Of a DNA stretch of 64,000 nt, positions 1-64,000 are shown one piece after another. This DNA is from a virus (lineage: Duplodnaviria; Caudoviricetes), in the IMG/VR virus record IMGVR_UViG_3300020161_002811, positions 18,227-82,226 of that record; one strand, 5' to 3'. How positions within the stretch are numbered: position 1 is the stretch's first letter; every line of letters starts with the position of its first letter. Below the pieces are notes generated by a model that was given only the letters and a program-made list of their open reading frames with translations, ran no database searches and had not been told where the DNA came from. Both the position numbers and the translations under genes were made by a program.

Positions 1-26
1 TCTGCATATGGTAGAAATGTTTGCAC
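1..26 (-). CDS. 5' end of a gene running off the window; N-terminus MQTFLPYA resembles pyrimidine-dimer DNA glycosylase / MSMEG_6728-like proteins
   Basis: One nt after the TAA of the nuclease gene the minus strand reads GTG CAA ACA TTT CTA CCA TAT GCA (MQTFLPYA). MQTFLPY is the characteristic start of this family. Only 8 codons are visible. Confidence 0.5.
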
Positions 27-27
27 T

Positions 28-426
28 TTAATCCTTTTTGAATTCGGTAAATGTTTTGTCGCCTACGCCAAAGTATTCTCTAGCAAGACCAGATGCTATT
101 ATAGCATCATTTAAGCACTCTCCTGCTGCATTCCATACTCGAGCTAGAACTCTTCCATATTTTTCATTCTTATCAATGATAGTTTCTATTTTAACCTTAT
201 GGCTAGCGGCTGTTAACCATTGATCAGTAAATTCTTTTGCGGCTAGGCCCATTTTCTTTTCTTCAATATTCGTAGTGCGACTCTCTGGAGTATTTACCCC
301 ATAAAGACGAACTCTACCTCTTTTCAGAGTATCGAACCCTAGGTCAATAATAATATCAAATGTATCACCATCAACAACTTTCTTTACTTCTGCATTATAT
401 ATCCATGGATTTAATTTATCTACCAT
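28..426 (-). CDS. thermonuclease (staphylococcal nuclease-like, SNase fold)
   Basis: Motifs KVVDGDTF, VRLYGVNTPE, KYGRVLA and LNDAIIASGLAREY match the SNase D21/R35/D40/E43/R87 pattern. Confidence 0.9.
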   Translation of the reverse strand: MVDKLNPWIYNAEVKKVVDGDTFDIIIDLGFDTLKRGRVRLYGVNTPESRTTNIEEKKMGLAAKEFTDQWLTAASHKVKIETIIDKNEKYGRVLARVWNAAGECLNDAIIASGLAREYFGVGDKTFTEFKKD

Positions 427-427
427 C

Positions 428-1219
428 TTAATCTCTTTCTATTCCAATATAATCGCACGCATTGCGAAATATTGCCTGACTTGTTTTAAAGTGAGAATCT
501 GCTTCGCCCCCAACAGTGGAAGACTTGTGCCAGCTATGGCCAATAGAAACGCTTCCATCGTATATAACGTTATAGCCTAAGTGTCTTGCAAAGTAAGAGC
601 ACCAAGTTTCTTCGTAATAGTGAGGGGTAGGGAGGAAAGCTCCTTCTGCGTTAGGATGCATCTCTCTGTAGCCTGGGTGATTAGTTAACGCATTCCAAAC
701 CTCTCTGCGGATAAAGTATGCCGAACCTGATACGGTAACGCATTCTACCCTATCTTTATACAAAACATCTCCTGGGTCGTGCTCGCGCCATCCTCGATGT
801 CGTGGCTGTGTATTTGTGCCAACGATTCCTGCGTGAGTTATATATCCGTTTTCATCTCTTTGTTTCGGACCTAAAATATGGATATCTGGATTGTTATTAA
901 ATATATTTTGAATATTAACTAAACTCTCACTTGAGAGCCACACATCTGCGTTTAACAGGCAGATTATATCTGCTTCCCCGTCTTTAGCTAATTGATTACA
1001 AGCGGCTGAATATCCTATATTTTTATTATTGTATACCTTATTGATTTTATATCTTTCAGAATTGTACTTAAGCCATTCTGCGCTATCGTCTTTTGAATCG
1101 TTATCAGCTATATATAAATTCCATACTTTTTCATTTGCATGCAGGTCGTTATGTAAACAGTCTAGAAATCTATTAAGTAAGGGCCTAGTATTGTAATTAA
1201 CTACACATAAATCTATCAA
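428..1219 (-). CDS. family 2 glycosyltransferase (GT-A fold, WbbL/rhamnosyltransferase-like)
   Basis: N-terminal VVNYN, ADNDSKD, NIGYSAACNQ, LLNADV (DxD-type), VSGSAYFIRR and YYEETW (variant of the Y-x-E-D motif). Confidence 0.85.
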   Translation of the reverse strand: MIDLCVVNYNTRPLLNRFLDCLHNDLHANEKVWNLYIADNDSKDDSAEWLKYNSERYKINKVYNNKNIGYSAACNQLAKDGEADIICLLNADVWLSSESLVNIQNIFNNNPDIHILGPKQRDENGYITHAGIVGTNTQPRHRGWREHDPGDVLYKDRVECVTVSGSAYFIRREVWNALTNHPGYREMHPNAEGAFLPTPHYYEETWCSYFARHLGYNVIYDGSVSIGHSWHKSSTVGGEADSHFKTSQAIFRNACDYIGIERD

Positions 1220-1473
1220 TTTAGTTCTCCGCTAAAAGTAATTGCCTCAAAGGCCATTGCCGGACTCATTCCAAAGTCAATTAAATTAAAAAATTCTTGT
1301 TCAATACTTTCTATTTTATCTTCATTAAAAAATTCTTTAAATCTATTTAGATATTGATGTAATGTTGGATTTTTTCTGTGTTCTTCTGACATTTTCTTTG
1401 ACCTATTTTGACCTAATGCATATCCAATTGCAAGTAAATTAACAAAAAAAAATAACTTATTACCACTCTTCAT
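1216..1473 (-). CDS. hypothetical protein with N-terminal hydrophobic segment
   Basis: ORF in the operon. The likely start is ATG at 1473 (MKSGNKLFFFVNLLAIGYALG), overlapping the end of the upstream gene. Confidence 0.6.
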   Translation of the reverse strand: MKSGNKLFFFVNLLAIGYALGQNRSKKMSEEHRKNPTLHQYLNRFKEFFNEDKIESIEQEFFNLIDFGMSPAMAFEAITFSGELN

Positions 1474-1693
1474 AGTCATCATCCGTAGAGTCAAAATAAT
1501 TTTCTATGGCTTGCATTCTAACGGTGTCAGCTACTCTTCTGAAGGACTCTGCATGTTCGTTTTCATTTTCATTAGCGAGGTAATCATATGTTTCAGCGAT
1601 ATGCATAGCTGTTTCGTAGTCTATTACTATGGCAGTATCTCCAATTGATAGTTTGACGCTTAGCTTTTTTTTGTTATTCTGTTTCTTTGACAT
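1460..1693 (-). CDS. hypothetical protein
   Basis: 77-aa ORF tightly overlapping both neighbours, with an acidic C-terminus. Confidence 0.65.
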   Translation of the reverse strand: MSKKQNNKKKLSVKLSIGDTAIVIDYETAMHIAETYDYLANENENEHAESFRRVADTVRMQAIENYFDSTDDDYEEW

Positions 1694-1892
1694 TAATTTC
1701 TTCCTTATTATTTACTCTATGTATTGCAAGATTATCGGTATCTGGCTCAAATGTTACAAAAAAGATATTCTTATCCTCTAAGGAATAACCTTCAGGAGGA
1801 GGGCTATCTAATGCTATTTTCTTGGAAGAGGAACCATAGACTTGACTGTGATTTTTGTATACTACTAAATAATTTAACTTAGCTGCTGGCAT
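1674..1892 (-). CDS. hypothetical protein
   Basis: 72-aa ORF overlapping both neighbours; GGAGG SD-like sequence upstream of the ATG. Confidence 0.65.
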   Translation of the reverse strand: MPAAKLNYLVVYKNHSQVYGSSSKKIALDSPPPEGYSLEDKNIFFVTFEPDTDNLAIHRVNNKEEINVKETE

Positions 1893-2334
1893 GGTTCGCC
1901 TCCAAAACTTCTACGGAACACTCAGACAAAAACTTCTTCACTTTAGGCCATTCTTTATAGGACTGATCGGATAGGCAATAGACTGTATCTACTGTTGAGT
2001 TAGCGATTAGTTTAGCACAAGAGAAGCACGGTGGTCCATTGATGTACATTTTTTTTGCTCTTGAGGAATAGTCAGAGTGCAGTAATGCATTTGCTTCTGC
2101 GTGAATTGCTATACAATTATCATAGATGGAACCATTTTCGGAACCCTCTGTTAGTCTGGGGCATCCGCCCTGATCACAGTGAGTCACTCCACTGGGGCCA
2201 CCGTTATAGCCAACTCCAACTATATGTCCATACTCATCTACTAAAATAGCAGCGTACTTTCTTTTAGCGCACGTTGAAAATATCTTAGATATGGAGCTAC
2301 ATAACTCCATGTATTGTTCATCTTTTCTATTCAT
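1879..2334 (-). CDS. dCMP deaminase (cytidine deaminase-like zinc fold)
   Basis: HAEANAL and PCFSC zinc/catalytic motifs, STCAKRKYAAILVD and GYNG; lies next to thyX. Confidence 0.9.
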   Translation of the reverse strand: MNRKDEQYMELCSSISKIFSTCAKRKYAAILVDEYGHIVGVGYNGGPSGVTHCDQGGCPRLTEGSENGSIYDNCIAIHAEANALLHSDYSSRAKKMYINGPPCFSCAKLIANSTVDTVYCLSDQSYKEWPKVKKFLSECSVEVLEANHASS

Positions 2335-2341
2335 TAGACTA

Positions 2342-2500
2342 TTACTTTACCATTAAGGCTGCAACTATGCCTGAAACTAGACATAAAAGAATTGCAACTG
2401 TTTTTTCTTTTCCTTTTGGAAGAGATTGATTTAAAATTTGAAGTGACACGCACCAATTAATAACAAAAGTAAATACTAAGATTTTTAATATGTCAATCAT
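2342..2500 (-). CDS. small two-TM membrane protein (52 aa), absent from the supplied ORF track
   Basis: Manual translation: MIDILKILVFTFVINWCVSLQILNQSLPKGKEKTVAILLCLVSGIVAALMVK*. It fills the thyX-deaminase gap exactly, with the ATG 1 nt after the thyX TAG. Confidence 0.6.
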   Translation of the reverse strand: MIDILKILVFTFVINWCVSLQILNQSLPKGKEKTVAILLCLVSGIVAALMVK

Positions 2501-2501
2501 G

Positions 2502-3203
2502 CTAACCTCTAGTTAGGAGTTCTATGCAGATTGGGAATTTATCCATAATAAGAGTATGTATCGCTCTTGCATATTCCTGTATTTCTTTTTGCGAATCTTC
2601 TGCTAATCTCTGATTTAGGAAAAGAGCTACAGATTGTAGGCTAGCAGACCATCGGTATATAACATGCATTCCATAGGCTGGTAAAAATAATCTAGCTTGT
2701 TCTGCCGCAACACCATTCTGCATAGCCATAGAGTAAAGTGCTTCACCTTGAGCAATATAATCCTGTAATTGCTGAGTTAAAAGTGATCCTGTCCATGGGT
2801 CTATTGGTCCACCAGATCCTTGCTTTTTATTATCCGGAGCCAAGCGCCATTGCTCATTGGTCGGAATGTAGAACTCCGGATCCATAGTAATATATCTTCT
2901 ACTAGACTCATTCCATGAGTCCATTGTGTGATCAGAGCCTACTACATACTTCCAGTGCTGACGAGCAACCATGAGAGGAGCCTTCATTTCAAACGTCATA
3001 AAAGCGTGACGAAATGGAGACATATGATTTTCTCTTACTAGAAAATCCAACAGTCTTCCATCGTTGACTGTCATTTCCTTAGATTCTTTAGCAAATGATG
3101 CTCTTGCGGCATTTACGACAGATAGGTCGGAACCCATAACGTCAACTAATCTAACGTATCCGTTATTTAATACCGTAATTAATTTATCTTCATTCTGTTC
3201 CAT
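2502..3203 (-). CDS. thyX: flavin-dependent thymidylate synthase ThyX
   Basis: GYVRLVDVMGSDLSVVNAARAS, HMSPFRH, WNESSRRY, QARLFLP and NQRL...QKEI are ThyX motifs. Likely start is MEQNEDK at 3203. Confidence 0.9.
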   Translation of the reverse strand: MEQNEDKLITVLNNGYVRLVDVMGSDLSVVNAARASFAKESKEMTVNDGRLLDFLVRENHMSPFRHAFMTFEMKAPLMVARQHWKYVVGSDHTMDSWNESSRRYITMDPEFYIPTNEQWRLAPDNKKQGSGGPIDPWTGSLLTQQLQDYIAQGEALYSMAMQNGVAAEQARLFLPAYGMHVIYRWSASLQSVALFLNQRLAEDSQKEIQEYARAIHTLIMDKFPICIELLTRG

Positions 3204-3546
3204 CTTCAAAATCCTCATCTTCATCATCAATGATTGTAAAAGAGATAAAGTTATCTGTCATGCAATCATTAAAATCTTCTGATATTTTATACAACGAACC
3301 AAGTATATCAGATATTTCGCTATCTGGCTCTCCGAGCATATTTTCTCCGTCCAGAGAAGCTATGATCACTTCTGTGATATTGGAAATATTATCAGCTAGC
3401 GCCTGTTGAATTAATAGCAGTTCTTTTGTCCCGAGCTTTACCTCGGTAGCAAAAGAATCTGATATCTCTTTTAGTTCATTAGAATTAACTATTTCAGAAA
3501 ATTTCTTTTCAAAGTCTTCATTTTCAAACTCATTTTTTTCGGACAT
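3190..3546 (-). CDS. acidic hypothetical protein
   Basis: D/E-rich ORF between nrdJ and thyX. Likely start is ATG at 3546, 4 nt after the nrdJ stop. Confidence 0.7.
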   Translation of the reverse strand: MSEKNEFENEDFEKKFSEIVNSNELKEISDSFATEVKLGTKELLLIQQALADNISNITEVIIASLDGENMLGEPDSEISDILGSLYKISEDFNDCMTDNFISFTIIDDEDEDFEDGTE

Positions 3547-3550
3547 AGTA

Positions 3551-5485
3551 TCACTTGATCGGGCAAGCTCCGCCTTCACACTCAAGACTATCTATTAAAT
3601 CCACATTGCCAAAATCGGTGAAGTTAATTCCATCTTTAATTTTTGACTTTAGTTTATTATACATTTCTTCAGTTATTTCTTCATATGGAGCAAGAGTAAA
3701 ACCATGCTCACTATGTAACAAGAATGATACTGACTTCACTTTATTCTTATAATTCTTTTTCATCCACTCTTGTATTTCTGGCAATTCTTCTTTCTTGTAA
3801 TAAACGGTAACGCTTACGTTGTTATCCGCCCATGCTGATTGGGCCTTAACTACCCATTCAAGTTGATCGATTGCAGTTATTTGACCTGCAAGCGTAGCGT
3901 GCTCGGGAGTTTTGCACGGGAAATCAACAACGCAAATCGTATGATTTTCTTTGCCATCTAAGCCTACATCGTACTGAACCTTGTGTCCTTTGTCTCTACA
4001 GTAATTCACTAGTGGATCATTACTGCCCATGCGTACGCGACGAATATAATATTGTGCGTAAGCCGGATGGATGCCAGGTGTTACCCCAGCTAGCAGACTT
4101 AAGGTGCCACTTGGCTTTACTGTTGTTAACTTAATTGACTTATTTATCCCTAGCGTAGCGGACCACTTTTCGTCAATCTGCTTAAGGTTTTTATATGCTT
4201 CATCAATCCATGACAACTGCTCTTCTGTGGCCTGCAGCCAACCTGTAATGCCCTGGCCTAATCTTCGATTTTTCTCGATTACATCTTGACTCTTCTTATA
4301 TGGATAGGCCAATGTTGTTATTGCCTTTTGAGTCTTATAGAGCAGCATACTCACGTCAAATAACTCTTCCTTTGAAGTGATATTGGGAAGGAAAATTTCA
4401 GCTAAATTACAGGGTTCTCCATCCTCTAAGCCGATTTCGCCACAAGGATTAGTTCCAATGACTTTTGAGTCATTAGCCTTTTCTCCCAATCTGCCATTCT
4501 TGCGAATAAGATTTCTATTGATCAAACCATAGGGTTCGCCTGAGCCGTCATAGCCTTTCCAGAATTCGTCAATAATCTCTTCGTACGCGTCGGCATAGAT
4601 TGAATTATTTGAGTTGCCACGCCAAGCGGGAATGTCACCCTTGCCCCAATTCTTCGCCTTTAAGAAAAGGAAATCATCAGGGTCTCCGATAGCTATTTGA
4701 GCAGATCTTCGAGCAGAGCCAGCTACAACTATCTTTCCGATGATATTAGCTATGTCTAATGCGTCGATTGAGCGAATCTTTTTTCCGATGCGAGAATTTA
4801 GAATATCACAAATATTCTTAATGCCCTCGATAAGAACTTCGGGACCAGAGGCTGTTCCTCCAAACGTTTTCAATGGTGCGCCATACCCTCTAACTAGAAT
4901 GGTACTGTAAGTAAACGATTCGCCAGTTTCAAAATAGCTTCTCAAAACTTTTCCGAGCAGTGCCGACCAACCTTTTCTTGAGTCGCCAACGATAAAGTCG
5001 GCGTCGTTGGTTTTTTCATGTCGAATAAATTGAACATTTTGAACCTTGGGGAAGTCGTGAACATTTGCTCGCTCTACGGTGAAACCAACGCCACCACCCA
5101 CCATTAAATGATCCATTAAGAATTGGAAGTCTTCTACCTTGGAGATTGTTGTCATCCAACAGTTTACCAAGGAGACGCCACTCATCTGCTCCACTAAAGG
5201 CGTGCCCAATTGCCATAGGCAACGTCCGGCAAATATGCCCTTAAGATTAAAAATATAATCGAACAGTCTTTCTGCCTCTTCCTCTGTATAGCCTGCGCCT
5301 ATTTTCTGAGCGCCGTCTATACAACGTGCTATTGTCTCATGCCAATATTCTTTTCTACCTAAGGACTCTATTTCTCTAGAATAGGTTCTCCGATATACTA
5401 TTTCCCCTAGACCATTAAATCCCCAAGGAGCTACCTTGTTTGCATATGAGTTTATAAAGTCTTTAGAAAGAATACTGTTTTCCAT
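3551..5485 (-). CDS. nrdJ: class II (adenosylcobalamin-dependent) ribonucleoside-triphosphate reductase, monomeric RTPR type
   Basis: VYRRTYSR, LVNC, GGGVG, RRSAQIA, TNPCGEI finger loop, TVKPSGT and C-terminal CEGGACPIK redox cysteines; no intein-sized insertion. Confidence 0.95.
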   Translation of the reverse strand: MENSILSKDFINSYANKVAPWGFNGLGEIVYRRTYSREIESLGRKEYWHETIARCIDGAQKIGAGYTEEEAERLFDYIFNLKGIFAGRCLWQLGTPLVEQMSGVSLVNCWMTTISKVEDFQFLMDHLMVGGGVGFTVERANVHDFPKVQNVQFIRHEKTNDADFIVGDSRKGWSALLGKVLRSYFETGESFTYSTILVRGYGAPLKTFGGTASGPEVLIEGIKNICDILNSRIGKKIRSIDALDIANIIGKIVVAGSARRSAQIAIGDPDDFLFLKAKNWGKGDIPAWRGNSNNSIYADAYEEIIDEFWKGYDGSGEPYGLINRNLIRKNGRLGEKANDSKVIGTNPCGEIGLEDGEPCNLAEIFLPNITSKEELFDVSMLLYKTQKAITTLAYPYKKSQDVIEKNRRLGQGITGWLQATEEQLSWIDEAYKNLKQIDEKWSATLGINKSIKLTTVKPSGTLSLLAGVTPGIHPAYAQYYIRRVRMGSNDPLVNYCRDKGHKVQYDVGLDGKENHTICVVDFPCKTPEHATLAGQITAIDQLEWVVKAQSAWADNNVSVTVYYKKEELPEIQEWMKKNYKNKVKSVSFLLHSEHGFTLAPYEEITEEMYNKLKSKIKDGINFTDFGNVDLIDSLECEGGACPIK

Positions 5486-6203
5486 TTTTATCTCCTGAGT
5501 TGATTTCTATTGTTTTTATGTATTTATTACTAGTTTTAGCTAATTCAGCTAATTTTATTTTCTTAATTTGTTCTACTGAATAGACTTTGTGTATTTGCTT
5601 TTCAAAAAAGTAACCGCTTCTCCAGTTGAAAACTTTATCCACATTTGATTTATGGTTAATGAATATGTTACATATAACAGCTCCACCGTATGCCTTGACT
5701 AGATTAGTCAGCTTGGCATTTAATAGTGATGTGTCTATCTTAGACATGTCTTCGATCTCTTCAGCTTTTTGATATAACCAATTATAGGCCTGTCTTGTAA
5801 TCGGAGATATGTCTATCGGATCTATTATACCTAATCTTATGATTTCATTTCTTGTTTCATTAATTTTTATGTCTTCTTTTAAGATATCTAGGTAAAGACT
5901 AAACCAATCATTCTTGCCGAATTGAGCCCATCCTGTGCACCAAAATAATAGATTAGTGGCTGGATCGGGGATAGTTGTTTTTTCCATCAGAGGAAGTATA
6001 GTAGCACAGCTGATTGCCTTCTTCACATGCTCTTTTGCAGCTTCTTGATTCTGTATTTTATTAATAGAATTTTTCCATAAGGTTGCTATTGCGTCCTGCC
6101 AAGACACATCCGCAACATAGAGCTTAAGGTACTTTTCTGCAACGTTAATGGGTAGCGAGTTGTTATCGATAGCCTGTTGCACTTCTTGTATAGACATCAT
6201 CAA
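5463..6203 (-). CDS. hypothetical protein
   Basis: 246-aa ORF and first gene after the intergenic boundary. Its 3' end contains the GGAG SD for nrdJ. Confidence 0.75.
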   Translation of the reverse strand: MMMSIQEVQQAIDNNSLPINVAEKYLKLYVADVSWQDAIATLWKNSINKIQNQEAAKEHVKKAISCATILPLMEKTTIPDPATNLLFWCTGWAQFGKNDWFSLYLDILKEDIKINETRNEIIRLGIIDPIDISPITRQAYNWLYQKAEEIEDMSKIDTSLLNAKLTNLVKAYGGAVICNIFINHKSNVDKVFNWRSGYFFEKQIHKVYSVEQIKKIKLAELAKTSNKYIKTIEINSGDKNGKQYSF

Positions 6204-6251
6204 TCCTTAATAGTTCCAGATAAAATTATGTAAACATATATACTTGTCCAG

Positions 6252-6288
6252 GGAAACAGACAACCCCGCCTCATGTGGACGGGGTTGT
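6252..6288 (-). terminator. GC-rich hairpin, possible intrinsic terminator downstream of the holin
   Basis: Perfect 9-bp inverted repeat ACAACCCCG (6260-6268) / CGGGGTTGT (6280-6288), followed on the - strand only by a weak CTGTTT tract. Confidence 0.5.
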
Positions 6289-6314
6289 TGTAACAATGGC
6301 TTTCTCATTCCTGC

Positions 6315-6323
6315 ATTATAGCA
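6315..6323 (-). promoter_or_regulatory. sigma70-type extended -10 element TGCTATAAT
   Basis: The reverse complement of attatagca is TG-C-TATAAT, in intergenic DNA at the head of the nucleotide-metabolism operon. No consensus -35. Confidence 0.5.
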
Positions 6324-6351
6324 TGAGAGTACCAGATTATGTTCTATTGAC

Positions 6352-6552
6352 TTAGTCTTTTATTGTTGCTGCGCTTTCAGGATTACCCATTTTCGTTGCA
6401 ACTAAACCTTTAACTACACTTATTGCTGCTGCGACTGCAGCTGTGGCTGCTGACTTGATTTCGTCAACACCACCTACTGTATAGACAGCAATAAAAGCTT
6501 GCGCTGCTGTCCAAATAGCTCTTTCTAAAATATCTTTTTGTAATTTATTCAT
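6352..6552 (-). CDS. holin (r1t/actinophage-type)
   Basis: 66 aa: KDILERAIWTAAQAFIAV...AATAAVAAAISVVKGLVA..GNPESA matches the r1t holin pattern ERAxxTxAQ; two hydrophobic helices. Confidence 0.75.
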   Translation of the reverse strand: MNKLQKDILERAIWTAAQAFIAVYTVGGVDEIKSAATAAVAAAISVVKGLVATKMGNPESAATIKD

Positions 6553-6562
6553 GGTACCTACC

Positions 6563-6841
6563 TTAGGAAAAATTCTTTCTAATTAGCTTCTCTATAAGAA
6601 GATGAAAAGTTAAACCTAGCCACACTCCTGTGAATATACTTCCTGTTATTTTATTTTCTGTATGCCTCCAAAAAGCTCGAGTTAGTGTCTCGATTTTTTT
6701 GGACTTTATAGCATATATGTCATACGCTATAATCCCAAGGGCTAAACCGCCCCAAGCTATGGTCCCACTTTTTTTATCATCTTTTTCTAAGATGAGCGGG
6801 GTGCCAAATATTTTAGAGAGCTTTAGCGGAAGGAACTCCAT
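6563..6841 (-). CDS. small membrane protein of a type common in actinobacteriophages
   Basis: AWGGLALGIIAYDIYA...ETLTRAFWR...VWLGLTFHLL; two hydrophobic segments; likely start ATG at 6841. Family resemblance is from memory only. Confidence 0.6.
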   Translation of the reverse strand: MEFLPLKLSKIFGTPLILEKDDKKSGTIAWGGLALGIIAYDIYAIKSKKIETLTRAFWRHTENKITGSIFTGVWLGLTFHLLIEKLIRKNFS

Positions 6842-7445
6842 TGAATTCTTTGACCTTTTCGCGACCGTAATCTCCAGTAGTATTTGCCTGACCATAACCA
6901 GCAACAAATACTACAGTACTTGTGACACCATTAAATCGACTTGGCTGAAAGAATCCGAATGAAGCCGGTGCGCCAGCAGCATCTGTGCGCTGAGCATGGC
7001 CGGTGTTCGCAAAAATATTAGCAGAAGGGACGCCGTCGAATATGAAATTATCATATAGGGCATAGTCATTGAGTCTATTGTATGCGTGTCCGAAGGTTGA
7101 AGGGAATGCAGATGCGCCAGCTAAGCCTTTATACTCTTTCGGCTTGAATCTAGCTCCATCATATGTTGCAGAACCGTCAGGGAACGTGCCAGAAAGAGGA
7201 TGTACATATAGCGTAGATCCGTTAAATAACTGGGACAGGAATCTGTTTCCAGGGAACTGACCGGTGCCAGGAGCAAAATGATTGTCTGGCGCACCATCTA
7301 GAACGTGACTGGTGCTATATAGTGGATAAAAAGAATATGTACCAGTGCCCTTGGCTTTGCCGGTCATTGAGACATATGGGTTAACCATTCCAGCTGTTGT
7401 TCTGCCCTTTAATACTGGTCTGGGCCCTTGGTAAAACGTTGCCAT
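6813..7445 (-). CDS. putative abundant virion protein (G/P/F-rich, decoration-like)
   Basis: Strong SD AGGAGAAAATAAATG, a candidate late-promoter motif upstream, and few charged residues. Confidence 0.6.
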   Translation of the reverse strand: MATFYQGPRPVLKGRTTAGMVNPYVSMTGKAKGTGTYSFYPLYSTSHVLDGAPDNHFAPGTGQFPGNRFLSQLFNGSTLYVHPLSGTFPDGSATYDGARFKPKEYKGLAGASAFPSTFGHAYNRLNDYALYDNFIFDGVPSANIFANTGHAQRTDAAGAPASFGFFQPSRFNGVTSTVVFVAGYGQANTTGDYGREKVKEFNGVPSAKAL

Positions 7446-7473
7446 TTATTTTCTCCTTATAAAAAGATACGTG

Positions 7474-7484
7474 TCTTTATAGTA
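7474..7484 (-). promoter_or_regulatory. candidate phage late-promoter motif TACTATAAAGA (copy 1)
   Basis: Identical 11-mer at 60423-60433. Both copies are intergenic and lie upstream of structural genes with strong SDs. Confidence 0.45.
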
Positions 7485-7508
7485 CACCCAAAATGTTTTT
7501 TTTAAACC

Positions 7509-8774
7509 TTAGTTGTATTGAATAATTAAATCAGACAAAACTGGAGCTGTTGTGTCATTTGCCACACTTAAGGTGACTTCAATCCATACATGATTATTGG
7601 CGCCCGGATTTTCTAAACTATATGTTCCACCATTGTCATATATAATTCTATAGTCAAAAACATTGCCTATTTGACTTAGGGGTACATTATATATTTTTGG
7701 CGTAACGTTAGTTATTTCATCAATTACATCACCAATCTTTGGGGTATACTTTATTATTGTTCTTCCAGTTGGTAAGAATTTGTCATACCTTATGTCAAGA
7801 TCTGAAAGACCATAAGTATATATATAATTTCCAAGTTCTGTAAAGTAATTCTTTTGATTAAATTTTATCCTTATAGCAGTGATGTCCGTACTGGGGAATT
7901 GATAACATAGTGGTCCTGAATTCTTTACTGAATCCGTCCCAGCTGTATTCCACCCACCAGGTGGAACCTTACCTATTGCAGAAATATCTCCATCATAGTA
8001 CCCTTTAGAATTAAGCGGTATCCATGTATCACTATCTGATAATGATGGATCTGTATTAGTGGTGTATTCTATTGAATAAATTTCTACCCCAAATGCTGGG
8101 AAGGGATTAAGTTTAATTGTATTTGTCTTACTTGATCCTGATATTTCTGGAGACACTCTCACATAGAGCATCATCTGAGCTCCAGTTACTGGATTACTAG
8201 GTGAGATTACTGTTCTTTTCCAAACCTTATCTGGAGAGTCTAGAATAGCATTGTATACGGGAGTGGAGTCAATAATAGCCCCATTGGTGTCTACTCCGGC
8301 AAAACTGAGACTTAGCATGGTCTTAAAGTAATCGGGGACAATCTGTCCGACACCCGGCTGCCCAAATTTGAGTTTTGAAAAAGATCCGCTAGACACTTTA
8401 GGTAGGGAAATTACGTTATACGTTGGATCAAAACTTAATAGTTCAGTACCCGCTACGGCAAAACTTGTTCCAATAAAATTAGAATAATCTAGCTGAGAAA
8501 ATGAGTGAATAGATAAAGTATTGCTATCAGATTCTAAAGCTTTAATTCTATCGGAAATATCATTAATTGCATTCGATAGGAAGGCGTGATCCTTGAGGAC
8601 TCTCTCGAAGGCATCTGACAGTTTTGTGTCAACCATATTTGATTTATTATATAAATATACTAAATCTTGATAGTTTTCTTCTATTCTAGAATTATAATCA
8701 GAGCTGTCAACAGGTCCGTTATACTTATAATCTCTTTTTTTGGTTTTTAAAATATCTGCCATTTCAGTTGCCAT
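7509..8774 (-). CDS. virion structural protein (tail/baseplate periphery, paralog family)
   Basis: 421 aa; N-terminal helical/coiled-coil region and C-terminal VWIEVTL...APVLSDLIIQY strand pair shared with neighbours. Confidence 0.6.
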   Translation of the reverse strand: MATEMADILKTKKRDYKYNGPVDSSDYNSRIEENYQDLVYLYNKSNMVDTKLSDAFERVLKDHAFLSNAINDISDRIKALESDSNTLSIHSFSQLDYSNFIGTSFAVAGTELLSFDPTYNVISLPKVSSGSFSKLKFGQPGVGQIVPDYFKTMLSLSFAGVDTNGAIIDSTPVYNAILDSPDKVWKRTVISPSNPVTGAQMMLYVRVSPEISGSSKTNTIKLNPFPAFGVEIYSIEYTTNTDPSLSDSDTWIPLNSKGYYDGDISAIGKVPPGGWNTAGTDSVKNSGPLCYQFPSTDITAIRIKFNQKNYFTELGNYIYTYGLSDLDIRYDKFLPTGRTIIKYTPKIGDVIDEITNVTPKIYNVPLSQIGNVFDYRIIYDNGGTYSLENPGANNHVWIEVTLSVANDTTAPVLSDLIIQYN

Positions 8775-9159
8775 TTTCTAATAGTGAAACTTTGTAAAAT
8801 AATCTAGCTAATTTACCACTTAGCTTATTCATGGTATCTACCTCAAATGTATTCTCGATAGAATCTATATCATCTATATAGATACCTACGCCATCAATAG
8901 CATAACTTATTCCATCGTCTAGTTTTGAGTTTTCGTTATAATCTATAATATCTCCGATAAGATACGTTATCTTATCTAAAACCGTTAAATCTACTGTTGT
9001 AAGTTCATTTAATATTCTTGCAAAATCAATTTTTAATAAATTACTCTCTAAGTTTTCAGACAAACTATTTCTTGGAGACTTAAATTTTACTCTATTTAAT
9101 TGAAATAAAGGTTCTTTAATTCTATTTTTATTTTCGGTCTTATTAAAAGTAATAGCCAT
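8764..9159 (-). CDS. virion structural protein (short coiled-coil member of the block)
   Basis: 131 aa, overlaps its neighbour, and resembles the N-terminal helical part of the adjacent paralogs. Confidence 0.55.
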   Translation of the reverse strand: MAITFNKTENKNRIKEPLFQLNRVKFKSPRNSLSENLESNLLKIDFARILNELTTVDLTVLDKITYLIGDIIDYNENSKLDDGISYAIDGVGIYIDDIDSIENTFEVDTMNKLSGKLARLFYKVSLLENGN

Positions 9160-9160
9160 T

Positions 9161-11305
9161 TTAGCCTTCTTCGCTATGCTTGAATTTAACTCTTATACTA
9201 TCTATCGATGGTGATACTAACGGGTTGCTTGACCTATATAAATCTGCCCTATATCTAATTGCATCAATGGGTCTAGTTATCTCTGAATAATACTTAATCT
9301 GAGACACACCATGTAGATATTGTGATGCAATGATTTCTCTAGAGCCCAATACATTATCTATAGTAAATGTAAAAGATGAATCTGATACACGTTGCCTAAA
9401 TTCATATGGATCTAGATAGGTAAAATAATCTAAGAACAAAGTTCCATAGTCAGATATTGATTTTCCAGACATGATATTGAAAGTTATTAACCCTTCAAAA
9501 TTTTTATCATACGCAATTTTTATAAAGTTTATTCCCTTTTTAAAGTTCCATTCAACATCTTTACTAAGTGTTCCACTAGGAAGATCAGCTATTAGGGTAT
9601 CATTAAGGTATATGGCTAAGTTAAAATCTTCCCTACTCTTTGTCACTACATGTACAGCGTTGTTTTCTGAATCGCAGTTAATCTTAGCGTCTAGCAGGCC
9701 TGAGCATATACCATAAAAGCCTGGACTAATGGAACTTAATTGGTTTACTATTGGGGAGCTAATGGTTACATCTGATCCATTGGCAGCGTTTACTTTTTCA
9801 CTCCATACATTTAATGCCCTGTATATTTCTACTGCATTTACGGATGAGGATCTTACTATCGAATAATTTTTAAATGAATTTATTCCAGACAAAATAAATG
9901 GTTGCTTCATAACTTCCGTGCCAACTACTGCTATTCTGTAAACGCTCTTATCAAAATATACAGACGTATTAGGATTCAACTCATTTACATTAAGGGATGT
10001 TGTATTTAAGTCAATTAATTCAAGTCCACCCTTACTTAGTCCACCATTCTCTATGGTTTTCATAGACTTAGTTGATGCTTGCAGGTTAACCGATGTTGGA
10101 TTTGAATTATTATTTGCGTTGATTGGATCAATCGCTATCCAGTTAAAGTTTTCGATTCCAACAGCGGATGGATTATCTACTGCTATAAAATAACTTATAT
10201 CATAGCCGGATCCTGTTTGATGATTTACGTCAAGCGCAACTGATTCTATTGCCAGTAAACCATTGTCAGTGACTGGAATTGATAATGGCTTAGATATTAG
10301 GGTTGCTCTTTTGTCATGATATTTTGCACCTATGAAAAGGTCCCTTAGCCCAAAGGTATACATATAAGGTTTGTCAGAGTTATTAGAAGTTTCATCAGGA
10401 TATGTTTTAAATAAAGTTAATTTAATTCTAGAATATTTTAATGGATTAAATGTAAAAGAAAATCTATCATAATCAGATCTCGAATTCTTGATTTTTATTT
10501 GTTCCGGAATTGAAGAATCATTTGGAGTTGCTGTTATAATTACGGTGACTGGACTTGTTGTCAATAGGCTTCCTTCAATCTTGGATATCGTAAAATTATT
10601 ATTAATAGGAATATTAATATCCATTGAAGTCAAGGATGATTGTGCTGATTGATGCTTATAACTCCAATAAGTATCAGTTAATCCATCTAAAGCATTATCG
10701 AAATCATTGATAGACGTATTGCTATAAACCTCTGCTCCGTTTTCAAATATTGAAACTTTTACAGACTGAATATCTACTATGGACGAAGATATCATATCAA
10801 ATATACCAGAGCTAATTTTTGGAATAGTTACATTCCCTATGGACGTATCAATAAAAGCGTCCGTTAGCGACATATCTATTTGATTTGTATTTGAAAAATT
10901 ATCAACTAAAGAATAAAAAAATCCATCTGAATTTAAATTAGAAAATATTAACTGATCCACTTTTCCTTCTAATTCTCTTCTTTTTGTTTTTAAATTTGAC
11001 AACCTTTTATTTAAAGAAGTTATCGTTGACATCAATTCATAGTTATTTTCATTAACGCATTCATATAGAATTTCTAGATTGAATAGAGAAGTTATCATTA
11101 GCTCATTGAGATCAGAATGATTAATTACATTAGACTGATTTAAGGCATCGTAGTCAACTGAGACGGGAATGCCAAGTCTATTGTTTGAAAAATATATATT
11201 AAATATTTTTCTTATCTCTTGTTCTGAGGGTTTATTGCCAGACGAATAAAATAGTTTATATATATTGTTTAAAAATTTTCTTTTTTGTATTGTTGCTATG
11301 TTCAT
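9161..11305 (-). CDS. virion structural protein (tail/baseplate periphery, paralog family)
   Basis: 714 aa; N-terminal coiled coil, beta-rich body and C-terminal IRYRADL...SPSIDSIRVKF. Confidence 0.65.
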   Translation of the reverse strand: MNIATIQKRKFLNNIYKLFYSSGNKPSEQEIRKIFNIYFSNNRLGIPVSVDYDALNQSNVINHSDLNELMITSLFNLEILYECVNENNYELMSTITSLNKRLSNLKTKRRELEGKVDQLIFSNLNSDGFFYSLVDNFSNTNQIDMSLTDAFIDTSIGNVTIPKISSGIFDMISSSIVDIQSVKVSIFENGAEVYSNTSINDFDNALDGLTDTYWSYKHQSAQSSLTSMDINIPINNNFTISKIEGSLLTTSPVTVIITATPNDSSIPEQIKIKNSRSDYDRFSFTFNPLKYSRIKLTLFKTYPDETSNNSDKPYMYTFGLRDLFIGAKYHDKRATLISKPLSIPVTDNGLLAIESVALDVNHQTGSGYDISYFIAVDNPSAVGIENFNWIAIDPINANNNSNPTSVNLQASTKSMKTIENGGLSKGGLELIDLNTTSLNVNELNPNTSVYFDKSVYRIAVVGTEVMKQPFILSGINSFKNYSIVRSSSVNAVEIYRALNVWSEKVNAANGSDVTISSPIVNQLSSISPGFYGICSGLLDAKINCDSENNAVHVVTKSREDFNLAIYLNDTLIADLPSGTLSKDVEWNFKKGINFIKIAYDKNFEGLITFNIMSGKSISDYGTLFLDYFTYLDPYEFRQRVSDSSFTFTIDNVLGSREIIASQYLHGVSQIKYYSEITRPIDAIRYRADLYRSSNPLVSPSIDSIRVKFKHSEEG

Positions 11306-13497
11306 GATCTTTTAACCTTAGCTATTAATTGGTAAGAATATATACTTGGAGTGAAATTTATTCTATTTTTTTTAACTATTTTTATCTTAACTAAAATATT
11401 TTTTACCTCTTTTGGTATCGTGGGATAGTTAAGGTATGACGCACCAGAAAGTCTGTATTCATTCAGGACTGATTGATTAAAGAATAAAACTTCTGGTACA
11501 CCTGAAAAGTCTAATTGTATAGGAGATATTTGAATCCAATTGCTGCCATTGTCCACTGAGATATATCCTAATATAGATACATTTTTTAGCATTTCTTCAT
11601 CAATATTGGAATCAATATCTAGCATTACTGACTCTACCGGAAAATCAAAACTGAATGGTAACGAAATTATTTCCAATTGTGAATTAAAGGTTTCTTTATA
11701 AACTTCTATATCCCTTAACCCTATGCACCAGCGCTTAGCCGGATATCTTTCCTTGGCTGTTTGTACTGGTACTCTATAGTTTTTTACTCTTTCCTGTGCA
11801 GTAAAGGATTGCTCCACTACGGTTATCATATTGACGGTACTTCCGTCGTCTAACAGCGTCGGGGTGGCCTGATCTAAAAGATAAATATTTATTAAATCGT
11901 CAAAATCTTGTTGGGCGGCTTCAATCGTGTCATAGTTTTTATTTTTTATTTCATCTTCGGTAACATCTATAGAATCTAGAAATCTTGGAACTCGTATCAC
12001 TATGAAATTGCCATTTGCATCTCTGTCGGAAGAATTTTCTGAAAACCATCCTTCAAAATACGCTTTTACCTGTTGATTAGAGGGGTTAGTTATGCTAACT
12101 TCTATGACGTAAAATTTTCTTGCAACTGGTTTCTTTTTAATCGAAACATCAACGGACTTAAAAGCCTGCCCTAATTTTGAATATTCTGTTGGATTTGAGA
12201 CCGTAGGAAGAAGACTGTACTTATTGTATTCTACCTTTTCATATATATCTTTATTTAAAGCGTCAGGGTTAAAGCGTTCCAAGTTTACAAAGGGGTTATT
12301 TATATTTGAAGAGGTCGGCTTCCAGTACACATGTTGAATCTCTACATTGGAATACTCTGGCTGTTTAAATGAAACTTGAATTTTAAAGACTCGTCTCTCC
12401 GCAAATCTTATTGTTGCCTTACTATAAAAATATGATTTAGCCATTTGTAGATTAAGTGGAACCAATGAAGATCCTATGTATATCGGAGCATCAAGTGCTT
12501 CTTGTGATACCCCATCTTTTCCATATATTAATACGCTAGTAACTTCTACGTATTTCATTGAGCCAAAATATGGAGTGATATCTATGCTATTGGCAACAGG
12601 GCTACTAGAGGAAGTTAATTCTAGATCGAGCACCAGAGGGTCTGTAGTGTTGTGAGTCGACCAATCTATTAAATCACTTTCACTAGTATTTGAGCTGCTA
12701 AATTCAGATTTAATATACTTAAACTCATTTTCCCTTGCCGGGATAGAAGGTTGGGGTGTCGGTCTACTCTTGTCGACATTCAATGCTTCGTATTCAAAAT
12801 ATGTTAGAGGATTAGAATCTTTTAAACTGGTAAGATTATTTAAAGTAGAACTATTTTGATATATATATTTATATTCACTACTTTCTTCCGAATCTATTGC
12901 CTTGGTTACCTGGTGGCTATTGCCGATAAAACCTCCGGAACTTAGAACTTTTGCTGCATTAGCGTTCCATTTTTGAGTAGCGGATACGGGCAGGGTCATT
13001 ACTCCATTTTTAATTAATGGATTTAGTCCAGCTTGTATTTTTGAATAGTCTATCAAGTCATCATTATCGAAAGAGTCTCCTACGTAAAAAATGTCATCAG
13101 CTGGACTTCTAGAGTACATCTGTAAAATTTTAGATTTTGATGCTATTCTTTCTGAAAATCTTTTTTCATTTTCTATTTCTGTTGAAAACAAATTAAATAT
13201 ACTGATTGACTTTGCGTTCAAAAGATCGACTTGACTAGCTATAGTATTGAGATCGGTTGAGCATCCGTCAAAAAATAGATTAATCTTTGAGGATATTGGT
13301 GGCTCACCTTTAATGAATGGATCATACTGAGTTAAGGGTGCACCTATTTGTTCCTGCACTTCAGTCAAAATGTTTGAATACTCACTAGCTATTTCTTCTT
13401 TAGAAAAGATTCCCGTAGAATTAACTATGCTAATCAATCTAGATACTTTGATTAATAATTGCTGATACGATAATAGGTTTGCAGATAATTGTGTCAT
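11302..13497 (-). CDS. virion structural protein (tail/baseplate periphery, paralog family)
   Basis: 731 aa; GAPLTQY...GEPPISSKIN N-terminus and C-terminal ILVKIKI...TPSIYSYQLIAK. Confidence 0.65.
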   Translation of the reverse strand: MTQLSANLLSYQQLLIKVSRLISIVNSTGIFSKEEIASEYSNILTEVQEQIGAPLTQYDPFIKGEPPISSKINLFFDGCSTDLNTIASQVDLLNAKSISIFNLFSTEIENEKRFSERIASKSKILQMYSRSPADDIFYVGDSFDNDDLIDYSKIQAGLNPLIKNGVMTLPVSATQKWNANAAKVLSSGGFIGNSHQVTKAIDSEESSEYKYIYQNSSTLNNLTSLKDSNPLTYFEYEALNVDKSRPTPQPSIPARENEFKYIKSEFSSSNTSESDLIDWSTHNTTDPLVLDLELTSSSSPVANSIDITPYFGSMKYVEVTSVLIYGKDGVSQEALDAPIYIGSSLVPLNLQMAKSYFYSKATIRFAERRVFKIQVSFKQPEYSNVEIQHVYWKPTSSNINNPFVNLERFNPDALNKDIYEKVEYNKYSLLPTVSNPTEYSKLGQAFKSVDVSIKKKPVARKFYVIEVSITNPSNQQVKAYFEGWFSENSSDRDANGNFIVIRVPRFLDSIDVTEDEIKNKNYDTIEAAQQDFDDLINIYLLDQATPTLLDDGSTVNMITVVEQSFTAQERVKNYRVPVQTAKERYPAKRWCIGLRDIEVYKETFNSQLEIISLPFSFDFPVESVMLDIDSNIDEEMLKNVSILGYISVDNGSNWIQISPIQLDFSGVPEVLFFNQSVLNEYRLSGASYLNYPTIPKEVKNILVKIKIVKKNRINFTPSIYSYQLIAKVKRS

Positions 13498-13507
13498 GTA
13501 GGTCTCT

Positions 13508-16111
13508 TTATCTTAAATAAGAATTTAATTTTTCATAGTATGGATCATAATTTATTGTTTTCATTTTTAATATTAAACTATCAATTGATATTGGATTTGT
13601 TGATTCCGTTATGTTTTTTCTTAGAATTATCCTAAATCTTAAATCATTTGGGATGTACTGATACATTACATTAAAGGGAGTATTTATGTTTTTATTAAAA
13701 ATAATTCCTTGTCCACTGTGAATGAAAATAGTATTATTAGTATCATAAAAACTACTTTCCTGAGAAGCGGAAGTATAGTTAGTTATATTAAGAGCATAAG
13801 ATCCGTCTGATAACTGAACCCTTACCGGAGAGTATCCAGCAAAGTTGCCCGAAAAACTAGTACCAGTAACCCTACTATAAAAGGCATTGGTTGCCGCTCC
13901 GGCGCTAACGTAGGGAGTGTATGACAACCTAATGTAGCCATTAGAGTCAGTTTGCTTAAATCGTTCACCTGGTCCATTTTCTGTCCCAAAAGATTTAACT
14001 GATTCAAGAAATATATTTTGTCTAATAAAATCAATTTCATCTGGTGAAGACGAGGAATAATCTAAGGAGTAACTAGCAACATAGGTATCTACTTGATTGA
14101 AGGATTCAGCAGACAATGTAATTGTTTTATTATTGTTTGAATAAACATAGCTAGCACTACCTCTTGGCATGAGCATGCCGTTCTTGTAGACATTTATAGA
14201 ATTGCCTATGGCATTAAAACGAAGAGTTGCTTTTTTAGATGCGGGATCAAAAAATAGCATTTCAGATTCTATAAAAGAAACACCGTAAGGAACTATGGGA
14301 GTCCAATCTGACTCTGTGTTGGGGGCAGGCTTATTAGAGATTGACACTTCATATGATGCCGCAGATCCTAAATCTAACCGAGAAGGTACTAGTGAGAGGG
14401 AATTGTTCGCCTGATTAAGTTTCACCTTTAAGGCTGTTATTTGTCCATCTACTGGAATTTTCTTACTAACAAAAACAGCCTTATTGCTTGCTTGACCTAA
14501 GGTTTCAATGAGCTCTATGGATTTTAGTGAAAAAGAATACTCGTAAGATTCTTCAGATTCTGCAATTTGAGAATTATTAACTGCATTAATATTAGGAAAA
14601 GAAATTATTGGATCAGAAAATTGATTACGATAATCCGCTATTTTATTTGACGCATTATATTGAGTAAATCCGGTTTGATTGATTTTACTTGTAACCCTGC
14701 TATTCATTCCCATTTCTAAATATTCTTTGTTATCAAAAATATTTAACTTACCAGAAAATCCATCTAACATTGTGTTGATTAGATTTATAAATATTGGAGT
14801 ATTGGAAAATACATTTTTATCTTCCATAATTAAGGAATTAAAATCTTTAATTTGTTCGTTTAGAGTTGAAATATATGAACTAAACTCAGAAGGAAATCTA
14901 TAAGTATAGTAATCATTATCTAGGTAGTCATTTTTGGACAGGCCAGCTATCGTATTTTTCCTAACAAAGAACCAATAAACTATATCTTGAAATTTACTAA
15001 ACCTCTTAGCCCTATCATTAATTACCCCCCTAACAAAAGAGTCTAATACTTTTGAGTTTAACTCTGAAGATAGAGCAGCCTTGTTTGATCTAGTATAGTT
15101 TGCTTGATTGAAAATGAATATAATTTTTTTTACCCTTTTTTGATCAAATCTTAATTCAAAGACTCCATTAATTAGCTTTGGCCGATCTAATAGGGTTGTA
15201 TAATTTTCTGCGGCGTTTCTATTATTCGACTGCTGTGGCGAACTATGGAATACTACTACCTGAAGAATTTGAAAGTTATTAGATTCATTTGGATTAAATC
15301 TAATAGTATCAATATTTATGCTACGCTGCAATTCGATTTCGGCGGATGTGACTGCGCCTTTGACTAGTGAATAATCATACTTGATATATTTTAAAAATTC
15401 TGTGATTTGAGATTCAAGTATAACTGGACTCTTGACAGTTATAGTCCATGAGTCTGATAGATTATCATTAAATAAATTAAAAAAATCATTATTAGTAGTT
15501 ATGTAGTTATTATAATTTGTTTTAATATTAATATTTTTAATGTTTCTAATTATGTTTTTTGTATCTTGAGAATTGCCAATCTTAAAAACTCCAACAGATC
15601 CATCCACAAAGGCATTTCCGTTTTCTCCAAATTTAATATTATCTCTATCAGGAATATTAAATATAATATTATCTGACCTGTAGTCATTAATGAGACTATC
15701 AAATTTTTCTATATAGTTAGCGTTGAAGAGATCATCTTTGCCAGATATAAATTCGTAATTATCAATAAATAATTCTAATTTATCTAAATCATTTTGAACT
15801 TTATCTATTTCTGAAGAAAAAATATCTACCATAGACGAGAGGACTAGGCCATTAGCATTTGCTGCAGAGAAGAGCTGTTGCTCCCTTAGATACAAATTTC
15901 TAAATGAGTCAATTAATATTTCTTTTGAGATTACAGAAAATGTTGGTATCCGTGACGCTGAAAAGTTTTTATCAACTACATTATTATTCATCTTATCTAC
16001 TAGTGATGATAGCTCTACTTTAGAAATTTTCATACTTTTAATTAAAGAAGAAATACTAGTTCTAGTTGAAGAGGAGTACTGATTTATGGTTTCTGGTAAA
16101 TAATTTAACAT
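13508..16111 (-). CDS. virion structural protein (tail/baseplate periphery, paralog family)
   Basis: 867 aa; N-terminal coiled coil and C-terminal LRFRIIL...PISIDSLILKMK. Confidence 0.65.
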   Translation of the reverse strand: MLNYLPETINQYSSSTRTSISSLIKSMKISKVELSSLVDKMNNNVVDKNFSASRIPTFSVISKEILIDSFRNLYLREQQLFSAANANGLVLSSMVDIFSSEIDKVQNDLDKLELFIDNYEFISGKDDLFNANYIEKFDSLINDYRSDNIIFNIPDRDNIKFGENGNAFVDGSVGVFKIGNSQDTKNIIRNIKNINIKTNYNNYITTNNDFFNLFNDNLSDSWTITVKSPVILESQITEFLKYIKYDYSLVKGAVTSAEIELQRSINIDTIRFNPNESNNFQILQVVVFHSSPQQSNNRNAAENYTTLLDRPKLINGVFELRFDQKRVKKIIFIFNQANYTRSNKAALSSELNSKVLDSFVRGVINDRAKRFSKFQDIVYWFFVRKNTIAGLSKNDYLDNDYYTYRFPSEFSSYISTLNEQIKDFNSLIMEDKNVFSNTPIFINLINTMLDGFSGKLNIFDNKEYLEMGMNSRVTSKINQTGFTQYNASNKIADYRNQFSDPIISFPNINAVNNSQIAESEESYEYSFSLKSIELIETLGQASNKAVFVSKKIPVDGQITALKVKLNQANNSLSLVPSRLDLGSAASYEVSISNKPAPNTESDWTPIVPYGVSFIESEMLFFDPASKKATLRFNAIGNSINVYKNGMLMPRGSASYVYSNNNKTITLSAESFNQVDTYVASYSLDYSSSSPDEIDFIRQNIFLESVKSFGTENGPGERFKQTDSNGYIRLSYTPYVSAGAATNAFYSRVTGTSFSGNFAGYSPVRVQLSDGSYALNITNYTSASQESSFYDTNNTIFIHSGQGIIFNKNINTPFNVMYQYIPNDLRFRIILRKNITESTNPISIDSLILKMKTINYDPYYEKLNSYLR

Positions 16112-16112
16112 T

Positions 16113-18887
16113 TTAGTTCCAGTCTTCTCCGCTCATATCCTGGAGGTCAAATACAACTCCAGCCGTAAGGTTATTTTGAATTATACTATATATTTCTTTT
16201 TCGTCAATAAAATTATCTTTGACTTCTTCTGGTATTCTAATTATAACATATCCACCCCTACTATATGCGTGTCCCTGTGGAGGATATGTATCCCAGTAGG
16301 ATAGTATTTCGTCTATATTTTCAATGATTTCTGAGTTTTGGATAGATGCCTTTACTCCACCACCTCTTAATCTTAAGTCTGACAATTCTGGATTTTCTCT
16401 ATTGGGATTATTTGTTACATAGATAATGGCTATCATTAAAGCAAATGGATCATAGTTAATGGAAAGTATGTCAAAAATTGTTGGATCATAAGTAAAGTTT
16501 ATACTCTGTGCATAATCATGATCTAATACTTCTGTATATTGAACTGGCAGTGAATTCGCATTGGTATATGTTTTCTTGTATATGTTTTTTGGAGTTATAT
16601 ATATATAAAGTGGTTTGTCAAACTCAATAACGTCTGCATTTAATAGGGGGTTTAGGGGAATGGGATTTCCATCTACTTGCCTTAGTAAAATATTTTTATT
16701 TTCGGTTGTATAAGAAACTTTAATGAGAGAATTGCTTGATGGCACCAGTGGGCGCTTAAAGGTAATCACTCCGGTATAGGAGTTTATATCTTTAATTAAT
16801 CGGTATGGTATTTCAACCCATTCACTATTTGCCGTTTCCTTTGTGAATACTTTAATTTCACTTTTAATTAATCCAGCTATGGATGATGAATAACTTGTTG
16901 GGTGATTCCAGTTTAATATTGGAGTTCTTTTTACTTTTATATTTTTGCTATCTAATATTATAGGATATTCTTCTGTGACATCATAATAGCCATGACCATA
17001 TATTTTTGACCAAGAAATATTTTGCTGATCTAGCGTACTGTATTGTGCCAGTAAAGACTGACCTTTGTAGTCTTTCTTCCAATCAAACCACTGATTCCTT
17101 TCAGAAATAAGTATTTCTTTTGAAAAAGCGCCGGGCGAGACAGGGAGTTCCCATGAGTCAAATTTAGATAGATTTGGACTTATTTCATTAACCTTAATTG
17201 AGCTTGAGGAATTATATTTTACAGAATATACTGGAACTAGATACTTTAACGGGACTCTACTTGGTATAAATGTACTAGAATTATTAAGACCAAAAAACTC
17301 ATTATCACCAGGTTTTCCATCTGCATCTAGTGCGCATATTCCAATGAATATATTTTGAACATTTCTGCTTAAAGAATTTTCTGACCTTGAATAAAAGTCA
17401 ACATAATTTAAATAATTTCCTAAGAATTCTTTTTTCTCTATATCATAGAATCCATACTTAATGCCATCGTCTGGAAATTCACTAGTAATTGAAAAGTATC
17501 CATACTGCAGGTCCCTTTCTTGAAGATCTATTGCATTTTGTAATGACATATCCTCGATGGCGGATCTTATTTGACCAATGGTTGGAATTCCTATTGGCTT
17601 ACCTTCTTCATTACAAAAGAGCAAGACTCCATCCCCATAGTTTATGGTATTTTTATCGATTGCAGATAGTACAGTTCCTGACACTGTTCTCATTCGATTG
17701 GCGGACAAATCAATTGAACTTGTTGCCACTATTGAATCACCATAATATGTTGCTGATGTTTCAACCTTAAGTATGTTGTTATTGTTGGAGACGGAAACTG
17801 GGGTGCCTTCTAATATATCTTGACCTGCAGATGTAATATTGTCCAAGGATATATTCGACAATATAATAGGCTGATCTGTGTCGATGTTAGAGAATGAATT
17901 AACTCTTATGTCATCATTATTGTAACCAGTTGTATTCAATGTCTTTGCATCGCCGGAAGTAAAAGTAATAGATGTATTGACTCCTTCTACCTTTGAGGGA
18001 TATTCAATTTTAGAAATATAATGATTACCGTTCCTCAATGAAGTCAAAGATTTAAGATTATCTAGACTATTCAGTGCCACTAACTTTGATGTGCTTGGGG
18101 AGATATTTTCAACGGCACCAGATATTGAAACGCTAACGGTAATTGGCAGAGGGGAATAGACAGTATCAGTTCGCGGAACTGACAAGGGTCCGGGTTGAAC
18201 TATTCCATCTACGTCTATCCTTGCAATGGAAAACCCTTCAGCTTGTCCAAAGCCAGATATCTTATTGCCAATAAGGTTAATGCACATATACTTTGCGTCT
18301 AATGTGCTCCTGCCATTCATTGGAATTGTTACAGTCCCAGACTGTGCTGATAAATCTAATAATTCAAGTCCGCTAAGTTTAAAAATATCAGTTTGATAAG
18401 TAGGGGACCATCCGATTAAGGCAACTTTGAATTGTCTCCATTTAGGATCTGAATCTGCCGTAATAATAATATTATTTATCTTTAATATATCATCTGGTAT
18501 TTCAAAGAAAATAACATCTGATGCTACAGAGGGACCGGTTACTCCACTAAAGCTTAGTTTTTTATATGATTTGTTAGAATTAATTGACGAAGTAGTTCCC
18601 ATATTTTCAACGGCAATAATATACTTTCTTATATCCTCTGAGGCGAGGTTCTTCCAGTCTTGAAATAATCCTGGAGTTGATGACTTCATATTCAGCCAGA
18701 ATTTAGCTAAATACCATTTAGTTTCGCTATCTACTTTGCCATCAATAAATCTTTGATTATTATTTGCTTGAAAAACCTTAACGGAGGATTTTGTCTTTGG
18801 ACCATATAGCCCATCTATGGCCTTAGAATAATATCCATTAGCTGCTAATGTATACTGTATATATTTTACGTATTCATGTGATGACAT
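16113..18887 (-). CDS. tail/baseplate protein with N-terminal peptidoglycan-binding (PG_binding_1-like) domain
   Basis: VKYIQYTLAANGYY..AIDGLYGPKTKSSVKVFQ...DGKVDSET is the three-helix PG-binding signature. The C-terminus is DLRLRGGG...WD..PPQG..Y..GG.VIIRIP. Confidence 0.75.
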   Translation of the reverse strand: MSSHEYVKYIQYTLAANGYYSKAIDGLYGPKTKSSVKVFQANNNQRFIDGKVDSETKWYLAKFWLNMKSSTPGLFQDWKNLASEDIRKYIIAVENMGTTSSINSNKSYKKLSFSGVTGPSVASDVIFFEIPDDILKINNIIITADSDPKWRQFKVALIGWSPTYQTDIFKLSGLELLDLSAQSGTVTIPMNGRSTLDAKYMCINLIGNKISGFGQAEGFSIARIDVDGIVQPGPLSVPRTDTVYSPLPITVSVSISGAVENISPSTSKLVALNSLDNLKSLTSLRNGNHYISKIEYPSKVEGVNTSITFTSGDAKTLNTTGYNNDDIRVNSFSNIDTDQPIILSNISLDNITSAGQDILEGTPVSVSNNNNILKVETSATYYGDSIVATSSIDLSANRMRTVSGTVLSAIDKNTINYGDGVLLFCNEEGKPIGIPTIGQIRSAIEDMSLQNAIDLQERDLQYGYFSITSEFPDDGIKYGFYDIEKKEFLGNYLNYVDFYSRSENSLSRNVQNIFIGICALDADGKPGDNEFFGLNNSSTFIPSRVPLKYLVPVYSVKYNSSSSIKVNEISPNLSKFDSWELPVSPGAFSKEILISERNQWFDWKKDYKGQSLLAQYSTLDQQNISWSKIYGHGYYDVTEEYPIILDSKNIKVKRTPILNWNHPTSYSSSIAGLIKSEIKVFTKETANSEWVEIPYRLIKDINSYTGVITFKRPLVPSSNSLIKVSYTTENKNILLRQVDGNPIPLNPLLNADVIEFDKPLYIYITPKNIYKKTYTNANSLPVQYTEVLDHDYAQSINFTYDPTIFDILSINYDPFALMIAIIYVTNNPNRENPELSDLRLRGGGVKASIQNSEIIENIDEILSYWDTYPPQGHAYSRGGYVIIRIPEEVKDNFIDEKEIYSIIQNNLTAGVVFDLQDMSGEDWN

Positions 18888-18916
18888 ATCTTTTAGCTCT
18901 CATGTGCTAGTATTTT

Positions 18917-21900
18917 TTAGGGGTTGTAACTTATGAAGCTTGCTGGGAAAGTGCCCAAGCCTAGGCTATATAGTTGTGTTTGGGTTTGATTGTACAATAT
19001 TTTCACAGTACTACAAGACTTAAATCCTGGAGTGCAGAAAGTAAAAATTATCTCATATCTACCAAATTCGCCTTGATTAGCTAACTTACCTACTCGAAAT
19101 TGAGTATATGCTGCTAAGCCGGCGTTTGTTGAGATTGTTCCACTCTTGAATCGTGTAAGTGTTATTATAGCCGGATTAGTTCCAGGCGCAATGACACCAA
19201 CGCTTTGCACTGTTATAATATCTGGTTTACTTGTCGTTGAATTGGTAATTGGAACGACAGGTGGAACTGGAGTGGTGTCGGGTGGAAGACTGGCAAGATA
19301 CGCAGCTATGGCTGCCCAGTCTATTGACTCATCACCATCATCTTCATCATCATCACCACCACCACCATCTACTGTCTGCTGCCATATTGCTGTAATTCCA
19401 TGTATATCTATATCTCCAGTATATGGAAAAACATTTGTACTTTCTGAAACATTAGTACTGCGTTGCAAATTAAGGTCATCAATCGCAGATTGCCAATTTT
19501 CAGTTCCTACGATATCAGGTCTTTGCGCCTGATTTTCAAGTTCATACCAAGTTATTAAATTTTTACTTTCTGCATTAATCGCTACCGTAGCTGTTAGCGA
19601 GAGATTACAGTCGAATCCATAAGGTAAGTCTATTCCTTCAAATGATGTAAACTTAGAAGATAATTTAAATGGATAAGAATTGAATCCTGAAGAAAATCCT
19701 ATTAATGAGTTAAGGTTTCTAGTAGAGGATGTTCCAGTTGGCCTTTCCACTAATAAGTGGGGACCAAGTCCGCTTAATCTTTGTAGGGATGGAGAATATT
19801 TTTTAGTATAGGCAAGCAGGGGGGCATTCGGTGCGTTTGATGCTACAACTTTATGAAGTGAATAAGACGATGGTATATTCTCAGTTGTGTCCGGATTATC
19901 TATTACGTCGGCATCTTTAAATGCTACGTCGGGATTTGTGGCTTCTATATAAAAAGTAATATCCTCAACGCTAAGTTCAGCTAATAAATTACGTTGAAAG
20001 TCTGGCAATTTTTCTGACATTTTTGTTTTTAAGTAAGTGAAAATACTAGAAGTATTTGAGGATATATCTGTTGTCAGATTTCTAGCATAGACACTCTCAG
20101 ATGGCGACAAAGATACAATTTCAAATAAAGTTTTTTCAGAATCCTCTAGAGCATCTGAATACATCACCCAAGATGAATCCCAGTCTGTGACAAAATTAAT
20201 TAAAGATGAAGCCACAGTTACATCTCTTAGCGATTGAGACTTGCAGTATATTCCATAGGAGACAGCATTGAAAAATAACTTAAATGGCCCTTCAACGATT
20301 GCAGAAAAAACGTTGTTGTCATTTTCAATGCTACCATAGTGAGATGAGTCGTTATTATAATTGATTACTTTCTCTGAGTAAGCTAAGTCGTATACTGAGT
20401 TGCAATATGCCAGTAAATTAAATGTTGTAGCAATAACATTACCTTTTGACAAAGTGTCTACATTGGTAGATGCGGGAATAATTGCTCCTATTGGATATTG
20501 CGAAGAAGTTGTGGGTCCGGCTTTAAGGAAAATGTTGTTATTGGCTAGATTCGAAAAATATTTATAAGTTTTTGGCAGAGTAGTATCGCCGTTTATAAGT
20601 CTTGATCCGAAAATTCCATAATAGTCTTTTTCAAAAATGTTATCTAGCAGGGACCATCCGCCATTTTTGGTAGAATCTATAAGATAATTATTATCTATCA
20701 TGTCCACTGTATTTGCGGCAACTGGATTCGACATCACTAATTGAGTACCAGCGTTTAACTTTGAAGCGTCTGGGCATAGCGACAGATCTAGTATTACTGT
20801 TCCAAATTTATTAGCTGTGAAGTAGTTAATCTTTGCTGCTTGATCAGGCGTAATCGCTGCATCGGGTGACCAGACTAAAACATCATACTGACCCATGTCT
20901 GAAATAGATATAGTATCTATATTCATTTTCCAATAGTTAGCTTGATTTTTAGTTATGCCATTTTGTGCTAGCGGATTCGTAAATTTTAGACGAGTAAGAT
21001 TAAAAGGAGAATTTTCAAGTCTATATATTGCGTATGGATTGGTATTGGCACTGCTTGAGTCGGTGCATACAACTGCTGCTTTTACAGTTCTAGAAAAATT
21101 TCCCGAAGATATGTCAGACTCAACGCCATAGTAAACTTGATTAAAATTAAGGTTTCTTTTAATTCTTCCTATTATTCGCCAGTTAAAAACTTCATAAGTT
21201 CTATAATCTTTAATAGCCTTACTGGGAACTATGACTTGGTAGCCGTTTTCTATTGGTTGATTATTTAGATTAATATTAGTATATTTTTGATCTATTTTTT
21301 TTATAGAAAAATTCTTTGAGCCATAGTAGTTAGGATCGATTACAAATGACTCTTCGGGCAATTCCTTGAAATACTTAACAGGATTTATTGTTTCAGCATA
21401 CCGCAATTGAAATCCAAATACATTTCCAAGTTCATCTGATTCAACTTTATTGTACATTAATTTTAAGTTGATTGGTTCTTGTGGATCTAGAAATACTAAA
21501 ATTCTATAAGGAATTTCAGTAAGGTAAGAATTATCTTCAGTTCTAAATGGTTCTAATAAAATTTTATATTTTCTTTTGTTTGTAATTGGATTAATATAAT
21601 CTTTTCCAAATTCATCTAATACCTTTATCCCCAAGCTAATTATTATATCATCGCTAATATAATCATCCAAAGATATTAAAGAAATAGACGATGGAGCTAT
21701 CGCAAAGTATCTACTTACATAGAAATAATGACTAAATGAGTCTGGATTTATTTGATTTAAATCCAATATCTCAGAGACTGTTTTCTTGTGCACAAAAGAA
21801 TTGCTAATTGTTATATTTTGAGTTGCAATAGAAGATGAACCATTTAATCTCCTTAAAATGCCAAGCTCATCTGCATACATTATTTCTGATGAAGACGTTT

Positions 21901-22075
21901 CTTTAATCTTATTTTCTATAATTACTTCTGAAACATCTGCAATAAATACATTTTTTGCTGGACTAATTGATTCTGAAGTAAACCAAGATATACCCGCGGC
22001 GTGCAATGGAACTGTAGTCCCTATCTTTGTTGCTTTTTCCTTGCCAGAAGTAGTTAAATTGTCAAATATTTCCAT
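18917..22075 (-). CDS. large tail/baseplate structural protein
   Basis: 1052 aa in the structural operon. An internal QYDVLVWSP...GTVILD segment resembles a GATase1/DUF4159-like alpha/beta domain. It has a low-complexity acidic and Pro-rich linker near the C-terminus. Confidence 0.6.
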   Translation of the reverse strand: MEIFDNLTTSGKEKATKIGTTVPLHAAGISWFTSESISPAKNVFIADVSEVIIENKIKETSSSEIMYADELGILRRLNGSSSIATQNITISNSFVHKKTVSEILDLNQINPDSFSHYFYVSRYFAIAPSSISLISLDDYISDDIIISLGIKVLDEFGKDYINPITNKRKYKILLEPFRTEDNSYLTEIPYRILVFLDPQEPINLKLMYNKVESDELGNVFGFQLRYAETINPVKYFKELPEESFVIDPNYYGSKNFSIKKIDQKYTNINLNNQPIENGYQVIVPSKAIKDYRTYEVFNWRIIGRIKRNLNFNQVYYGVESDISSGNFSRTVKAAVVCTDSSSANTNPYAIYRLENSPFNLTRLKFTNPLAQNGITKNQANYWKMNIDTISISDMGQYDVLVWSPDAAITPDQAAKINYFTANKFGTVILDLSLCPDASKLNAGTQLVMSNPVAANTVDMIDNNYLIDSTKNGGWSLLDNIFEKDYYGIFGSRLINGDTTLPKTYKYFSNLANNNIFLKAGPTTSSQYPIGAIIPASTNVDTLSKGNVIATTFNLLAYCNSVYDLAYSEKVINYNNDSSHYGSIENDNNVFSAIVEGPFKLFFNAVSYGIYCKSQSLRDVTVASSLINFVTDWDSSWVMYSDALEDSEKTLFEIVSLSPSESVYARNLTTDISSNTSSIFTYLKTKMSEKLPDFQRNLLAELSVEDITFYIEATNPDVAFKDADVIDNPDTTENIPSSYSLHKVVASNAPNAPLLAYTKKYSPSLQRLSGLGPHLLVERPTGTSSTRNLNSLIGFSSGFNSYPFKLSSKFTSFEGIDLPYGFDCNLSLTATVAINAESKNLITWYELENQAQRPDIVGTENWQSAIDDLNLQRSTNVSESTNVFPYTGDIDIHGITAIWQQTVDGGGGDDDEDDGDESIDWAAIAAYLASLPPDTTPVPPVVPITNSTTSKPDIITVQSVGVIAPGTNPAIITLTRFKSGTISTNAGLAAYTQFRVGKLANQGEFGRYEIIFTFCTPGFKSCSTVKILYNQTQTQLYSLGLGTFPASFISYNP

Positions 22076-25000
22076 TATTCTTCCTCATGGTCTGGATGTA
22101 GTTGCGAGTAGTCAGATATATAGTACGGAGTAGATCCCATCAATCCCATTTGATATTGATCATATCTATTTAATGGGACCCACTTAGGGGGCAGCCAGTT
22201 GGGCGTAGAGTTATATGGGTAAATAACCTCTGCATTGGAGTGCTCATAGGCGAAGCTAGGAGTTGCAAGTATCAGTGAGTTTTCTTGCCTATTAATCGTA
22301 TATATGTTTGGTAGCGGGATATCATTCTCATAACTATATTGGATGGCGTCATATGATTCATGCCAATATATAACATCTCCAGATATAGTAACGTCATTAG
22401 AGGAAAGAACCTCTCCACTAGAAGTTAGAATAGATGTGACAGCCTCTGGATTGGAAACATTAATGCGAGCGAACCAGTAACCTGGCGTACTTGAATCATT
22501 AGCTGTAATGGCATTTGATATAGTAAATTCTCCATTAGAATCAGTATTTACTACGTAATCAGGCGTAGCAGCAAAAAGATTCTTTAATGTTCTACCAGTG
22601 TTCCAGGAAAGTTGAATCTGATTATTAAATGGCTTATTCTTCCAGTACACTTTTCCAGATATTGATAACTTACTGATTCCGTCTGCATTTATGTTTAGGT
22701 CCGACGCTGCTGCCTTTACTGACAAATTAAATGGGTCATTTCTACTTACTTCAAATGGCACCTCTAGACTATAGCCTTCAGAAGAACTATTTTCTCCACC
22801 ATTTGGAGTAGCAGATCCTATTCCAATAATATTAATTACTCCCTCACGATGTACTGCTGGTATATCACCATTGTATCTAATGATGGATGTTGCTAATCCA
22901 TTATCGCTTGTTGTTATAAACGATGGCGTAGCTGAAATTAAATCACCAGAAATAGCAAACGTTTGACCTGGCTTCAGGTTGTATTGATTATCGTGGGATA
23001 CTAGAGATAAGTACATTAAATCTGAAGTAGAGTCAGAAATATACGCTGGTGACAAATGAGCTTCAACATGCGAAAATGGATAATCTTCTTTGCTGACATA
23101 TATATATCCTTCATCTATCGGATTTAAAGATGAGTTCAGATGTAAATTAATTGGATATGTAATATCATTAATTGAATTTTCGTAAGTAATATTATATGAA
23201 GAATTTGAGTTTGGAGTTGAACTAAAATAAATTACTGAATTATATACGTCAGCGATTGGGTCATAAACGTCATTGTCAAGATACCATGCATTATTTACCT
23301 TATATGAAACTAAGTATTCCCTATCATACACAAATGGCGTGGCTGCACTCTCCGGAGTATCTTCATTGATGAGAGTAATTTCATTTTCATTTACTAGTAT
23401 AGTGTCTAATATCTGTTTACCAGTATAATTATCTAAGATTGATACATCCATTATGTCTTTATAAGCTAAGTAGATTATTTCATTTGCGCTAGCATTGACT
23501 ACTTCGGAGTTTTGAAAAGTTAATTTTCCAGGAGTAGCAGCGTCTTCAAAAGCTATATTTCTATAATTCTGACCATCAACGTCAACAAGTACAGGAGCAC
23601 CATTCCTGGGCGTATTCGAAAGGTTGACGTTAAAAAATCTTCCACTAGAAGATTCTGTAACTGGATTTGCATATATGTAATAATCGTTTTCGTCTAGATA
23701 TATCCAGCCTGTGTGTAGTGCTGATCGTTGTTCTTGAATTAAGAACTTATCCTTTTGGGCATGCACATCTACGGACGTTTCTATGCCTTGACTGAATGAA
23801 GAATTTAGATTATTTAAAAGCAAATCTTGAGATTCGACGTATGCCTTAACTGAATTTTGCCCAGTATCTAATGTGGCCTCTTTTATAATATATACATCAT
23901 CTTGAAGGAGACCAAAAGAATCTTTACTTAAGTAAATTTTACTCAAAAAAGAATCGGTATTAAAATAGGAATTTAGAGGATCCTCGCCCGTCTCATATAC
24001 GTTATCTAACGAATCTATATATCCACTAAATAGATTTGGAGTTGCCTCCGCTGTGAATGTTTCGTACGCGTCAAAGTATATAGGATAATAACTTGATGTA
24101 GCTGATTCAATTAGCATGTAGTGCGGTGTTGACGCATAGTTTATTGTTGCAGAATCGAAATAATCAGCTGCTCCCATAGACGCGTTCGAAGAATTAAAAG
24201 GCTGCCATAATATGTTTGGGGATGATGGTATTAGGTACTGGGAGTTATCATCTGGATTAATGGTTCTTCCGCCAATAATATTTGTTTCTATATCTTCTGA
24301 CCCAAAATATCCCACCCCATTTGGAGCGCTAACGTTCACATAAAGGTACTGAGGTGTTGCGTCAAACGGTAAGATTACTCTATCTAGCATCTCGTTAATG
24401 TAGATGGATTTTGTTGAAGTTCCTAAGTTAGTAGGATCATTTTCAGAATTTAGAACAAGAATAGACTGTAACGGGATCGTATCTAAATTAACTATCTTTG
24501 TTGAGTAATTAGTAGATCCAATTTTTACATTAGCGTCTTGCGGCTGCCTATTGGGGGTAGCCATTGATGTGTAGGCGTTGGCAGCTGGGTTAGTATAGTA
24601 ATTTGGAGTGCCCGTAGTAAAGGAGGCCCAATAGCTTGCCGTTGCAAGGGAGGTGTCATATGTTTGGGAAATATAATTCCATCCACCATTAGAAAAAGTT
24701 ATTTTAACAGAGGATGCGTCATAAAAGTTAATATTATTAGTTGTCGGAGTTGCTTGAGTATTGAGATAGATCTGATTATATACCTTATCTTTAAATACTA
24801 TATCAGGAATTGTATTGCCTTCTTGATCAAATATTCTAATATAGTTAAATTCGGGACTAGCAGAACTTGTAGCGGGAAATCTATTTCCTACATAAAAATC
24901 TTCTCTATTAGTGTAATTTAAATTTGAATAAAATGTAGAAGGAGTGGCGTAGTTGTCGTGTGGGGGCATTATTATTTCATATGTCAGCCCTACTCCTATA

Positions 25001-27234
25001 TTTTCTAACGGAGGCGCAGCAAAAGACCGCACTGGGCGAGCCATAATCGCTGCTGGAAATACAGCATCATATTTAACGTTGTTTGACATAGATGAAACTG
25101 GCGTGTACATTGCTGTATTCAATGCGCCATCAGGGTCTACTTCTGTGGAACTCCAATACGAATAAATAGTGCTTAAATCTCCGATGATTGCTTGTTGATT
25201 TCCCAATTCAATCAATTCATTTTTTGAAGGTAAAAACCAGTCCGTCAATCCGTTTGCTTCATATGCGCTACACATTGACGCTGCAGTGGATGATGTATTG
25301 CCTTGAGCAACAATATCTAGAGTATTCTGATATCCAGTACCTATTGCTTCCCCATTTGCTCCAGTTACTGCGGTTGTTGCATAGGCTGAAAGGGACCAAA
25401 ACACCACTGGGTCTGCTCCGCCACCATTCCATGTAAATGGCGCCACTTCAAAGTATTTACCTGTGGAGTTACCAGCCGTAGAAGGAGTGATAAATATTTT
25501 TCCTCCACCAGGACCGATATCCCCAATTGCGTAGGCTCCCGGTCCCGTACCAGCTTTTTTTCTGCCAGCTTCGTAATCCTGAACGGTTCTTAAGTAATTA
25601 ACATACCATGAATAGTCTACGATAATTGGTGTGTAGGCGTACTCTATTCCGGTCTTGTGCACTCCAGATATAGACATTGACCCATTGAATGATATAGTAG
25701 ATTTCTCTAATGATTCTAGAATGAATCTTCCGTCAGAAAAATCTCCAATACCTGGCTGATAATATTCCGATAGGGGAGATGTGTCCGTGTCATATATAGC
25801 GGGTATTCTAGAGACACCTTCTCCATCCATCCCAGAGTAATCCCAGGTTCCCTCACCCCATTTAACGTATCCTATATTAGATGGATATCTATTATTTAAG
25901 TCTTCTACTAGATCTTTGAACATTTTTTCTGGCTTACCAGAAGGGGAAAAATAAGGTGTTGTTTTTTCTAAGTCTGAAATTTCATAAATGTATGGAAAAA
26001 ATTGAGTGCTGTCAGAGTCTACATCTACGCCATAAGTTCTCCATATGTCCAATTCTCTTCTTAGTGTTCTTTTTAGCCCATCACTATGGATTCCTGGAAT
26101 ATTCTTAGATACATCTAATATTCTTTGCTTGTATCTAGAGTTGGTTTCTTTATATAGTCTCTCTAGGCCTACTCTTGCGCCAAATTCATCAAAGTTATTA
26201 AATATATTAACTGCATATTGCTCGTAAGGAGTTCCGTTTATGGAAAGCGTTACGTACTCTCTCATGACAAGAATCTGTTTATCCATTGGGTTATAATAAT
26301 AAACATGATCTGTTATTTTACTTCTGTGAAAATCTGATAAGGAATTTACAGGCGAAAGAATAACGTCATCACCTACTATGGTCTGCAGATTTGTTGGAAC
26401 ATCATAGGACACGTAAGCCCACGCAAGCATATTTTCATCGGCACTATTGATATAGGCATTGATGTCTCTTAGGTCAATCTCTGAAACAATCGCATCTATG
26501 TTTTCTTGAACCAATGCTGTTAAAAATTTTCCACCCGTAGATTGTGGAATAGCTAAAGAGGGGGTGGCAGGCTCTAGTGAGTCATCAAATAATTTTGTCC
26601 ACGTTGGAAATCTTCTTAGGATATTCCTTGCTGAATTTGATATTACTGGAGACGTGGGTTCGTGTATACCTATCTCCAAATAGAATAGCAGTCCGAGCGT
26701 CGATACGTCTATATTTTCAGAGAATATTTCAAGTTCTATTTTTATCCATGGCTTAGCGTTTCTAATGAATATAATATTAGAATCAAACGATAACGAAGAC
26801 TTTAGCCATGGACCATCTTCTGTGTCGGACTCATGCATCTGAATGTTAAAGGATGGTACTTCAAATCCTGGTACGTTTGTAAAGGTATGCTTATAGGCTA
26901 GAATATCTATTCTTGAGCTAGTATCCAGGAAGCGTATTAAGTCAGGTGTAGCTGGCTCGTAAACTACTTCACCGGCATTAGTCACATACAGTGCGTTTGG
27001 ACTAAGGGGGGTTGACATATCATTAGAATGTGATGGCGAGGTGACCTCTGTACCCACATAAGTGTTATCGCCAATTAAATTAAGGCCATAACGAGATCTA
27101 GTATATGAGTAATTATTGTACTGGCTATTGCTATATAGGTTTACGGCACTGCTTGTCCATAGCGGATTTCCCGTTAAAGCGTCATGTGTTTTAGTGAAAT
27201 CTCCACTTTTAAAAAGTAACAAGTACTGCTTCAT
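22075..27234 (-). CDS. baseplate wedge protein (gp7/gpI-like) with inserted DUF1566/C-type-lectin-like domain and C-terminal Ig-like (Big_1-like) domains
   Basis: FDEFGARVGLERLYKETNSRYKQRILD is a gpI/gp7-type motif, and the gene follows baseplate J. The insert reads YAIGDIGPGGGKIF...DWFLPSKNEL...YWSSTE...RPVRSF. C-terminal NADGISKLSISGKVY...TDSNGEF is Ig-like. Confidence 0.7.
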   Translation of the reverse strand: MKQYLLLFKSGDFTKTHDALTGNPLWTSSAVNLYSNSQYNNYSYTRSRYGLNLIGDNTYVGTEVTSPSHSNDMSTPLSPNALYVTNAGEVVYEPATPDLIRFLDTSSRIDILAYKHTFTNVPGFEVPSFNIQMHESDTEDGPWLKSSLSFDSNIIFIRNAKPWIKIELEIFSENIDVSTLGLLFYLEIGIHEPTSPVISNSARNILRRFPTWTKLFDDSLEPATPSLAIPQSTGGKFLTALVQENIDAIVSEIDLRDINAYINSADENMLAWAYVSYDVPTNLQTIVGDDVILSPVNSLSDFHRSKITDHVYYYNPMDKQILVMREYVTLSINGTPYEQYAVNIFNNFDEFGARVGLERLYKETNSRYKQRILDVSKNIPGIHSDGLKRTLRRELDIWRTYGVDVDSDSTQFFPYIYEISDLEKTTPYFSPSGKPEKMFKDLVEDLNNRYPSNIGYVKWGEGTWDYSGMDGEGVSRIPAIYDTDTSPLSEYYQPGIGDFSDGRFILESLEKSTISFNGSMSISGVHKTGIEYAYTPIIVDYSWYVNYLRTVQDYEAGRKKAGTGPGAYAIGDIGPGGGKIFITPSTAGNSTGKYFEVAPFTWNGGGADPVVFWSLSAYATTAVTGANGEAIGTGYQNTLDIVAQGNTSSTAASMCSAYEANGLTDWFLPSKNELIELGNQQAIIGDLSTIYSYWSSTEVDPDGALNTAMYTPVSSMSNNVKYDAVFPAAIMARPVRSFAAPPLENIGVGLTYEIIMPPHDNYATPSTFYSNLNYTNREDFYVGNRFPATSSASPEFNYIRIFDQEGNTIPDIVFKDKVYNQIYLNTQATPTTNNINFYDASSVKITFSNGGWNYISQTYDTSLATASYWASFTTGTPNYYTNPAANAYTSMATPNRQPQDANVKIGSTNYSTKIVNLDTIPLQSILVLNSENDPTNLGTSTKSIYINEMLDRVILPFDATPQYLYVNVSAPNGVGYFGSEDIETNIIGGRTINPDDNSQYLIPSSPNILWQPFNSSNASMGAADYFDSATINYASTPHYMLIESATSSYYPIYFDAYETFTAEATPNLFSGYIDSLDNVYETGEDPLNSYFNTDSFLSKIYLSKDSFGLLQDDVYIIKEATLDTGQNSVKAYVESQDLLLNNLNSSFSQGIETSVDVHAQKDKFLIQEQRSALHTGWIYLDENDYYIYANPVTESSSGRFFNVNLSNTPRNGAPVLVDVDGQNYRNIAFEDAATPGKLTFQNSEVVNASANEIIYLAYKDIMDVSILDNYTGKQILDTILVNENEITLINEDTPESAATPFVYDREYLVSYKVNNAWYLDNDVYDPIADVYNSVIYFSSTPNSNSSYNITYENSINDITYPINLHLNSSLNPIDEGYIYVSKEDYPFSHVEAHLSPAYISDSTSDLMYLSLVSHDNQYNLKPGQTFAISGDLISATPSFITTSDNGLATSIIRYNGDIPAVHREGVINIIGIGSATPNGGENSSSEGYSLEVPFEVSRNDPFNLSVKAAASDLNINADGISKLSISGKVYWKNKPFNNQIQLSWNTGRTLKNLFAATPDYVVNTDSNGEFTISNAITANDSSTPGYWFARINVSNPEAVTSILTSSGEVLSSNDVTISGDVIYWHESYDAIQYSYENDIPLPNIYTINRQENSLILATPSFAYEHSNAEVIYPYNSTPNWLPPKWVPLNRYDQYQMGLMGSTPYYISDYSQLHPDHEEE

Positions 27235-27312
27235 TTAATCCTCAGTTTAACTAAAATTAATGTTTAAATAAAGTATATTATAATATATATTTTATTTATA
27301 AATAACTTATTT

Positions 27313-28482
27313 TTAATAAGTTGTAGATCCCATTATAACAGAATTTATACTAACAGTTCCAGCTGATATGTAGTTTTTAATGCCTTGTAACGAAAAATCT
27401 TTTAGTGGCAATTCTTTTCCGTCGGCGGTAATGCTGGATACAATTGTGTTTCTTATATAATCAGAAGATCTGTTAATTTGGTTTTCAATTTGGGTCAAGG
27501 ACATAGTATCCCCTATGGTTAGTGAATTTAAATACCTTTTAACGAATAATGATGCTTGATTTGCAATGCCGGAAGCCAAGGTCTCAGATACACCCATGGG
27601 GATTCTAATAGTAGCTGCGACTGAAACTGTAACTTTTTCTGCTATTCTAACATTAAATTTAACGCCTACTGGCTTGACCGCATTAACTGCTATTAAAATA
27701 TTTTGAGGAAGATTACCTAATCCATTACTTGTTTCTGGGACTACTACAATATCGCAAGATCCTATTCCATAAGAGCCTTCTCTAATTCTGACATCTCTTA
27801 CGCCCCTCACTCCTAAGGCAGCAAATCTTACTGATTCTGCACTGCCTACTGCCTTTGACTTAATTGACGCAATTATTCTTCTTCTAAAATTAGAATCAGA
27901 TTCTGAATTTATATTAGAATATACTTCCTTTGGATTATTGCAAAATAGAATTACTCCCGCTGGGGAAAAGAAATTGTGCTTTGTCAAAGAGTTAACTGGA
28001 GCTACATACGCGTTGTCGGAGAAATTCGGTTCTACCCTACCATAGGCTCTAGTTGAACCTGTTGGAATTACTACATCACCAGCTAATTTAAAGCCATACT
28101 GTTTTGATATAAAATTTGACACATCATTATAAACTAGTACGTCTTTTGGAATGGTTATAGCCGAGCTATGGGCTTTATTTATAAAGAATTCTATGTTAAA
28201 AGACTGCCTATCTTCAGAGGCATAATCTGTTATGCTCTTTCTTGTTATGCCGTAAAGATCGCCAATCAGATCTAGATTCCTACCAGAGGCACTAGATAGA
28301 TCTCCTTGCGTTATATTAAATCTCAGTGCCTCATAAAGGTCTGATATTTCAGAACTAAATGCCTCTGCAAAAGCTCTGGCAATGGATCCTGGATACACTG
28401 CTGATATTGCTGCATCTTTTTGTAAGGAATTTAATATACTTACTAATATATCTGATTTACTTTTAATACCATAAACGGACAT
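27313..28482 (-). CDS. baseplate J-like (gp6) wedge protein
   Basis: GSIARAFAEA, GRNLDLIGDLYGITR, ESDSNFRRRI, GSAESVRFAALGVRGVRDV and GSCDIVV are baseplate J motifs. Confidence 0.9.
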   Translation of the reverse strand: MSVYGIKSKSDILVSILNSLQKDAAISAVYPGSIARAFAEAFSSEISDLYEALRFNITQGDLSSASGRNLDLIGDLYGITRKSITDYASEDRQSFNIEFFINKAHSSAITIPKDVLVYNDVSNFISKQYGFKLAGDVVIPTGSTRAYGRVEPNFSDNAYVAPVNSLTKHNFFSPAGVILFCNNPKEVYSNINSESDSNFRRRIIASIKSKAVGSAESVRFAALGVRGVRDVRIREGSYGIGSCDIVVVPETSNGLGNLPQNILIAVNAVKPVGVKFNVRIAEKVTVSVAATIRIPMGVSETLASGIANQASLFVKRYLNSLTIGDTMSLTQIENQINRSSDYIRNTIVSSITADGKELPLKDFSLQGIKNYISAGTVSINSVIMGSTTY

Positions 28483-28485
28483 TTA

Positions 28486-28866
28486 TTAATCTCCTAGATT
28501 TTGACTTACTGATAACATGATGGGTTCGTCTATATCGGATACTATATGGATATCAAATTTAATAGTATCCCTACTGGTTGGAACGGCAGTAATCTTAATA
28601 TTGCGACCCTTAAAAAGGCCTTCTCTTTGAAGTCCAGCCATAATGAGAGCTTTGCCAAATTCTGCTGTTTCCTTTGTCTGTGGCAATCCATAGAGTCTGG
28701 ATAAGTCTATTCCAAGTTGTGGGTAGATGTAAAAATCTCCAGGCTCTGTCATTAGCCTTAGGTAGATTTGCTGAATATCTTCGTGTAAAGAGGATGGAGC
28801 TAATCCGAGGTCCTTTTTTCCGTCAATAATAAAATCTCCATCTAAAGTAAAATATAGGTCACTCAT
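28486..28866 (-). CDS. baseplate wedge gp25-like protein
   Basis: DLYFTLDGDFII..KDL, QQIYLRLMTEPGD..YPQLGIDL; 126 aa immediately before baseplate J. Confidence 0.8.
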   Translation of the reverse strand: MSDLYFTLDGDFIIDGKKDLGLAPSSLHEDIQQIYLRLMTEPGDFYIYPQLGIDLSRLYGLPQTKETAEFGKALIMAGLQREGLFKGRNIKITAVPTSRDTIKFDIHIVSDIDEPIMLSVSQNLGD

Positions 28867-29503
28867 TCACTGCCTCTAATGCTAACTGGTGTGCCTGTTC
28901 GAAGGATATTCCCTCTTTCATAAGACTTATCATATATTGAATATGCTTCTTAGAATAATCTGATTGATATATTTCCAGTAAACCTATTTGCTCATTTGTC
29001 AATCCATCTATACTATATTCTGATTGATAATTTTGCTTTAATTGGTCTACTACTGGAGCAAATCCATACTCACCAGTTATAGTAATGGGCTTTTGCTTTT
29101 CCTCCTGGTCATATTTCTTAGCTGTATCTAAATAATAGCTGACGCCATTCTGGGCAGAATGTATTGATTTAGCATTTATTTTAACTAAAGTTGGCTCAAT
29201 ATAGGACGATGCTGCGTAGTTGAAATTGTAACTATTCCACCTAAGGCCATCTTCTTTTGTGTGCATTCTGACAGAGTCCCCAAAAAAAGATATTGACTTT
29301 GATCTTGCGCTAATGATTATTCCTATACCGGGGGCAGCAAATATTTCTATATCCCCTTCGTCATTTAACCTAATAAAACTAGATAAGTCGGGGTGCGTTA
29401 GCCCAACTTCTCTGTCGGAAAATTCTTTTCTTTTTTTAATTTCAGAAGATACAGGTAGAGCTGGATCTTGGTAATTAATATTATTTATTGACGCTCTGCT
29501 CAT
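28859..29503 (-). CDS. baseplate spike C-terminal (beta-helix-like) part
   Basis: HPDLSSFIRLNDEGDIEIFAAPGIGIII resembles gp5/gpV beta-strand repeats; sits between the OB-fold gene and gp25. Confidence 0.55.
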   Translation of the reverse strand: MSRASINNINYQDPALPVSSEIKKRKEFSDREVGLTHPDLSSFIRLNDEGDIEIFAAPGIGIIISARSKSISFFGDSVRMHTKEDGLRWNSYNFNYAASSYIEPTLVKINAKSIHSAQNGVSYYLDTAKKYDQEEKQKPITITGEYGFAPVVDQLKQNYQSEYSIDGLTNEQIGLLEIYQSDYSKKHIQYMISLMKEGISFEQAHQLALEAVNE

Positions 29504-29871
29504 TAGTGGACCATAAACCTTGGTATTCCAGTATTTACCCTGTATTGATAGGCTCTATTATATCCAGAATTGGTATCGTCATAATAGTTTATCACATAAG
29601 GTTTTGCTTCATTGTTATCCCTGAAACCTATTAGGCACCTAGAACCTGGTACGGGAGCAACAATCTGAACCCCTCTAACGCTGGGGCATACTACGTCTTT
29701 AATTATATTTCCTACATTTTCTGAATGATGATCTTCCAATACTACAACTGCGGTATTGTTATTGTTATTGTAGGACATAATTACTCCAGGCCTTGACCTA
29801 GATCTTTGCATCTGGGATAGATCAATTTGGTCTTGTATTTTTTTGTCAAATTTTGGATAATTAACTGGCAT
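29503..29871 (-). CDS. baseplate spike N-terminal OB-fold protein (gp5/gpV/gp138-like)
   Basis: RPGVIMSYN..NTAVVVL...DVVCPSVRGV...PVPGSRCLIGF pattern. Confidence 0.65.
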   Translation of the reverse strand: MPVNYPKFDKKIQDQIDLSQMQRSRSRPGVIMSYNNNNNTAVVVLEDHHSENVGNIIKDVVCPSVRGVQIVAPVPGSRCLIGFRDNNEAKPYVINYYDDTNSGYNRAYQYRVNTGIPRFMVH

Positions 29872-29902
29872 AAAAGATCTCCTTATTCATAAACTATTAT
29901 GC

Positions 29903-32167
29903 TTAATCATTTACTAAATACTCTCCATTTAGCCATCTATCGATGTATGCGGCGGAATTCTGGCCTTGTGTACTAGCACTTTGGGAATATACGTCTTTAA
30001 CCCATTTCTTTAATGCTGCTTCAGTGCCTCCACCATTTACATAGACTCTTACAGCGTGTTCAAATTTAACTGATCCCAGCCATCCATATGGGTCTTTGTA
30101 GTTATCGCCCCATGCCGCAAATAAATATCCGGTTTCTGGTGTAGTTCCCAGTTTTGGAAAACCGTAATATGGGGCTTGTCTGGTTACTAAAGTCCAGAAC
30201 ATATATGCTTGATTTAATGGTATCCAGACTCTACGGTCAACTAGTTCTCTTAATCTTATAACAGCGCCGTTGTGATCGCCTTTTGCATAAAATAATTCTA
30301 ATTTATATTTTTCATTTAATTTTTCATTATAATTATCTATAGTAGGGGGTTGCTCTCCAGGATAAACTGTAGTCCAATTTTTGCTTGCTAGTTGCCATCC
30401 TTGCATTTTCTCTTTAGTTGTTCCCTCTGTTAATTCGTAGGTCTTTGTACCGTGTGCCCCTGACACACTAGAGCCCCTTTTAATTGTTCCATTCCTATAT
30501 TCCCTAAATCCACCAACGCCCATGTTGATCTGGAATATACCCAAAGACATGAAGTCGCCACTTAAGGTGTTGGGATTACATGAAGTCGGATTGCCCCCAC
30601 CACTTTCTCTGACGGTAATTGCGGTCATAATTGCTGCGGTTTCTTTTCCGCATACAGTAGTGTGTAGCAGTTCGTATACTGCGTCCTGCCCTAAGTTGGT
30701 TCCCCAGTCACCATAGTAATTTTTTGTAAGGTTAGATGTAGGGGGAGCTGCTGCTGTCGGAATAGGAATAAAACTTCCGTCAGAGGGATCGAGCATAAAC
30801 CCAGGAGGTACTCCGTTAACTTGTCCATCGACAGCAACAATCCCTGCTGGATTCATTGCTCCACCAGGTCCCGTATACTTTCCAGCGCGCATTCCACTAA
30901 AGCTTAGGTGTATATGATTGGTATGGTTATTGTCTCTATTATCGGCAAAGAAGTTTACATACTCTAGCCATGGTCGACCTATTTTAAATGCGTTGGTACT
31001 TGCATCATTATTGCCACTTTGGTCGATGTTATAATTAATGGCGTAGTCTTGATGGATGCACAATAGGTCTGGAAGCAAGTACGGAGCTACATCTCCCAGG
31101 GTATCCAGCAGCAGTGTTAAAGGACCATCGTATACATCTTTAGTAACTCCGGGACTCAGATCTATTGCATTACTATTAATATTACCAACTGAAAATATGT
31201 CAACGGCTCTTCCGCTAGAGTGATCGCTCAGCCATACCTCACCTTCATCATTTGGTTCCTTTGTCAACGCTCTTCCAGCACTGAATTGGCCATGAATAAC
31301 TACGCCCTTTGAATGTAAAGCCAGTAGCAGCTCTATTAAAGCAGGAGCTACATAGGCATTTATGTCCGTTGGATCTTCTAGAATAATATCTTTAGAAATG
31401 ATTCTCTGTGAGTCACCCACTATGGCATCTGGAAAATATGTATCTTCTCCGTTAAATACCGTGATTCCATCGGCAGCATATTTATTAGCAATGTCAAATT
31501 TAAAACTTGTATCAGTAAAAGTGTTAGGATATTTAGAGCGCAATAAATCTATCCTCTCTTGATACCATCCCTTTTCTAGTTCAGTCATTTGAGTAAAAAG
31601 TGCTACATTTCTCATGCCTGCACTCTGAGCTTCAGTGGACGGTATCTCACTTCCAGTAGATGGATCAGCCGTAGTGCCTGCCGTCTCTGTGCCATAGTTA
31701 CCAACACTTATCTGTTGCATATTGGCTATTGAGCTACTAACGAACGATCCACTAAAATTTTTTCCACTCAATGAATTTGCTATAATTCTATTGATTGCGG
31801 CTCCTCCAGTTAAATTACTAGTCCCCTTATCGTCTCCTTGACTTTCGGGATTACTAACTTTAACATTTGGATTTTCCTGATTGCCTGCTGATGCTATTGA
31901 TCCGCTGCCTGTAATCAGTGTATTTAGCGAAGAAGATACACTTTTGTTCATTGCAGCAATAGCGTACTTTGGACTTCTAAAAAACGCATCACCATTTATT
32001 ACATCTGATAATGTTCTTGCGCTTAGAGTTTGACCAACCATAGGTCTGCTGACTGAGGCGCTAGTGTTTTTTACTGGAGTTTTTCCGCCCGGAAAAAAGT
32101 CTGCATGCAATGAAGTTGCAAATGATGCTGAATTGGCTAAGGCTGCATTATTAAAACTAAATGACAT
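29903..32167 (-). CDS. tail-associated peptidoglycan hydrolase with M15-like Zn peptidase and lysozyme/SLT-like domains
   Basis: SDHSSGRAVD (about 31200-31230) and HTNHIHLS (about 30901-30927) form the H-x6-D...H set. AITVRESGG (Glu at 30605-30607) plus GIFQIN (about 30525-30545) is a lytic transglycosylase signature. Confidence 0.8.
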   Translation of the reverse strand: MSFSFNNAALANSASFATSLHADFFPGGKTPVKNTSASVSRPMVGQTLSARTLSDVINGDAFFRSPKYAIAAMNKSVSSSLNTLITGSGSIASAGNQENPNVKVSNPESQGDDKGTSNLTGGAAINRIIANSLSGKNFSGSFVSSSIANMQQISVGNYGTETAGTTADPSTGSEIPSTEAQSAGMRNVALFTQMTELEKGWYQERIDLLRSKYPNTFTDTSFKFDIANKYAADGITVFNGEDTYFPDAIVGDSQRIISKDIILEDPTDINAYVAPALIELLLALHSKGVVIHGQFSAGRALTKEPNDEGEVWLSDHSSGRAVDIFSVGNINSNAIDLSPGVTKDVYDGPLTLLLDTLGDVAPYLLPDLLCIHQDYAINYNIDQSGNNDASTNAFKIGRPWLEYVNFFADNRDNNHTNHIHLSFSGMRAGKYTGPGGAMNPAGIVAVDGQVNGVPPGFMLDPSDGSFIPIPTAAAPPTSNLTKNYYGDWGTNLGQDAVYELLHTTVCGKETAAIMTAITVRESGGGNPTSCNPNTLSGDFMSLGIFQINMGVGGFREYRNGTIKRGSSVSGAHGTKTYELTEGTTKEKMQGWQLASKNWTTVYPGEQPPTIDNYNEKLNEKYKLELFYAKGDHNGAVIRLRELVDRRVWIPLNQAYMFWTLVTRQAPYYGFPKLGTTPETGYLFAAWGDNYKDPYGWLGSVKFEHAVRVYVNGGGTEAALKKWVKDVYSQSASTQGQNSAAYIDRWLNGEYLVND

Positions 32168-32176
32168 TTTTTATTC

Positions 32177-35100
32177 CTACGTTCCTGGATTCAATGTAAC
32201 TTGTCTTGGAATTAACGCTGATTCTTCTGCGCTAATAACTGATTGAGACTCTATCTGCAACTGCTTTGTATAAACTTTTGCAAGATTATTAACGACGAGT
32301 TCCCAGTTTAGAGTAGCGGGATATCCATCTTCATAATATTCATCCCAGAATATAGTAGGCCACTCATTAACCTTTTCGTAAGTTGCCTCTAATACCTTAA
32401 AGCAAACTAGATTGTTATAAAATCTAGTAAAGTCTTCTTCCGTCAGTCCGTAATCTGCCACTGATTGTATAGAAAGATCTAATGGTGGAGTGTATTGAAT
32501 ACCTAAAGTATTGATTTTGTCTATAATTTTAGATCTTTTTACATTGAGAGGAGACTCCTCGTATATCGAAGTAAAGAACTTTTGAGTAACGGGATTGGAT
32601 AAGTCTCCAACCTCTATTACTTTTCCTCGGTTTGTGGCAAAACATGATCTAACAAAGTCTTTTGCTTGATTAATAACTGATTCTGGCTGGTAATACCAAA
32701 CTGTTGCCATTGCTCTAGTTCCCTCATCCCCCATGAAAGAATCTTTTGTATAATTTGCAAGTGTATTTTCGGTGGCTCCAGGTTCAAACTGAGCTTCAAA
32801 TATAACGTCATTACTTGAGCTATTGCTAACTTTTAATCTTAATACAAATACTTTATTAGATAATTTACTCTGTGTGTAGATCTTAGCTCTACCCCCAGGG
32901 GTTGAAGTGGACGTTAGTGTTGTTGTGTTGTCAAATGGGTAATTTACATCCCCACCTGGTTGACTTGGAAGTGTTCCGACTCTTGTGGTATTAGTTTCTC
33001 CTGTGTCCATTCCGTCAAATCTCACAGTAAAAGTTGCTCCAGATATAACGTCTTCAACATCAAAGGTGTCACCGTCTTCAAATTTAGTAACTGTTGCTAT
33101 TACTTTAAATAAGGACGTTTGCAGGGAAGTTTTTTCTGGACCAAGTCCGCTAAGACTAAGAACTCGAGCGTGTGTTAGTGCATTTTCGTAGTCAGTGTAT
33201 CTAACTAAGTCTTTTATTTCAGTTTCCTGCCATCCTAGGCTCTTTAACAGGTCATCGCTTCTAATGAACGCATTTCCTTCAGGAGTTTTTACTTTTGTTT
33301 TTGTCCCTAAAATTCCTGGTAATAAAGCTTTCGTGTGATATCTGCCCACGACCATACCTTGATTATATGATAATCCTGCGTCCATTGGCTGACCATTCTT
33401 ATTGAGATACTGAACATAGCAGCCATGCTGATCGAGTACATTATCCCTTAGCCATGTCCAGCCCTTCCATGCTAATTGCCCAACAATTGGAACTGCCCTT
33501 GCTAAAGATGCTCCTACCACTGCAATAACCGTTTCTGCTCCTGGAGTTTTGCCTTGCCCTGTTCTTGTTATCTCATCTCGTGCTTTATCCGGAAGACTTA
33601 GTGCAGTTTGATTTGCCATAATGTCTTTCATTAAAGCTGAAGATCCGTGCGTATACTGAATTCCGCCAATCATCTGTGTACTCAAGGAGTCTGCCAGGGC
33701 ATCTACAGAAATATTACCACCCATGTTTATACCAGAGTTTGATGCCATAATATTATCCATGTAGAATCTAGTGTCATTTCTTAGGTTCTGCATGCTCAGC
33801 CATGAGTGCAACCATGTCGACATAAACCATCTAGAGGGATCATTAACTGTAACTAAGGCATTGGGTGTGATACTGGTAATATATCCCATCTCTGAAGTAA
33901 AATGATGGACTACTTGTTCTACCTCAAATATTCCATACATTCTACTATAGACATCAGATAGGTATACTAAGTCGTGCGGTCTAATATCTGGATTTCCTAC
34001 CAAGGTGAGTTCTCCACCATAGATATCCTTAATAGATTCCTTTAGATGAGATAGTGCCACTCTTCTCGCGGATAGTTCGTCTGGAGTGCCTTGTAATGTT
34101 TTTGCATATCCTCTAAACGTTTCCAGCGGATGCATAAATGGGTGAAGTACTCCAAGGAATCCAGAACCAACCATATTGTCATAATATAATCCAGTTTCAA
34201 CTGTGGTCTCTGTTTGACGCTCCGATGGAGCACCTTTATCTAATGCAACTGTTACTGGATTTTTTCCATCAGAAACGGCTGTAATAACAGTTGAGACGTT
34301 ATTTAAATTTTCTTGAATTTGATTAGATATAATATGAGAGAAAGAACTTAAATAATGTATTCTTTGGAATGGCTGGCGAACCTCTACTACAGGCTCTCCA
34401 TATTCTCTAGTGAATGGATTGTCAACCGCCCTTAGTAGCGTTCCTGGTCTTCCAAGTGAATAGTATATTGAATCATTTAATACCTTATTAAGAATATGAG
34501 CCTGCTTGCTAAAGTTCCCAACTTCAGAAAGTGCATATCCCATCTGCATCATGCTCAACTTAAACATACCCAAGAGTGAGCTCAGGCCATCTCCAATAGC
34601 TCCAAGTATTGGACCAATATTGGCGTTATAAAAATCTGATACGTCTTCAGTTATTCCACCAATAAACGTTGAAGAGTTACTTCCCTCCCCCTTTGTCGAA
34701 ACTAAAAGCTTTAGGAATTTACTATTGTCTTTAGCGTATTGGCTATATGGATTAATGAATGCTTCAAACACTTTATCGACTGGCTTAAAGGACCACTGTC
34801 CATCTTCGCCTCCTCCGCCAGCTGTAATGGCACCACGTTTTCTGTCTGGCTTAAGCACTAGCCAAGCTCTACCATATCCAGAGCTCCAAAGCTTTTGTCT
34901 AAATAATCCAACCATCAATAAGAATAGTTGCTTAGGTGTCTTAACTGCTTCTGATAAATTTATTGCAGTTTCTGGATTATCTTTATTCTCAATTGAAATT
35001 GAGAGCGCATTATTAATTACCTGTGTTTCAAAGAAATTTGACCTGATGCCATCTAGTGATCTAGAGATAACGCTATTGAAATACTGTATAATTCCAGCGT

Positions 35101-38100
35101 CACCTTGAACTCCTTTGCTTTGATAGTCTATATAGTTTTTTCTAATAAATTCCACAGCTTCTATTTTATCTTGAGGTGTAGATTTAGTAGAACCGTAATT
35201 GCTTCCGTATTCAGTTTCTGAATTAAAGAAATCGGAACCCAATAGAATAGCCAATTCATCTACTCCCGTACCGTCAGTTGCGGAAAGACCAGGAATCTTT
35301 ATATTAGATTCTGAGAAATTTTGAAATGAGGTAGTATTATTTGCTCCTAGTATTCTTGAGAATTCTTCAGGGAAAGGATCTGTTGAATCAGCGTCCATGC
35401 CATATGTTTTAGTGAATATAGCCTTAACACTTTCGTAGGTGTGATATCCAAATCTAAACTGATCCCAAATATCGCTTGCCTGATTAAGTGTTCTTCCGTT
35501 TCCAGCTATTACCGAAACATTAGGGTCAAAATTTTCATCGTAAAAAGATCTAGCTTCAACTGAAGTTGAATCCATTGGCGAATAGACAGCGGCAAAACCG
35601 ACTCGTTGACCACCAGTGTCTCTATCGCCGGTATCGTATGATTCCTTATCGAGGCGTTCATATAAGTTACCCTTATCTAGGGCATCGTAGTCCTTATCTA
35701 GGATTGCTTGAAAGTAGCTTGGATCATCTCCACTTTGAAGAATGTTCCCACCATACTCATAATTTATAGCAGTGATCTTAGCGTTCTCCGCAGAATATTC
35801 TTCCAGTGAGTTATTACGACGACCAGCAGCCGCGCTAGTCCCTTTAGAATCGCCAAGATCTTCGGGAATAAGGGCTGATTTTGAGGCAATAAATTTATTG
35901 CTATCTCCATTATCATTTATGGCGTATTCTCCAAAGCCAATAATATATGCATTTGCGTCAGTGGTGTCATAAAATCTTTTTGCCGGAGCTGCGGCGGCTG
36001 CAACGACTCCTAATGGGGTGCTGTCAGGGACGAAGGCAAAGAGACAATCAACGTCTCGTGGGAAAGTGCTTAGGCCGCTTAATTTTTCTAATTGAGCGTA
36101 TGTACTATTTGCTATGGTCATATCTAAGGTATTCGAATCATGGCTTTTCAAATTTGCCCAAGCGGGTAAAGACTCTGAGAGTTCACTAATTAAATCAGCT
36201 CCCTGATTAAGGTGAGACACGAATGTTCCCAGGTACCACGCAGCGTCGGGAGATACAACTGCTGCAACTTCTTCATCATTATCCTCTCCCCACATAAAGT
36301 ATGCCGGGACACAAACAACTGCCCTTCCCGTTAATGGACTAAATACAAGTACTCTTCTTTTTTTATAGTCGCTTGCTGTTCCATATAGATCTTCATTGGG
36401 GAAGTAAATGTCTTTAAATTTACTGAGTGACGAATCGGGAATCGGTCCATCGGATGTAGTAGGCAAATAGGGCCATTTCATGGCTATGTAGAATTGCTCT
36501 TCCGCAGCAGTTGCTGGACAACCCCATTCCTCATATGTTATTTGTTGATTTAATTCATATTCAAAACTGAAATCATCCGAATTCTCTTCTGTTTGAGCAG
36601 TAGTACTATTGATCATCTCAAAGCCTACTAAAGGATAGTTTTCTTTCTGTAAAGAAGAAACAGACGGCAGCGGCATTCTTGCGACAGTAGTTTGATCTAA
36701 ATTTAAAAACTCCACGCCAGAAGAATCAATCGAGTCCATAAGACTCGTAAAACCTAAAGGTCTATCTAATTCCAATATGCCAGAACTAGGTCTTATTGTA
36801 ATCTCCGTCTCTTGCAAAAAGCGCGATTCTAGTTGAAGAAAATATATTAAGTTTACTGCCAACGTAGCCCCACCTTCTGTGTACTCAGATGATTTTATGG
36901 CTTCATTGTATCTATCCATTACATTTTTTTGATTGAACAGAGTTTTATCAAAATCGTCAAGGTCATTAGTATCTATTTCATTTTTGGCTGAAAGAAGGTC
37001 AGTAAATCCAGAAAGTAAGCCACCATCTCTAATCTCATAAGATTTTTTATCAAGAACTGTAGTTTCGGATATTGTATAAAATGGGTATTTGAATCTTACT
37101 GGAAGATTATCTAGTTGTCTATGATCATAACTAGGAGTCAAAGGTGCATACGTTGTGGGATTAGTGCTGACGGGTAAGTGAAAGCCCATTTTAACTTTAC
37201 CAGAACTGATAGGAAGTTTAGAAATAATAATTTCATTTCCGTCTGCGTCTTTGGTCGTTCTTATCTTTGCTAGATTTGAATTAAAATTCAATAGCTTTCC
37301 TGTTAGACTTTTTGTTGGAGCATACTCTCCAGTAGAAGATGCTTGATCTATTGCTAATCCAGCCATGACATCGCTAAGTTCTTCAGATCTCTTAAACGCT
37401 TCGTAATCAGCTAATGAATTAGACTGCTTATTTACATTATTCATAATTGTCTGAATATCGTCATTAGGACTTCTATCTTTTGGATAGCCTGGAAGATTTA
37501 ATTCATTAGCTTTTCTTACGCTTGGGAAACCAGTAGTCACTGGAACTACACCGGAAGTATATAACCAATGTGGCTTTCCATAAAAAATAGTAGATCTATC
37601 TTCAAAGGGCCTAACTGCTACTATGTAATTTGGCAATAGCCTTGCGCACATTTGGAAAAGATCCCATACCGTTCTCATGTATGTTTGTGCACGGAATGAT
37701 ACTTCGTCAAATCCGCTTAAGTCATCGTCAGAATTAGGTGCTATAATTCCCATTGTTTTAAATACGTTATTGCCCCCTCTGCCCCTTAGCAGGCCCATGA
37801 GCGCTCCACCTCCTGCCACTCCCGCAAGGACGTTGACTCCGGGTATAGCTGCAACTCCTGCTGTTAAGCCGCCCAATAGTACGTTCTTTACTGCTCCTGC
37901 TCTTCCTTCTGCGGAAATTAACTCATTACCTTCAACATAGGAATCTATAGTGTTATTAGCCGAAACTGAGCCATTTTGAGCTTCTACTATTAATCTATTC
38001 CAAGATCTATCTGTTCCATTTTCCAGGTATGCTTGCCCAGCTAGAGTTTTTCCATCGCCTTCAACCAAGGAAGCCGCAGTCAGCCATCCATCGTCTAGGT

Positions 38101-41100
38101 CTCCACCTAAGAATTGTGCGAACCCGGTTCCATTTCCAGGATAAATATTTCTTTTATATAATTCAAGATCTACTTCTGAAGAAAAATTAGACATTAGTTG
38201 ACCCATACTGGTCATGATTTTTCCATCCCCAAAAAATGTACTAACAGGATTTCTTGTGAATACATTTGTTGATAATTTAAAGGTTGCGGCATTAGCTGCT
38301 CCACCAATATCTCCTTGCCCAGCGTTAGCGTAAGCGTTGGTGACGACGTTTCTCAATCCATCGGCTCTTTGTCTTTCAACTTCGTTGATTGGCTCATATA
38401 GTATTGTGCCAAAATGTCTAATGCCAAATCTATTTTCAGAAAAAACAGTTCCCAGAGTTGCTCTTGCTATCGCTTCGCGAACCCTGGATGCTCCCATACT
38501 TAAGAGTCTAACCATTAAGTCTCTTGGCTCAGAAAGGTACATGCCAGTATCTACTCCGCCATCGATTTTTCCGGAGTCACCCTTTTTATTTGTTGAGTTG
38601 ACTACGGCACCTAGTTCAATTGCGTCAGATTGGGCAGTGATAGTAACTATCTCCCCTTCTTCAACATTTGTTATAACTCCATTGAATAGTGTTTGCAGTG
38701 AGTTTGGATTCGAGCCATATCCGCCTCTTAAGTGAAGTCTAACTCCTGGCTTTAATCTTATGTTGTTAATGTCAACAACGTAATCATTTCTCATTCCGGA
38801 AATAATATTTTTAGCTATATTTAGAGTTCTATCTAAGATTGCGCTAATTCCATCTATAGGCGTTAGGGGATCATTGTTGAAGTCGTCATTACCTGCGTTA
38901 AATATATCTGTAGACGGGCGCGTTGTTAACTTGGAGTACATGTTTGAAACTCTTAATATTAATGTGTCTCCTAATAAATCTTCAGATGATACAACTGAAA
39001 AATCTATAACAGACTGAAGTCCATAGAAATTATCGAACAATTTAACGCCTGCAAACATTCCACCTTCATCTATAAGCCATAGCATGTAAGTAGGGAATGC
39101 TCTAATCATGCGCCCAGATATATCTCTATATTGGACATCATTCAACATCTTTTCCATATGATTATTAAAGGAGCCATCATAAGCTTTTTGGTACGCAGAC
39201 AGCGGTTGAGCTCCACTGATTCCGGTTAAAGATTTAGTGCAGCCTGTATCTGGGGTCTGCATATCTTTTACATAATTGCTTTCGAGCTTTTTTGCGCCAT
39301 CTTCAATTTTAACATTAGCGCCTTCTATTGTAAGGTAAAATCTTCCAGTATCTTTATCAATATAGCCAAAATGCGTTCCAAGAGCGCTGTACATTATTGC
39401 TGGAATTTCACTAGCGGATTGTTCTTCAGGATTAGTTAGTGGAAGTAAATTAATAATTTTATGAAAATCGACTTCATCTGGATCAAAACTAACAAATTCT
39501 TCTTCTGCTAAATGAGAACTAGACAACACTTGTGCAATAATATTTTCTGTTTGCGAACTTGTAATTCCAACATTACCTATAACGAATGGTGCTCCATTAA
39601 ACTCTTCAAAGAGTTGGCTACTCTCAGATGACTGTGAAGCTAAGAATATATAATCAGTTAAAAGTGCAGTCTTTGAATAATTATTAATGGTGTCATGGTC
39701 TGGCTCTAATGAAGCTTGTTGAAACAACGCAATAAAGTTATGAATACTGATTCCAGACTCATTTACATAGTCTATCATTTCATTGATTAAATCCTGATTT
39801 GTTTGTCTTCTAGATTCCATTGCAACAGCGTTTGTGGCGTCCGTGAATGAATATCTTCTCATGAAATCTTTAATCCTATTTTTTACAGATTGAATTTTTC
39901 TTTCAATGGCATCAGCTCCACTAGGACCATCAGTATTTCTTGCCCATTTGTCTGTACTGTCAAAAGTAAAAGCCTTAGTTAGATCTACTTGAGTAGTATT
40001 ATTATTTATAATGTCACGATCAAACATTTCGAAACTTCTAAAATAGAAATCTGGATCTAGGTTGCCAACAATATCTCCATTCTTATCCTTTACGCCTAAT
40101 GGAAGGTCGGGGTAGGCATTGAATGAGCCCCACAATTGCTTCATTCTTAAGAAGGGATTTCTCTTCGTGCCAAAGTGATTAATTAAGTCTTCTTGTTGCT
40201 TTGAAGAAATTTTTTCTCTCTGCTGCTGGAATATGTCAAAGTCAACTAGGCTCAGTTGGACTGAGTAGACATGTGGGTAATTCGGTATTGTGTCCACTTT
40301 ATAATTGAGTGGTAATACATATTTAATACCAGATAACGCAGTTATAATATTTTTAATTCCTAAGAATCCTATAACTCCAGTAGAATGTTCTAATCTAGCT
40401 AGACCATTAACATGGTCAAATACTGATCTAATTTTTAATAATTCTTTTTCACCAAACACAGTCATGGACACATTGATATAACTATCTTTTCCGCCAATGT
40501 ATTGATAGCTAGGCTCGTCTTGCATTTGAATTTGTAGTTTTGCTAAATTATTACCCATCGAAACACTAACGCCGTTAACTATGGCATTTTTTGGATCTAG
40601 ATCTACGCGATTCATTGGAACTTCCCACTCATTAAAGTGGTAGTCTCCATCTTTCAGCCTAGTTGCCTCCATCATATTCTTGACAAAGCCATCCGTAAAG
40701 AATCTTTCATACATATTTACTTGAAATGCTTCAGTTACCTGCTGTTTAACCTTTTCTCTATCTGGCTCTATTCCGGTACTTTTGGTCTGTCTAGCAATTT
40801 CTTCGTCAATCAAGATATCTAATATCTCTCCAGAATTATCGGCTCTTTGATCAAACCTATGCTTGATCTCATTTAAGCTCTTATCGCTTGTTAACACTCC
40901 GTTTAGATAGTAAGACTCTTCAGTACTAGAGTATTGAGAGAAGTATCCGGCTACCAAAACTCTTTCTTCTGACCCCAAATAATCTGTAAGCCACTTTTTT
41001 TTCTCTTCATCTAGTCTAGTTGCATTTTCAGCTACAAAAGATTTTGCTAAATAAAGATAGATTTTTTTCTTAGTGTCAGTAGTGGATATGCCTGCGGTAA

Positions 41101-43432
41101 GTACATCAATTGCTTGCTTTAAAAAGGTTCTCATACCCTTTGGAGTTGACTCCAAGGACATTGACCTAACTCCATCCAGATCCTTTATTAGAGGACTGTT
41201 GACGCTGCGTTCTATTCCGAATGAGTTAAGAAGTTTATCCCAGAGTCCAGACGCTGTATCGTTTAGTATTTTTTCTTGCTCACTTCTAAACGAAGTATTA
41301 TCGGGTAGGAATATTTTTGTTTGAACTTCAGCTGGAGTAAATAGAGTTATATTACTTCCATCTCTCCATTGAGAAATAATATTAGTAGATAAAACGTCAT
41401 TTTCGAAAGAATTCAGATATGTAAGTTTTACATCTTCTGGGAGTACATTTATATCAAAAACTTCAGACTGAGCTTCAAGCCCTGCAGCTGTCAATGCCCC
41501 TTGATCTACTGTAGTATCCGCAGTTTTATTGTCAGAAGTTTTGATTAAGAAACTTTCATTGACATACCTGTGCATTTCTCCGGCTGCTTTACCCATATAC
41601 TGACGATACTTGCCCCAATGTATTGCCTGGTTAAAATCTTTTAGCATTGGCAGGAATGGCTTATGATTGAAGTGAACCATTTCTAAATCGATAACAAGAG
41701 CAAATGGATAATTTGGAGCTGTTGCAATGGACATATTTGAAAGCCCAACAGCGGTAATACCGTGTACGGAATTCAGGTAATCATTTTTAATTGGCAAGAT
41801 TGGAGAGTACTTAAATGCAGCTACAAGACCTCTGAGCGATGATAGAAATTTGTCTATTTTTTCTTCGTCATCTCCGCCATTTTTAAAATCAATCTTAAAG
41901 GTTTCATCTAGGTTTAATGTCGCGGCATCAGAGATTGACAGGCCCCATATCTCTTCATAGTTAGGAAAGAATAATCTCATAGAGATAGTGGTTTCCTTAT
42001 AGCCTGCATTAAATTTAGGTGTGTTTTTTTGCCTGATTGCTCCACCTGTTAGTGATCCTGTTTTGAAATTAGAATTTACGCTAATTGAAACTGGAGGAAC
42101 ATAGAAGTTAGCAGCACCCAGTCTGAGATGAAATATATCTGGTTTTCTGGGTGGAATGTTTTCTCTAAATGGGAAATCTACAAGCGCTTGCTTAATGCGC
42201 TTCGCAGTGCTGTCCACCTTAAAGGCTAGGGTAAATATTGCTTCGCCACCTTTAGTGACTCCAAAAGCTTTTTCCAGTGAATCCATTGCGTCAGCTTCAT
42301 TGTTCAGAGTGTCTTCTGCTCCACCACCCTTACCATTATTTGAGTAATCACCCACCGCAGCTAGTGCATCGAATACGAATGTAACTAAACTTGGAAAATA
42401 AAAGTTTATTATAGAAAATGATATTGGATCTTTTTGAAGATTATAAACTACTTCACTTAATATTGTTAACCATGGAGTATCTATTTCAGGACTAGTATAT
42501 TCATCCATTGACCTTTTAGCTGTTGCAACGCTCTGCAGTCTTTTTTTCGCAAAATTACTAATTTCGTAGGCAAATGAAGCTAGCTGTAAAATTCCGCTTG
42601 ACTCTAACCTGGCGTAGATAGATTTGGAAGTTGCGGTCTCTAATTCTATGGGGCCAGAAGCGCCTAAACCAAAAATTCTACCAGTTGTGTTTATTGTGTT
42701 TTCGTCGGCTTCAAACCCGGAGCCTCTGTTTGTCGAGAAATATTTTTTTATTACTCCATTAATATCATTAGTCTCATTTACTGGATCACTCCCGTACACA
42801 TTATGTAAAAATATTCTAAATTCTGTTAGGTAATCCTTGGTGACTTCATTTTCTGGCTTATTATCTTCTAGCTCTTTATCTTTTTCTGTTGTATTAATTT
42901 TTTCTTCTAGCTCAAGGGCAACTAGATCTTCATCAGTTATTCCGTCTTCGCCTATGTAACTTTTCCAGATATTAAGCCTGTCAATAATAATTGACTTAGC
43001 TGTTTGCATTGTGATTTTTTTTGGAGAATTGTTAGGTAAGTAGGCGTAAAAAAACCAACTTAGTGCTTCTTCTATTTTTGGAACATTTATGGTAGCATAT
43101 CCGTAATTAACTGCCCATGTCTGAAATGTTTCAAGTACAAATAATGAATTTGAATCTTTATCTAAAATTTCGCAGTTTGCCAAACGAAGTATTGACAAAT
43201 AGGCGTACTCGTCGCCTGTGCTTTTAAAGTCATCATCAATTGCATAAATAAGGGCTTTTCCACCTTGATTATTATCATAACCAACTATATCCGGGTAAGA
43301 TCCTGGCAAAATTAAGAACAAGTACATTTCGCTTTCACTGAAAGCAGTAATATCTTCAATTATTGAATTAATACGATTTTCATCTTCAGATAGATACTTT
43401 AAGAGATCTTTTGCTATTGGATTAATTGCCAT
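32177..43432 (-). CDS. giant (3751 aa) baseplate hub-like protein with gp27/late-control-D-like regions, an RlpA-like DPBB insert and a C-terminal SNase-like nuclease domain
   Basis: LKPGVRLHLRGGYGSN...LFNGVITNV...ITAQSD and GELTLVGNPDIRPHDLVYL.D...MYG.FEVEQVVHHF are hub-type motifs. C-terminal FEDGDTF..VRFDGMDTGE..GTRAMA..LNWELVVNNLAKVY is an SNase pattern. Confidence 0.75.
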   Translation of the reverse strand: MAINPIAKDLLKYLSEDENRINSIIEDITAFSESEMYLFLILPGSYPDIVGYDNNQGGKALIYAIDDDFKSTGDEYAYLSILRLANCEILDKDSNSLFVLETFQTWAVNYGYATINVPKIEEALSWFFYAYLPNNSPKKITMQTAKSIIIDRLNIWKSYIGEDGITDEDLVALELEEKINTTEKDKELEDNKPENEVTKDYLTEFRIFLHNVYGSDPVNETNDINGVIKKYFSTNRGSGFEADENTINTTGRIFGLGASGPIELETATSKSIYARLESSGILQLASFAYEISNFAKKRLQSVATAKRSMDEYTSPEIDTPWLTILSEVVYNLQKDPISFSIINFYFPSLVTFVFDALAAVGDYSNNGKGGGAEDTLNNEADAMDSLEKAFGVTKGGEAIFTLAFKVDSTAKRIKQALVDFPFRENIPPRKPDIFHLRLGAANFYVPPVSISVNSNFKTGSLTGGAIRQKNTPKFNAGYKETTISMRLFFPNYEEIWGLSISDAATLNLDETFKIDFKNGGDDEEKIDKFLSSLRGLVAAFKYSPILPIKNDYLNSVHGITAVGLSNMSIATAPNYPFALVIDLEMVHFNHKPFLPMLKDFNQAIHWGKYRQYMGKAAGEMHRYVNESFLIKTSDNKTADTTVDQGALTAAGLEAQSEVFDINVLPEDVKLTYLNSFENDVLSTNIISQWRDGSNITLFTPAEVQTKIFLPDNTSFRSEQEKILNDTASGLWDKLLNSFGIERSVNSPLIKDLDGVRSMSLESTPKGMRTFLKQAIDVLTAGISTTDTKKKIYLYLAKSFVAENATRLDEEKKKWLTDYLGSEERVLVAGYFSQYSSTEESYYLNGVLTSDKSLNEIKHRFDQRADNSGEILDILIDEEIARQTKSTGIEPDREKVKQQVTEAFQVNMYERFFTDGFVKNMMEATRLKDGDYHFNEWEVPMNRVDLDPKNAIVNGVSVSMGNNLAKLQIQMQDEPSYQYIGGKDSYINVSMTVFGEKELLKIRSVFDHVNGLARLEHSTGVIGFLGIKNIITALSGIKYVLPLNYKVDTIPNYPHVYSVQLSLVDFDIFQQQREKISSKQQEDLINHFGTKRNPFLRMKQLWGSFNAYPDLPLGVKDKNGDIVGNLDPDFYFRSFEMFDRDIINNNTTQVDLTKAFTFDSTDKWARNTDGPSGADAIERKIQSVKNRIKDFMRRYSFTDATNAVAMESRRQTNQDLINEMIDYVNESGISIHNFIALFQQASLEPDHDTINNYSKTALLTDYIFLASQSSESSQLFEEFNGAPFVIGNVGITSSQTENIIAQVLSSSHLAEEEFVSFDPDEVDFHKIINLLPLTNPEEQSASEIPAIMYSALGTHFGYIDKDTGRFYLTIEGANVKIEDGAKKLESNYVKDMQTPDTGCTKSLTGISGAQPLSAYQKAYDGSFNNHMEKMLNDVQYRDISGRMIRAFPTYMLWLIDEGGMFAGVKLFDNFYGLQSVIDFSVVSSEDLLGDTLILRVSNMYSKLTTRPSTDIFNAGNDDFNNDPLTPIDGISAILDRTLNIAKNIISGMRNDYVVDINNIRLKPGVRLHLRGGYGSNPNSLQTLFNGVITNVEEGEIVTITAQSDAIELGAVVNSTNKKGDSGKIDGGVDTGMYLSEPRDLMVRLLSMGASRVREAIARATLGTVFSENRFGIRHFGTILYEPINEVERQRADGLRNVVTNAYANAGQGDIGGAANAATFKLSTNVFTRNPVSTFFGDGKIMTSMGQLMSNFSSEVDLELYKRNIYPGNGTGFAQFLGGDLDDGWLTAASLVEGDGKTLAGQAYLENGTDRSWNRLIVEAQNGSVSANNTIDSYVEGNELISAEGRAGAVKNVLLGGLTAGVAAIPGVNVLAGVAGGGALMGLLRGRGGNNVFKTMGIIAPNSDDDLSGFDEVSFRAQTYMRTVWDLFQMCARLLPNYIVAVRPFEDRSTIFYGKPHWLYTSGVVPVTTGFPSVRKANELNLPGYPKDRSPNDDIQTIMNNVNKQSNSLADYEAFKRSEELSDVMAGLAIDQASSTGEYAPTKSLTGKLLNFNSNLAKIRTTKDADGNEIIISKLPISSGKVKMGFHLPVSTNPTTYAPLTPSYDHRQLDNLPVRFKYPFYTISETTVLDKKSYEIRDGGLLSGFTDLLSAKNEIDTNDLDDFDKTLFNQKNVMDRYNEAIKSSEYTEGGATLAVNLIYFLQLESRFLQETEITIRPSSGILELDRPLGFTSLMDSIDSSGVEFLNLDQTTVARMPLPSVSSLQKENYPLVGFEMINSTTAQTEENSDDFSFEYELNQQITYEEWGCPATAAEEQFYIAMKWPYLPTTSDGPIPDSSLSKFKDIYFPNEDLYGTASDYKKRRVLVFSPLTGRAVVCVPAYFMWGEDNDEEVAAVVSPDAAWYLGTFVSHLNQGADLISELSESLPAWANLKSHDSNTLDMTIANSTYAQLEKLSGLSTFPRDVDCLFAFVPDSTPLGVVAAAAAPAKRFYDTTDANAYIIGFGEYAINDNGDSNKFIASKSALIPEDLGDSKGTSAAAGRRNNSLEEYSAENAKITAINYEYGGNILQSGDDPSYFQAILDKDYDALDKGNLYERLDKESYDTGDRDTGGQRVGFAAVYSPMDSTSVEARSFYDENFDPNVSVIAGNGRTLNQASDIWDQFRFGYHTYESVKAIFTKTYGMDADSTDPFPEEFSRILGANNTTSFQNFSESNIKIPGLSATDGTGVDELAILLGSDFFNSETEYGSNYGSTKSTPQDKIEAVEFIRKNYIDYQSKGVQGDAGIIQYFNSVISRSLDGIRSNFFETQVINNALSISIENKDNPETAINLSEAVKTPKQLFLLMVGLFRQKLWSSGYGRAWLVLKPDRKRGAITAGGGGEDGQWSFKPVDKVFEAFINPYSQYAKDNSKFLKLLVSTKGEGSNSSTFIGGITEDVSDFYNANIGPILGAIGDGLSSLLGMFKLSMMQMGYALSEVGNFSKQAHILNKVLNDSIYYSLGRPGTLLRAVDNPFTREYGEPVVEVRQPFQRIHYLSSFSHIISNQIQENLNNVSTVITAVSDGKNPVTVALDKGAPSERQTETTVETGLYYDNMVGSGFLGVLHPFMHPLETFRGYAKTLQGTPDELSARRVALSHLKESIKDIYGGELTLVGNPDIRPHDLVYLSDVYSRMYGIFEVEQVVHHFTSEMGYITSITPNALVTVNDPSRWFMSTWLHSWLSMQNLRNDTRFYMDNIMASNSGINMGGNISVDALADSLSTQMIGGIQYTHGSSALMKDIMANQTALSLPDKARDEITRTGQGKTPGAETVIAVVGASLARAVPIVGQLAWKGWTWLRDNVLDQHGCYVQYLNKNGQPMDAGLSYNQGMVVGRYHTKALLPGILGTKTKVKTPEGNAFIRSDDLLKSLGWQETEIKDLVRYTDYENALTHARVLSLSGLGPEKTSLQTSLFKVIATVTKFEDGDTFDVEDVISGATFTVRFDGMDTGETNTTRVGTLPSQPGGDVNYPFDNTTTLTSTSTPGGRAKIYTQSKLSNKVFVLRLKVSNSSSNDVIFEAQFEPGATENTLANYTKDSFMGDEGTRAMATVWYYQPESVINQAKDFVRSCFATNRGKVIEVGDLSNPVTQKFFTSIYEESPLNVKRSKIIDKINTLGIQYTPPLDLSIQSVADYGLTEEDFTRFYNNLVCFKVLEATYEKVNEWPTIFWDEYYEDGYPATLNWELVVNNLAKVYTKQLQIESQSVISAEESALIPRQVTLNPGT

Positions 43433-43441
43433 TGCGCTTTC

Positions 43442-43891
43442 CTATTTAAACATCATATTGTTACGAACAACAGTTCTAAGTCTATCACTTGAAGAATCTT
43501 TCATTGTAACAGAAGTATAGTTATTCATTATACTAGACTTTGTTTCTCTTTTGAAGGAATCTAAGGTAAAATTTTGCTTTTTTGTTTGCAGGTCCTTGTT
43601 GTACCTGGCTTGCTGGTGTCTTTTGCCACTGTATCCGCTGCCATTCATCTGAAGACGCGTAGTTGGGGCGTCATCTAAGCCCTCTTTAGAATATTTAACT
43701 TTATCAGATTTGCCTGATGCCTGTATCTTTTGGCGTGATTCGCCTACAACATTTTGGGTTGGGCTTTTACTAGAAGCTATTTTTGCTGCATATTTGTTTG
43801 CTGTTAAGGATCTATGGGATGTGTCTTTGGGCTGTTTAGCAGCAGCGCTGAGTGCTTTATTTTGGTCCTTGACATTTAAAATCATATACAT
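43442..43891 (-). CDS. small basic, probably disordered protein
   Basis: 149 aa, K/R/S-rich with few hydrophobic residues; flanked by 6-9 nt spacers inside the operon. Confidence 0.7.
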   Translation of the reverse strand: MYMILNVKDQNKALSAAAKQPKDTSHRSLTANKYAAKIASSKSPTQNVVGESRQKIQASGKSDKVKYSKEGLDDAPTTRLQMNGSGYSGKRHQQARYNKDLQTKKQNFTLDSFKRETKSSIMNNYTSVTMKDSSSDRLRTVVRNNMMFK

Positions 43892-43897
43892 TTAACC

Positions 43898-46800
43898 TTA
43901 ATAAGATCGGGCCATCGATTGATATGGGTCTCTTGCCACATCCGGGATTCTATTATACATAGTACTGTTAATATTCCCATTAGTAAGTCCTGATGCTGCT
44001 GTGCTGAACTTTTGTATTTGATCTCTATCTCCGAACAGGGACACCTTATAGTTCATGCCAGCAGTGTAGCCTTGACCTCTGGCCTGAGGAATCTCTGGTG
44101 ACCTTTTTGGGTAGTCGGATTCATAGGCAGATCCTCCTGGCAATAGCGGTGGACCAGAAATATCTTCTTGGGTATGATCTTTCCTGCTTTGATATAAAAA
44201 GCTTGCTGCTATAGCCAACCCAGTTCCTATTGCTGCATTGCGGACATTGGACTTACCAAACTGTTCTGCCAGATATTGTTTATTAATTCTTTTGTAGGCC
44301 GTTGCTGATGAGGAGGATTCACCACTGCCTGACAAGTCTCTAAGTGTGTCAGCGACTATGCTAGAGGTTTGATCTGTAATATCGTCTGCGTTCCGAAGAA
44401 TATTACTTGAAGCTAAATCTCCATTTAAAAAGGCTGCAGCTTCTTTGTCTGCCTGTGCATTTAATTCGAAAATAGTTTTACTTCTTAGTGCGTTAGCTAT
44501 TTTTTGCTCTTCCATACTAGCTGGCGCCTCAAGGGTTTGACCTTTTATTAATGATGAAATCACAGAAGATTTGTTGTTTGTTCCAAAGAAATCCTCTGCA
44601 AAATTTAGATCTAGTCCATCTTCTACAATGCCAGCCTTTTGAGCGTCGGACATGCCGCCAAAAATGTTATCAATATATTGCCTTAATTCAACATTCCTAG
44701 TTTCTTTTTCATATATAGCTTTATCTTGTGACATTTTCATATATCTTTGAAAAAGATTAGCACTTGTTCCATCTGGTCTCATAGATGAATCTGGAAGTTT
44801 TGTAAAAAAACCTATATCTATATTCTTTTTTATTCCACTATACTGAAGGGCGTTAGTCATCTCGTACCCGGATATGCCCATTGACCTTTGTACGTCCTGC
44901 ATCCCCTCTAAGAGCTTATCTCCTAGTTGCATTTTGCTTATTTCCATTTCTATCTTTGCCATTTCCCCTCCCCCGTCGCTATCTATTGTTCGACCTAAGT
45001 CTTGTATTGACTTTATCAAGGATGCATTTTCATCTAATATTTTTTCTGAAGCAACCTGAGAGCGTTGTGTAATCCTAGAGGCTAATTCTTGCTCTCTAGA
45101 TATTTGTGAATTTGCACTTAATCTTGTCTTAGCCTTGAGGTAATAGTCAGAAGTATTGGCTATGTCTACCATCTCTGAGATAGATCCCTTACCTATAAAT
45201 CCCCTAGCTCTTAAAACTTGTTCTACTTTTTCATATTGACTAGATTGTGCAGCTGCGCTGATGTCGGCTATGTCTGCATCGGGATCTGCCAATGCCATTC
45301 CTTCTGATAAGCTTTTAGCAAAAGTGACAAGATCAGTTTGACTCATCTTTCCACTAGTTAAAAGAGCTTCATCTAATACGAGTTTCTTCTCTGTTATTGG
45401 GTCAGCAAGGTCATATTTTTGCTTTGCGTAGCCAAACATTTTTCCATACTGTTCAATTGTAGTATTGCCTAGCTTATCTAGGTCGGCATCTTCTCCATAT
45501 ATCGCCTTGAGCATCAGGTCAGCCTGCAGGGGGTCCATGCTTCCAGCCTGTGCCATTTGTTGCATGAGTTGCCTACTAGAAGAAATACTTGCTGTAACAA
45601 TATCCTTCTTAGCTGTAACAATCTTCATCTTGCCGGAAGTAAGAGTTTGAGTCATGTCAATGACCTTTTCAGCGGTAGGGAAACCTAGTAGTAATCCCTT
45701 ATCCATAAATTCTTGTTCTATGCCGGGAATTGCGCCTAGTATTCCCTCCATTTGCCTAAGACCATGACCAACTACGGTTGACCTATTGGAATATTGTCCA
45801 AGTATATTTGTATTTGACATTGCCGAATCAATGCTCTCACTGACAAAAGTTTTACCATATAAAACGGCTTTTTGCTCTGGGCTAAGTCCCAAGTTTTGAA
45901 TTTCAGCGTAAAATTTTTCAGACAATTTACTTATTGCTGTTCTGCTCTTGATCAAATCATTTCCATTTAAATTCGAAAGATTTTTTCTTTGCGTTTCTAA
46001 TTCTTTTACAATTTTACCTAATCCTGTTTTTTTCCTCACATCTACTGTGTCATCTAAATTTGAGAATATACCAGCTTCAAGGGGCATTTCTGCAATTTCT
46101 GTTTTTAGCATTTTAAATCCGAGCGACATTAACTCTGGATCTTCATTTCCTAGCGCAATTAATTTTGTTGCAGAAAAGTTTTCTATTGTGTTTTTGCCAG
46201 ATTTTAATACTCCTAGTTTTTCAAAAAAGTTTCTATTGTAATCTCGCATTCCAGTTCCAGTAATTCTTTTACCTGCATCATCAAATTCAGCGCCGCTCAC
46301 CCTGTCGTTAACATCGATTGTCAGTTGCTCTAACATGCCCATTGTATTCGGATTGAAAAGATCGTCTGACATTCCAGTTCCATCAAGAGCGCTGGATAAA
46401 ACTTTATATTTAGAATCTTCTTCAGCCATCTTATTTAAGGTATCCATAAAGAATCTATTTTTACCAAATACTTCACGATAGCTTTCTATATCATCAAATC
46501 TAGTAAGACCAATAATTTCACCCATGGCAGTAGGTTGGCGAACCATAGCAGCGGCTAGTCTGCGCTTACCTTGTGACATATATGTGCCAAGTATGGGTAA
46601 TCCCTTGTCGTCTAAGTCGAAACCACCAAGTGCGTTATAAAACTTCCTAATGTCCCCTTCGTGAAAAAGAATATTATGATTAGAAACTCTGATATGTGCA
46701 ATTTCTGCGGAAATTTCATCACCAGCTTCACCTATTTTTACTGAAATTGGGTTTCCTGATAATATTTTTCTTCCAGTAGTTCCAGTCATTGCGTTTGCTT

Positions 46801-48748
46801 CAGAGTTAAGAGCAAATCTATAAACGTCACCAACGACTGGAAGCTTCTGTCCATTCTTGGTTTTATATAATTCGGATTGATACCATTTAGATAATAGATT
46901 CATATATTCTGGAGAATCATTAATGCTTATGCCACTATTGTGCAAGTCCAAAATTCTTTGCTGGAAGTCTCTACTCATCATTTTTGAGAATTGCTGGTGT
47001 TCCATAAAGTCATCTATATCTAGTTCTGCACCTTTTCTAATTGCCCTTAGGACCTCACTATCTTCTGTTAAGCGCCCGCTAGATAATATTGCTTGGAATT
47101 CATTTAGCACATTTTTTGAATGAGCTTTGGCTATTGCTATATCTTCATTGCTTCCAAAGACTGCGTTTTGAAAAGCTGCTAACATTGGATCGGTATACAC
47201 TCTAGAGGTAGCTTCAGCTAGTCCGCTGAAATTTACGATTGGAGTTCCAGCTGCTATCCCTGTCTCTTTTTTTAATCCACTAATAGCAGTGATGATTCCA
47301 TATTTGTCAAATCTATCTGAAAACTTTTTAAATTGAGCCGCTGTTTTATAGGAATAATCTATTCCGCCAATTCGCACAGAACCTCTAACTGAACCTTGAG
47401 ATAACCCTATAACTTCTCCGTCTTTACCTATACTTATCTCAGCTATCTGCCTTCTTAATTCAACCTTACGAATCATTGATTGTTCGTCTCTGTTTTGGGT
47501 AAGATTTAATAATTCCTCTTGTAGGGTTTCCCTTAGTCTTTGAGCGTACTTTACGTTTACTAGTGACGATCCATCTCGACCTTTTTCTAATTCACCAAAA
47601 AGACCCTTAAGAACCGTTCTAGTTTCATTATCATAACTCCCTGGGATATTTAGTAAATTTTTTACTTGCTCAATACCATATCTTCCCTCTGCGGCATCTA
47701 TGTCTCCATTTCTTACGACTTCACTTATCAGATCCCTTAGTGAACTTTTTATTTGGGCAGACTTTGCACCAAGATTTTTTGCTGCAATTATTTCATCTAA
47801 CACTTCATCGACATATTTACTTGCTTCTTGCTCTGCCTTTCCGCCACCTTCATACTGAAAGGATTGTTTCATAAATTCTACTACATCTTGTTGCTTAACC
47901 GATTTTCCGATTGAAGTATCTTCCCCGAAAGCTAGTGCCATTGTTTCGAACACATTATCAATATTGAGTGTTGCTTCAGATAACTGTTTCATTATCTGTT
48001 CAGAGCCAGCACCGGTAGGATTAAGGGGGATCTTAGGTCCCAGGAAGGATTGCATAAGATCCCCGGATATGGATATTTCTCTTGGAGAAAGAATACCTTT
48101 TAATCTTTTTGGAAGCTTTGCAAATAATTTAGACAACCCTGCATTACCGCCTTTTATTGCTTCATCTAATTCCCCTGGAGTGAATAAAGGTTTTCCACTT
48201 TTTGACATTGTCTCAAGTGTTTCCTGCATTGATAAGACTCGATCACCTTGCCTAAGATTAAGGGCCATTGCCCCATCATCGGTTGGGAAAACTAATCCAG
48301 TTCCCTGTTCTTTCATTTTTTCCAAGAAAGCTGGAATACTTTGAGATCCGATTTTTGCTTTATGGATTACAATTTGAGCACCATATTGCTGATCTCCAGT
48401 AAATCCTAATTCTTTATTGATATCTTTTAATACTTGGGCATAGTCTCTATATTCTGCGGGGCCAAGGGATCCTGGCGCAATATCCGCAAGTTCGGTCGCT
48501 CCAAAACCAGAGATATACTGCACTGCTTTTTCTAGTGAGTCAGTTACCATTTGTGCTGATTCTCCCCGATTCAATCTTAGAGAGTCAACATAAGTTGATT
48601 TAAATTGTAGTTTCCCGTCAACCTCTATGGGTTCTATTAAGCCCTTTTGGCCAAGGTACGTTTTACTTAAGGCTTGTTTAGCTAAAAGTATTTGTCTATC
48701 CATCCGCATAGGCGATAAGTAGGATGTAATTAGGTCACTTAAGGGCAT
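43898..48748 (-). CDS. putative single-subunit two-barrel (double-psi beta-barrel) RNA polymerase, likely virion-associated
   Basis: Ordered motifs: RDGSSLVN (Asp 47573-47575), VRIGGIDYSYKT (Lys 47345-47347), IITAISGLKK (Lys 47270-47272), VYRFALN (Arg 46817-46819) and NILFHE...FYNALGGFDLDDK (46604-46627). The start overlaps the tape-measure stop (TAATG). Confidence 0.65.
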   Translation of the reverse strand: MPLSDLITSYLSPMRMDRQILLAKQALSKTYLGQKGLIEPIEVDGKLQFKSTYVDSLRLNRGESAQMVTDSLEKAVQYISGFGATELADIAPGSLGPAEYRDYAQVLKDINKELGFTGDQQYGAQIVIHKAKIGSQSIPAFLEKMKEQGTGLVFPTDDGAMALNLRQGDRVLSMQETLETMSKSGKPLFTPGELDEAIKGGNAGLSKLFAKLPKRLKGILSPREISISGDLMQSFLGPKIPLNPTGAGSEQIMKQLSEATLNIDNVFETMALAFGEDTSIGKSVKQQDVVEFMKQSFQYEGGGKAEQEASKYVDEVLDEIIAAKNLGAKSAQIKSSLRDLISEVVRNGDIDAAEGRYGIEQVKNLLNIPGSYDNETRTVLKGLFGELEKGRDGSSLVNVKYAQRLRETLQEELLNLTQNRDEQSMIRKVELRRQIAEISIGKDGEVIGLSQGSVRGSVRIGGIDYSYKTAAQFKKFSDRFDKYGIITAISGLKKETGIAAGTPIVNFSGLAEATSRVYTDPMLAAFQNAVFGSNEDIAIAKAHSKNVLNEFQAILSSGRLTEDSEVLRAIRKGAELDIDDFMEHQQFSKMMSRDFQQRILDLHNSGISINDSPEYMNLLSKWYQSELYKTKNGQKLPVVGDVYRFALNSEANAMTGTTGRKILSGNPISVKIGEAGDEISAEIAHIRVSNHNILFHEGDIRKFYNALGGFDLDDKGLPILGTYMSQGKRRLAAAMVRQPTAMGEIIGLTRFDDIESYREVFGKNRFFMDTLNKMAEEDSKYKVLSSALDGTGMSDDLFNPNTMGMLEQLTIDVNDRVSGAEFDDAGKRITGTGMRDYNRNFFEKLGVLKSGKNTIENFSATKLIALGNEDPELMSLGFKMLKTEIAEMPLEAGIFSNLDDTVDVRKKTGLGKIVKELETQRKNLSNLNGNDLIKSRTAISKLSEKFYAEIQNLGLSPEQKAVLYGKTFVSESIDSAMSNTNILGQYSNRSTVVGHGLRQMEGILGAIPGIEQEFMDKGLLLGFPTAEKVIDMTQTLTSGKMKIVTAKKDIVTASISSSRQLMQQMAQAGSMDPLQADLMLKAIYGEDADLDKLGNTTIEQYGKMFGYAKQKYDLADPITEKKLVLDEALLTSGKMSQTDLVTFAKSLSEGMALADPDADIADISAAAQSSQYEKVEQVLRARGFIGKGSISEMVDIANTSDYYLKAKTRLSANSQISREQELASRITQRSQVASEKILDENASLIKSIQDLGRTIDSDGGGEMAKIEMEISKMQLGDKLLEGMQDVQRSMGISGYEMTNALQYSGIKKNIDIGFFTKLPDSSMRPDGTSANLFQRYMKMSQDKAIYEKETRNVELRQYIDNIFGGMSDAQKAGIVEDGLDLNFAEDFFGTNNKSSVISSLIKGQTLEAPASMEEQKIANALRSKTIFELNAQADKEAAAFLNGDLASSNILRNADDITDQTSSIVADTLRDLSGSGESSSSATAYKRINKQYLAEQFGKSNVRNAAIGTGLAIAASFLYQSRKDHTQEDISGPPLLPGGSAYESDYPKRSPEIPQARGQGYTAGMNYKVSLFGDRDQIQKFSTAASGLTNGNINSTMYNRIPDVARDPYQSMARSY

Positions 48749-51700
48749 TATCTAACACCTGCATTAATATCAATTTGCTCCGATCCAAAAGGATTCATAA
48801 CTGGAATGACAGATCCTGATACACCCATACCACTCATTAAGGATCTTAATCTTGAAGCGGTGTCTGTTTGAGATCCGGTTCCACCGCCAAATCTAGGATA
48901 ACTAGGATTGGATAAACTGGCTTCTTGTATCTGCTGTGGATAGTAACCCATTTGCGACATTTCCAGCCCCATATCTTGGCCAATCTTTATTTTAACTTGA
49001 TCCATACTGGTATTGGGGTGCCAACCTTCCCAGTTTTCATTAGGTAATTCGTTCTTAGAAAAATAATCAGTTAACTCTGGTCTCTTTTCTACTTCCATGC
49101 CCCACGCAGCTTCGTATATTCTTCTTTCAAGTCTTCCAGCTGTTGATAATATTCTTTTTCTTTCATCTACGGGAGCATTAATCATGGCTTTAAAATGTTC
49201 CCGTTTTCTTTTTGGTATTGCCAAAGAAAGTGACTCTATATCAGTTCCGTATCTTCCTGAATTTATTTCTTCTATTGGGGCGCCATACATTGTTCTTTTG
49301 GCAGCTGACTCATACTGGAAGGCTGCGCCTTTATCACCAGCCATACTAGCCATTTTGGCTAATCTAGTATTTTTAGTGTATGTCAGTATGTCCGCATATT
49401 CTTCTAGTGCAAGTTCTTTTTTCCTAGCCCTTGGCATGAACTGCTCTCCAGTAATGGCTTCATTGGCTGAATGGAGTGAGGAAACGCTAAAGCCCGTTAC
49501 TGCTCCAAGTGTAGACATTATAAATTTACCTTTGCCAGATTCTCCAAAGAATGTACCAGCTACCGCTAATGCAGCGGCTGCTGTTATGGGATCTCTATTT
49601 CCAGCCTTATTGATCATCGGAGCTATAAAGCTCTCAAAAGGCCTTTGCCATTCAGGGAAGGTTGCGCCATATACGTTGTTTCTTTCCCAATCTTCTGTCG
49701 CTGTTTGTTTATTTACAAACTTCTTATTAATAAATGTATCTTTATGCGCTAGCATTTCGCCTACTCTACTTACTGCGTGTACAGTCGGATGCATGCCCAT
49801 TTCCTCGGGGGTGCTATCTTTGTACTTATATTCAGTAAAGTTTTTCTTCTGCTGTATTGATATTGCGCGTTCTCTAAGTTCCTGGACCCTTAACTTATCG
49901 GTAGGATTATCTACCATGGAATCTATAGTTTTGTCTAGTGACCTAAACTGCTTTGAATACGGAGCTACGTCTCCAAGTATTTTATATTGATCCATTACCC
50001 CGTATCTACCTGTGGCATCTGGGCTTAGTCTATTTAATCTCTCATAAGCTACTCCAGGCAATCTAAGCTCTCCTTCCGGAACTTTTGTAAACGGGTCACC
50101 TGTAGTAAAATCCGTAAAGTATTCTGATCCTGGGAGGAATGGATACTGCTTGCCCATAGTATTCTTGATCGGATTTATGTAGTCAATGCCCGATCTTTCT
50201 TTGGGTATAAATCTTCTTGTTATTTCTGAAAACTCTATAGAACCTATTTGCTTTCCGCCCAACATAGGAATGTCTCCTAGTCCTCCTAGGTTCATGTCCC
50301 AAAATTGCCTTCCAGTTCCATATCCCTTAGAAGCCGATTGCAAAACTGATCTTTGTGGTGCCAGGTCTCTTTGACCTAATCCAAAACTTTCTCGTACGTT
50401 ACTCGCGGCAAAGCCGTAAATACCTAGCATTTCCTGAGTCCTATATCCAAGTTCCTGGGCTTGGATTTGTGGATTGCCTGCATTTATTGGACTGCCAGAT
50501 GGAATAATGCGCTGTGGCATAACGCCAGTTACCTTAGGTGCCCCATAGGCCATCTGCATGTATTGATTATTAACGCCGGATATTGTATTTCTAGTTTCAT
50601 TTCTGGCAGTATTGAGCGAACCTGCTCTTCCTGCTAGCATTGCGTTAGAAGATGCCTGTGTGCCGTTTGGAGGGCCTCCAGGTCCTCCCATGGCCATTCC
50701 ACCTGCAACGCCTCCCATGCCCCCAAAAACGCCACCTCTGCCATTGATGTATGGATCTGCGTTATAAGCTCCAGATTGACCAGCCGGCACGTAGTTGGCT
50801 AGTCCCGCAGCCACTTCTTGTTGATGCATCATGGTCTGAGGTTTAAGTACTTTTCCAACAGTGGCGTTGAGTGCTGGAACAAGTGGGCCGAATGGCCCGC
50901 TGAAATACTCACCAGATACAGGGTATGGCCTATCCTCAAAGTGCTTGCGCTCAAAACGATAAGGATCAAACGGTCTAAGTGGAGATATGTCAGTGTAAAA
51001 TAGCGCTCTTTCTATTGGGCTCCCCATGCTGTCCGAGGTGAACATTGCTCCAGTTTCTAGTTTGCGATATATACTTGGGCGGTAGTACATAATTTTTCCG
51101 CCCATGAATGGAGTATTGCCCAAAGGCCAGAATCGACCTTGTCTAATTGCTACTTCGCCTTCAAATAATTGTTCTTTCTTTTCTTCAAAATTCATTCCGC
51201 CAGGAGTAATGCCAGAACCAAGAGCCTGTAAATTTCCTACTGCCTTAGCAGCTCCGCCGATAAAGAATGGTGAGTAAACCCTTTCTCCTCTATCATCTTT
51301 TTCATTTACCATTCCACCAATAGTTCTGTCGGCGGTCATGATGCCCAGGCCGGCACCGTATATTGGCAGGATTCTTTTTCCTACCATTCCACTTGTAAAT
51401 AGACTTAAGGGTGAGCCGTATTGAGAAACGTCTAGCTGTAGGCCAATGGTTCCAAAATATTTATTTAGTCTTTCAACGCTGTGTGACACTGCAGTAGATG
51501 CACTAGAGTAGCTCTCTGTACTATTGTAAGTATTAATTCCTAGTGCACTTTTTATTGCGCCATATGGATTCCTAGCAAAGACGGTGCCAAAAGTTGGAAC
51601 TAGAAGAACGTCTGCGCCCTGTCCTCTTGTAGATCCGAGAACGTCTGTTGCTGCTTCCGATATCCGATAGGGAGCAGTGCTAAGTCTAGGGTATAATGCT

Positions 51701-54700
51701 TTTTTAATTATGCCAGACCTTCCTACCTCTCCTATTCTTTGGCTAGTTCCAGTAACAAAAGGATCAACTAGTCCTCCTGCGTCTTTTAGGGCCTCTATGG
51801 AATTTTTAAATGCGCCTCTCTGTACTGCTAGTTCACTTAGTCCAGCCCTATTTGCTTTCATGGAACTTAAATTAAATAGTGTTGAAAGTCCGGCTGCTTG
51901 CGCCTCTGCTAACTGACCAGCTGGCAAATCCTTTGCCATTGCAGTTATAATTTCATTCATCTGAATAAAGGTATTAGAAAAATTTTGCCCTGCTGCACCG
52001 GCAGAGCCTGATGCTAGTAATTCATTTCTTTGAACTAAATATTTGAATAATTCATCTTGAAGCTCATCCCCTCTTGTTAAGATTGTGGGGCTTCTTTTTC
52101 TGATATGGGACCCAGACATTAAATCTGCGTCCTGCATTATATCTCTTAGTCTTCTACTCGTTTCATACAGGGCGTCTGGTTCATAACCTAAGCCCCTTAT
52201 TCTGGAGGCGTCATAATTCAATGATGCAAGTACGTCATCGGTCATTTGTTTTGTATCTTGAACATTGGTAAGTGAAGAGACTCTTCTACCATTAAATGTT
52301 CCTATGCCATTATCCTCAAGAGCTTTCATTACTCTCTTGGGCATAGCAAAACCACGAGTTTGTTGTCTAAAGTTTTCAAATGCCCTTAGCATTTCGCCTT
52401 CGGTGATCATTTCACCTGCAGTGCCGGGTGACCTTGCTGTTACTGCGCCAGTATCATCTGCTATGTTTACTCTGAATTGTTTACCATTAGAGTCAACCGT
52501 TTCATTCTTGAGAAGTCGTCCAAAGAAGGCTGGATTTTCTGGATCAGTCTTTCTCTTGGCAAACCTTGACAATAAGCGCCCAATTGAATTTGGCTGCTCA
52601 TAATCAACATCAAATTTTTGCCTAAGGGCAAGTTCTCTTTCCGGACTAACTCCAAGTCTTTTTAATAAATTTGATCTATTTTTTCCATTAGCAAATTCAA
52701 CTTCATTCAGCGACTTTGCCTTGCTTTCCGAAGCTGCGTTTCTTGCAGCCCTTGAGAGCATTTCATTACTTTTTCTAGAAAGAGGTCTGTAAAATCCCTC
52801 TAACTCTTTTGACTGATATTGGCCAGTTATTGATTCCTCAGTAAAGGACATTACCTTATGCTTAGTGCGGCCTCCACTATAGGACAAAAAGAAATCAGCG
52901 CCTCTATCTGCTTCAGGGAGAAACGGTTGGGATACTTTTCCTTGCACTATCTGGAATGGAGCACGGCCTGACATTTCGTCAAATGAGCCTTTTCCAAACA
53001 TCCGCGCTGGATTAAAGTTAAGTATAGGAATTTTTAAATCATTACTTAAGAAGTTGCCAACGTTTCTTACCGATTGCTTAACGCCAGAAAAATCTAATAC
53101 ACTTCCAGAACGAGTTGTATAAACATCTCTCATTACTGAAACGCTAGAAGATGTTGTCGTTGGATCGGCTAATGCCATTCTCTTGGATATTTCACCTAGC
53201 ATTGTTTGACTATCGTCGCTAAGTCCTGCGAATAGCCCTTGACTTACGCCTTCATCTAAAGTCATTGCCTTTAATCCGAGAATATTAAATCCTCTACTAA
53301 ATATGCCAGTACTTATCTGCTTTTCTCTTACTAGAAAACTTCTTAGGCTATCTGGATTATTAGTGTTTAATCCTCTTTTTCCTAGGCTTTGACTCAGTAC
53401 AGCATTAGAGACTTCTCGACCATTTGCGTCTTTTAGATTTATTCCTAACCTTTGCGCTGATCTTTTAATTAAGAAATCTTTTTGGGAAACTGATAAATTA
53501 TTTAAGTCTGCAAAATCTTCAAAATCTGCCTTTTTAGTTTTTAGCACCTTGCCTGCCACACGGGGCATGGCATTATCTAGTATGGAATTCCATCCCTTTT
53601 CTGCTTTTACTTTTATTGCAGCTTGAAATTCTTTTCCTTCAAATATTCTATTAGTATTTTCTATAGATGTTTTCAGGGCATCTGAGCTGAGAAACCCTCC
53701 CTCAATCGGATCGTCTACCGTTGTTGAAAATCTTTTTAATATTTCCTCAAAAGCTTCATCGCCCTGTTTGATGATTTTAGTTTTGCCAATAGTTACTTTT
53801 CTACTAGTTTCTTTGACTGAAGTATTAACACTTACATCATTTATGAATTTTCCTAAAGCCCCGGAAAATCCTTCACGACCAGAATTTGGTGATATATCTA
53901 ATATTTGTTTTTGAAGAAGCTTCTTAAACTCTCGCTCTTCTACTTGTCTATAAAACTCTGAGCCACTAAAGGTCTTACTACCTACACCTCCTCCTCCGCT
54001 ATCACTAAATTTTTGAGCTAACTTGGATACTTTGTTGGAGAAATTAGCTCGCACATTTGTGACTACACTAGTTAATTCATCTGCATTCATACCAGATTTA
54101 TGTAGGGCTGCGTCAAAACTTATTGCTTTATTTATTACATCGTAGCCAACTCCAGTTTTCTTAAATGCACTAATACCTTGATTGACGCCTGAGCCAATTC
54201 CTCTTAATCCGGGCAATAAATCTATATAGCCAAAATTGCCATCTGCTCCATCTCCAAAAGCTAATTTTCGACCAAATGTTGCAGCTCTTTTTAGAGTGCT
54301 TTGACCTGTAGAATTTGCCCAAGATTCTCTAGCTCCAGTGTTTCTAACGCTGTGCATAATGGCATTGATGTTAGGTCGCTGACTTACATAGTTTTCTGTT
54401 GCTGCCTTAACTGCAGCTGAACCCTGAGCTGAAACTTTTAATGCCTGATTTGTTATCTTACCTAGGTCGTGACCTACTTCTCCAAGAATATCATCTAAGT
54501 CAGTGAATCGCTGAGCTGCTTTTGTCTTAAAAGAATTAACCCCAGATGACCGCGCAACGTCGCCCATGGATTGTCTAAAATTATGGAGAGATGATCTTGC
54601 GTTGCCTGCTGCTGCCCCAGCTACCTCGAATGGCAGAATCATCGTAGCTAAAGCTATTGATGATTCTTTAACAAAGTCCGTAACAACATCTACTGGGTTG

Positions 54701-55353
54701 TACCAGTTAACCTTAGGCTTATCTTCTCTTCCCCCAAAGATTGGGTCTATTAAGGCTTTTTGCCCAACATACAATGCTGGCAATTCGTATGGCGCACGCC
54801 TTGCAGAGGCGACCATTCTACTTTGTATGGAGTCCCTGAGAGACCAAATTGCAGCTGGCTCACTCTCGATACCCCTACCTGCCTGATTGAGCTCTGCACT
54901 AGTGAAATAATTTCCGTTGTCAGTTAACTTTGTTTGACCTGCAGTTAGCCTGCCATTACTTTCGAATACTAAATTACTGTATGGGTCTAGCTGATCTGGA
55001 TCTGCTCCATCTATAGCCCTACTAACGCCGCCTAGTTGGTCCATCTCTTTTCTTAGACCAGTAAGACTTTTTACTGTCCTCGAAGAGAAACCTTCCGGAT
55101 TGATGGATGCTTGATCCTGAAGGGTTTTAGCTAGCTTAAGTCCACCTTCTTTAGTAATCTTACTAAGAACAAACATGGCGCCTAAAGTGGCTCCACTTGT
55201 TGCAAAGAATCTTAATACTGGGTGACCATTTAGGGCTTTACTTACAAAGCCAGAATTAGGAGCATCACCGCGCTCCTCATCGTTCATTGTTGGTAGGTCT
55301 CTAGACGTTACATTGTAACCTAAATTTTGTATAGGTCCTGGATCTCTTACCAC
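48748..55353 (-). CDS. tape-measure-like protein
   Basis: 2201 aa directly after two tail assembly chaperones; helical A/G/K-rich sequence with several hydrophobic segments; C-terminal region RFWPLGNTPF.GGKI.YYRP...ELRLPG..YE...WEGWHP. Confidence 0.75.
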   Translation of the reverse strand: MVRDPGPIQNLGYNVTSRDLPTMNDEERGDAPNSGFVSKALNGHPVLRFFATSGATLGAMFVLSKITKEGGLKLAKTLQDQASINPEGFSSRTVKSLTGLRKEMDQLGGVSRAIDGADPDQLDPYSNLVFESNGRLTAGQTKLTDNGNYFTSAELNQAGRGIESEPAAIWSLRDSIQSRMVASARRAPYELPALYVGQKALIDPIFGGREDKPKVNWYNPVDVVTDFVKESSIALATMILPFEVAGAAAGNARSSLHNFRQSMGDVARSSGVNSFKTKAAQRFTDLDDILGEVGHDLGKITNQALKVSAQGSAAVKAATENYVSQRPNINAIMHSVRNTGARESWANSTGQSTLKRAATFGRKLAFGDGADGNFGYIDLLPGLRGIGSGVNQGISAFKKTGVGYDVINKAISFDAALHKSGMNADELTSVVTNVRANFSNKVSKLAQKFSDSGGGGVGSKTFSGSEFYRQVEEREFKKLLQKQILDISPNSGREGFSGALGKFINDVSVNTSVKETSRKVTIGKTKIIKQGDEAFEEILKRFSTTVDDPIEGGFLSSDALKTSIENTNRIFEGKEFQAAIKVKAEKGWNSILDNAMPRVAGKVLKTKKADFEDFADLNNLSVSQKDFLIKRSAQRLGINLKDANGREVSNAVLSQSLGKRGLNTNNPDSLRSFLVREKQISTGIFSRGFNILGLKAMTLDEGVSQGLFAGLSDDSQTMLGEISKRMALADPTTTSSSVSVMRDVYTTRSGSVLDFSGVKQSVRNVGNFLSNDLKIPILNFNPARMFGKGSFDEMSGRAPFQIVQGKVSQPFLPEADRGADFFLSYSGGRTKHKVMSFTEESITGQYQSKELEGFYRPLSRKSNEMLSRAARNAASESKAKSLNEVEFANGKNRSNLLKRLGVSPERELALRQKFDVDYEQPNSIGRLLSRFAKRKTDPENPAFFGRLLKNETVDSNGKQFRVNIADDTGAVTARSPGTAGEMITEGEMLRAFENFRQQTRGFAMPKRVMKALEDNGIGTFNGRRVSSLTNVQDTKQMTDDVLASLNYDASRIRGLGYEPDALYETSRRLRDIMQDADLMSGSHIRKRSPTILTRGDELQDELFKYLVQRNELLASGSAGAAGQNFSNTFIQMNEIITAMAKDLPAGQLAEAQAAGLSTLFNLSSMKANRAGLSELAVQRGAFKNSIEALKDAGGLVDPFVTGTSQRIGEVGRSGIIKKALYPRLSTAPYRISEAATDVLGSTRGQGADVLLVPTFGTVFARNPYGAIKSALGINTYNSTESYSSASTAVSHSVERLNKYFGTIGLQLDVSQYGSPLSLFTSGMVGKRILPIYGAGLGIMTADRTIGGMVNEKDDRGERVYSPFFIGGAAKAVGNLQALGSGITPGGMNFEEKKEQLFEGEVAIRQGRFWPLGNTPFMGGKIMYYRPSIYRKLETGAMFTSDSMGSPIERALFYTDISPLRPFDPYRFERKHFEDRPYPVSGEYFSGPFGPLVPALNATVGKVLKPQTMMHQQEVAAGLANYVPAGQSGAYNADPYINGRGGVFGGMGGVAGGMAMGGPGGPPNGTQASSNAMLAGRAGSLNTARNETRNTISGVNNQYMQMAYGAPKVTGVMPQRIIPSGSPINAGNPQIQAQELGYRTQEMLGIYGFAASNVRESFGLGQRDLAPQRSVLQSASKGYGTGRQFWDMNLGGLGDIPMLGGKQIGSIEFSEITRRFIPKERSGIDYINPIKNTMGKQYPFLPGSEYFTDFTTGDPFTKVPEGELRLPGVAYERLNRLSPDATGRYGVMDQYKILGDVAPYSKQFRSLDKTIDSMVDNPTDKLRVQELRERAISIQQKKNFTEYKYKDSTPEEMGMHPTVHAVSRVGEMLAHKDTFINKKFVNKQTATEDWERNNVYGATFPEWQRPFESFIAPMINKAGNRDPITAAAALAVAGTFFGESGKGKFIMSTLGAVTGFSVSSLHSANEAITGEQFMPRARKKELALEEYADILTYTKNTRLAKMASMAGDKGAAFQYESAAKRTMYGAPIEEINSGRYGTDIESLSLAIPKRKREHFKAMINAPVDERKRILSTAGRLERRIYEAAWGMEVEKRPELTDYFSKNELPNENWEGWHPNTSMDQVKIKIGQDMGLEMSQMGYYPQQIQEASLSNPSYPRFGGGTGSQTDTASRLRSLMSGMGVSGSVIPVMNPFGSEQIDINAGVR

Positions 55354-55367
55354 AGTTCTTCCTTAGC

Positions 55368-55997
55368 TTAACCTGATCTCCACAACTGGTTTGCAATGGG
55401 GTCTTGATATGCTGCTTCTCCTTCTTTCTTGGAAAGATTATGACGAGCAGCTTTAACTTTTTCTTTTTCTACTTCTTCTTGTGGATCAATCAATTGCAAA
55501 GTTAAATTGGTTGGCTCCATACCATTCATATTCTGTTTAATCTCAATTATTTTTTCTGAAAGAGCTACATTTTCAGCTAACTCAGAGAATGTCATATTCT
55601 CTAAATCATCTGGGGTATATGTAGATATAGTAGCGAGAACAAAGGCTTTCATTAAATTTTTGACCTCAGTAGCTTCATATCTTTTTTCCTCAAGAATATT
55701 CTTAGCCAAGGACACAGTAAAGAAGCCAGATATATTCAATATCTCTTGAGACAATGAAGACACTGCCCCAGGAGATATTGACATTAAATCAAAATTTTCT
55801 GGATAAATAATAGCGTACGACAGAATTAGGTCTTCCATATCAGCGGAAGAAAAACCATCTAAACCCTGAAGATATAATATCTTATTATATTCTTTAAAAG
55901 TTAATTCTCTGAAAACTAAAGTTTGACTTTTTACATCAACGCTATAGATGTTTCCATATTTACTTTTTAAGGTAAATACTAACTCTGGGTCTATCAT
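55368..55997 (-). CDS. tail assembly chaperone (paralog 2)
   Basis: LKSKYGNIYSV...LVFRELTFKEY...IIYP...PGAVSSLSQEILNISGF parallels the upstream chaperone; positioned before the TMP. Confidence 0.75.
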   Translation of the reverse strand: MIDPELVFTLKSKYGNIYSVDVKSQTLVFRELTFKEYNKILYLQGLDGFSSADMEDLILSYAIIYPENFDLMSISPGAVSSLSQEILNISGFFTVSLAKNILEEKRYEATEVKNLMKAFVLATISTYTPDDLENMTFSELAENVALSEKIIEIKQNMNGMEPTNLTLQLIDPQEEVEKEKVKAARHNLSKKEGEAAYQDPIANQLWRSG

Positions 55998-56000
55998 AAA

Positions 56001-56558
56001 TTACAGCTGTCTTACCTCTAAGGCAACGAATCCTGAAGCTTCTAATACCTCTTGGGCAATTAACGAAGGGAGGCCAGCCATAAATCCAGCAGAATTATTC
56101 TTGTCAAACTTGGGGTACAGCATGCATAACTCTGATATGGTTTCTTCATTCCAGAGGTTAGCTTCTGCTGTAGTTAGCTGTCCTGCCTGAACCAGCTGTT
56201 CCATTTTCTTAACAATTTGCTTATACTCAGCACGATTTAAAACTCTCCATACAATATGCTTATCATAAGTAATAGATGTTACATAAATGTCACCATATTG
56301 CTTTTTCCAATCCTTGACAGTGCCTGCTAGCGGTCCGCCATCCCAAATTGGTTCTTCATCTGGAACATCTTCTATATCCTGGTAGTCAGCATCGTTCTGC
56401 ATTGGCAGCTCTTCATCTTCTAAGTCTGGAGAATAGCCTGATGCAAGATCGCTTGCGTTGGGGTCATCCGACATTTCTAGATCTACCGTAGTAGTTTCAA
56501 AGTCTTCGCCAGATTCAATATCTAGATTTTTAACAACAACTTTTCTTTTAGAATCCAT
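56001..56558 (-). CDS. tail assembly chaperone (paralog 1)
   Basis: WKKQYGDIYV...IVWRVLNRAEY...CMLYP...AGLPSLIAQEVLEASGF, with an acidic N-terminal extension. Confidence 0.75.
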   Translation of the reverse strand: MDSKRKVVVKNLDIESGEDFETTTVDLEMSDDPNASDLASGYSPDLEDEELPMQNDADYQDIEDVPDEEPIWDGGPLAGTVKDWKKQYGDIYVTSITYDKHIVWRVLNRAEYKQIVKKMEQLVQAGQLTTAEANLWNEETISELCMLYPKFDKNNSAGFMAGLPSLIAQEVLEASGFVALEVRQL

Positions 56559-56586
56559 AATTACTCTCTTTCGCTCGAATCAATTC

Positions 56587-56615
56587 ATTATATCATACTA
56601 TACTTATTTAAACAA
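56587..56615 (-). promoter_or_regulatory. sigma70-type promoter: TTGTTT-N17-TATAAT with extended -10 TG
   Basis: The minus strand reads TTGTTT (56615-56610), a 17-nt spacer ending in TGA, then TATAAT (56592-56587), in the 61-bp gap upstream of the first chaperone. Confidence 0.65.
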
Positions 56616-56619
56616 CTGC

Positions 56620-57597
56620 TTACGGTAGACTTGTTATCTGTCCCGTGCCTCCTATAGACTTGTACCAATTTGACATATTGCCACTTGTAGAGGTTGCAGT
56701 TTGTGCCGATCTTGCAGACTCTGGATCTGCTGAGGTATTAAAAGTAGCCTTTGTCTTAACGAAGGAAAGATTAGCCTCTGTAAAATAGTGATCTCTTGCT
56801 ATAAATTGATAACTTTCACCAACAGGCTGACCGCCGGGTCCGTAGGCAATAGACATATTGGTCAGGTTTACCTCTTGTATTACTATTTTCATAGGTTGAG
56901 AAAAATCATCAGATTTAACAGTTCTTTGATTGACGTCTGAAATCATCATTCTATCTATGTTATCAGAGATATTAGTATCTTCAGATTGGTATACATTCAG
57001 TGGGGATAGCGCAACTTCTTCTAGTCCATATACTATAATTAAATTAAATGGCGGATGGGCGCTAAAAATATTTCTATTAGAATTTTGAACGTTTTTGAAA
57101 AATGGGTCGTCAGTAGTTCTGTCCAACTGCCCTCTCGCCCAATACTTTTCTATTAACTTTTCATCTTCTTCTGTTTCAAAACTAGATCTAAGATTAGACA
57201 TAACCTCATTAATCGGATATTTATTTTTTGCTGCGCGCGCTCTAACATCGGCTGCTTTTTCAAGTAGTTCTGTCATTCTTCTTGGGTATTTGGAGAACAT
57301 TGTTATTTCTCCAGTAATAATTCTAGTCCCATACATCATGGCGTCGTAATTATATGACCAGAACCCGTATAGCGGTTGTTTTTCTTGTCTGACATTAAAC
57401 GCAAAGTTTGCAATGTCAAGTTCATCTTCGGGAGAAAATAATCCATCTATATATATTCTTATATCTTCACCACTAAAGTAATAATCATAATAGTTACTAA
57501 AGCGCAAGTCTTCTTGTGTTCCACCACTCCATACGGCATCCAATCGTTCGTGAAGTGGATCAAACTCTCTTGAGTTGTTTATATTTCTAATTGTCAT
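56620..57597 (-). CDS. tail-tube-fold protein (minor, tube-initiator-like)
   Basis: YFSGEDIRIYIDG...FAFNVRQEKQPLYGFWS...GTRIITGEITM aligns with the major tube motif FSGADI...TREKAPIY...GKRGIAGSLIF. Confidence 0.75.
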   Translation of the reverse strand: MTIRNINNSREFDPLHERLDAVWSGGTQEDLRFSNYYDYYFSGEDIRIYIDGLFSPEDELDIANFAFNVRQEKQPLYGFWSYNYDAMMYGTRIITGEITMFSKYPRRMTELLEKAADVRARAAKNKYPINEVMSNLRSSFETEEDEKLIEKYWARGQLDRTTDDPFFKNVQNSNRNIFSAHPPFNLIIVYGLEEVALSPLNVYQSEDTNISDNIDRMMISDVNQRTVKSDDFSQPMKIVIQEVNLTNMSIAYGPGGQPVGESYQFIARDHYFTEANLSFVKTKATFNTSADPESARSAQTATSTSGNMSNWYKSIGGTGQITSLP

Positions 57598-58379
57598 CTT
57601 GGAGGCTGCACCTGAGTTGTATTGTTTTCGTTCTTTTTAGGATTATATTTCTTTTCATAGTATTCTTGTTCATTTAAGGAAGCTAGCTCTTCTACGATAA
57701 GATCACCAAATATATTGGATCCAATATTCATATCTCTTGCCTTCATTTCTTGAGTATAGGATAGATCCTTGGGAACTAAGTCATCATTTGGTATTTTTAT
57801 TAAAGGCTGGATACCTCTAGCCATATAGGTGTATGTTTGTTCTGTTATTAAGTCATCTATAGATAAAGTTTGACCTTCATCAACTATAGTAACTCCAAAG
57901 ATTTTCATTTTTGCTCCGATACCATATTCGTTGAAAAATGTAATGACAATATCGAATGGTGGTAACATGTCTGCGAGTGGCGCAAAGAAACCTTGTTTTC
58001 TGGCTAAGTATTCTCTAAATTGCTTTATTCTATAGAAAGCGTACTCATTGAAAACGGTAAATATCAAGCTTCCAGCAATAGTTCTTCCGCCCTTGACAAA
58101 GCCTCTGACGTTTACGTGCCCTAGGGTCCTTATGGGTGAGTTTTCTCTATGTATGGAGTATGAGATGGTTTGAAGTTCACCGAGAGTTATTACGTCACCC
58201 TGAGCTTCAACATTTCCCTGTTTACCTATCACGGGAACTATCATCGTTGCTACTGCATCTGCTCCAGAGAAGGACATATTCGACATGTACTTATCAAAGT
58301 CAAATAAGTCATTTCCAGAGTTTTCTTTATTCTCTTCTTTTCTGGTGAGCTTAAAAGGGAACGATTGCCCTTGTGCCAT
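57594..58379 (-). CDS. tail-tube-fold protein (minor)
   Basis: SFSGADAVA...GELQTISYSIHRENSPIRTLG...GGRTIAGSLIFTVF...DMLPPFDIVITFFNEYG...DEGQTLSIDDLITEQTYTYMARGI is clearly paralogous to the major tube. Confidence 0.85.
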   Translation of the reverse strand: MAQGQSFPFKLTRKEENKENSGNDLFDFDKYMSNMSFSGADAVATMIVPVIGKQGNVEAQGDVITLGELQTISYSIHRENSPIRTLGHVNVRGFVKGGRTIAGSLIFTVFNEYAFYRIKQFREYLARKQGFFAPLADMLPPFDIVITFFNEYGIGAKMKIFGVTIVDEGQTLSIDDLITEQTYTYMARGIQPLIKIPNDDLVPKDLSYTQEMKARDMNIGSNIFGDLIVEELASLNEQEYYEKKYNPKKNENNTTQVQPPR

Positions 58380-58390
58380 ATTATTCTCCT

Positions 58391-58432
58391 ATAAATAAAA
58401 AGGTGCATGGAAGAAGCCTCCCATGCACCTTT
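58391..58432 (-). terminator. intrinsic terminator after the major tail tube gene
   Basis: 12-bp inverted repeat AAAGGTGCATGG (58399-58410) / CCATGCACCTTT (58421-58432), followed on the - strand by TTTTTATTT. Confidence 0.85.
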
Positions 58433-58451
58433 CACGTAAAATTACACTCTA

Positions 58452-59114
58452 TCAGGGTCTGATAATTGTGGTGTTCAATCCCTCAGGTGGAATACCTACC
58501 AGGCTAGTCGGATCGACAAGCGTATCATTTCTGATAACGTACATCGGTCCAAGCTCACGGGCTACGTAAGTCATTGTCTCTTCGATAACGATGTCATCCA
58601 TCGAGGCTCCCGAACCTTCGTTCAAAAGCTCAACACCAAAGATTGATCTTACTGCTGCCTGACCATATTCGTTAGCGAATGTAACAGTAATGTCAAAAGG
58701 AGGAATCTGATCTGCATAGTAAGGAACTTTTCTTACTACGCCGGTCTTCTGCTCATTAACATCAGCGATACCGCGTCGATGGCCATTGTCACCGGGCAAT
58801 GTGTTGTGACTTCTTGTGTAAAAGTCCATAGGTCTGTTTTGTGTATAGTTTTGTTCCAACATCTTATAAAGTGCGGGACGATCAAAAACTGTAAAGATTA
58901 AAGAGCCAGCTATTCCTCTTTTTCCTCTTGAGAAGGAACGAGGATTAGGTGATCCCATGGTATAGATTGGGGCCTTTTCTCTAGTAACAGAGAAAGTGAT
59001 GCCTGATAAGGCGCCAATTTCTACGCCACCAAATGTGGCTACAATGTCTGCTCCTGAGAACGTGGTGTAAGTATTGAGATACTTATTAACTGATGTATAT
59101 TCTTCTGCTGCCAT
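58452..59114 (-). CDS. major tail tube protein
   Basis: TFSGADIVATF...GITFSVTREKAPIYTMG...FSRGKRGIAGSLIFTVFDR...DQIPPFDITVTFANEYG; directly follows the sheath; SD GGAGG; followed by a terminator. Confidence 0.85.
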   Translation of the reverse strand: MAAEEYTSVNKYLNTYTTFSGADIVATFGGVEIGALSGITFSVTREKAPIYTMGSPNPRSFSRGKRGIAGSLIFTVFDRPALYKMLEQNYTQNRPMDFYTRSHNTLPGDNGHRRGIADVNEQKTGVVRKVPYYADQIPPFDITVTFANEYGQAAVRSIFGVELLNEGSGASMDDIVIEETMTYVARELGPMYVIRNDTLVDPTSLVGIPPEGLNTTIIRP

Positions 59115-59140
59115 TTAAGTTACCCTCCTAGTCGGTAAAT

Positions 59141-60379
59141 TTATAGACTAATGGCCACTCTGACTTCGATCTCTTTGAGTTCGAAGGCAGGTGTTAAAAT
59201 AAGGTCTACAATCGCCTTGTTTTCGTTCGGGATATAAGAGACAGTAAAGTCGCTACCGAGCAAGGCTCCTACAATTTGCATACCTCTCAAGCCAGAAGTA
59301 ATTGCTGTTTCCATCGCATTTCTTGTTTGAATGTTTGATGGCTCACCAACGAATCTCTGGCAGGCTTGTCTAACAACCGATGTAGCATCATTGATGATTC
59401 TCTTGGTTGAAAGACGAGTATAATCTGATGTTGACCAACCGAAGGTCAATCCATCTCCGAATACTGGAATCTTATTGAAGTTAATAACAACACTGTTTAC
59501 GCCCTTGTCTGACAAGGCAGTCTGCTGTGTTCTAGTGGGGGAGTATCTTATGGCCTCCACGTTATAAGCTGCCTTATTCACAACTGAGCTGTATGAAGGC
59601 AATATGCTAATAGTAGCAGCAAGGTGTGCTGCTCCGTTTGCATAACCGAAATCAACTTCTCCAGAGGAGTAGTTAACTGGCTTAATTTCAGTAGCAACGA
59701 CCACTATATACGGGCCGGTCTCTTTCAAGTCTGCGCTATCATTTCTAACTGGAAGACCAGAAAGAGCCAAATGCGAATTGACATTTCCTGGAGTCATAGT
59801 CTCTGAAGCGCCAGTAAATGGCTTAACGCCCATAACTGCTATGCAGGGATTAATGTTTTCCGAAATATCTTTAACTTTTGCCGAAACTTTATATGCCCAG
59901 TTACTTGCTACTGTGGCTGAATTATTTGCGTAGAATCCAAAAGTAGAGTCACTGGGCGAATCCGGCGTTGCTGCCCATTCGCTAGGACGACCACCACGAC
60001 CCCAAGGGACAATAATGTCCGGAACGCAAGACTCTGCTGCGATAAATGCATCGTCGAAAATGTCTACTCCGCTACTGGTGACAGCACCGGTGCTTGGGAC
60101 AAATACGGTATTGCTCGGCAACGGGACAATATACATTCTTCCGGCTCCGGCAATGAGCAATTCAAGGAATGCTCTGTGTGCATCTGAGCCATCACCAAAG
60201 GCAGTGATGACATCAGCTTCGTTTGAAACTCGTACGACATCAAGGTCAGCCACTCCACCAGTCAGGTTTGCGTTGCTGCGCTTTGCGATTGCGACAATTC
60301 GAGGACCAGCTGGTGCGTCCTGACGTGAGACGCTATAGAAGCGATCTCTGATTAAAGTTTTTACTCCAGGTATACCCAT
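59141..60379 (-). CDS. tail sheath protein
   Basis: C-terminal LSDKGVNSVV...DYTRLSTKRII..A...VRQACQRFVGEP...VDLILTPAFELKEIEVRV sheath domain; SD GGAGG. Confidence 0.9.
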   Translation of the reverse strand: MGIPGVKTLIRDRFYSVSRQDAPAGPRIVAIAKRSNANLTGGVADLDVVRVSNEADVITAFGDGSDAHRAFLELLIAGAGRMYIVPLPSNTVFVPSTGAVTSSGVDIFDDAFIAAESCVPDIIVPWGRGGRPSEWAATPDSPSDSTFGFYANNSATVASNWAYKVSAKVKDISENINPCIAVMGVKPFTGASETMTPGNVNSHLALSGLPVRNDSADLKETGPYIVVVATEIKPVNYSSGEVDFGYANGAAHLAATISILPSYSSVVNKAAYNVEAIRYSPTRTQQTALSDKGVNSVVINFNKIPVFGDGLTFGWSTSDYTRLSTKRIINDATSVVRQACQRFVGEPSNIQTRNAMETAITSGLRGMQIVGALLGSDFTVSYIPNENKAIVDLILTPAFELKEIEVRVAISL

Positions 60380-60422
60380 TTTGTTCTTTATCCTCCAAAT
60401 TTCAAAACTCTATTTGAATCTC

Positions 60423-60433
60423 TCTTTATAGTA
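60423..60433 (-). promoter_or_regulatory. candidate phage late-promoter motif TACTATAAAGA (copy 2)
   Basis: Identical to 7474-7484; lies 44 nt upstream of the sheath start codon. Confidence 0.45.
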
Positions 60434-60493
60434 ACACACAACTTATAAAAACAACTACAAACTTAATTTTGGCAGAGATTAATATATACCATA

Positions 60494-61357
60494 TTAGCTA
60501 TTGGGTGTTGCGCCTTGGAAAAGGTCTATGACATTGCCTTCTGTTCCAGTATAGTTTGGTGTCGCTAGTTCATTTTTAAGCAGATCTTTTTCATAGGCCA
60601 TCCATGTTCTTGCGTCAACGACAATTTTTTCAATTCTATTATTAGCTATTGCAAACGTTTTTTCAGTAGTTAACATGTATGTAACAGTTCTTTTATGTAT
60701 ATCCTTACCATCTCTATTTATCTCTGAGTCTGATAATCTTCTAGAATACACTAGTTCAGATGCACCTGCCGCTTTAAAAATTTTAGAATATTCCAACATA
60801 AAATCTTCAAAAGCTTCCATGACCTGATCGCATAGGACTGCTGCGTCAAGATCATCTCTGGTTGTTGTACTATTTGCCCCCTGGAAAGTTCCGACCTTAC
60901 TCATCACTGTAAAACCTACGACGTTTTGAAATTTCTGACCATAAATTGTTACTGAATTAGTAAGTACATTTTGGCGCATTCTTGGCTTTGGCTCTGTAGT
61001 GTGCGATTTTCTTAGCTCTAAATGATAACCAATTATTGCTGGAAAGTCATCTAGTCCAACGCTCGTAGAAGACGGGGCTGATGAAAGATCTCTTGTGGAG
61101 TTTGCAATACCTCCAGAGTCACTATACGTGACGGATGATTCTCTATTTATACTTAATGGCAGTATTGGTATTGTTGGATGGCTTTCTTCCCATAATTTTT
61201 TAACTAAACTAACAAACTCTAGGTAAGTTAGATTTCCAGTATATACTTCTTCAATTCCATCACTATCTAATCTGCGATAGCCAGGAGCCTGTAGAGCCGG
61301 TAAACCGTATCTTGCATTTTCAGAAAAGTGAGGAAAATCTCTATTTAAATAACTCAT
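60494..61357 (-). CDS. tail terminator/completion-like protein
   Basis: Position upstream of the sheath; KPRMRQ...YGQKFQNVVGFTV...A..LCDQV.EAFEDFM.EY...AG.SELVY.RR pattern. Call is mainly positional. Confidence 0.55.
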   Translation of the reverse strand: MSYLNRDFPHFSENARYGLPALQAPGYRRLDSDGIEEVYTGNLTYLEFVSLVKKLWEESHPTIPILPLSINRESSVTYSDSGGIANSTRDLSSAPSSTSVGLDDFPAIIGYHLELRKSHTTEPKPRMRQNVLTNSVTIYGQKFQNVVGFTVMSKVGTFQGANSTTTRDDLDAAVLCDQVMEAFEDFMLEYSKIFKAAGASELVYSRRLSDSEINRDGKDIHKRTVTYMLTTEKTFAIANNRIEKIVVDARTWMAYEKDLLKNELATPNYTGTEGNVIDLFQGATPNS

Positions 61358-61358
61358 A

Positions 61359-62951
61359 TTATGCTCCTGGACCAGCTGCTAGTGAAAAGTCTACCCTCTT
61401 TAATCCAAGGGCTGAAAGTAATGCTATTTCAAAGATGAATACACCTCTTTGTGTTTCCGATATTTGAACATTAAAAGAGTAATCATTTATTGCTAAGCTT
61501 GTTTTAAGTGAATCTAAAAATTCCTTAGTTTCAGAAACTATTTGATCAAAAGCCATAATATCAAAATGGGAGACTGCCTTTATTTCACTTACGACAAGAG
61601 ACACTAGTCTCATTTGTGCTAGCTTGGTAAAGGCTGAGCCTTCACCGGCCATCGTATACTCATTGGTCAAATAGACTTCAAAGGGTACTGCCCTTCTTGT
61701 TTTCTTTCCACGATATAATGTATTAATGCCCAAATTTTCTAATCTTAAATACTCAGCCTGAGTAAGATCATTCCCGAATAAAGACATGGCTCCTGGTATT
61801 CTAGCCCTAACCAAAGCCCTACTAACTGGAGCGGCAGATATCATTCCCGCCACTGCTGCTGCTGCGTTTGAGACGTAGCTTAACTTTATTTGAGGATGCT
61901 GAAAAACCATTTCTCCATATATTGGAACTACGTATCGACCTTTATCCGAAGATATTTGTCCAGTTTGATTATTATAGATAGTAAATTTATCAGTAAATAT
62001 AGGATTTTGTTCTATTATATCTATGTCTGAGGAAGTGATGCCATTAGTTCTAGAACCAATGATCCCTACCTGAACATTTCCAGTATTGTTGTGGAAATTC
62101 GAACAATACGTTGCGAGTTGCGTTACAAAATCTACTGTGCCGGTATTTATAATGGAAGTTTCAAGTGGAACAATTATATCTACAAAATCTAAATCTATGA
62201 TATCTGCATATGTTTGTTGAAGTCTTTCGTAATATTTTTCATAAAAAGTCTGAGAACTGGGAGTTGCTTGATCTCGATTAAATACCGTAGTAGATATAAA
62301 TCTCCCCTCATAACTATCGACATATTCTGTCATTGGTGCTGATGCACAGATCATTATGTCTCTTGCCCCACATGAGTAAGCGTCTAACACGCCTCGTAAA
62401 AGCGGACTATTAAAATCTGCCTGGAGTAGATTAACTGCTTGCTGTATAGAGTCAATTCTTACTGGAAAGTTTAGATCAATGCCATCTGCGTGCCCTATTA
62501 ATAGCAGTGTGCTTGTATTGCTTGTGTTCAGCTGTTGGTATGTAGGTCTATAGCTGATTACGCTTGATTTTGGAGCTACGATTGTGGCAGGCGACAATGT
62601 GCTAGTGGATGCTTTTACTTGAAATACTGAAGCTACATTGATATTTTTAACTGCGCTGTTTGTTCTAGCTAAAACGGTGTAATTATACTCGTAAAGATTG
62701 TCAGGAACAGTATAATGGAAAATATACTCTCCATTGGTGACTTTCTCTATTCTATTGCCCGTAGCTTCTGGATCTTGGGAAAGATATAAGTAAGGACCAT
62801 CAATTACTGCGCCCGCTCCACTCTCACCTCTTAGCACATATATGCTTACGTCTACGGGCGTGGCTGAACTAGCCGGATCATAAATCGTTCCATCAAAATC
62901 TGTAAATATAAATCTAAATTGAGCTGTCTGCCCCTTGGATAAAACTAACAT
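61359..62951 (-). CDS. second tail-sheath-like protein with N-terminal Ig-like domain
   Basis: Sheath-type LLLIGHADG...SPLLRGVLDAYSCGARDI and C-terminal LENLGINTL...FTKLAQMRLVSLVVSEIK...FSFNVQ; N-terminal beta-sandwich AQFRFIF..DG..YDP. Likely start is MLVLSKG at 62951. Confidence 0.75.
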   Translation of the reverse strand: MLVLSKGQTAQFRFIFTDFDGTIYDPASSATPVDVSIYVLRGESGAGAVIDGPYLYLSQDPEATGNRIEKVTNGEYIFHYTVPDNLYEYNYTVLARTNSAVKNINVASVFQVKASTSTLSPATIVAPKSSVISYRPTYQQLNTSNTSTLLLIGHADGIDLNFPVRIDSIQQAVNLLQADFNSPLLRGVLDAYSCGARDIMICASAPMTEYVDSYEGRFISTTVFNRDQATPSSQTFYEKYYERLQQTYADIIDLDFVDIIVPLETSIINTGTVDFVTQLATYCSNFHNNTGNVQVGIIGSRTNGITSSDIDIIEQNPIFTDKFTIYNNQTGQISSDKGRYVVPIYGEMVFQHPQIKLSYVSNAAAAVAGMISAAPVSRALVRARIPGAMSLFGNDLTQAEYLRLENLGINTLYRGKKTRRAVPFEVYLTNEYTMAGEGSAFTKLAQMRLVSLVVSEIKAVSHFDIMAFDQIVSETKEFLDSLKTSLAINDYSFNVQISETQRGVFIFEIALLSALGLKRVDFSLAAGPGA

Positions 62952-62953
62952 TT

Positions 62954-63325
62954 TTACTTCTCTCTTGTGGCTCCGACAGTCCAATAGTTTATCTTACCAA
63001 ACCTGCCTCTGACTGCAGTAACTGCAGCTATGCTAAACATTGTATAATTTTTACTTGATTTGAAAGAATAATTTTCATATATTCTATCCCCTTCTTTAGG
63101 GAAGATATTTTCTTCGAAATAATATACCGCGTCGTAGTTTGTTAAAAGTCCTTCTTGAGTTTCAGTAGAGGAATTAGCATTAGTCGTGCCGGACTGCCCT
63201 ACCTGGCGTGTTGTTACTCTTTCAAAGTGATCGCAATGATTACCATTTGGCAGTATTCTTTGGACATAAACGTCGTGCCCCCATTGCCTAAGTATACGAT
63301 TAAAGGATTTTTTTGCATCAATCAT
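62954..63325 (-). CDS. head-tail joining (head closure/stopper-like) protein
   Basis: ILRQWGHDVYVQR...AVYYFEENIFPKEGDRIYE...AVRGRFGKINYW; position between neck and tail genes. Likely start is MIDAKK at 63325. Confidence 0.55.
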   Translation of the reverse strand: MIDAKKSFNRILRQWGHDVYVQRILPNGNHCDHFERVTTRQVGQSGTTNANSSTETQEGLLTNYDAVYYFEENIFPKEGDRIYENYSFKSSKNYTMFSIAAVTAVRGRFGKINYWTVGATREK

Positions 63326-63998
63326 AACTTCGGAAGCCTCTCTTAGGCATCGGGTCATCATTTATATTTGTTGTTCCATTTGGATCGTATAATTCTCTTC
63401 CAGATGGATATACAATTTTATCAGTTAATTTACTATCATACATAGATAGGCCTGGTAAATTCTTTGGCTGGAACCCTCTTGGGCCAACCTTTGCTGCCAA
63501 CATCTCTTTTCTTAGTGCTGCAGCAATTTGGCACCATGTTGTAGCGTTGTCTCTAGTGACTTTATTTCTTGGTATCGACTTATTGGTAATGCTTAAATCC
63601 CCAAGCGTTAAAGACATTTCATCGTCACCGCCTAATCCGTAAGTTCTTGAAAGTTCACAGGCTGTAGCAGCTTTTATGTATTCAAGAACGGTAAAAGACA
63701 ATCCTGAACCATCTTCTGTGTCTAGTAGATTGTAGATGGCCTTTACCTCTGTTGAGTAGTTATATATTATTTCACCTATCTCCAGCATTGATGCATCGGG
63801 AAAATAAGCTAAAACAGATTCTGGATCAAGAAATAGAGGAGTTACATCTGGAGCAAAAGTTATGGTCTCATCATTTTTTAAAATAATAGTAGGCTGATAC
63901 TCTTTGCTAACTGAGCTGACATATAACTTTTGTTCTACTACTACGGTATTTCCATTGGATAATATCCCCGTAAATTTAACAGTATATGTATCAGCTAT
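63318..63998 (-). CDS. neck/head-tail connector-like protein, 5' end outside the window
   Basis: The frame is open from the window edge (IADTYTVKFTG...PDASMLEIGE...), so the track's ATG at 63788 is internal. It contains YIKAATACEL...LTLGDLSITN. Confidence 0.6.
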   Translation of the reverse strand: MADTYTVKFTGILSNGNTVVVEQKLYVSSVSKEYQPTIILKNDETITFAPDVTPLFLDPESVLAYFPDASMLEIGEIIYNYSTEVKAIYNLLDTEDGSGLSFTVLEYIKAATACELSRTYGLGGDDEMSLTLGDLSITNKSIPRNKVTRDNATTWCQIAAALRKEMLAAKVGPRGFQPKNLPGLSMYDSKLTDKIVYPSGRELYDPNGTTNINDDPMPKRGFRSYD

Positions 63999-64000
63999 AG

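Follow-up and report, generated by a model that had tools for sequence, protein, structure and literature searches.

A giant tail-module protein of an uncultured phage is predicted to have a two-barrel RNA polymerase-like fold with a rearranged active site

P0001, a 1616-residue product of the tail genes in an uncultured phage with a contractile tail and a genome of ~200 kb, has a predicted fold resembling the catalytic core of cellular-type RNA polymerases (RNAPs) and a strictly conserved predicted active site that departs from the textbook arrangement, and from these two properties together we conclude that this phage probably brings an enzyme of its own for transcription into the host. Our main reading, to which we assign a probability of roughly 60%, is that P0001 is a single-chain member or a close structural relative of the two-barrel (double-psi beta-barrel, DPBB) polymerase superfamily that is packaged in the virion, ejected, and used to transcribe the first phage genes. 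The gene lies on the minus strand of the window (the whole 64,000-nucleotide stretch of DNA analyzed here), and the ORF and its translation are open throughout, so that the originally predicted gene is real. Its ATG overlaps the stop codon of the giant gene upstream as TAATG, and AGGTG stands 8 nt upstream. The gene and the parts of its product are as follows (models 1 and 2 are the structure predictions described below).

43898..48748, minus strand: P0001, RNAP-like two-barrel protein in the tape-measure slot (ORF, 1616 aa)
47609..48748, minus strand: N-terminal module, residues 1-380 (invariant columns in the family alignment)
47189..47596, minus strand: predicted first barrel (beta-like, DPBB-B/DPBB1), residues ~385-520 (strands in both models, conservation)
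46868..47188, minus strand: inter-barrel helical connector, residues 521-627 (helices in both models)
46496..46867, minus strand: predicted second barrel (beta-prime-like, DPBB-A/DPBB2), residues 628-751 (strands in model 2, conservation)
46604..46627, minus strand: putative metal-binding loop G-G-F-D-L-D-D-K (D-x-D-D), residues 708-715 (invariance)
46529..46540, minus strand: invariant R-Q-P-T, residues 737-740 (23 residues downstream of the Asp loop)
45299..46495, minus strand: mainly helical region, residues 752-1150 (model 2)
43898..45298, minus strand: C-terminal module, residues 1151-1616 (invariant columns 1519-1609)

The N-terminal module contains a conserved basic patch (K211/K214/R215/R223). 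The first barrel, interrupted by a helical hairpin that follows D392, holds D392-G393, N398, R455, K468, K493, and D520. The connector holds G606 and P613, both conserved in the family alignment. R644, R687, the Asp loop, R737-Q-P739, and E744 belong to the second barrel, for which model 2 gives strands at 645-649, 668-672, 679-689, 692-695, 715-725, 728-738, and 745-751. Further on, model 2 and the alignment together show a long helix (982-1004) with a conserved L-G-x-Y-x-N-R (983-989), as well as a conserved D1031; this helix may correspond to part of the bridge-helix/trigger-loop region. The protein ends in a strongly conserved tail, G-P-P-L-L-P-G-G-S-x-Y-E ... Y-N-x-x-P ... D-P-Y, preceded by a hydrophobic stretch of 16 residues (~1503-1518) whose hydropathy is under the transmembrane threshold, and we propose that the C-terminal module is the part for virion incorporation or hub binding.

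Sequence searches did not give P0001 a named relative. Pfam and PHROGs returned noise only, as did a Pfam search at E up to 10 with P0001 and 24 other family members, in which PF05183 did not appear, and phmmer and a family-profile hmmsearch against the PDB sequences found only apolipoprotein-type helical noise. The earlier description of the protein as otherwise unannotatable is correct, since it matches nothing in Pfam, in PHROGs, or among the PDB sequences. With tblastn, 50,697 phage records gave no match at all, the ESM Atlas gave no usable one, and a scan of 185,579 prokaryote genomes found no relative and thus no prophage and no clue to the host. The family was linked to no known RNAP by HMM and hhalign comparisons. 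A literature search for D-x-D-D combined with the two-barrel fold found no paper; the ‘moraphage’ paper (PMC12619734) was set aside as it concerns another, T4-like lineage.

P0001 belongs to a family of more than 170 metagenomic proteins, with at least 57 close homologues, 133 representatives at 50% identity, and a chain length of 1540-1720 aa. The five peptides quoted in the original prediction are present in the order given there (residues 391-405, 450-469, 485-494, 642-650, and 690-715) and hold the most conserved residues of the family. That they are no product of chance is shown by their conservation when 122 family members are aligned, which share 15-84% identity and in most cases about 20-25%. 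In this alignment D392 and G393 are invariant (114/114), and the basic residues of the first barrel, all three on predicted strands in model 2, are retained nearly throughout (R455 in 109/114, K468 in 115/116, and K493 in 118/119). Of the second-barrel arginines, R644 is kept in 115/121 and R687 in 102/120; D711, D713, D714, R737, P739, and E744 are each found in 120 of 120 sequences, and G984 (111/111), N988 (108/110), and D1031 (110/111) mark the region beyond. The loop pattern x-[FYMH]-D-x-D-D is present in 173 of 179 family sequences, where the residue before the F/Y is G or T and never D, and an R-x-P follows 26-34 residues downstream of the start of the Asp motif in 170 of 173. Upstream of the P0001 loop the candidates are limited to R644 and R687, and a Pro follows neither of them; a conserved D-x-D-x-D was not found elsewhere in the protein. 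The C-terminal motif stands ~820 residues downstream of the Asp loop in 126 of the 173 sequences and is absent from compact homologues of 794-832 aa, which keep the active-site motifs and lack the N- and C-terminal modules; in two of these, P0159 and P0162, the core begins near residue 79. In relative G002 the gene is read as two ORFs, and a beta/beta-prime-type split was rejected because the spacer, when translated in the +1 frame, still gives homologous sequence, which indicates a frameshift, probably an assembly error. The heavily fragmented genes of relative G004 are read in the same way.

The fold was predicted with two template-free AF2 models, each built from a different family-only alignment: model 1 covers residues 340-800 (pLDDT 77.4, pTM 0.72) and model 2 residues 330-1200 (pLDDT 82.2, pTM 0.81). 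Residues ~380-760 are predicted to form two beta-barrels, a beta-like one followed by a beta-prime-like one, arranged as in known RNAPs, and the extended structural matches of this region in the PDB were all single-chain two-barrel RNAPs: QDE-1, RDR2, phi14:2 gp66, and gp64, gp62, and gp96 of the P23-45 group. When model 1 was searched against the PDB with Foldseek, QDE-1 took eight of the nine top rows and the virion RNAP of phi14:2 the ninth; for model 2, all rows listed to rank 15 were QDE-1, 6vr4, or RDR2, with a best E of 7e-3. VIA-align superposed model 2 on QDE-1 with Z 8.6 and rmsd 5.2 over 394 residues, starting with the first barrel near QDE-1 residue 700 and running through the second barrel and the region beyond as far as residue 1175, and on RDR2 (Z 7.1, 343 aligned) and P32 gp64 (Z 6.1, 307 aligned). 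With QDE-1, RDR2, and P32 gp64 (Z 6.1-6.7), each single superposition takes in both barrels of P0001. Model 1 matched P74 gp62 (Z 6.3-6.4) and P23-45 gp96 (Z 5.3-5.5). A Foldseek-independent scan of 48,161 chains gave QDE-1 as the sole extended match among the top 50 (Z 8.0, 390 aligned), the remaining rows being helical hairpins of 51-86 residues, and in BFVD uncharacterized phage proteins came first, followed by crAss-like giant proteins (ranks 4-6) and an ‘RNA dependent RNA polymerase’. Z 6-8.6 is a middling range for this tool, in which best Z values of 7-8 are common for models with no clear match; we rest the case for an RNAP fold on the aligned length and the exclusivity of the matches. 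Of the claim that P0001 is a single-chain two-barrel RNAP, the part that stands is the predicted fold with its exclusive RNAP matches; sequence homology to any known RNAP was not found.

In members of the superfamily the beta-like barrel carries a conserved pair of basic residues (Rpb2 K979/K987; QDE-1 R738/K743, plus K767) and a fourth catalytic Asp (QDE-1 D709; Rpb2 D837), and an R-x-P (QDE-1 R962/P964; Rpb1 R446/P448) is present as well. The two basic residues expected in the first barrel are present in P0001 (R455, K468, K493), in a motif that reads Q451-x3-R455 ... K468 ... K493 and not Q-x-R-x-GG-x-K as had been proposed. D392 lies ~10 residues past the position that aligns with residue 701 of QDE-1, and from the ends of the alignment ranges D392 would be only a few residues away from QDE-1 D709, and the Asp loop from D1007-1011; read from these ranges, the residues of the two proteins would be equivalent and the Asp loop would face the lysines. 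The claimed Asp-triad loop, D-x-D-x-D, is absent: the metal loop of P0001 is F-D-x-D-D, in which three invariant Asp are still present. A conserved Arg had also been placed before the loop; the invariant R737-Q-P739 comes after it, 23 residues downstream of D714, whereas the R-x-P of the superfamily sits ~30-45 residues upstream. With a D-x-D-D loop and an R-x-P that follows it, P0001 lacks two of the sequence features by which the superfamily is defined. An eight-residue signature (four Asp, Arg/Lys, Lys, and R-x-P) and D-x-D-x-D are held to be universal in cellular-type RNAPs (PMC2919709).

The neighborhood of P0001 agrees with the original assignment of the gene to a tail operon: it occupies the tape-measure slot in an order of genes that is fixed in 68 loci.

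55368..56558, minus strand: two small genes (209 and 185 aa), putative tail chaperonin (position matches the two-gene chaperonin of 0305phi8-36)
48748..55353, minus strand: P0002, 2201-aa giant protein directly upstream of P0001 (homologue of 0305phi8-36 gp145)
43442..43891, minus strand: 149-aa gene between P0001 and the hub (62/68 loci, no family match)
32177..43432, minus strand: P0003, 3751-aa baseplate hub protein (phrog_20474, 1e-118)

Judged by these tail genes, the Bacillus phage 0305phi8-36 is the nearest cultured relative of the P0001 phage. P0002 matches 0305phi8-36 ORF145 (BLASTP, 6e-49), P0003 matches the baseplate hub ORF147 and its relatives by tblastn, and the two small genes may, from their position, encode the chaperonin. 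Across the 68 IMG/VR loci the order is chaperone, chaperone, P0002, P0001, 149-aa gene, hub (chaperonin-position genes in 63, the 149-aa gene in 62), and in all 68 viral contigs P0001 lies between the homologue of a giant virion protein and the baseplate hub. The IMG/VR sample codes of the lineage indicate environmental metagenomes as its source. This is the slot of 0305phi8-36 orf146, which is assigned as the tape measure, and gp145 and gp146 are both virion proteins by mass spectrometry. The P0001 family shows no similarity to ORF145, ORF146, or orf99 of 0305phi8-36 by hhalign or BLASTP, and neither a tape-measure-type metallopeptidase nor a clear transmembrane segment was found in P0001 (Pfam, hydropathy). 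As a separate observation on the window, TACTATA is over-represented, with 28 matches vs 16 expected, most copies lying inside genes.

Four relatives of at least 92% completeness were searched for other RNAP genes and for paralogues with PF00623, PF00940, PF05183, the family profile, and two compact homologues, with 0305phi8-36 orf99 as the positive case for PF05183 (1e-20). Only the tail gene was found; the four genomes gave no beta-prime domain, no T7-like RNAP (PF00940, run without a positive control), no RdRP/YonO-type match, and no second copy, and PF04542 (sigma region 2) matched nothing in them.

We infer the catalysis of P0001, its template and product, its packaging in the virion, its ejection, and its timing. 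In the mechanism we propose, residues ~385-1150 would form the enzyme, in which D392, R455, K468, and K493 of the first barrel would hold the 3' end of the RNA and the phosphates of the NTP, and D711, D713, and D714 of the second barrel would coordinate the catalytic Mg2+. Relative to all described members, this active site would be rewired, with an F-D-x-D-D loop and an R-Q-P hairpin later in the chain. Only the tail-operon form has the additional 380 N-terminal residues and the conserved C-terminal module, and we propose that these place the protein inside the tail, from which it would be ejected with the DNA to transcribe the first phage genes. Transcription of later genes would fall to the host RNAP, which a sigma-like factor of the phage might redirect. 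It counts against packaging that a polymerase core of 85 kDa, once folded, would be difficult to accommodate in the lumen of a tail tube. A further-reaching proposal, which we put forward tentatively and as somewhat doubtful, is that P0001 represents a distinct ancient branch of the two-barrel enzymes, with a catalytic barrel circularly permuted such that the R-x-P hairpin has come to lie behind the metal loop, and a D-x-D-D Mg2+ site, that serves as both tape-measure-slot protein and injected transcriptase in an entire lineage of ~200-kb phages with no other RNAP.

P0001 might be a two-barrel enzyme that does not transcribe early genes and instead makes primers or DNA (as archaeal PolD does), carries out RNA-templated synthesis (as QDE-1 and RDR2 do), or pulls in the 200-kb genome. 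The closest structures, QDE-1 and RDR2, are indeed RNA-dependent or dual enzymes, the metal loop and the placement of R-x-P are unlike those of every characterized transcriptase, and a PHROG-level sigma-like gene conserved in the phage lineage suggests use of the host RNAP. However, PolD is absent among the structural matches, the phage already encodes its own DnaE-type polymerase and primase, and the phage precedents of the fold (YonO, gp66, gp96/gp64) are all DNA-dependent RNAPs, so that we regard this alternative as unlikely. We judge it similarly improbable that P0001 is mainly a tape measure or ejection protein whose core is a non-catalytic relic, or an enzyme that is made late and left unpackaged. 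The slot itself, the conserved length of the family, the missing canonical catalytic motifs, and a highly conserved C-terminus, as is known for tape measures (PMC2147016), would all fit such a protein. Yet the three Asp, two Lys, Arg, and R-Q-P are invariant at ~20% identity, which is hard to explain without catalysis, exactly these residues are retained in the compact stand-alone homologues, and the 2201-aa P0002 upstream could be the length ruler.

The resemblance to RNAPs could also be an artefact of modeling or of weak matches, the fold and function of P0001 being unrelated; the Foldseek E values and Z-scores, at best 7e-3 and 8.6, and the empty HMM and hhalign comparisons leave room for this. 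We nevertheless consider it very unlikely, given that two independent models from different alignments, built without templates, led to the same exclusive list of matches over 250-394 aligned residues, and that the invariant residues appear to fall at the catalytic positions of the superfamily.

If P0001 is active with D-x-D-D and a re-ordered R-x-P, the active site of cellular-type RNAPs can be rebuilt, and the core of P0001 would be a new minimal scaffold for studies of mechanism. If our main reading is true, it would account for the start of infection in phages with no recognizable RNAP gene, and the P23-45 strategy, an RNAP in place of the tape measure gene or fused to it, would no longer be confined to a few Thermus siphoviruses but would reach a large and widespread lineage of jumbo myoviruses that are so far uncultured. 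‘Hypothetical’ giant tail proteins can conceal enzymes that are invisible to sequence searches.

Among known systems, the best structural matches of P0001 are the eukaryotic RNAi polymerases QDE-1 of Neurospora and plant RDR2 (PF05183; PDB 2J7N, 7Y7P, 7EU1, 7W82). The catalytic residues of QDE-1 (D709, R738, K743, K767, and D1007/1009/1011) are paralleled by the invariant set of P0001, and the spacing of the two lysines is 25 in P0001 (K468-K493) vs 24 in QDE-1 (K743-K767). However, QDE-1 has DYDGD with R962-x-P964 upstream, whereas in P0001 the order is reversed and the PF05183 HMM does not match; unlike QDE-1 and RDR2, P0001 also has a hairpin after D392, other N- and C-terminal domains, and an origin in a phage tail module. 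The YonO-like single-chain two-barrel RNAPs of Firmicute phages include YonO itself (SPbeta) and 0305phi8-36 orf99, which sits in the early right arm, outside the tail module; no orf99 homologue was found in the relatives of the P0001 phage, and a family-profile search of the whole 0305phi8-36 genome found no homologue of P0001. The crAss-like phi14:2 gp66 (PDB 6VR4), which Foldseek placed ninth for model 1 and third for model 2, is, as P0001 is predicted to be, a giant virion-delivered single-chain two-barrel phage RNAP; it is described as a podovirus protein of 2180 aa that is ejected from the head and has a DFDxD triad. Compared by eye and not by a computed alignment, the F-D-x-D of the P0001 loop resembles its DFDID; unlike gp66, the P0001 loop has G/T at the first Asp position and an extra Asp after the third. 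Thermus phage P23-45 has both gp96, in which a virion RNAP forms the N-terminal part of a fusion with the tape measure protein, and gp64 (P74-26 gp62), its non-virion paralogue (PMC10770324; PDB 8H2M, 8H2N, 8F72, 8F5M), and the fold of P0001 matches the RNAPs of this group with Z 5.3-6.7 over 133-307 residues. gp96 is a siphovirus protein of 5002 aa with a canonical DFDGD and metallopeptidase and transmembrane domains (PMC10770324), whereas P0001 is a 1616-aa myovirus protein with D-x-D-D followed by R-Q-P and no detectable sequence similarity to it, and, unlike in P23-45, no second, non-virion paralogue was found in the four near-complete relatives. Like gp96, P0001 would put a single-chain two-barrel core where a long-tailed phage has its tape measure, the polymerase lying towards the N-terminus and tail-related sequence towards the C-terminus.

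The window covers 64 kb at the right end of an IMG/VR viral contig of 82 kb, whose estimated completeness of 39% implies a genome of ~200 kb. The gene of the 1616-aa protein P0001 comprises 1616 open codons (43898-48748, minus strand), its ATG overlaps the stop codon of the upstream giant gene P0002 (TAATG), and an AGGTG lies 8 nt upstream of the ATG. The tail-module genes around it lie on the minus strand throughout.

Tail-module genes around P0001, in transcription order
59141-60379, minus strand: tail sheath, first in order, with three tube-like genes, before two small genes
Minus strand: two small genes (185 and 209 aa), between the tube-like genes and P0002
48748-55353, minus strand: P0002 (2201 aa), directly before P0001
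Minus strand: 149-aa gene, between P0001 and P0003
32177-43432, minus strand: P0003 (3751 aa), baseplate hub with a hub/lysin PHROG match (1e-118), followed by further baseplate and fibre genes

The order chaperone-chaperone-P0002-P0001-149-aa gene-hub is invariant wherever flanks exist among 68 related IMG/VR loci, and the placement of P0001 in a tail operon, as in the original prediction, was borne out, with sheath and tube genes before it and hub, baseplate and fibre genes after it. The match of P0003 to phrog_20474 ('endolysin', 1e-118) is confined to its central few hundred residues (best stretch 1424-1676), and that to the hub gp147 of Bacillus phage 0305phi8-36 covers a central segment only (30-38% of the 833-aa query, P0003 residues about 1145-1977).

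P0001 had no Pfam, PHROG or PDB-sequence match, no tblastn match among 50,697 phage records and no relatives in 185,579 prokaryote genomes, in agreement with its description as otherwise unannotatable; the five peptides quoted in the prediction are all present (residues 391-405, 450-469, 485-494, 642-650 and 690-715). A word-index search found 57 homologues, the most distant at about 23% identity, and an exhaustive phmmer search with the core yielded 133 cluster representatives at 50% identity, most of them 1500-1700 aa long. Conservation was counted in a 122-sequence alignment with a mean column identity of 13%.

Conserved residues of P0001 (counts in the 122-sequence alignment)
D392, G393: 114/114
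R455: 109/114
K468: 115/116
K493: 118/119
D520: 114/120
R644: 115/121
R687: 102/120
D711, D713, D714, R737, P739, E744: 120/120 each
G984: 111/111
N988: 108/110
D1031: 110/111

The motif [G/T]-[F/Y]-D-x-D-D occurs in 173 of 179 family sequences, and in 170 sequences an R-x-P lies 26-34 residues beyond it. P0001 has no conserved D-x-D-x-D; the only two such strings, at 1087 and 1155, are both non-conserved.

The fold was predicted using AlphaFold2 with no templates and alignments of family members only. Model 1 (residues 340-800, 46 sequences; pLDDT 77.4, pTM 0.72) and model 2 (residues 330-1200, 48 diverse sequences; pLDDT 82.2, pTM 0.81) display two beta-rich domains with a helical connector between them, then a large helical region. 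In Foldseek against the PDB, QDE-1 took ranks 1-8 for model 1 and the crAss-like phi14:2 virion RNAP rank 9, with RDR2 and P32 gp64 lower, while all model 2 matches listed to rank 15 were QDE-1, 6vr4 or RDR2 (best E 7e-3). When model 1 was re-scored with VIA-align, the top 12 matches were all two-barrel RNAPs (Z 5.1-7.0, 185-258 residues aligned), followed by short helical matches. Model 2 aligned with QDE-1 (2J7N_A) at Z 8.6 and 5.2 Å rmsd over 394 residues (P0001 353-1200 vs QDE-1 688-1175), with RDR2 at Z 7.1 (343 aligned) and with P32 gp64 at Z 6.1 (307 aligned). In a scan of 48,161 representative chains that did not depend on Foldseek, QDE-1 was the sole extended match of model 2 (Z 8.0, 390 aligned), the remainder of the top 50 being helical hairpins of 51-86 residues on one helical bundle; for model 1, this wide scan ranked QDE-1 and P74 gp62 highest (Z 6.3), with P23-45 gp96 at Z 5.3-5.5. 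In BFVD, uncharacterised proteins from uncultured phages scored best (851 aa, E 5e-10); crAss-like giant proteins came next, together with an entry named "RNA dependent RNA polymerase". The individual Z-scores are modest, and the predicted RNAP likeness rests on the exclusivity and length of the matches and on a single superposition over both barrels, which implies that the two are placed relative to each other as in RNAPs. Of the partners proposed for comparison with the region of about 380-760, QDE-1 and the phi14:2 virion RNAP were matched by Foldseek and P23-45 gp96 in the wide scan, all at the level of the predicted fold.

In QDE-1, barrel 1 carries D709 (Mg B), Q736, R738, K743 and K767, and barrel 2 carries D1007/D1009/D1011 (PMC9508822); members of the superfamily share a signature of four Asp, a pair of basic residues and R-x-P, the last being R962/P964 in QDE-1, upstream of the triad (PMC2919709). 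In the models of P0001, D392 lies just ahead of the first barrel-1 strand, and in model 2 R455, K468 and K493 are on barrel-1 strands, with a K468-K493 spacing of 25 residues vs 24 in QDE-1. Judged by the alignment ranges, D392 falls only a few residues from QDE-1 D709, and the Asp loop only a few from D1007-1011. The original prediction of an Asp-triad loop in the beta-prime-like barrel held for three invariant Asp, but the loop (G-G-F-D-L-D-D-K) has the form D-x-D-D, with G or T two residues before its first Asp. F-D-x-D can be equated with that of DFDGD/DFDID, which is our own reading rather than the output of an alignment; G or T would then stand in place of the first Asp of the triad, with one further invariant Asp after the motif. 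In the literature, we found no paper on a D-x-D-D two-barrel polymerase. The invariant R-Q-P-T is on a hairpin after the Asp loop and resembles the R-x-P-[ST] of beta-prime/Rpb1. Since this hairpin follows the loop, whereas R-x-P precedes the triad in QDE-1, the sequence order suggests a permuted barrel.

Compact homologues (794-832 aa) have the same motifs, with the core from near residue 79, and have no equivalent of residues 1-380 or of the C-terminal module, which places the enzyme module at residues ~385-1150. One of them, P0159 (832 aa; L090:3342-5840, plus strand), shares a 10.7-kb contig with genes of 710, 202, 572, 150, 68 and 668 aa, for which there were no precomputed Pfam matches; in another lineage of phages it may be the enzyme's non-virion form. 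Within the tail-operon form, the C-terminal 100 residues of P0001 rank second in conservation. Their motif keeps a constant spacing of ~820 residues to the Asp loop in the 126 of 173 sequences that have it, and this segment would anchor the protein in the tail. The P0002 motif L-P-G-S-x-Y-F ... L-P-G-x-x-Y-E shows a weak likeness to the C-terminal L-P-G-G-S-x-Y-E of P0001 (hhalign E 0.1), which could reflect a shared docking or processing motif, or chance.

A modelling artefact is an unlikely source of the RNAP likeness, because two independent models agree on it and the invariant residues coincide with catalytic positions. P0001 is also unlikely to be a purely structural tape measure, because its charged residues are invariant at about 20% identity and stand-alone compact homologues exist. 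P0001 may instead carry out another kind of nucleotidyl transfer or help to internalise the genome.

Four near-complete relatives (completeness ≥ 92%, 194-216 kb) lack a beta-prime domain and an RdRP/YonO-type gene and, in a search without a positive control, showed no T7-like RNAP; each has one P0001-family copy only, with no compact paralogue. A 291-aa sigma-like protein (L004:4050-4925, minus strand, upstream of the window on the source contig; sigma-factor PHROGs 1e-8, no Pfam sigma domain) is conserved in all four. If P0001 is an RNAP, the most economical model, by analogy with N4 and P23-45, is that the ejected polymerase would read the first phage genes, leaving the later ones to the host enzyme, which may be redirected. 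TACTATA, a putative phage promoter, occurs at 28 sites in the window vs 16 expected, a count that none of 100 shuffles reached; most of the sites are within coding sequence. In three of the four relatives the sigma-like gene is in pieces in overlapping frames, which may reflect assembly errors or frameshifting. In the relative G004 (L076, G004:C1:57000-74000; 100% complete, with direct terminal repeats), every giant tail gene (P0002, P0001, hub) is split over several ORFs, one piece with an in-frame TAG, and in G002 (L075, G002:C1:186000-203000) the P0001 homologue has a single +1 frameshift in the variable loop of barrel 2; these are probably assembly errors, with recoding a possible alternative.

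By way of the hub, the closest cultured relatives are jumbo myoviruses: Bacillus phage 0305phi8-36 and others like it. The source contig has a replication module (L004:7376-10711, minus strand, and neighbours) with a DnaE-type protein (phrog_405, 1111 aa), primase, DnaB-like helicase, exonuclease and HNH endonuclease, and a class II-like ribonucleotide reductase (3551-5485, minus strand, in the window); the replication set of 0305phi8-36 is similar. The gene order in that phage is tube paralogues, two chaperonins, gp145, gp146 and the hub gp147. Because P0002 is homologous to gp145 over its C-terminal ~900 residues (BLASTP 6e-49), P0001 occupies the slot of gp146, to which it has no sequence similarity. 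From tail length gp146 was assigned as the tape measure, with the chaperonins one gene away (Hardies et al., PMC2147016), and gp145 and gp146 are both virion proteins by mass spectrometry. The known analogues of P0001 are P23-45 gp96, crAss gp66 and YonO; 0305phi8-36 itself has a YonO-like RNAP, orf99, in its early arm and a protein unrelated to P0001 in the tape-measure slot.

What the first reader, a model, noticed from the sequence alone, without database searches (positions are those of the whole stretch)
46604..46627. Non-canonical catalytic loop GGFDLDDK (D-x-D-D instead of D-x-D-x-D)
Seen: GGT GGT TTC GAC TTA GAC GAC AAG. There are three aspartates, but the third is one residue closer than in DFDGD, DLDGD or DFDID. 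An RQPT, which normally precedes the loop in beta', occurs about 20 residues after it (46529-46540). Inference: either a new active-site geometry for two-barrel polymerases, an auto-inhibited or activation-dependent loop, or a catalytically dead polymerase fold repurposed structurally.
Basis: partly seen in the sequence, partly recalled or inferred. Interest (0 to 1): 0.7.

Follow-up and report, generated by a model that had tools for sequence, protein, structure and literature searches.

The report
Tail-gene polymerase-like core, DxDD loop
A 1616-residue protein encoded among the tail genes of an uncultured large phage probably contains a very divergent copy of the two-barrel core of cellular-type RNA polymerases. 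Its metal-binding loop reads Asp-x-Asp-Asp, not the textbook Asp-x-Asp-x-Asp, and never varies among relatives, so it is probably a working enzyme, though no activity has been shown.

Summary
GGFDLDDK is residues 708-715 of a 1616-aa ORF (43898-48748, minus strand), and RQPT follows 23 residues later (46529-46540).

D-x-D-D strings are common by chance. This one matters because it does not vary: D711, D713, D714, R737, P739 and E744 are invariant in 92 aligned relatives down to about 18% identity. All 191 family proteins that cover the region carry D-x-D-D, then R-x-P, then E. Their codons differ synonymously, so a sequencing error and a drifting dead site are both excluded.

AlphaFold models of the core (pLDDT 86 and 73) give extended structural matches only to single-chain two-barrel RNA polymerases: QDE-1, RDR2 and P74-26 gp62. 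The scores are modest (Z 4.5-7.3, 179-269 residues aligned). In each match the alignment ends about as far past the DLDD loop as past the target's Asp triad.

No sequence or profile method links the protein to any known family. A compact 860-aa paralogue with the same signature lies among replication genes of a related 194-kb phage, which recalls the virion and non-virion polymerase pair of Thermus phage P23-45.

Best reading (about 0.55): an active, probably tail-delivered RNA polymerase with a rewired active site. Activity is untested. This scan has already flagged the same family on other DNA, in at least 17 genomes.

The parts
43898..48748 (-). 1616-aa ORF (P0001), the tail-module giant protein that carries the motif
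   Evidence: ORF list and translation. 57 homologues of similar length. 214 cluster representatives at E<=0.001.
46259..47581 (-). Predicted two-barrel core, residues about 390-830
   Evidence: AlphaFold models: pLDDT 72.8 for residues 370-1000 and 86.0 with pTM 0.83 for residues 440-830. The only long structural matches are QDE-1, RDR2 and P74-26 gp62.
47570..47575 (-). D392-G393, nearly invariant; candidate equivalent of the fourth acidic residue in the first barrel (QDE-1 D709)
   Evidence: At least 90% conserved. Model 1 residue 13 aligns with QDE-1 residue 701, which places D392 near residue 711. This is inferred from range arithmetic only.
47195..47395 (-). First, beta-like barrel (residues about 452-518) with R455 (47384-47386), K468 (47345-47347), K493 (47270-47272) and VYTD 517-520
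   Evidence: K468, K493, V517 and D520 are invariant in A2. R455, K468 and K493 are at least 90% conserved in 92 sequences. The strands are predicted in both models. The spacing matches QDE-1 R738, K743 and K767 if one 8-residue insertion is assumed; this is an inference.
46574..46867 (-). Second, beta-prime-like double-psi barrel (residues about 628-725), including R644 (46817-46819) and R687 (46688-46690)
   Evidence: Model 2 residues 202-283 align with the double-psi barrels of the p97, NSF and PEX1 N-domains (Z 2.4-2.7, 47-58 residues, rmsd 1.9-3.0 A). The same residues lie within the QDE-1 and RDR2 alignments.
46604..46627 (-). GGFDLDDK (residues 708-715), the proposed metal-binding loop with invariant D711, D713 and D714
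   Evidence: It lies between helix 697-706 and strand 715-725 of the model. This is the same strand-helix-loop-strand setting as the Asp triad of known enzymes.
46517..46540 (-). R737-Q738-P739-T740 and E744, an invariant R-x-P...E element 22-23 residues after the Asp loop
   Evidence: R737, P739 and E744 are invariant. The spacing is 22-23 residues in 156 of 185 proteins. The same element, RSPNG.GE, occurs in the compact paralogue family.
44120..44155 (-). GPPLLPGGSAYE (residues 1532-1543), an invariant motif near the C-terminus, preceded by a weakly hydrophobic stretch (44189-44251)
   Evidence: Invariant columns G1532 to Y1542. The best 19-residue Kyte-Doolittle mean is only 0.95, so this is not a convincing membrane helix. 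Its function was not tested.
48748..55353 (-). Upstream 2201-aa ORF, the positional candidate for the tape measure
   Evidence: A conserved neighbour in all complete related loci. No Pfam or PHROG match. Only a weak Atlas lead to tape measure proteins, score 0.76.
32177..43432 (-). Downstream 3751-aa hub-like giant protein, with the 149-aa ORF 43442-43891 in between
   Evidence: PHROG endolysin and tail-protein matches. Conserved synteny.

Best explanation
Residues about 390-830 of this 1616-residue tail-module protein form a highly divergent two-barrel nucleotide polymerase core. It belongs to the single-chain clade that holds QDE-1 and RDR enzymes, crAss-like phage gp66, and P23-45 gp96 and gp64. 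A beta-like barrel carries invariant basic residues (R455, K468, K493) that would hold the product 3' end and the NTP phosphates. A beta-prime-like double-psi barrel follows and carries the loop GGFDLDDK. In that loop D711, D713 and D714 would bind the catalytic Mg ions. The third carboxylate sits one residue closer than in D-x-D-x-D, so the loop must adopt a different turn. An invariant R-Q-P...E element lies 23 residues downstream, and it probably replaces the upstream R-x-P 'Pro-gate' loop that senses the incoming NTP in known enzymes. The protein is encoded between the tube/chaperone-like genes plus a 2201-aa tape-measure candidate on one side and the hub on the other. It is therefore most likely carried in the tail and delivered with the DNA to transcribe the first phage genes. 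A compact paralogue of about 850 aa in the replication region would then take over, as gp96 and gp64 do in Thermus phage P23-45. Shown: the motif, its invariance, the synteny, the paralogue and the fold resemblance. Inferred: metal binding, polymerase activity, RNA as the product, presence in the virion, and the role of R-Q-P.
For: The loop and its partner residues are invariant across 92 sequences down to about 18% identity, and 191 of 191 proteins that cover the region carry the signature, with synonymous codon turnover. With model 1, the 11 best Foldseek hits out of 350,542 PDB chains are all single-chain two-barrel RNA polymerases: QDE-1, RDR2, P32 gp64 and P74 gp62, at E 0.012-0.2. crAss gp66 is at rank 18. 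With VIA-align the only alignments longer than about 110 residues are to the same enzymes. These are QDE-1 at Z 7.3 with 269 residues, RDR2 at Z 6.4 with 204 residues and 16% identity, QDE-1 at Z 5.8 with 226 residues, and P74 gp62 at Z 4.5 with 179 residues. The alignments end 8-11 residues past D714 in the model. In the targets they end 8-14 residues past the Asp triad: QDE-1 D1011 (PMC9508822), RDR2 D834 (PMC8713982), and gp62 DYDGD, if that entry is numbered from its second Met. Model residues 202-283 also match the double-psi barrels of p97, NSF and PEX1. The spacing of R455, K468 and K493 mirrors QDE-1 R738, K743 and K767, which bind the product and the NTP phosphates. The gene order [2200 aa][1600 aa][150 aa][3200-3750 aa hub] after the sheath and tube genes is conserved in 16 diverse loci. 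A paralogue with GG.D.DD and RSPNG.GE lies next to a helicase and a dCMP deaminase in a related 194-kb phage. It aligns collinearly with this family over 242 columns at hhalign E 0.003.
Against: All fold scores are below the level at which the tools call a match clear: Foldseek E is at least 0.012 and Z is below 8. With the better model alone, Foldseek did not rank two-barrel polymerases significantly; QDE-1 came at rank 11 with E 0.94. There is no Pfam, PHROG or PDB sequence or profile match. hhalign against the P74 gp62 family gave probability 0.2%. Two features treated as universal for the superfamily are not met: the D-x-D-x-D triad and the upstream R-x-P loop. In RDR2 an acidic residue at the Gly position (G833E) abolishes function (PMC8713982), so an Asp at that position needs a different loop geometry, which I could not inspect because no coordinates were available. 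Residue equivalences rest on the ends of aligned ranges, not on residue-level superposition. Presence in the virion is inferred from gene position only. The compact paralogue was not found on this window's own contig, which is only 39% complete.
Confidence: 0.55

Rival explanations
1. The protein is an enzyme of an unrelated, still unknown kind. The resemblance to two-barrel polymerases comes from weak structural scores on predicted models, and D-x-D-D with R-x-P...E is the active site of some other reaction, for example a hydrolase or transferase that acts during tail assembly or cell entry.
For: No fold match reaches the tools' own significance levels. All sequence and profile searches are blank. 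The two signature motifs of the superfamily are not met as defined.
Against: Chance would not put five different two-barrel polymerases at the top of 350,542 chains. It would also not make them the only long alignments in an independent all-against-all search, nor end each alignment just past the respective Asp loops. The invariant Arg and Lys residues in the first barrel fit nucleic-acid and NTP binding.
Confidence: 0.2
2. The fold really is two-barrel or double-psi-barrel, but the protein does not synthesise nucleic acid. Instead the barrel serves another catalytic role known for this fold, for example a peptidoglycan-cleaving barrel like MltA, RlpA or the expansins, as many tail-lumen proteins carry.
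For: The gene lies in the tail module next to a hub that has an endolysin-like domain. Double-psi barrels with catalytic Asp residues exist in lytic transglycosylases (established knowledge). The second barrel by itself matches non-polymerase barrels of p97 and NSF.
Against: No Pfam match to DPBB_1, 3D or any lytic domain at E<=0.1. The long matches span both barrels and the connector, as in polymerases. The paralogue sits among replication genes, not lysis or tail genes. The invariant basic residues of the first barrel would have no role in such an enzyme.
Confidence: 0.1
3. It is a two-barrel polymerase, but not a DNA-dependent RNA polymerase. It could be an RNA-dependent RNA polymerase like its closest structural matches QDE-1 and RDR2, or a primase or DNA polymerase like archaeal PolD.
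For: The best structural matches are eukaryotic RdRPs. QDE-1 itself uses both DNA and RNA templates (PMC9508822). PolD shows that the fold can make DNA (PMC10770324, section 11).
Against: The contig already encodes a DnaE-type replicative polymerase. Every phage member of this clade studied so far (crAss gp66, P23-45 gp96 and gp64) transcribes DNA (PMC10770324). A dsDNA phage has no evident need for an RdRP.
Confidence: 0.08
4. It is a catalytically dead polymerase fold kept as a structural or scaffolding part of the tail.
For: Both canonical motifs are altered. The rest of the protein, about 800 C-terminal residues, is helical and resembles a tape measure only by weak leads.
Against: Dead sites drift. 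Here three Asp, two Lys, two Arg, one Pro and one Glu are fixed across sequences that share only about 18-25% identity, with synonymous codon turnover. The same residues are fixed in a non-structural paralogue.
Confidence: 0.05

Closest known systems
Thermus phage P23-45 gp96 (virion RNA polymerase fused to the tape measure) with its non-virion paralogue gp64 / P74-26 gp62 (PDB 8F72, 8F5M; PMC10770324)
   Same: A single-chain two-barrel polymerase encoded in the tail module and thought to travel through the tail, paired with a compact paralogue encoded elsewhere in the genome. P74 gp62 is one of the few long structural matches (Z 4.5, 179 residues).
   Different: gp96 and gp64 keep D-F/Y-D-G-D and an upstream R-x-P (PMC10770324). 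gp96 is fused to the tape measure of a siphovirus. Here the gene is separate, in a contractile-tailed phage of about 200 kb, has D-x-D-D, and has R-x-P downstream. There is no profile similarity.
Eukaryotic RNAi polymerases QDE-1 (PDB 2J7N, 7Y7P) and RDR2 (7EU1, 7ROZ), Pfam RdRP PF05183
   Same: These are the best structural matches (Z 5.2-7.3, 204-269 residues aligned, 13-16% identity) and cover both barrels and the connector. The basic residues of the first barrel have similar spacing. The Asp loop is at the corresponding place.
   Different: They carry D-[LY]-D-G-D, and G833E inactivates RDR2 (PMC8713982). Their Pro-gate R-x-P lies 43-45 residues before the triad (PMC9508822). They are cellular, use RNA templates, and have no Pfam match to this protein.
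Virion RNA polymerase gp66 of crAss-like phage phi14:2 (PDB 6VR4)
   Same: A giant virion-packaged single-chain two-barrel RNA polymerase of a phage. It is a weak Foldseek match (rank 18, E 0.35).
   Different: It has DFDID, that is D-x-D-x-D. It is a podovirus protein packaged in the head, not encoded between tail tube and hub. It is much larger (2180 aa) and the match is weak.
The compact paralogue family of about 850 aa in related ~200-kb phages (A5; example L085:10033-12612 minus strand), uncharacterised
   Same: It shares the signature GG.D.DD, then about 24 residues, then R-S-P-N-G.G-E, and the K...K.E...V.tD motifs of the first barrel. It aligns collinearly over 242 columns at E 0.003. 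It occurs on the same contigs as the giant family.
   Different: It is half the length, lacks the C-terminal helical part and its motif, is encoded among replication genes, and is far more conserved (at least 51% identity among 30 members). It is as unstudied as the giant family.

Membership tests
Two-barrel (double-psi beta-barrel) RNA polymerases, single-chain QDE-1-like clade | Two double-psi barrels in one chain, beta-like first and beta-prime-like second, joined by a connector | tested here: inconclusive
   The only long structural matches are QDE-1, RDR2 and P74 gp62 (Z 4.5-7.3, 179-269 residues), and the 11 best Foldseek hits are all of this clade. All scores lie below the tools' clear-match levels, and Foldseek on the better model was not significant.
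Two-barrel (double-psi beta-barrel) RNA polymerases, single-chain QDE-1-like clade | D-x-D-x-D metal-binding triad in the beta-prime-like barrel | tested here: not met
   D-x-D-D is invariant in 92 aligned sequences and in 191 of 191 proteins that cover the region. The fifth position is mostly Lys.
Two-barrel (double-psi beta-barrel) RNA polymerases, single-chain QDE-1-like clade | R-x-P Pro-gate loop about 40-45 residues before the Asp triad | tested here: not met
   No conserved R-x-P lies between R644 and L707. An invariant R-Q-P lies 22-23 residues after the triad. Whether it takes the same place in space could not be tested.
Two-barrel (double-psi beta-barrel) RNA polymerases, single-chain QDE-1-like clade | Conserved basic residues in the beta-like barrel that hold the product and NTP phosphates (Rpb2 K979 and K987; QDE-1 R738, K743, K767) | tested here: met
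   R455, K468 and K493 are invariant or at least 90% conserved. The K-K spacing is 25 residues against 24 in QDE-1. Positional equivalence is inferred from the alignment ranges.
Two-barrel (double-psi beta-barrel) RNA polymerases, single-chain QDE-1-like clade | Bridge helix and trigger loop after the catalytic barrel | tested here: inconclusive
   Helices are predicted at residues 754-818, but the structural alignments on the better model stop at about residue 725.
Two-barrel (double-psi beta-barrel) RNA polymerases, single-chain QDE-1-like clade | Match to a curated sequence model (Pfam RdRP, RNA_pol_Rpb1 or Rpb2 domains) or to a solved member by sequence | tested here: not met
   No Pfam family at E<=0.1 to 1. 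No PDB sequence or profile hit to any polymerase. hhalign against the gp62 family gave probability 0.2%.
Two-barrel (double-psi beta-barrel) RNA polymerases, single-chain QDE-1-like clade | Template-dependent NTP polymerisation | not testable with these tools
   This needs biochemistry.
Tail-delivered virion RNA polymerase with a non-virion paralogue (P23-45 gp96/gp64 type) | Encoded in the tail module beside or within the tape measure | tested here: met
   The gene order is sheath, tube-like genes, small ORFs, 2201 aa, this gene, 149 aa, hub. This order is conserved in 16 diverse loci. The tape-measure identity of the 2201-aa gene rests on position and a weak lead only.
Tail-delivered virion RNA polymerase with a non-virion paralogue (P23-45 gp96/gp64 type) | A second, compact paralogue encoded outside the structural module | tested here: met
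   It was found in the related 194-kb record G001 next to a helicase and a dCMP deaminase, and its family members share contigs with the giant family. It was not found on this window's own contig, which is 39% complete.
Tail-delivered virion RNA polymerase with a non-virion paralogue (P23-45 gp96/gp64 type) | Protein present in virions and ejected into the host | not testable with these tools
   No cultured relative was found. This needs virion proteomics.
Double-psi-barrel lytic transglycosylases (MltA 3D domain, RlpA/DPBB_1) | Match to the Pfam DPBB_1 or 3D models | tested here: not met
   Neither model appears among the Pfam results at E<=0.1 to 1.

The most novel reading that the evidence does not exclude
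A widespread, undescribed lineage of two-barrel RNA polymerases exists in uncultured contractile-tailed phages of about 180-215 kb. In it the supposedly universal D-x-D-x-D triad is replaced by D-x-D-D and the NTP-sensing R-x-P loop has moved to the other side of the triad. The lineage comes as a tail-delivered giant form plus a compact non-virion form, which makes these phages independent of host transcription from the first minute of infection.
Probability: 0.45. Interest if true: 0.8.

Novelty: new variant of a known kind. Interest (0 to 1): 0.62.

Why it matters
The Asp-x-Asp-x-Asp loop is treated as the one sequence feature shared by all two-barrel polymerases, and it is the string people search with to find new ones (PMC10770324). 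A family that works with Asp-x-Asp-Asp and a relocated Arg-x-Pro loop would show that the active site tolerates more rewiring than thought. It would also explain why motif searches and standard annotation miss these enzymes, and add a second example of a polymerase delivered through a phage tail, this time a contractile one. The family is large: 214 cluster representatives at 50% identity, with no cultured member found. Many environmental large phages may therefore carry their own transcription start-up system.

Tried and rejected
- tblastn of the protein against 50,697 phage records found no match.
- Pfam and PHROGs on the whole protein, the core and the paralogue found nothing relevant.
- phmmer and profile searches against PDB sequences returned only low-complexity helical noise such as apolipoprotein, and nothing for the paralogue family.
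- hhalign of the family against a 5-member P74 gp62 / P23-45 gp64 alignment gave probability 0.2%.
- Foldseek against PDB with the better model (residues 440-830) gave no significant hit; QDE-1 was rank 11 at E 0.94.
- In the VIA-align wide search, most top rows were 40-90-residue helical hairpins of no meaning.
- The ESM Atlas held no structure and gave only weak tape-measure look-alikes at 0.76-0.81 for this protein and its 2201-aa neighbour.
- BLASTP of this protein against the 2201-aa neighbour found no similarity, so the two do not share a C-terminal loading signal.
- A profile search of four related near-complete phage records found no second copy at E<=1. The paralogue was found only by scanning for the motif.
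- A scan of 185,579 prokaryote genomes found no relative, so there is no prophage or host clue.
- Sequencing error as an explanation is rejected by the invariance and codon data.
- I could not obtain model coordinates. The geometry of the three carboxylates and the spatial position of R-Q-P relative to the loop therefore remain untested.
Full report
**Observation.** The reverse complement of window 46604-46627 encodes GGFDLDDK, residues 708-715 of a 1616-aa ORF at 43898-48748 on the minus strand. RQPT is residues 737-740 at 46529-46540, 23 residues after the last Asp. The string alone is not remarkable, because nine other D-x-D-D or D-x-D-x-D strings occur in long ORFs of the same contig.

**Setting.** All long ORFs of the window lie on the minus strand. 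PHROG matches identify a tail sheath (59141-60379) and a baseplate wedge (27313-28482). They also give a 3751-aa hub-like protein with endolysin and tail-protein matches (32177-43432). The gene lies between a 2201-aa ORF, which is the tape-measure candidate by position, and a 149-aa ORF followed by the hub. The held genome is one 82-kb virus contig estimated at 39% complete. Relatives come from IMG/VR contigs of up to 216 kb. In 16 diverse related loci the order [about 2200 aa][about 1600 aa][about 150 aa][hub of 3180 aa or more] is kept. No cultured phage and no prokaryote genome holds a relative.

**Conservation.**
- The word-indexed search gave 57 homologues.
- The exhaustive profile search gave 214 cluster representatives at E<=0.001.
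- In 53 full-length sequences the invariant internal columns are D711, L712, D713, D714, R737, P739, E744 and G1085. The rest of the invariant columns form a motif near the C-terminus, GPPLLPGGSAYE.
- In 92 sequences down to about 18% identity, D711, D713, D714, R737, P739 and E744 stay invariant. R455, K468, K493, R644, G708 and F710 are at least 90% conserved.
- 191 of 196 family proteins carry D-x-D-D, then 15-36 residues, then R-x-P, then E. The other five are fragments without the region. The middle residue varies (L, F, M, N, H, Q, A), but the spacing of the three Asp never does.
- Across 47 distinct nucleotide contexts the codons of G, F, L, D, K, R, Q and P vary synonymously.

The site is under purifying selection. 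It is neither a sequencing error nor a decaying site.

**Fold.** Two AlphaFold models were built on trimmed family alignments.
- Model 1 covers residues 370-1000 with pLDDT 72.8. Model 2 covers residues 440-830 with 92 sequences, pLDDT 86.0 and pTM 0.83.
- With model 1, the 11 best Foldseek hits in the PDB are all single-chain two-barrel RNA polymerases: QDE-1, RDR2, P32 gp64 and P74 gp62, at E 0.012-0.2. crAss gp66 is at rank 18.
- With VIA-align the only long alignments are to the same enzymes. They are QDE-1 at Z 7.3 with 269 residues and RDR2 at Z 6.4 with 204 residues and 16% identity. QDE-1 also scores Z 5.8 with 226 residues, and P74 gp62 scores Z 4.5 with 179 residues. Every other row is a helical hairpin of 40-110 residues.
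- Model 2 residues 202-283 also align with the double-psi barrels of the p97, NSF and PEX1 N-domains at Z 2.4-2.7. This supports a double-psi barrel whose last strand follows the DLDD loop.

These scores are modest. None reaches the tools' thresholds for a clear match, and Foldseek on model 2 alone was not significant. The case rests on how consistent and exclusive the matches are, not on any single score.

**Position of the loop.**
- In model 2 the Asp residues are at 272-275, and the alignments end at 283-286.
- In the targets the alignments end at QDE-1 1019-1025, RDR2 848 and gp62 340. Their triads are D1007-D1011 (PMC9508822), 830-DLDGD-834 (PMC8713982), and DYDGD at 353-357 of my translation. 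That translation carries 26 extra N-terminal residues, so the gp62 triad is 327-331 if the entry is numbered from the second Met.
- The alignments therefore run 8-11 residues past the loop in the model and 8-14 past the triad in the targets.
- Locally the loop sits between a helix and a strand, as the triad does in known enzymes.
- By the same range arithmetic, R455 falls on QDE-1 R738. With one 8-residue insertion, K468 and K493 fall on K743 and K767, the residues that bind the product and the NTP phosphates. D392 falls near D709.

These equivalences are inferences, because I could not obtain coordinates or residue-level alignments.

**What is non-canonical.**
- In known two-barrel enzymes, metal A is held by all three Asp and metal B by the first two (PMC9508822). 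Here the third Asp takes the place of the Gly, and a nearly invariant Lys takes the place of the third Asp.
- In RDR2 the change G833E at that Gly abolishes function (PMC8713982), so the loop here must turn differently.
- The R-x-P Pro-gate loop, which contacts the incoming NTP from the minor groove, lies 43-45 residues before the triad in QDE-1 (PMC9508822) and about 38 before it in gp62. In this family that stretch is variable, and an invariant R-Q-P...E lies 22-23 residues after the triad.
- It is plausible that this element does the Pro-gate's job, but that was not tested.

**Paralogue.** Earlier notes of this scan mentioned a compact second copy, so I scanned the related 194-kb record G001 for the motif. 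I found an 860-aa ORF with GGMDEDD followed 24 residues later by RSPNGYGE.
- Its family has 216 hits and is at least 51% identical among the 30 members aligned. GG.D.DD, RSPNG.GE and the K...K.E...V.tD motifs are invariant in it.
- hhalign aligns the two families collinearly over 242 columns through all the motifs, at E 0.003 and probability 10%.
- The compact gene lies on the strand opposite the structural genes, among small ORFs, a helicase and a dCMP deaminase.
- Members occur on the same contigs as the giant family.
- Three uncharacterised BFVD proteins of 851-1141 aa from uncultured phages match model 2 at E 1e-5 to 1e-4. They may belong to this compact family, but I did not check this.
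- The pairing recalls P23-45 gp96 (tape-measure-fused virion polymerase) and gp64 (non-virion polymerase) (PMC10770324).

**Reading.** The most likely explanation is an active, probably tail-delivered, RNA polymerase with a rewired active site (about 0.55). Four rivals remain:
- an unrelated enzyme whose fold resemblance is spurious (0.2);
- a barrel enzyme of another kind, such as a muralytic one (0.1);
- a polymerase with another template or product (0.08);
- a dead scaffold (0.05), which the invariance of nine charged or special residues makes unlikely.

**Membership and novelty.** Strict membership of the known two-barrel polymerase families fails on two defining sequence features, the D-x-D-x-D triad and the upstream R-x-P, and on all profile tests. 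I therefore file it as a new variant that probably works like them. Four full-text searches found no paper describing a D-x-D-D two-barrel polymerase or this family. The same family has already been flagged by this scan on other DNA, with 24 notes in at least 17 genomes. Those notes agree with this reading but are not independent evidence.

Noticed in passing
window about 38090-38125 (minus strand), in the 3751-aa hub ORF 32177-43432; also L001-L066: The downstream giant hub protein carries a conserved FLGGDLDDGW string in many related loci. It looks like the GGFDLDD loop of the polymerase-like gene. This is probably coincidence, but the string is conserved across distant loci.
   Followed up: no
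L028/L046, L039, L049/L056 (related loci): In some relatives the gene is cut into two or more overlapping frames: 761+807 aa, 660+955 aa, and many pieces in L049. The neighbours are also fragmented in L049. The cause could be frameshifts from assembly error, programmed recoding or decay; this was not resolved.
   Followed up: partly
window 57594-58379 and 58452-59114 (minus strand): Two adjacent paralogous ORFs of 261 and 220 aa next to the sheath gene both match only the N-terminal third of a PHROG labelled 'major head protein' (phrog_9206). By position they look more like tube proteins, so the label is doubtful.
   Followed up: no
G000:C1:7379-10720 (minus strand), outside the window: A 1114-aa ORF with MPDIDLDFDD, the PDxD motif typical of DnaE-type Pol III alpha. 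The phage therefore seems to encode its own replicative polymerase.
   Followed up: no
window 44189-44251 (minus strand): The G/A-rich stretch before GPPLLPGGSAYE reaches a 19-residue Kyte-Doolittle mean of only 0.95. It is not a convincing membrane helix. The C-terminal motif itself is as conserved as the catalytic loop, and its role is unknown.
   Followed up: partly
window 46616-46618 (codon of D711) and related loci: The first Asp of the loop is encoded by GAC in all 47 distinct nucleotide contexts. The second and third Asp use both GAC and GAT.
   Followed up: no
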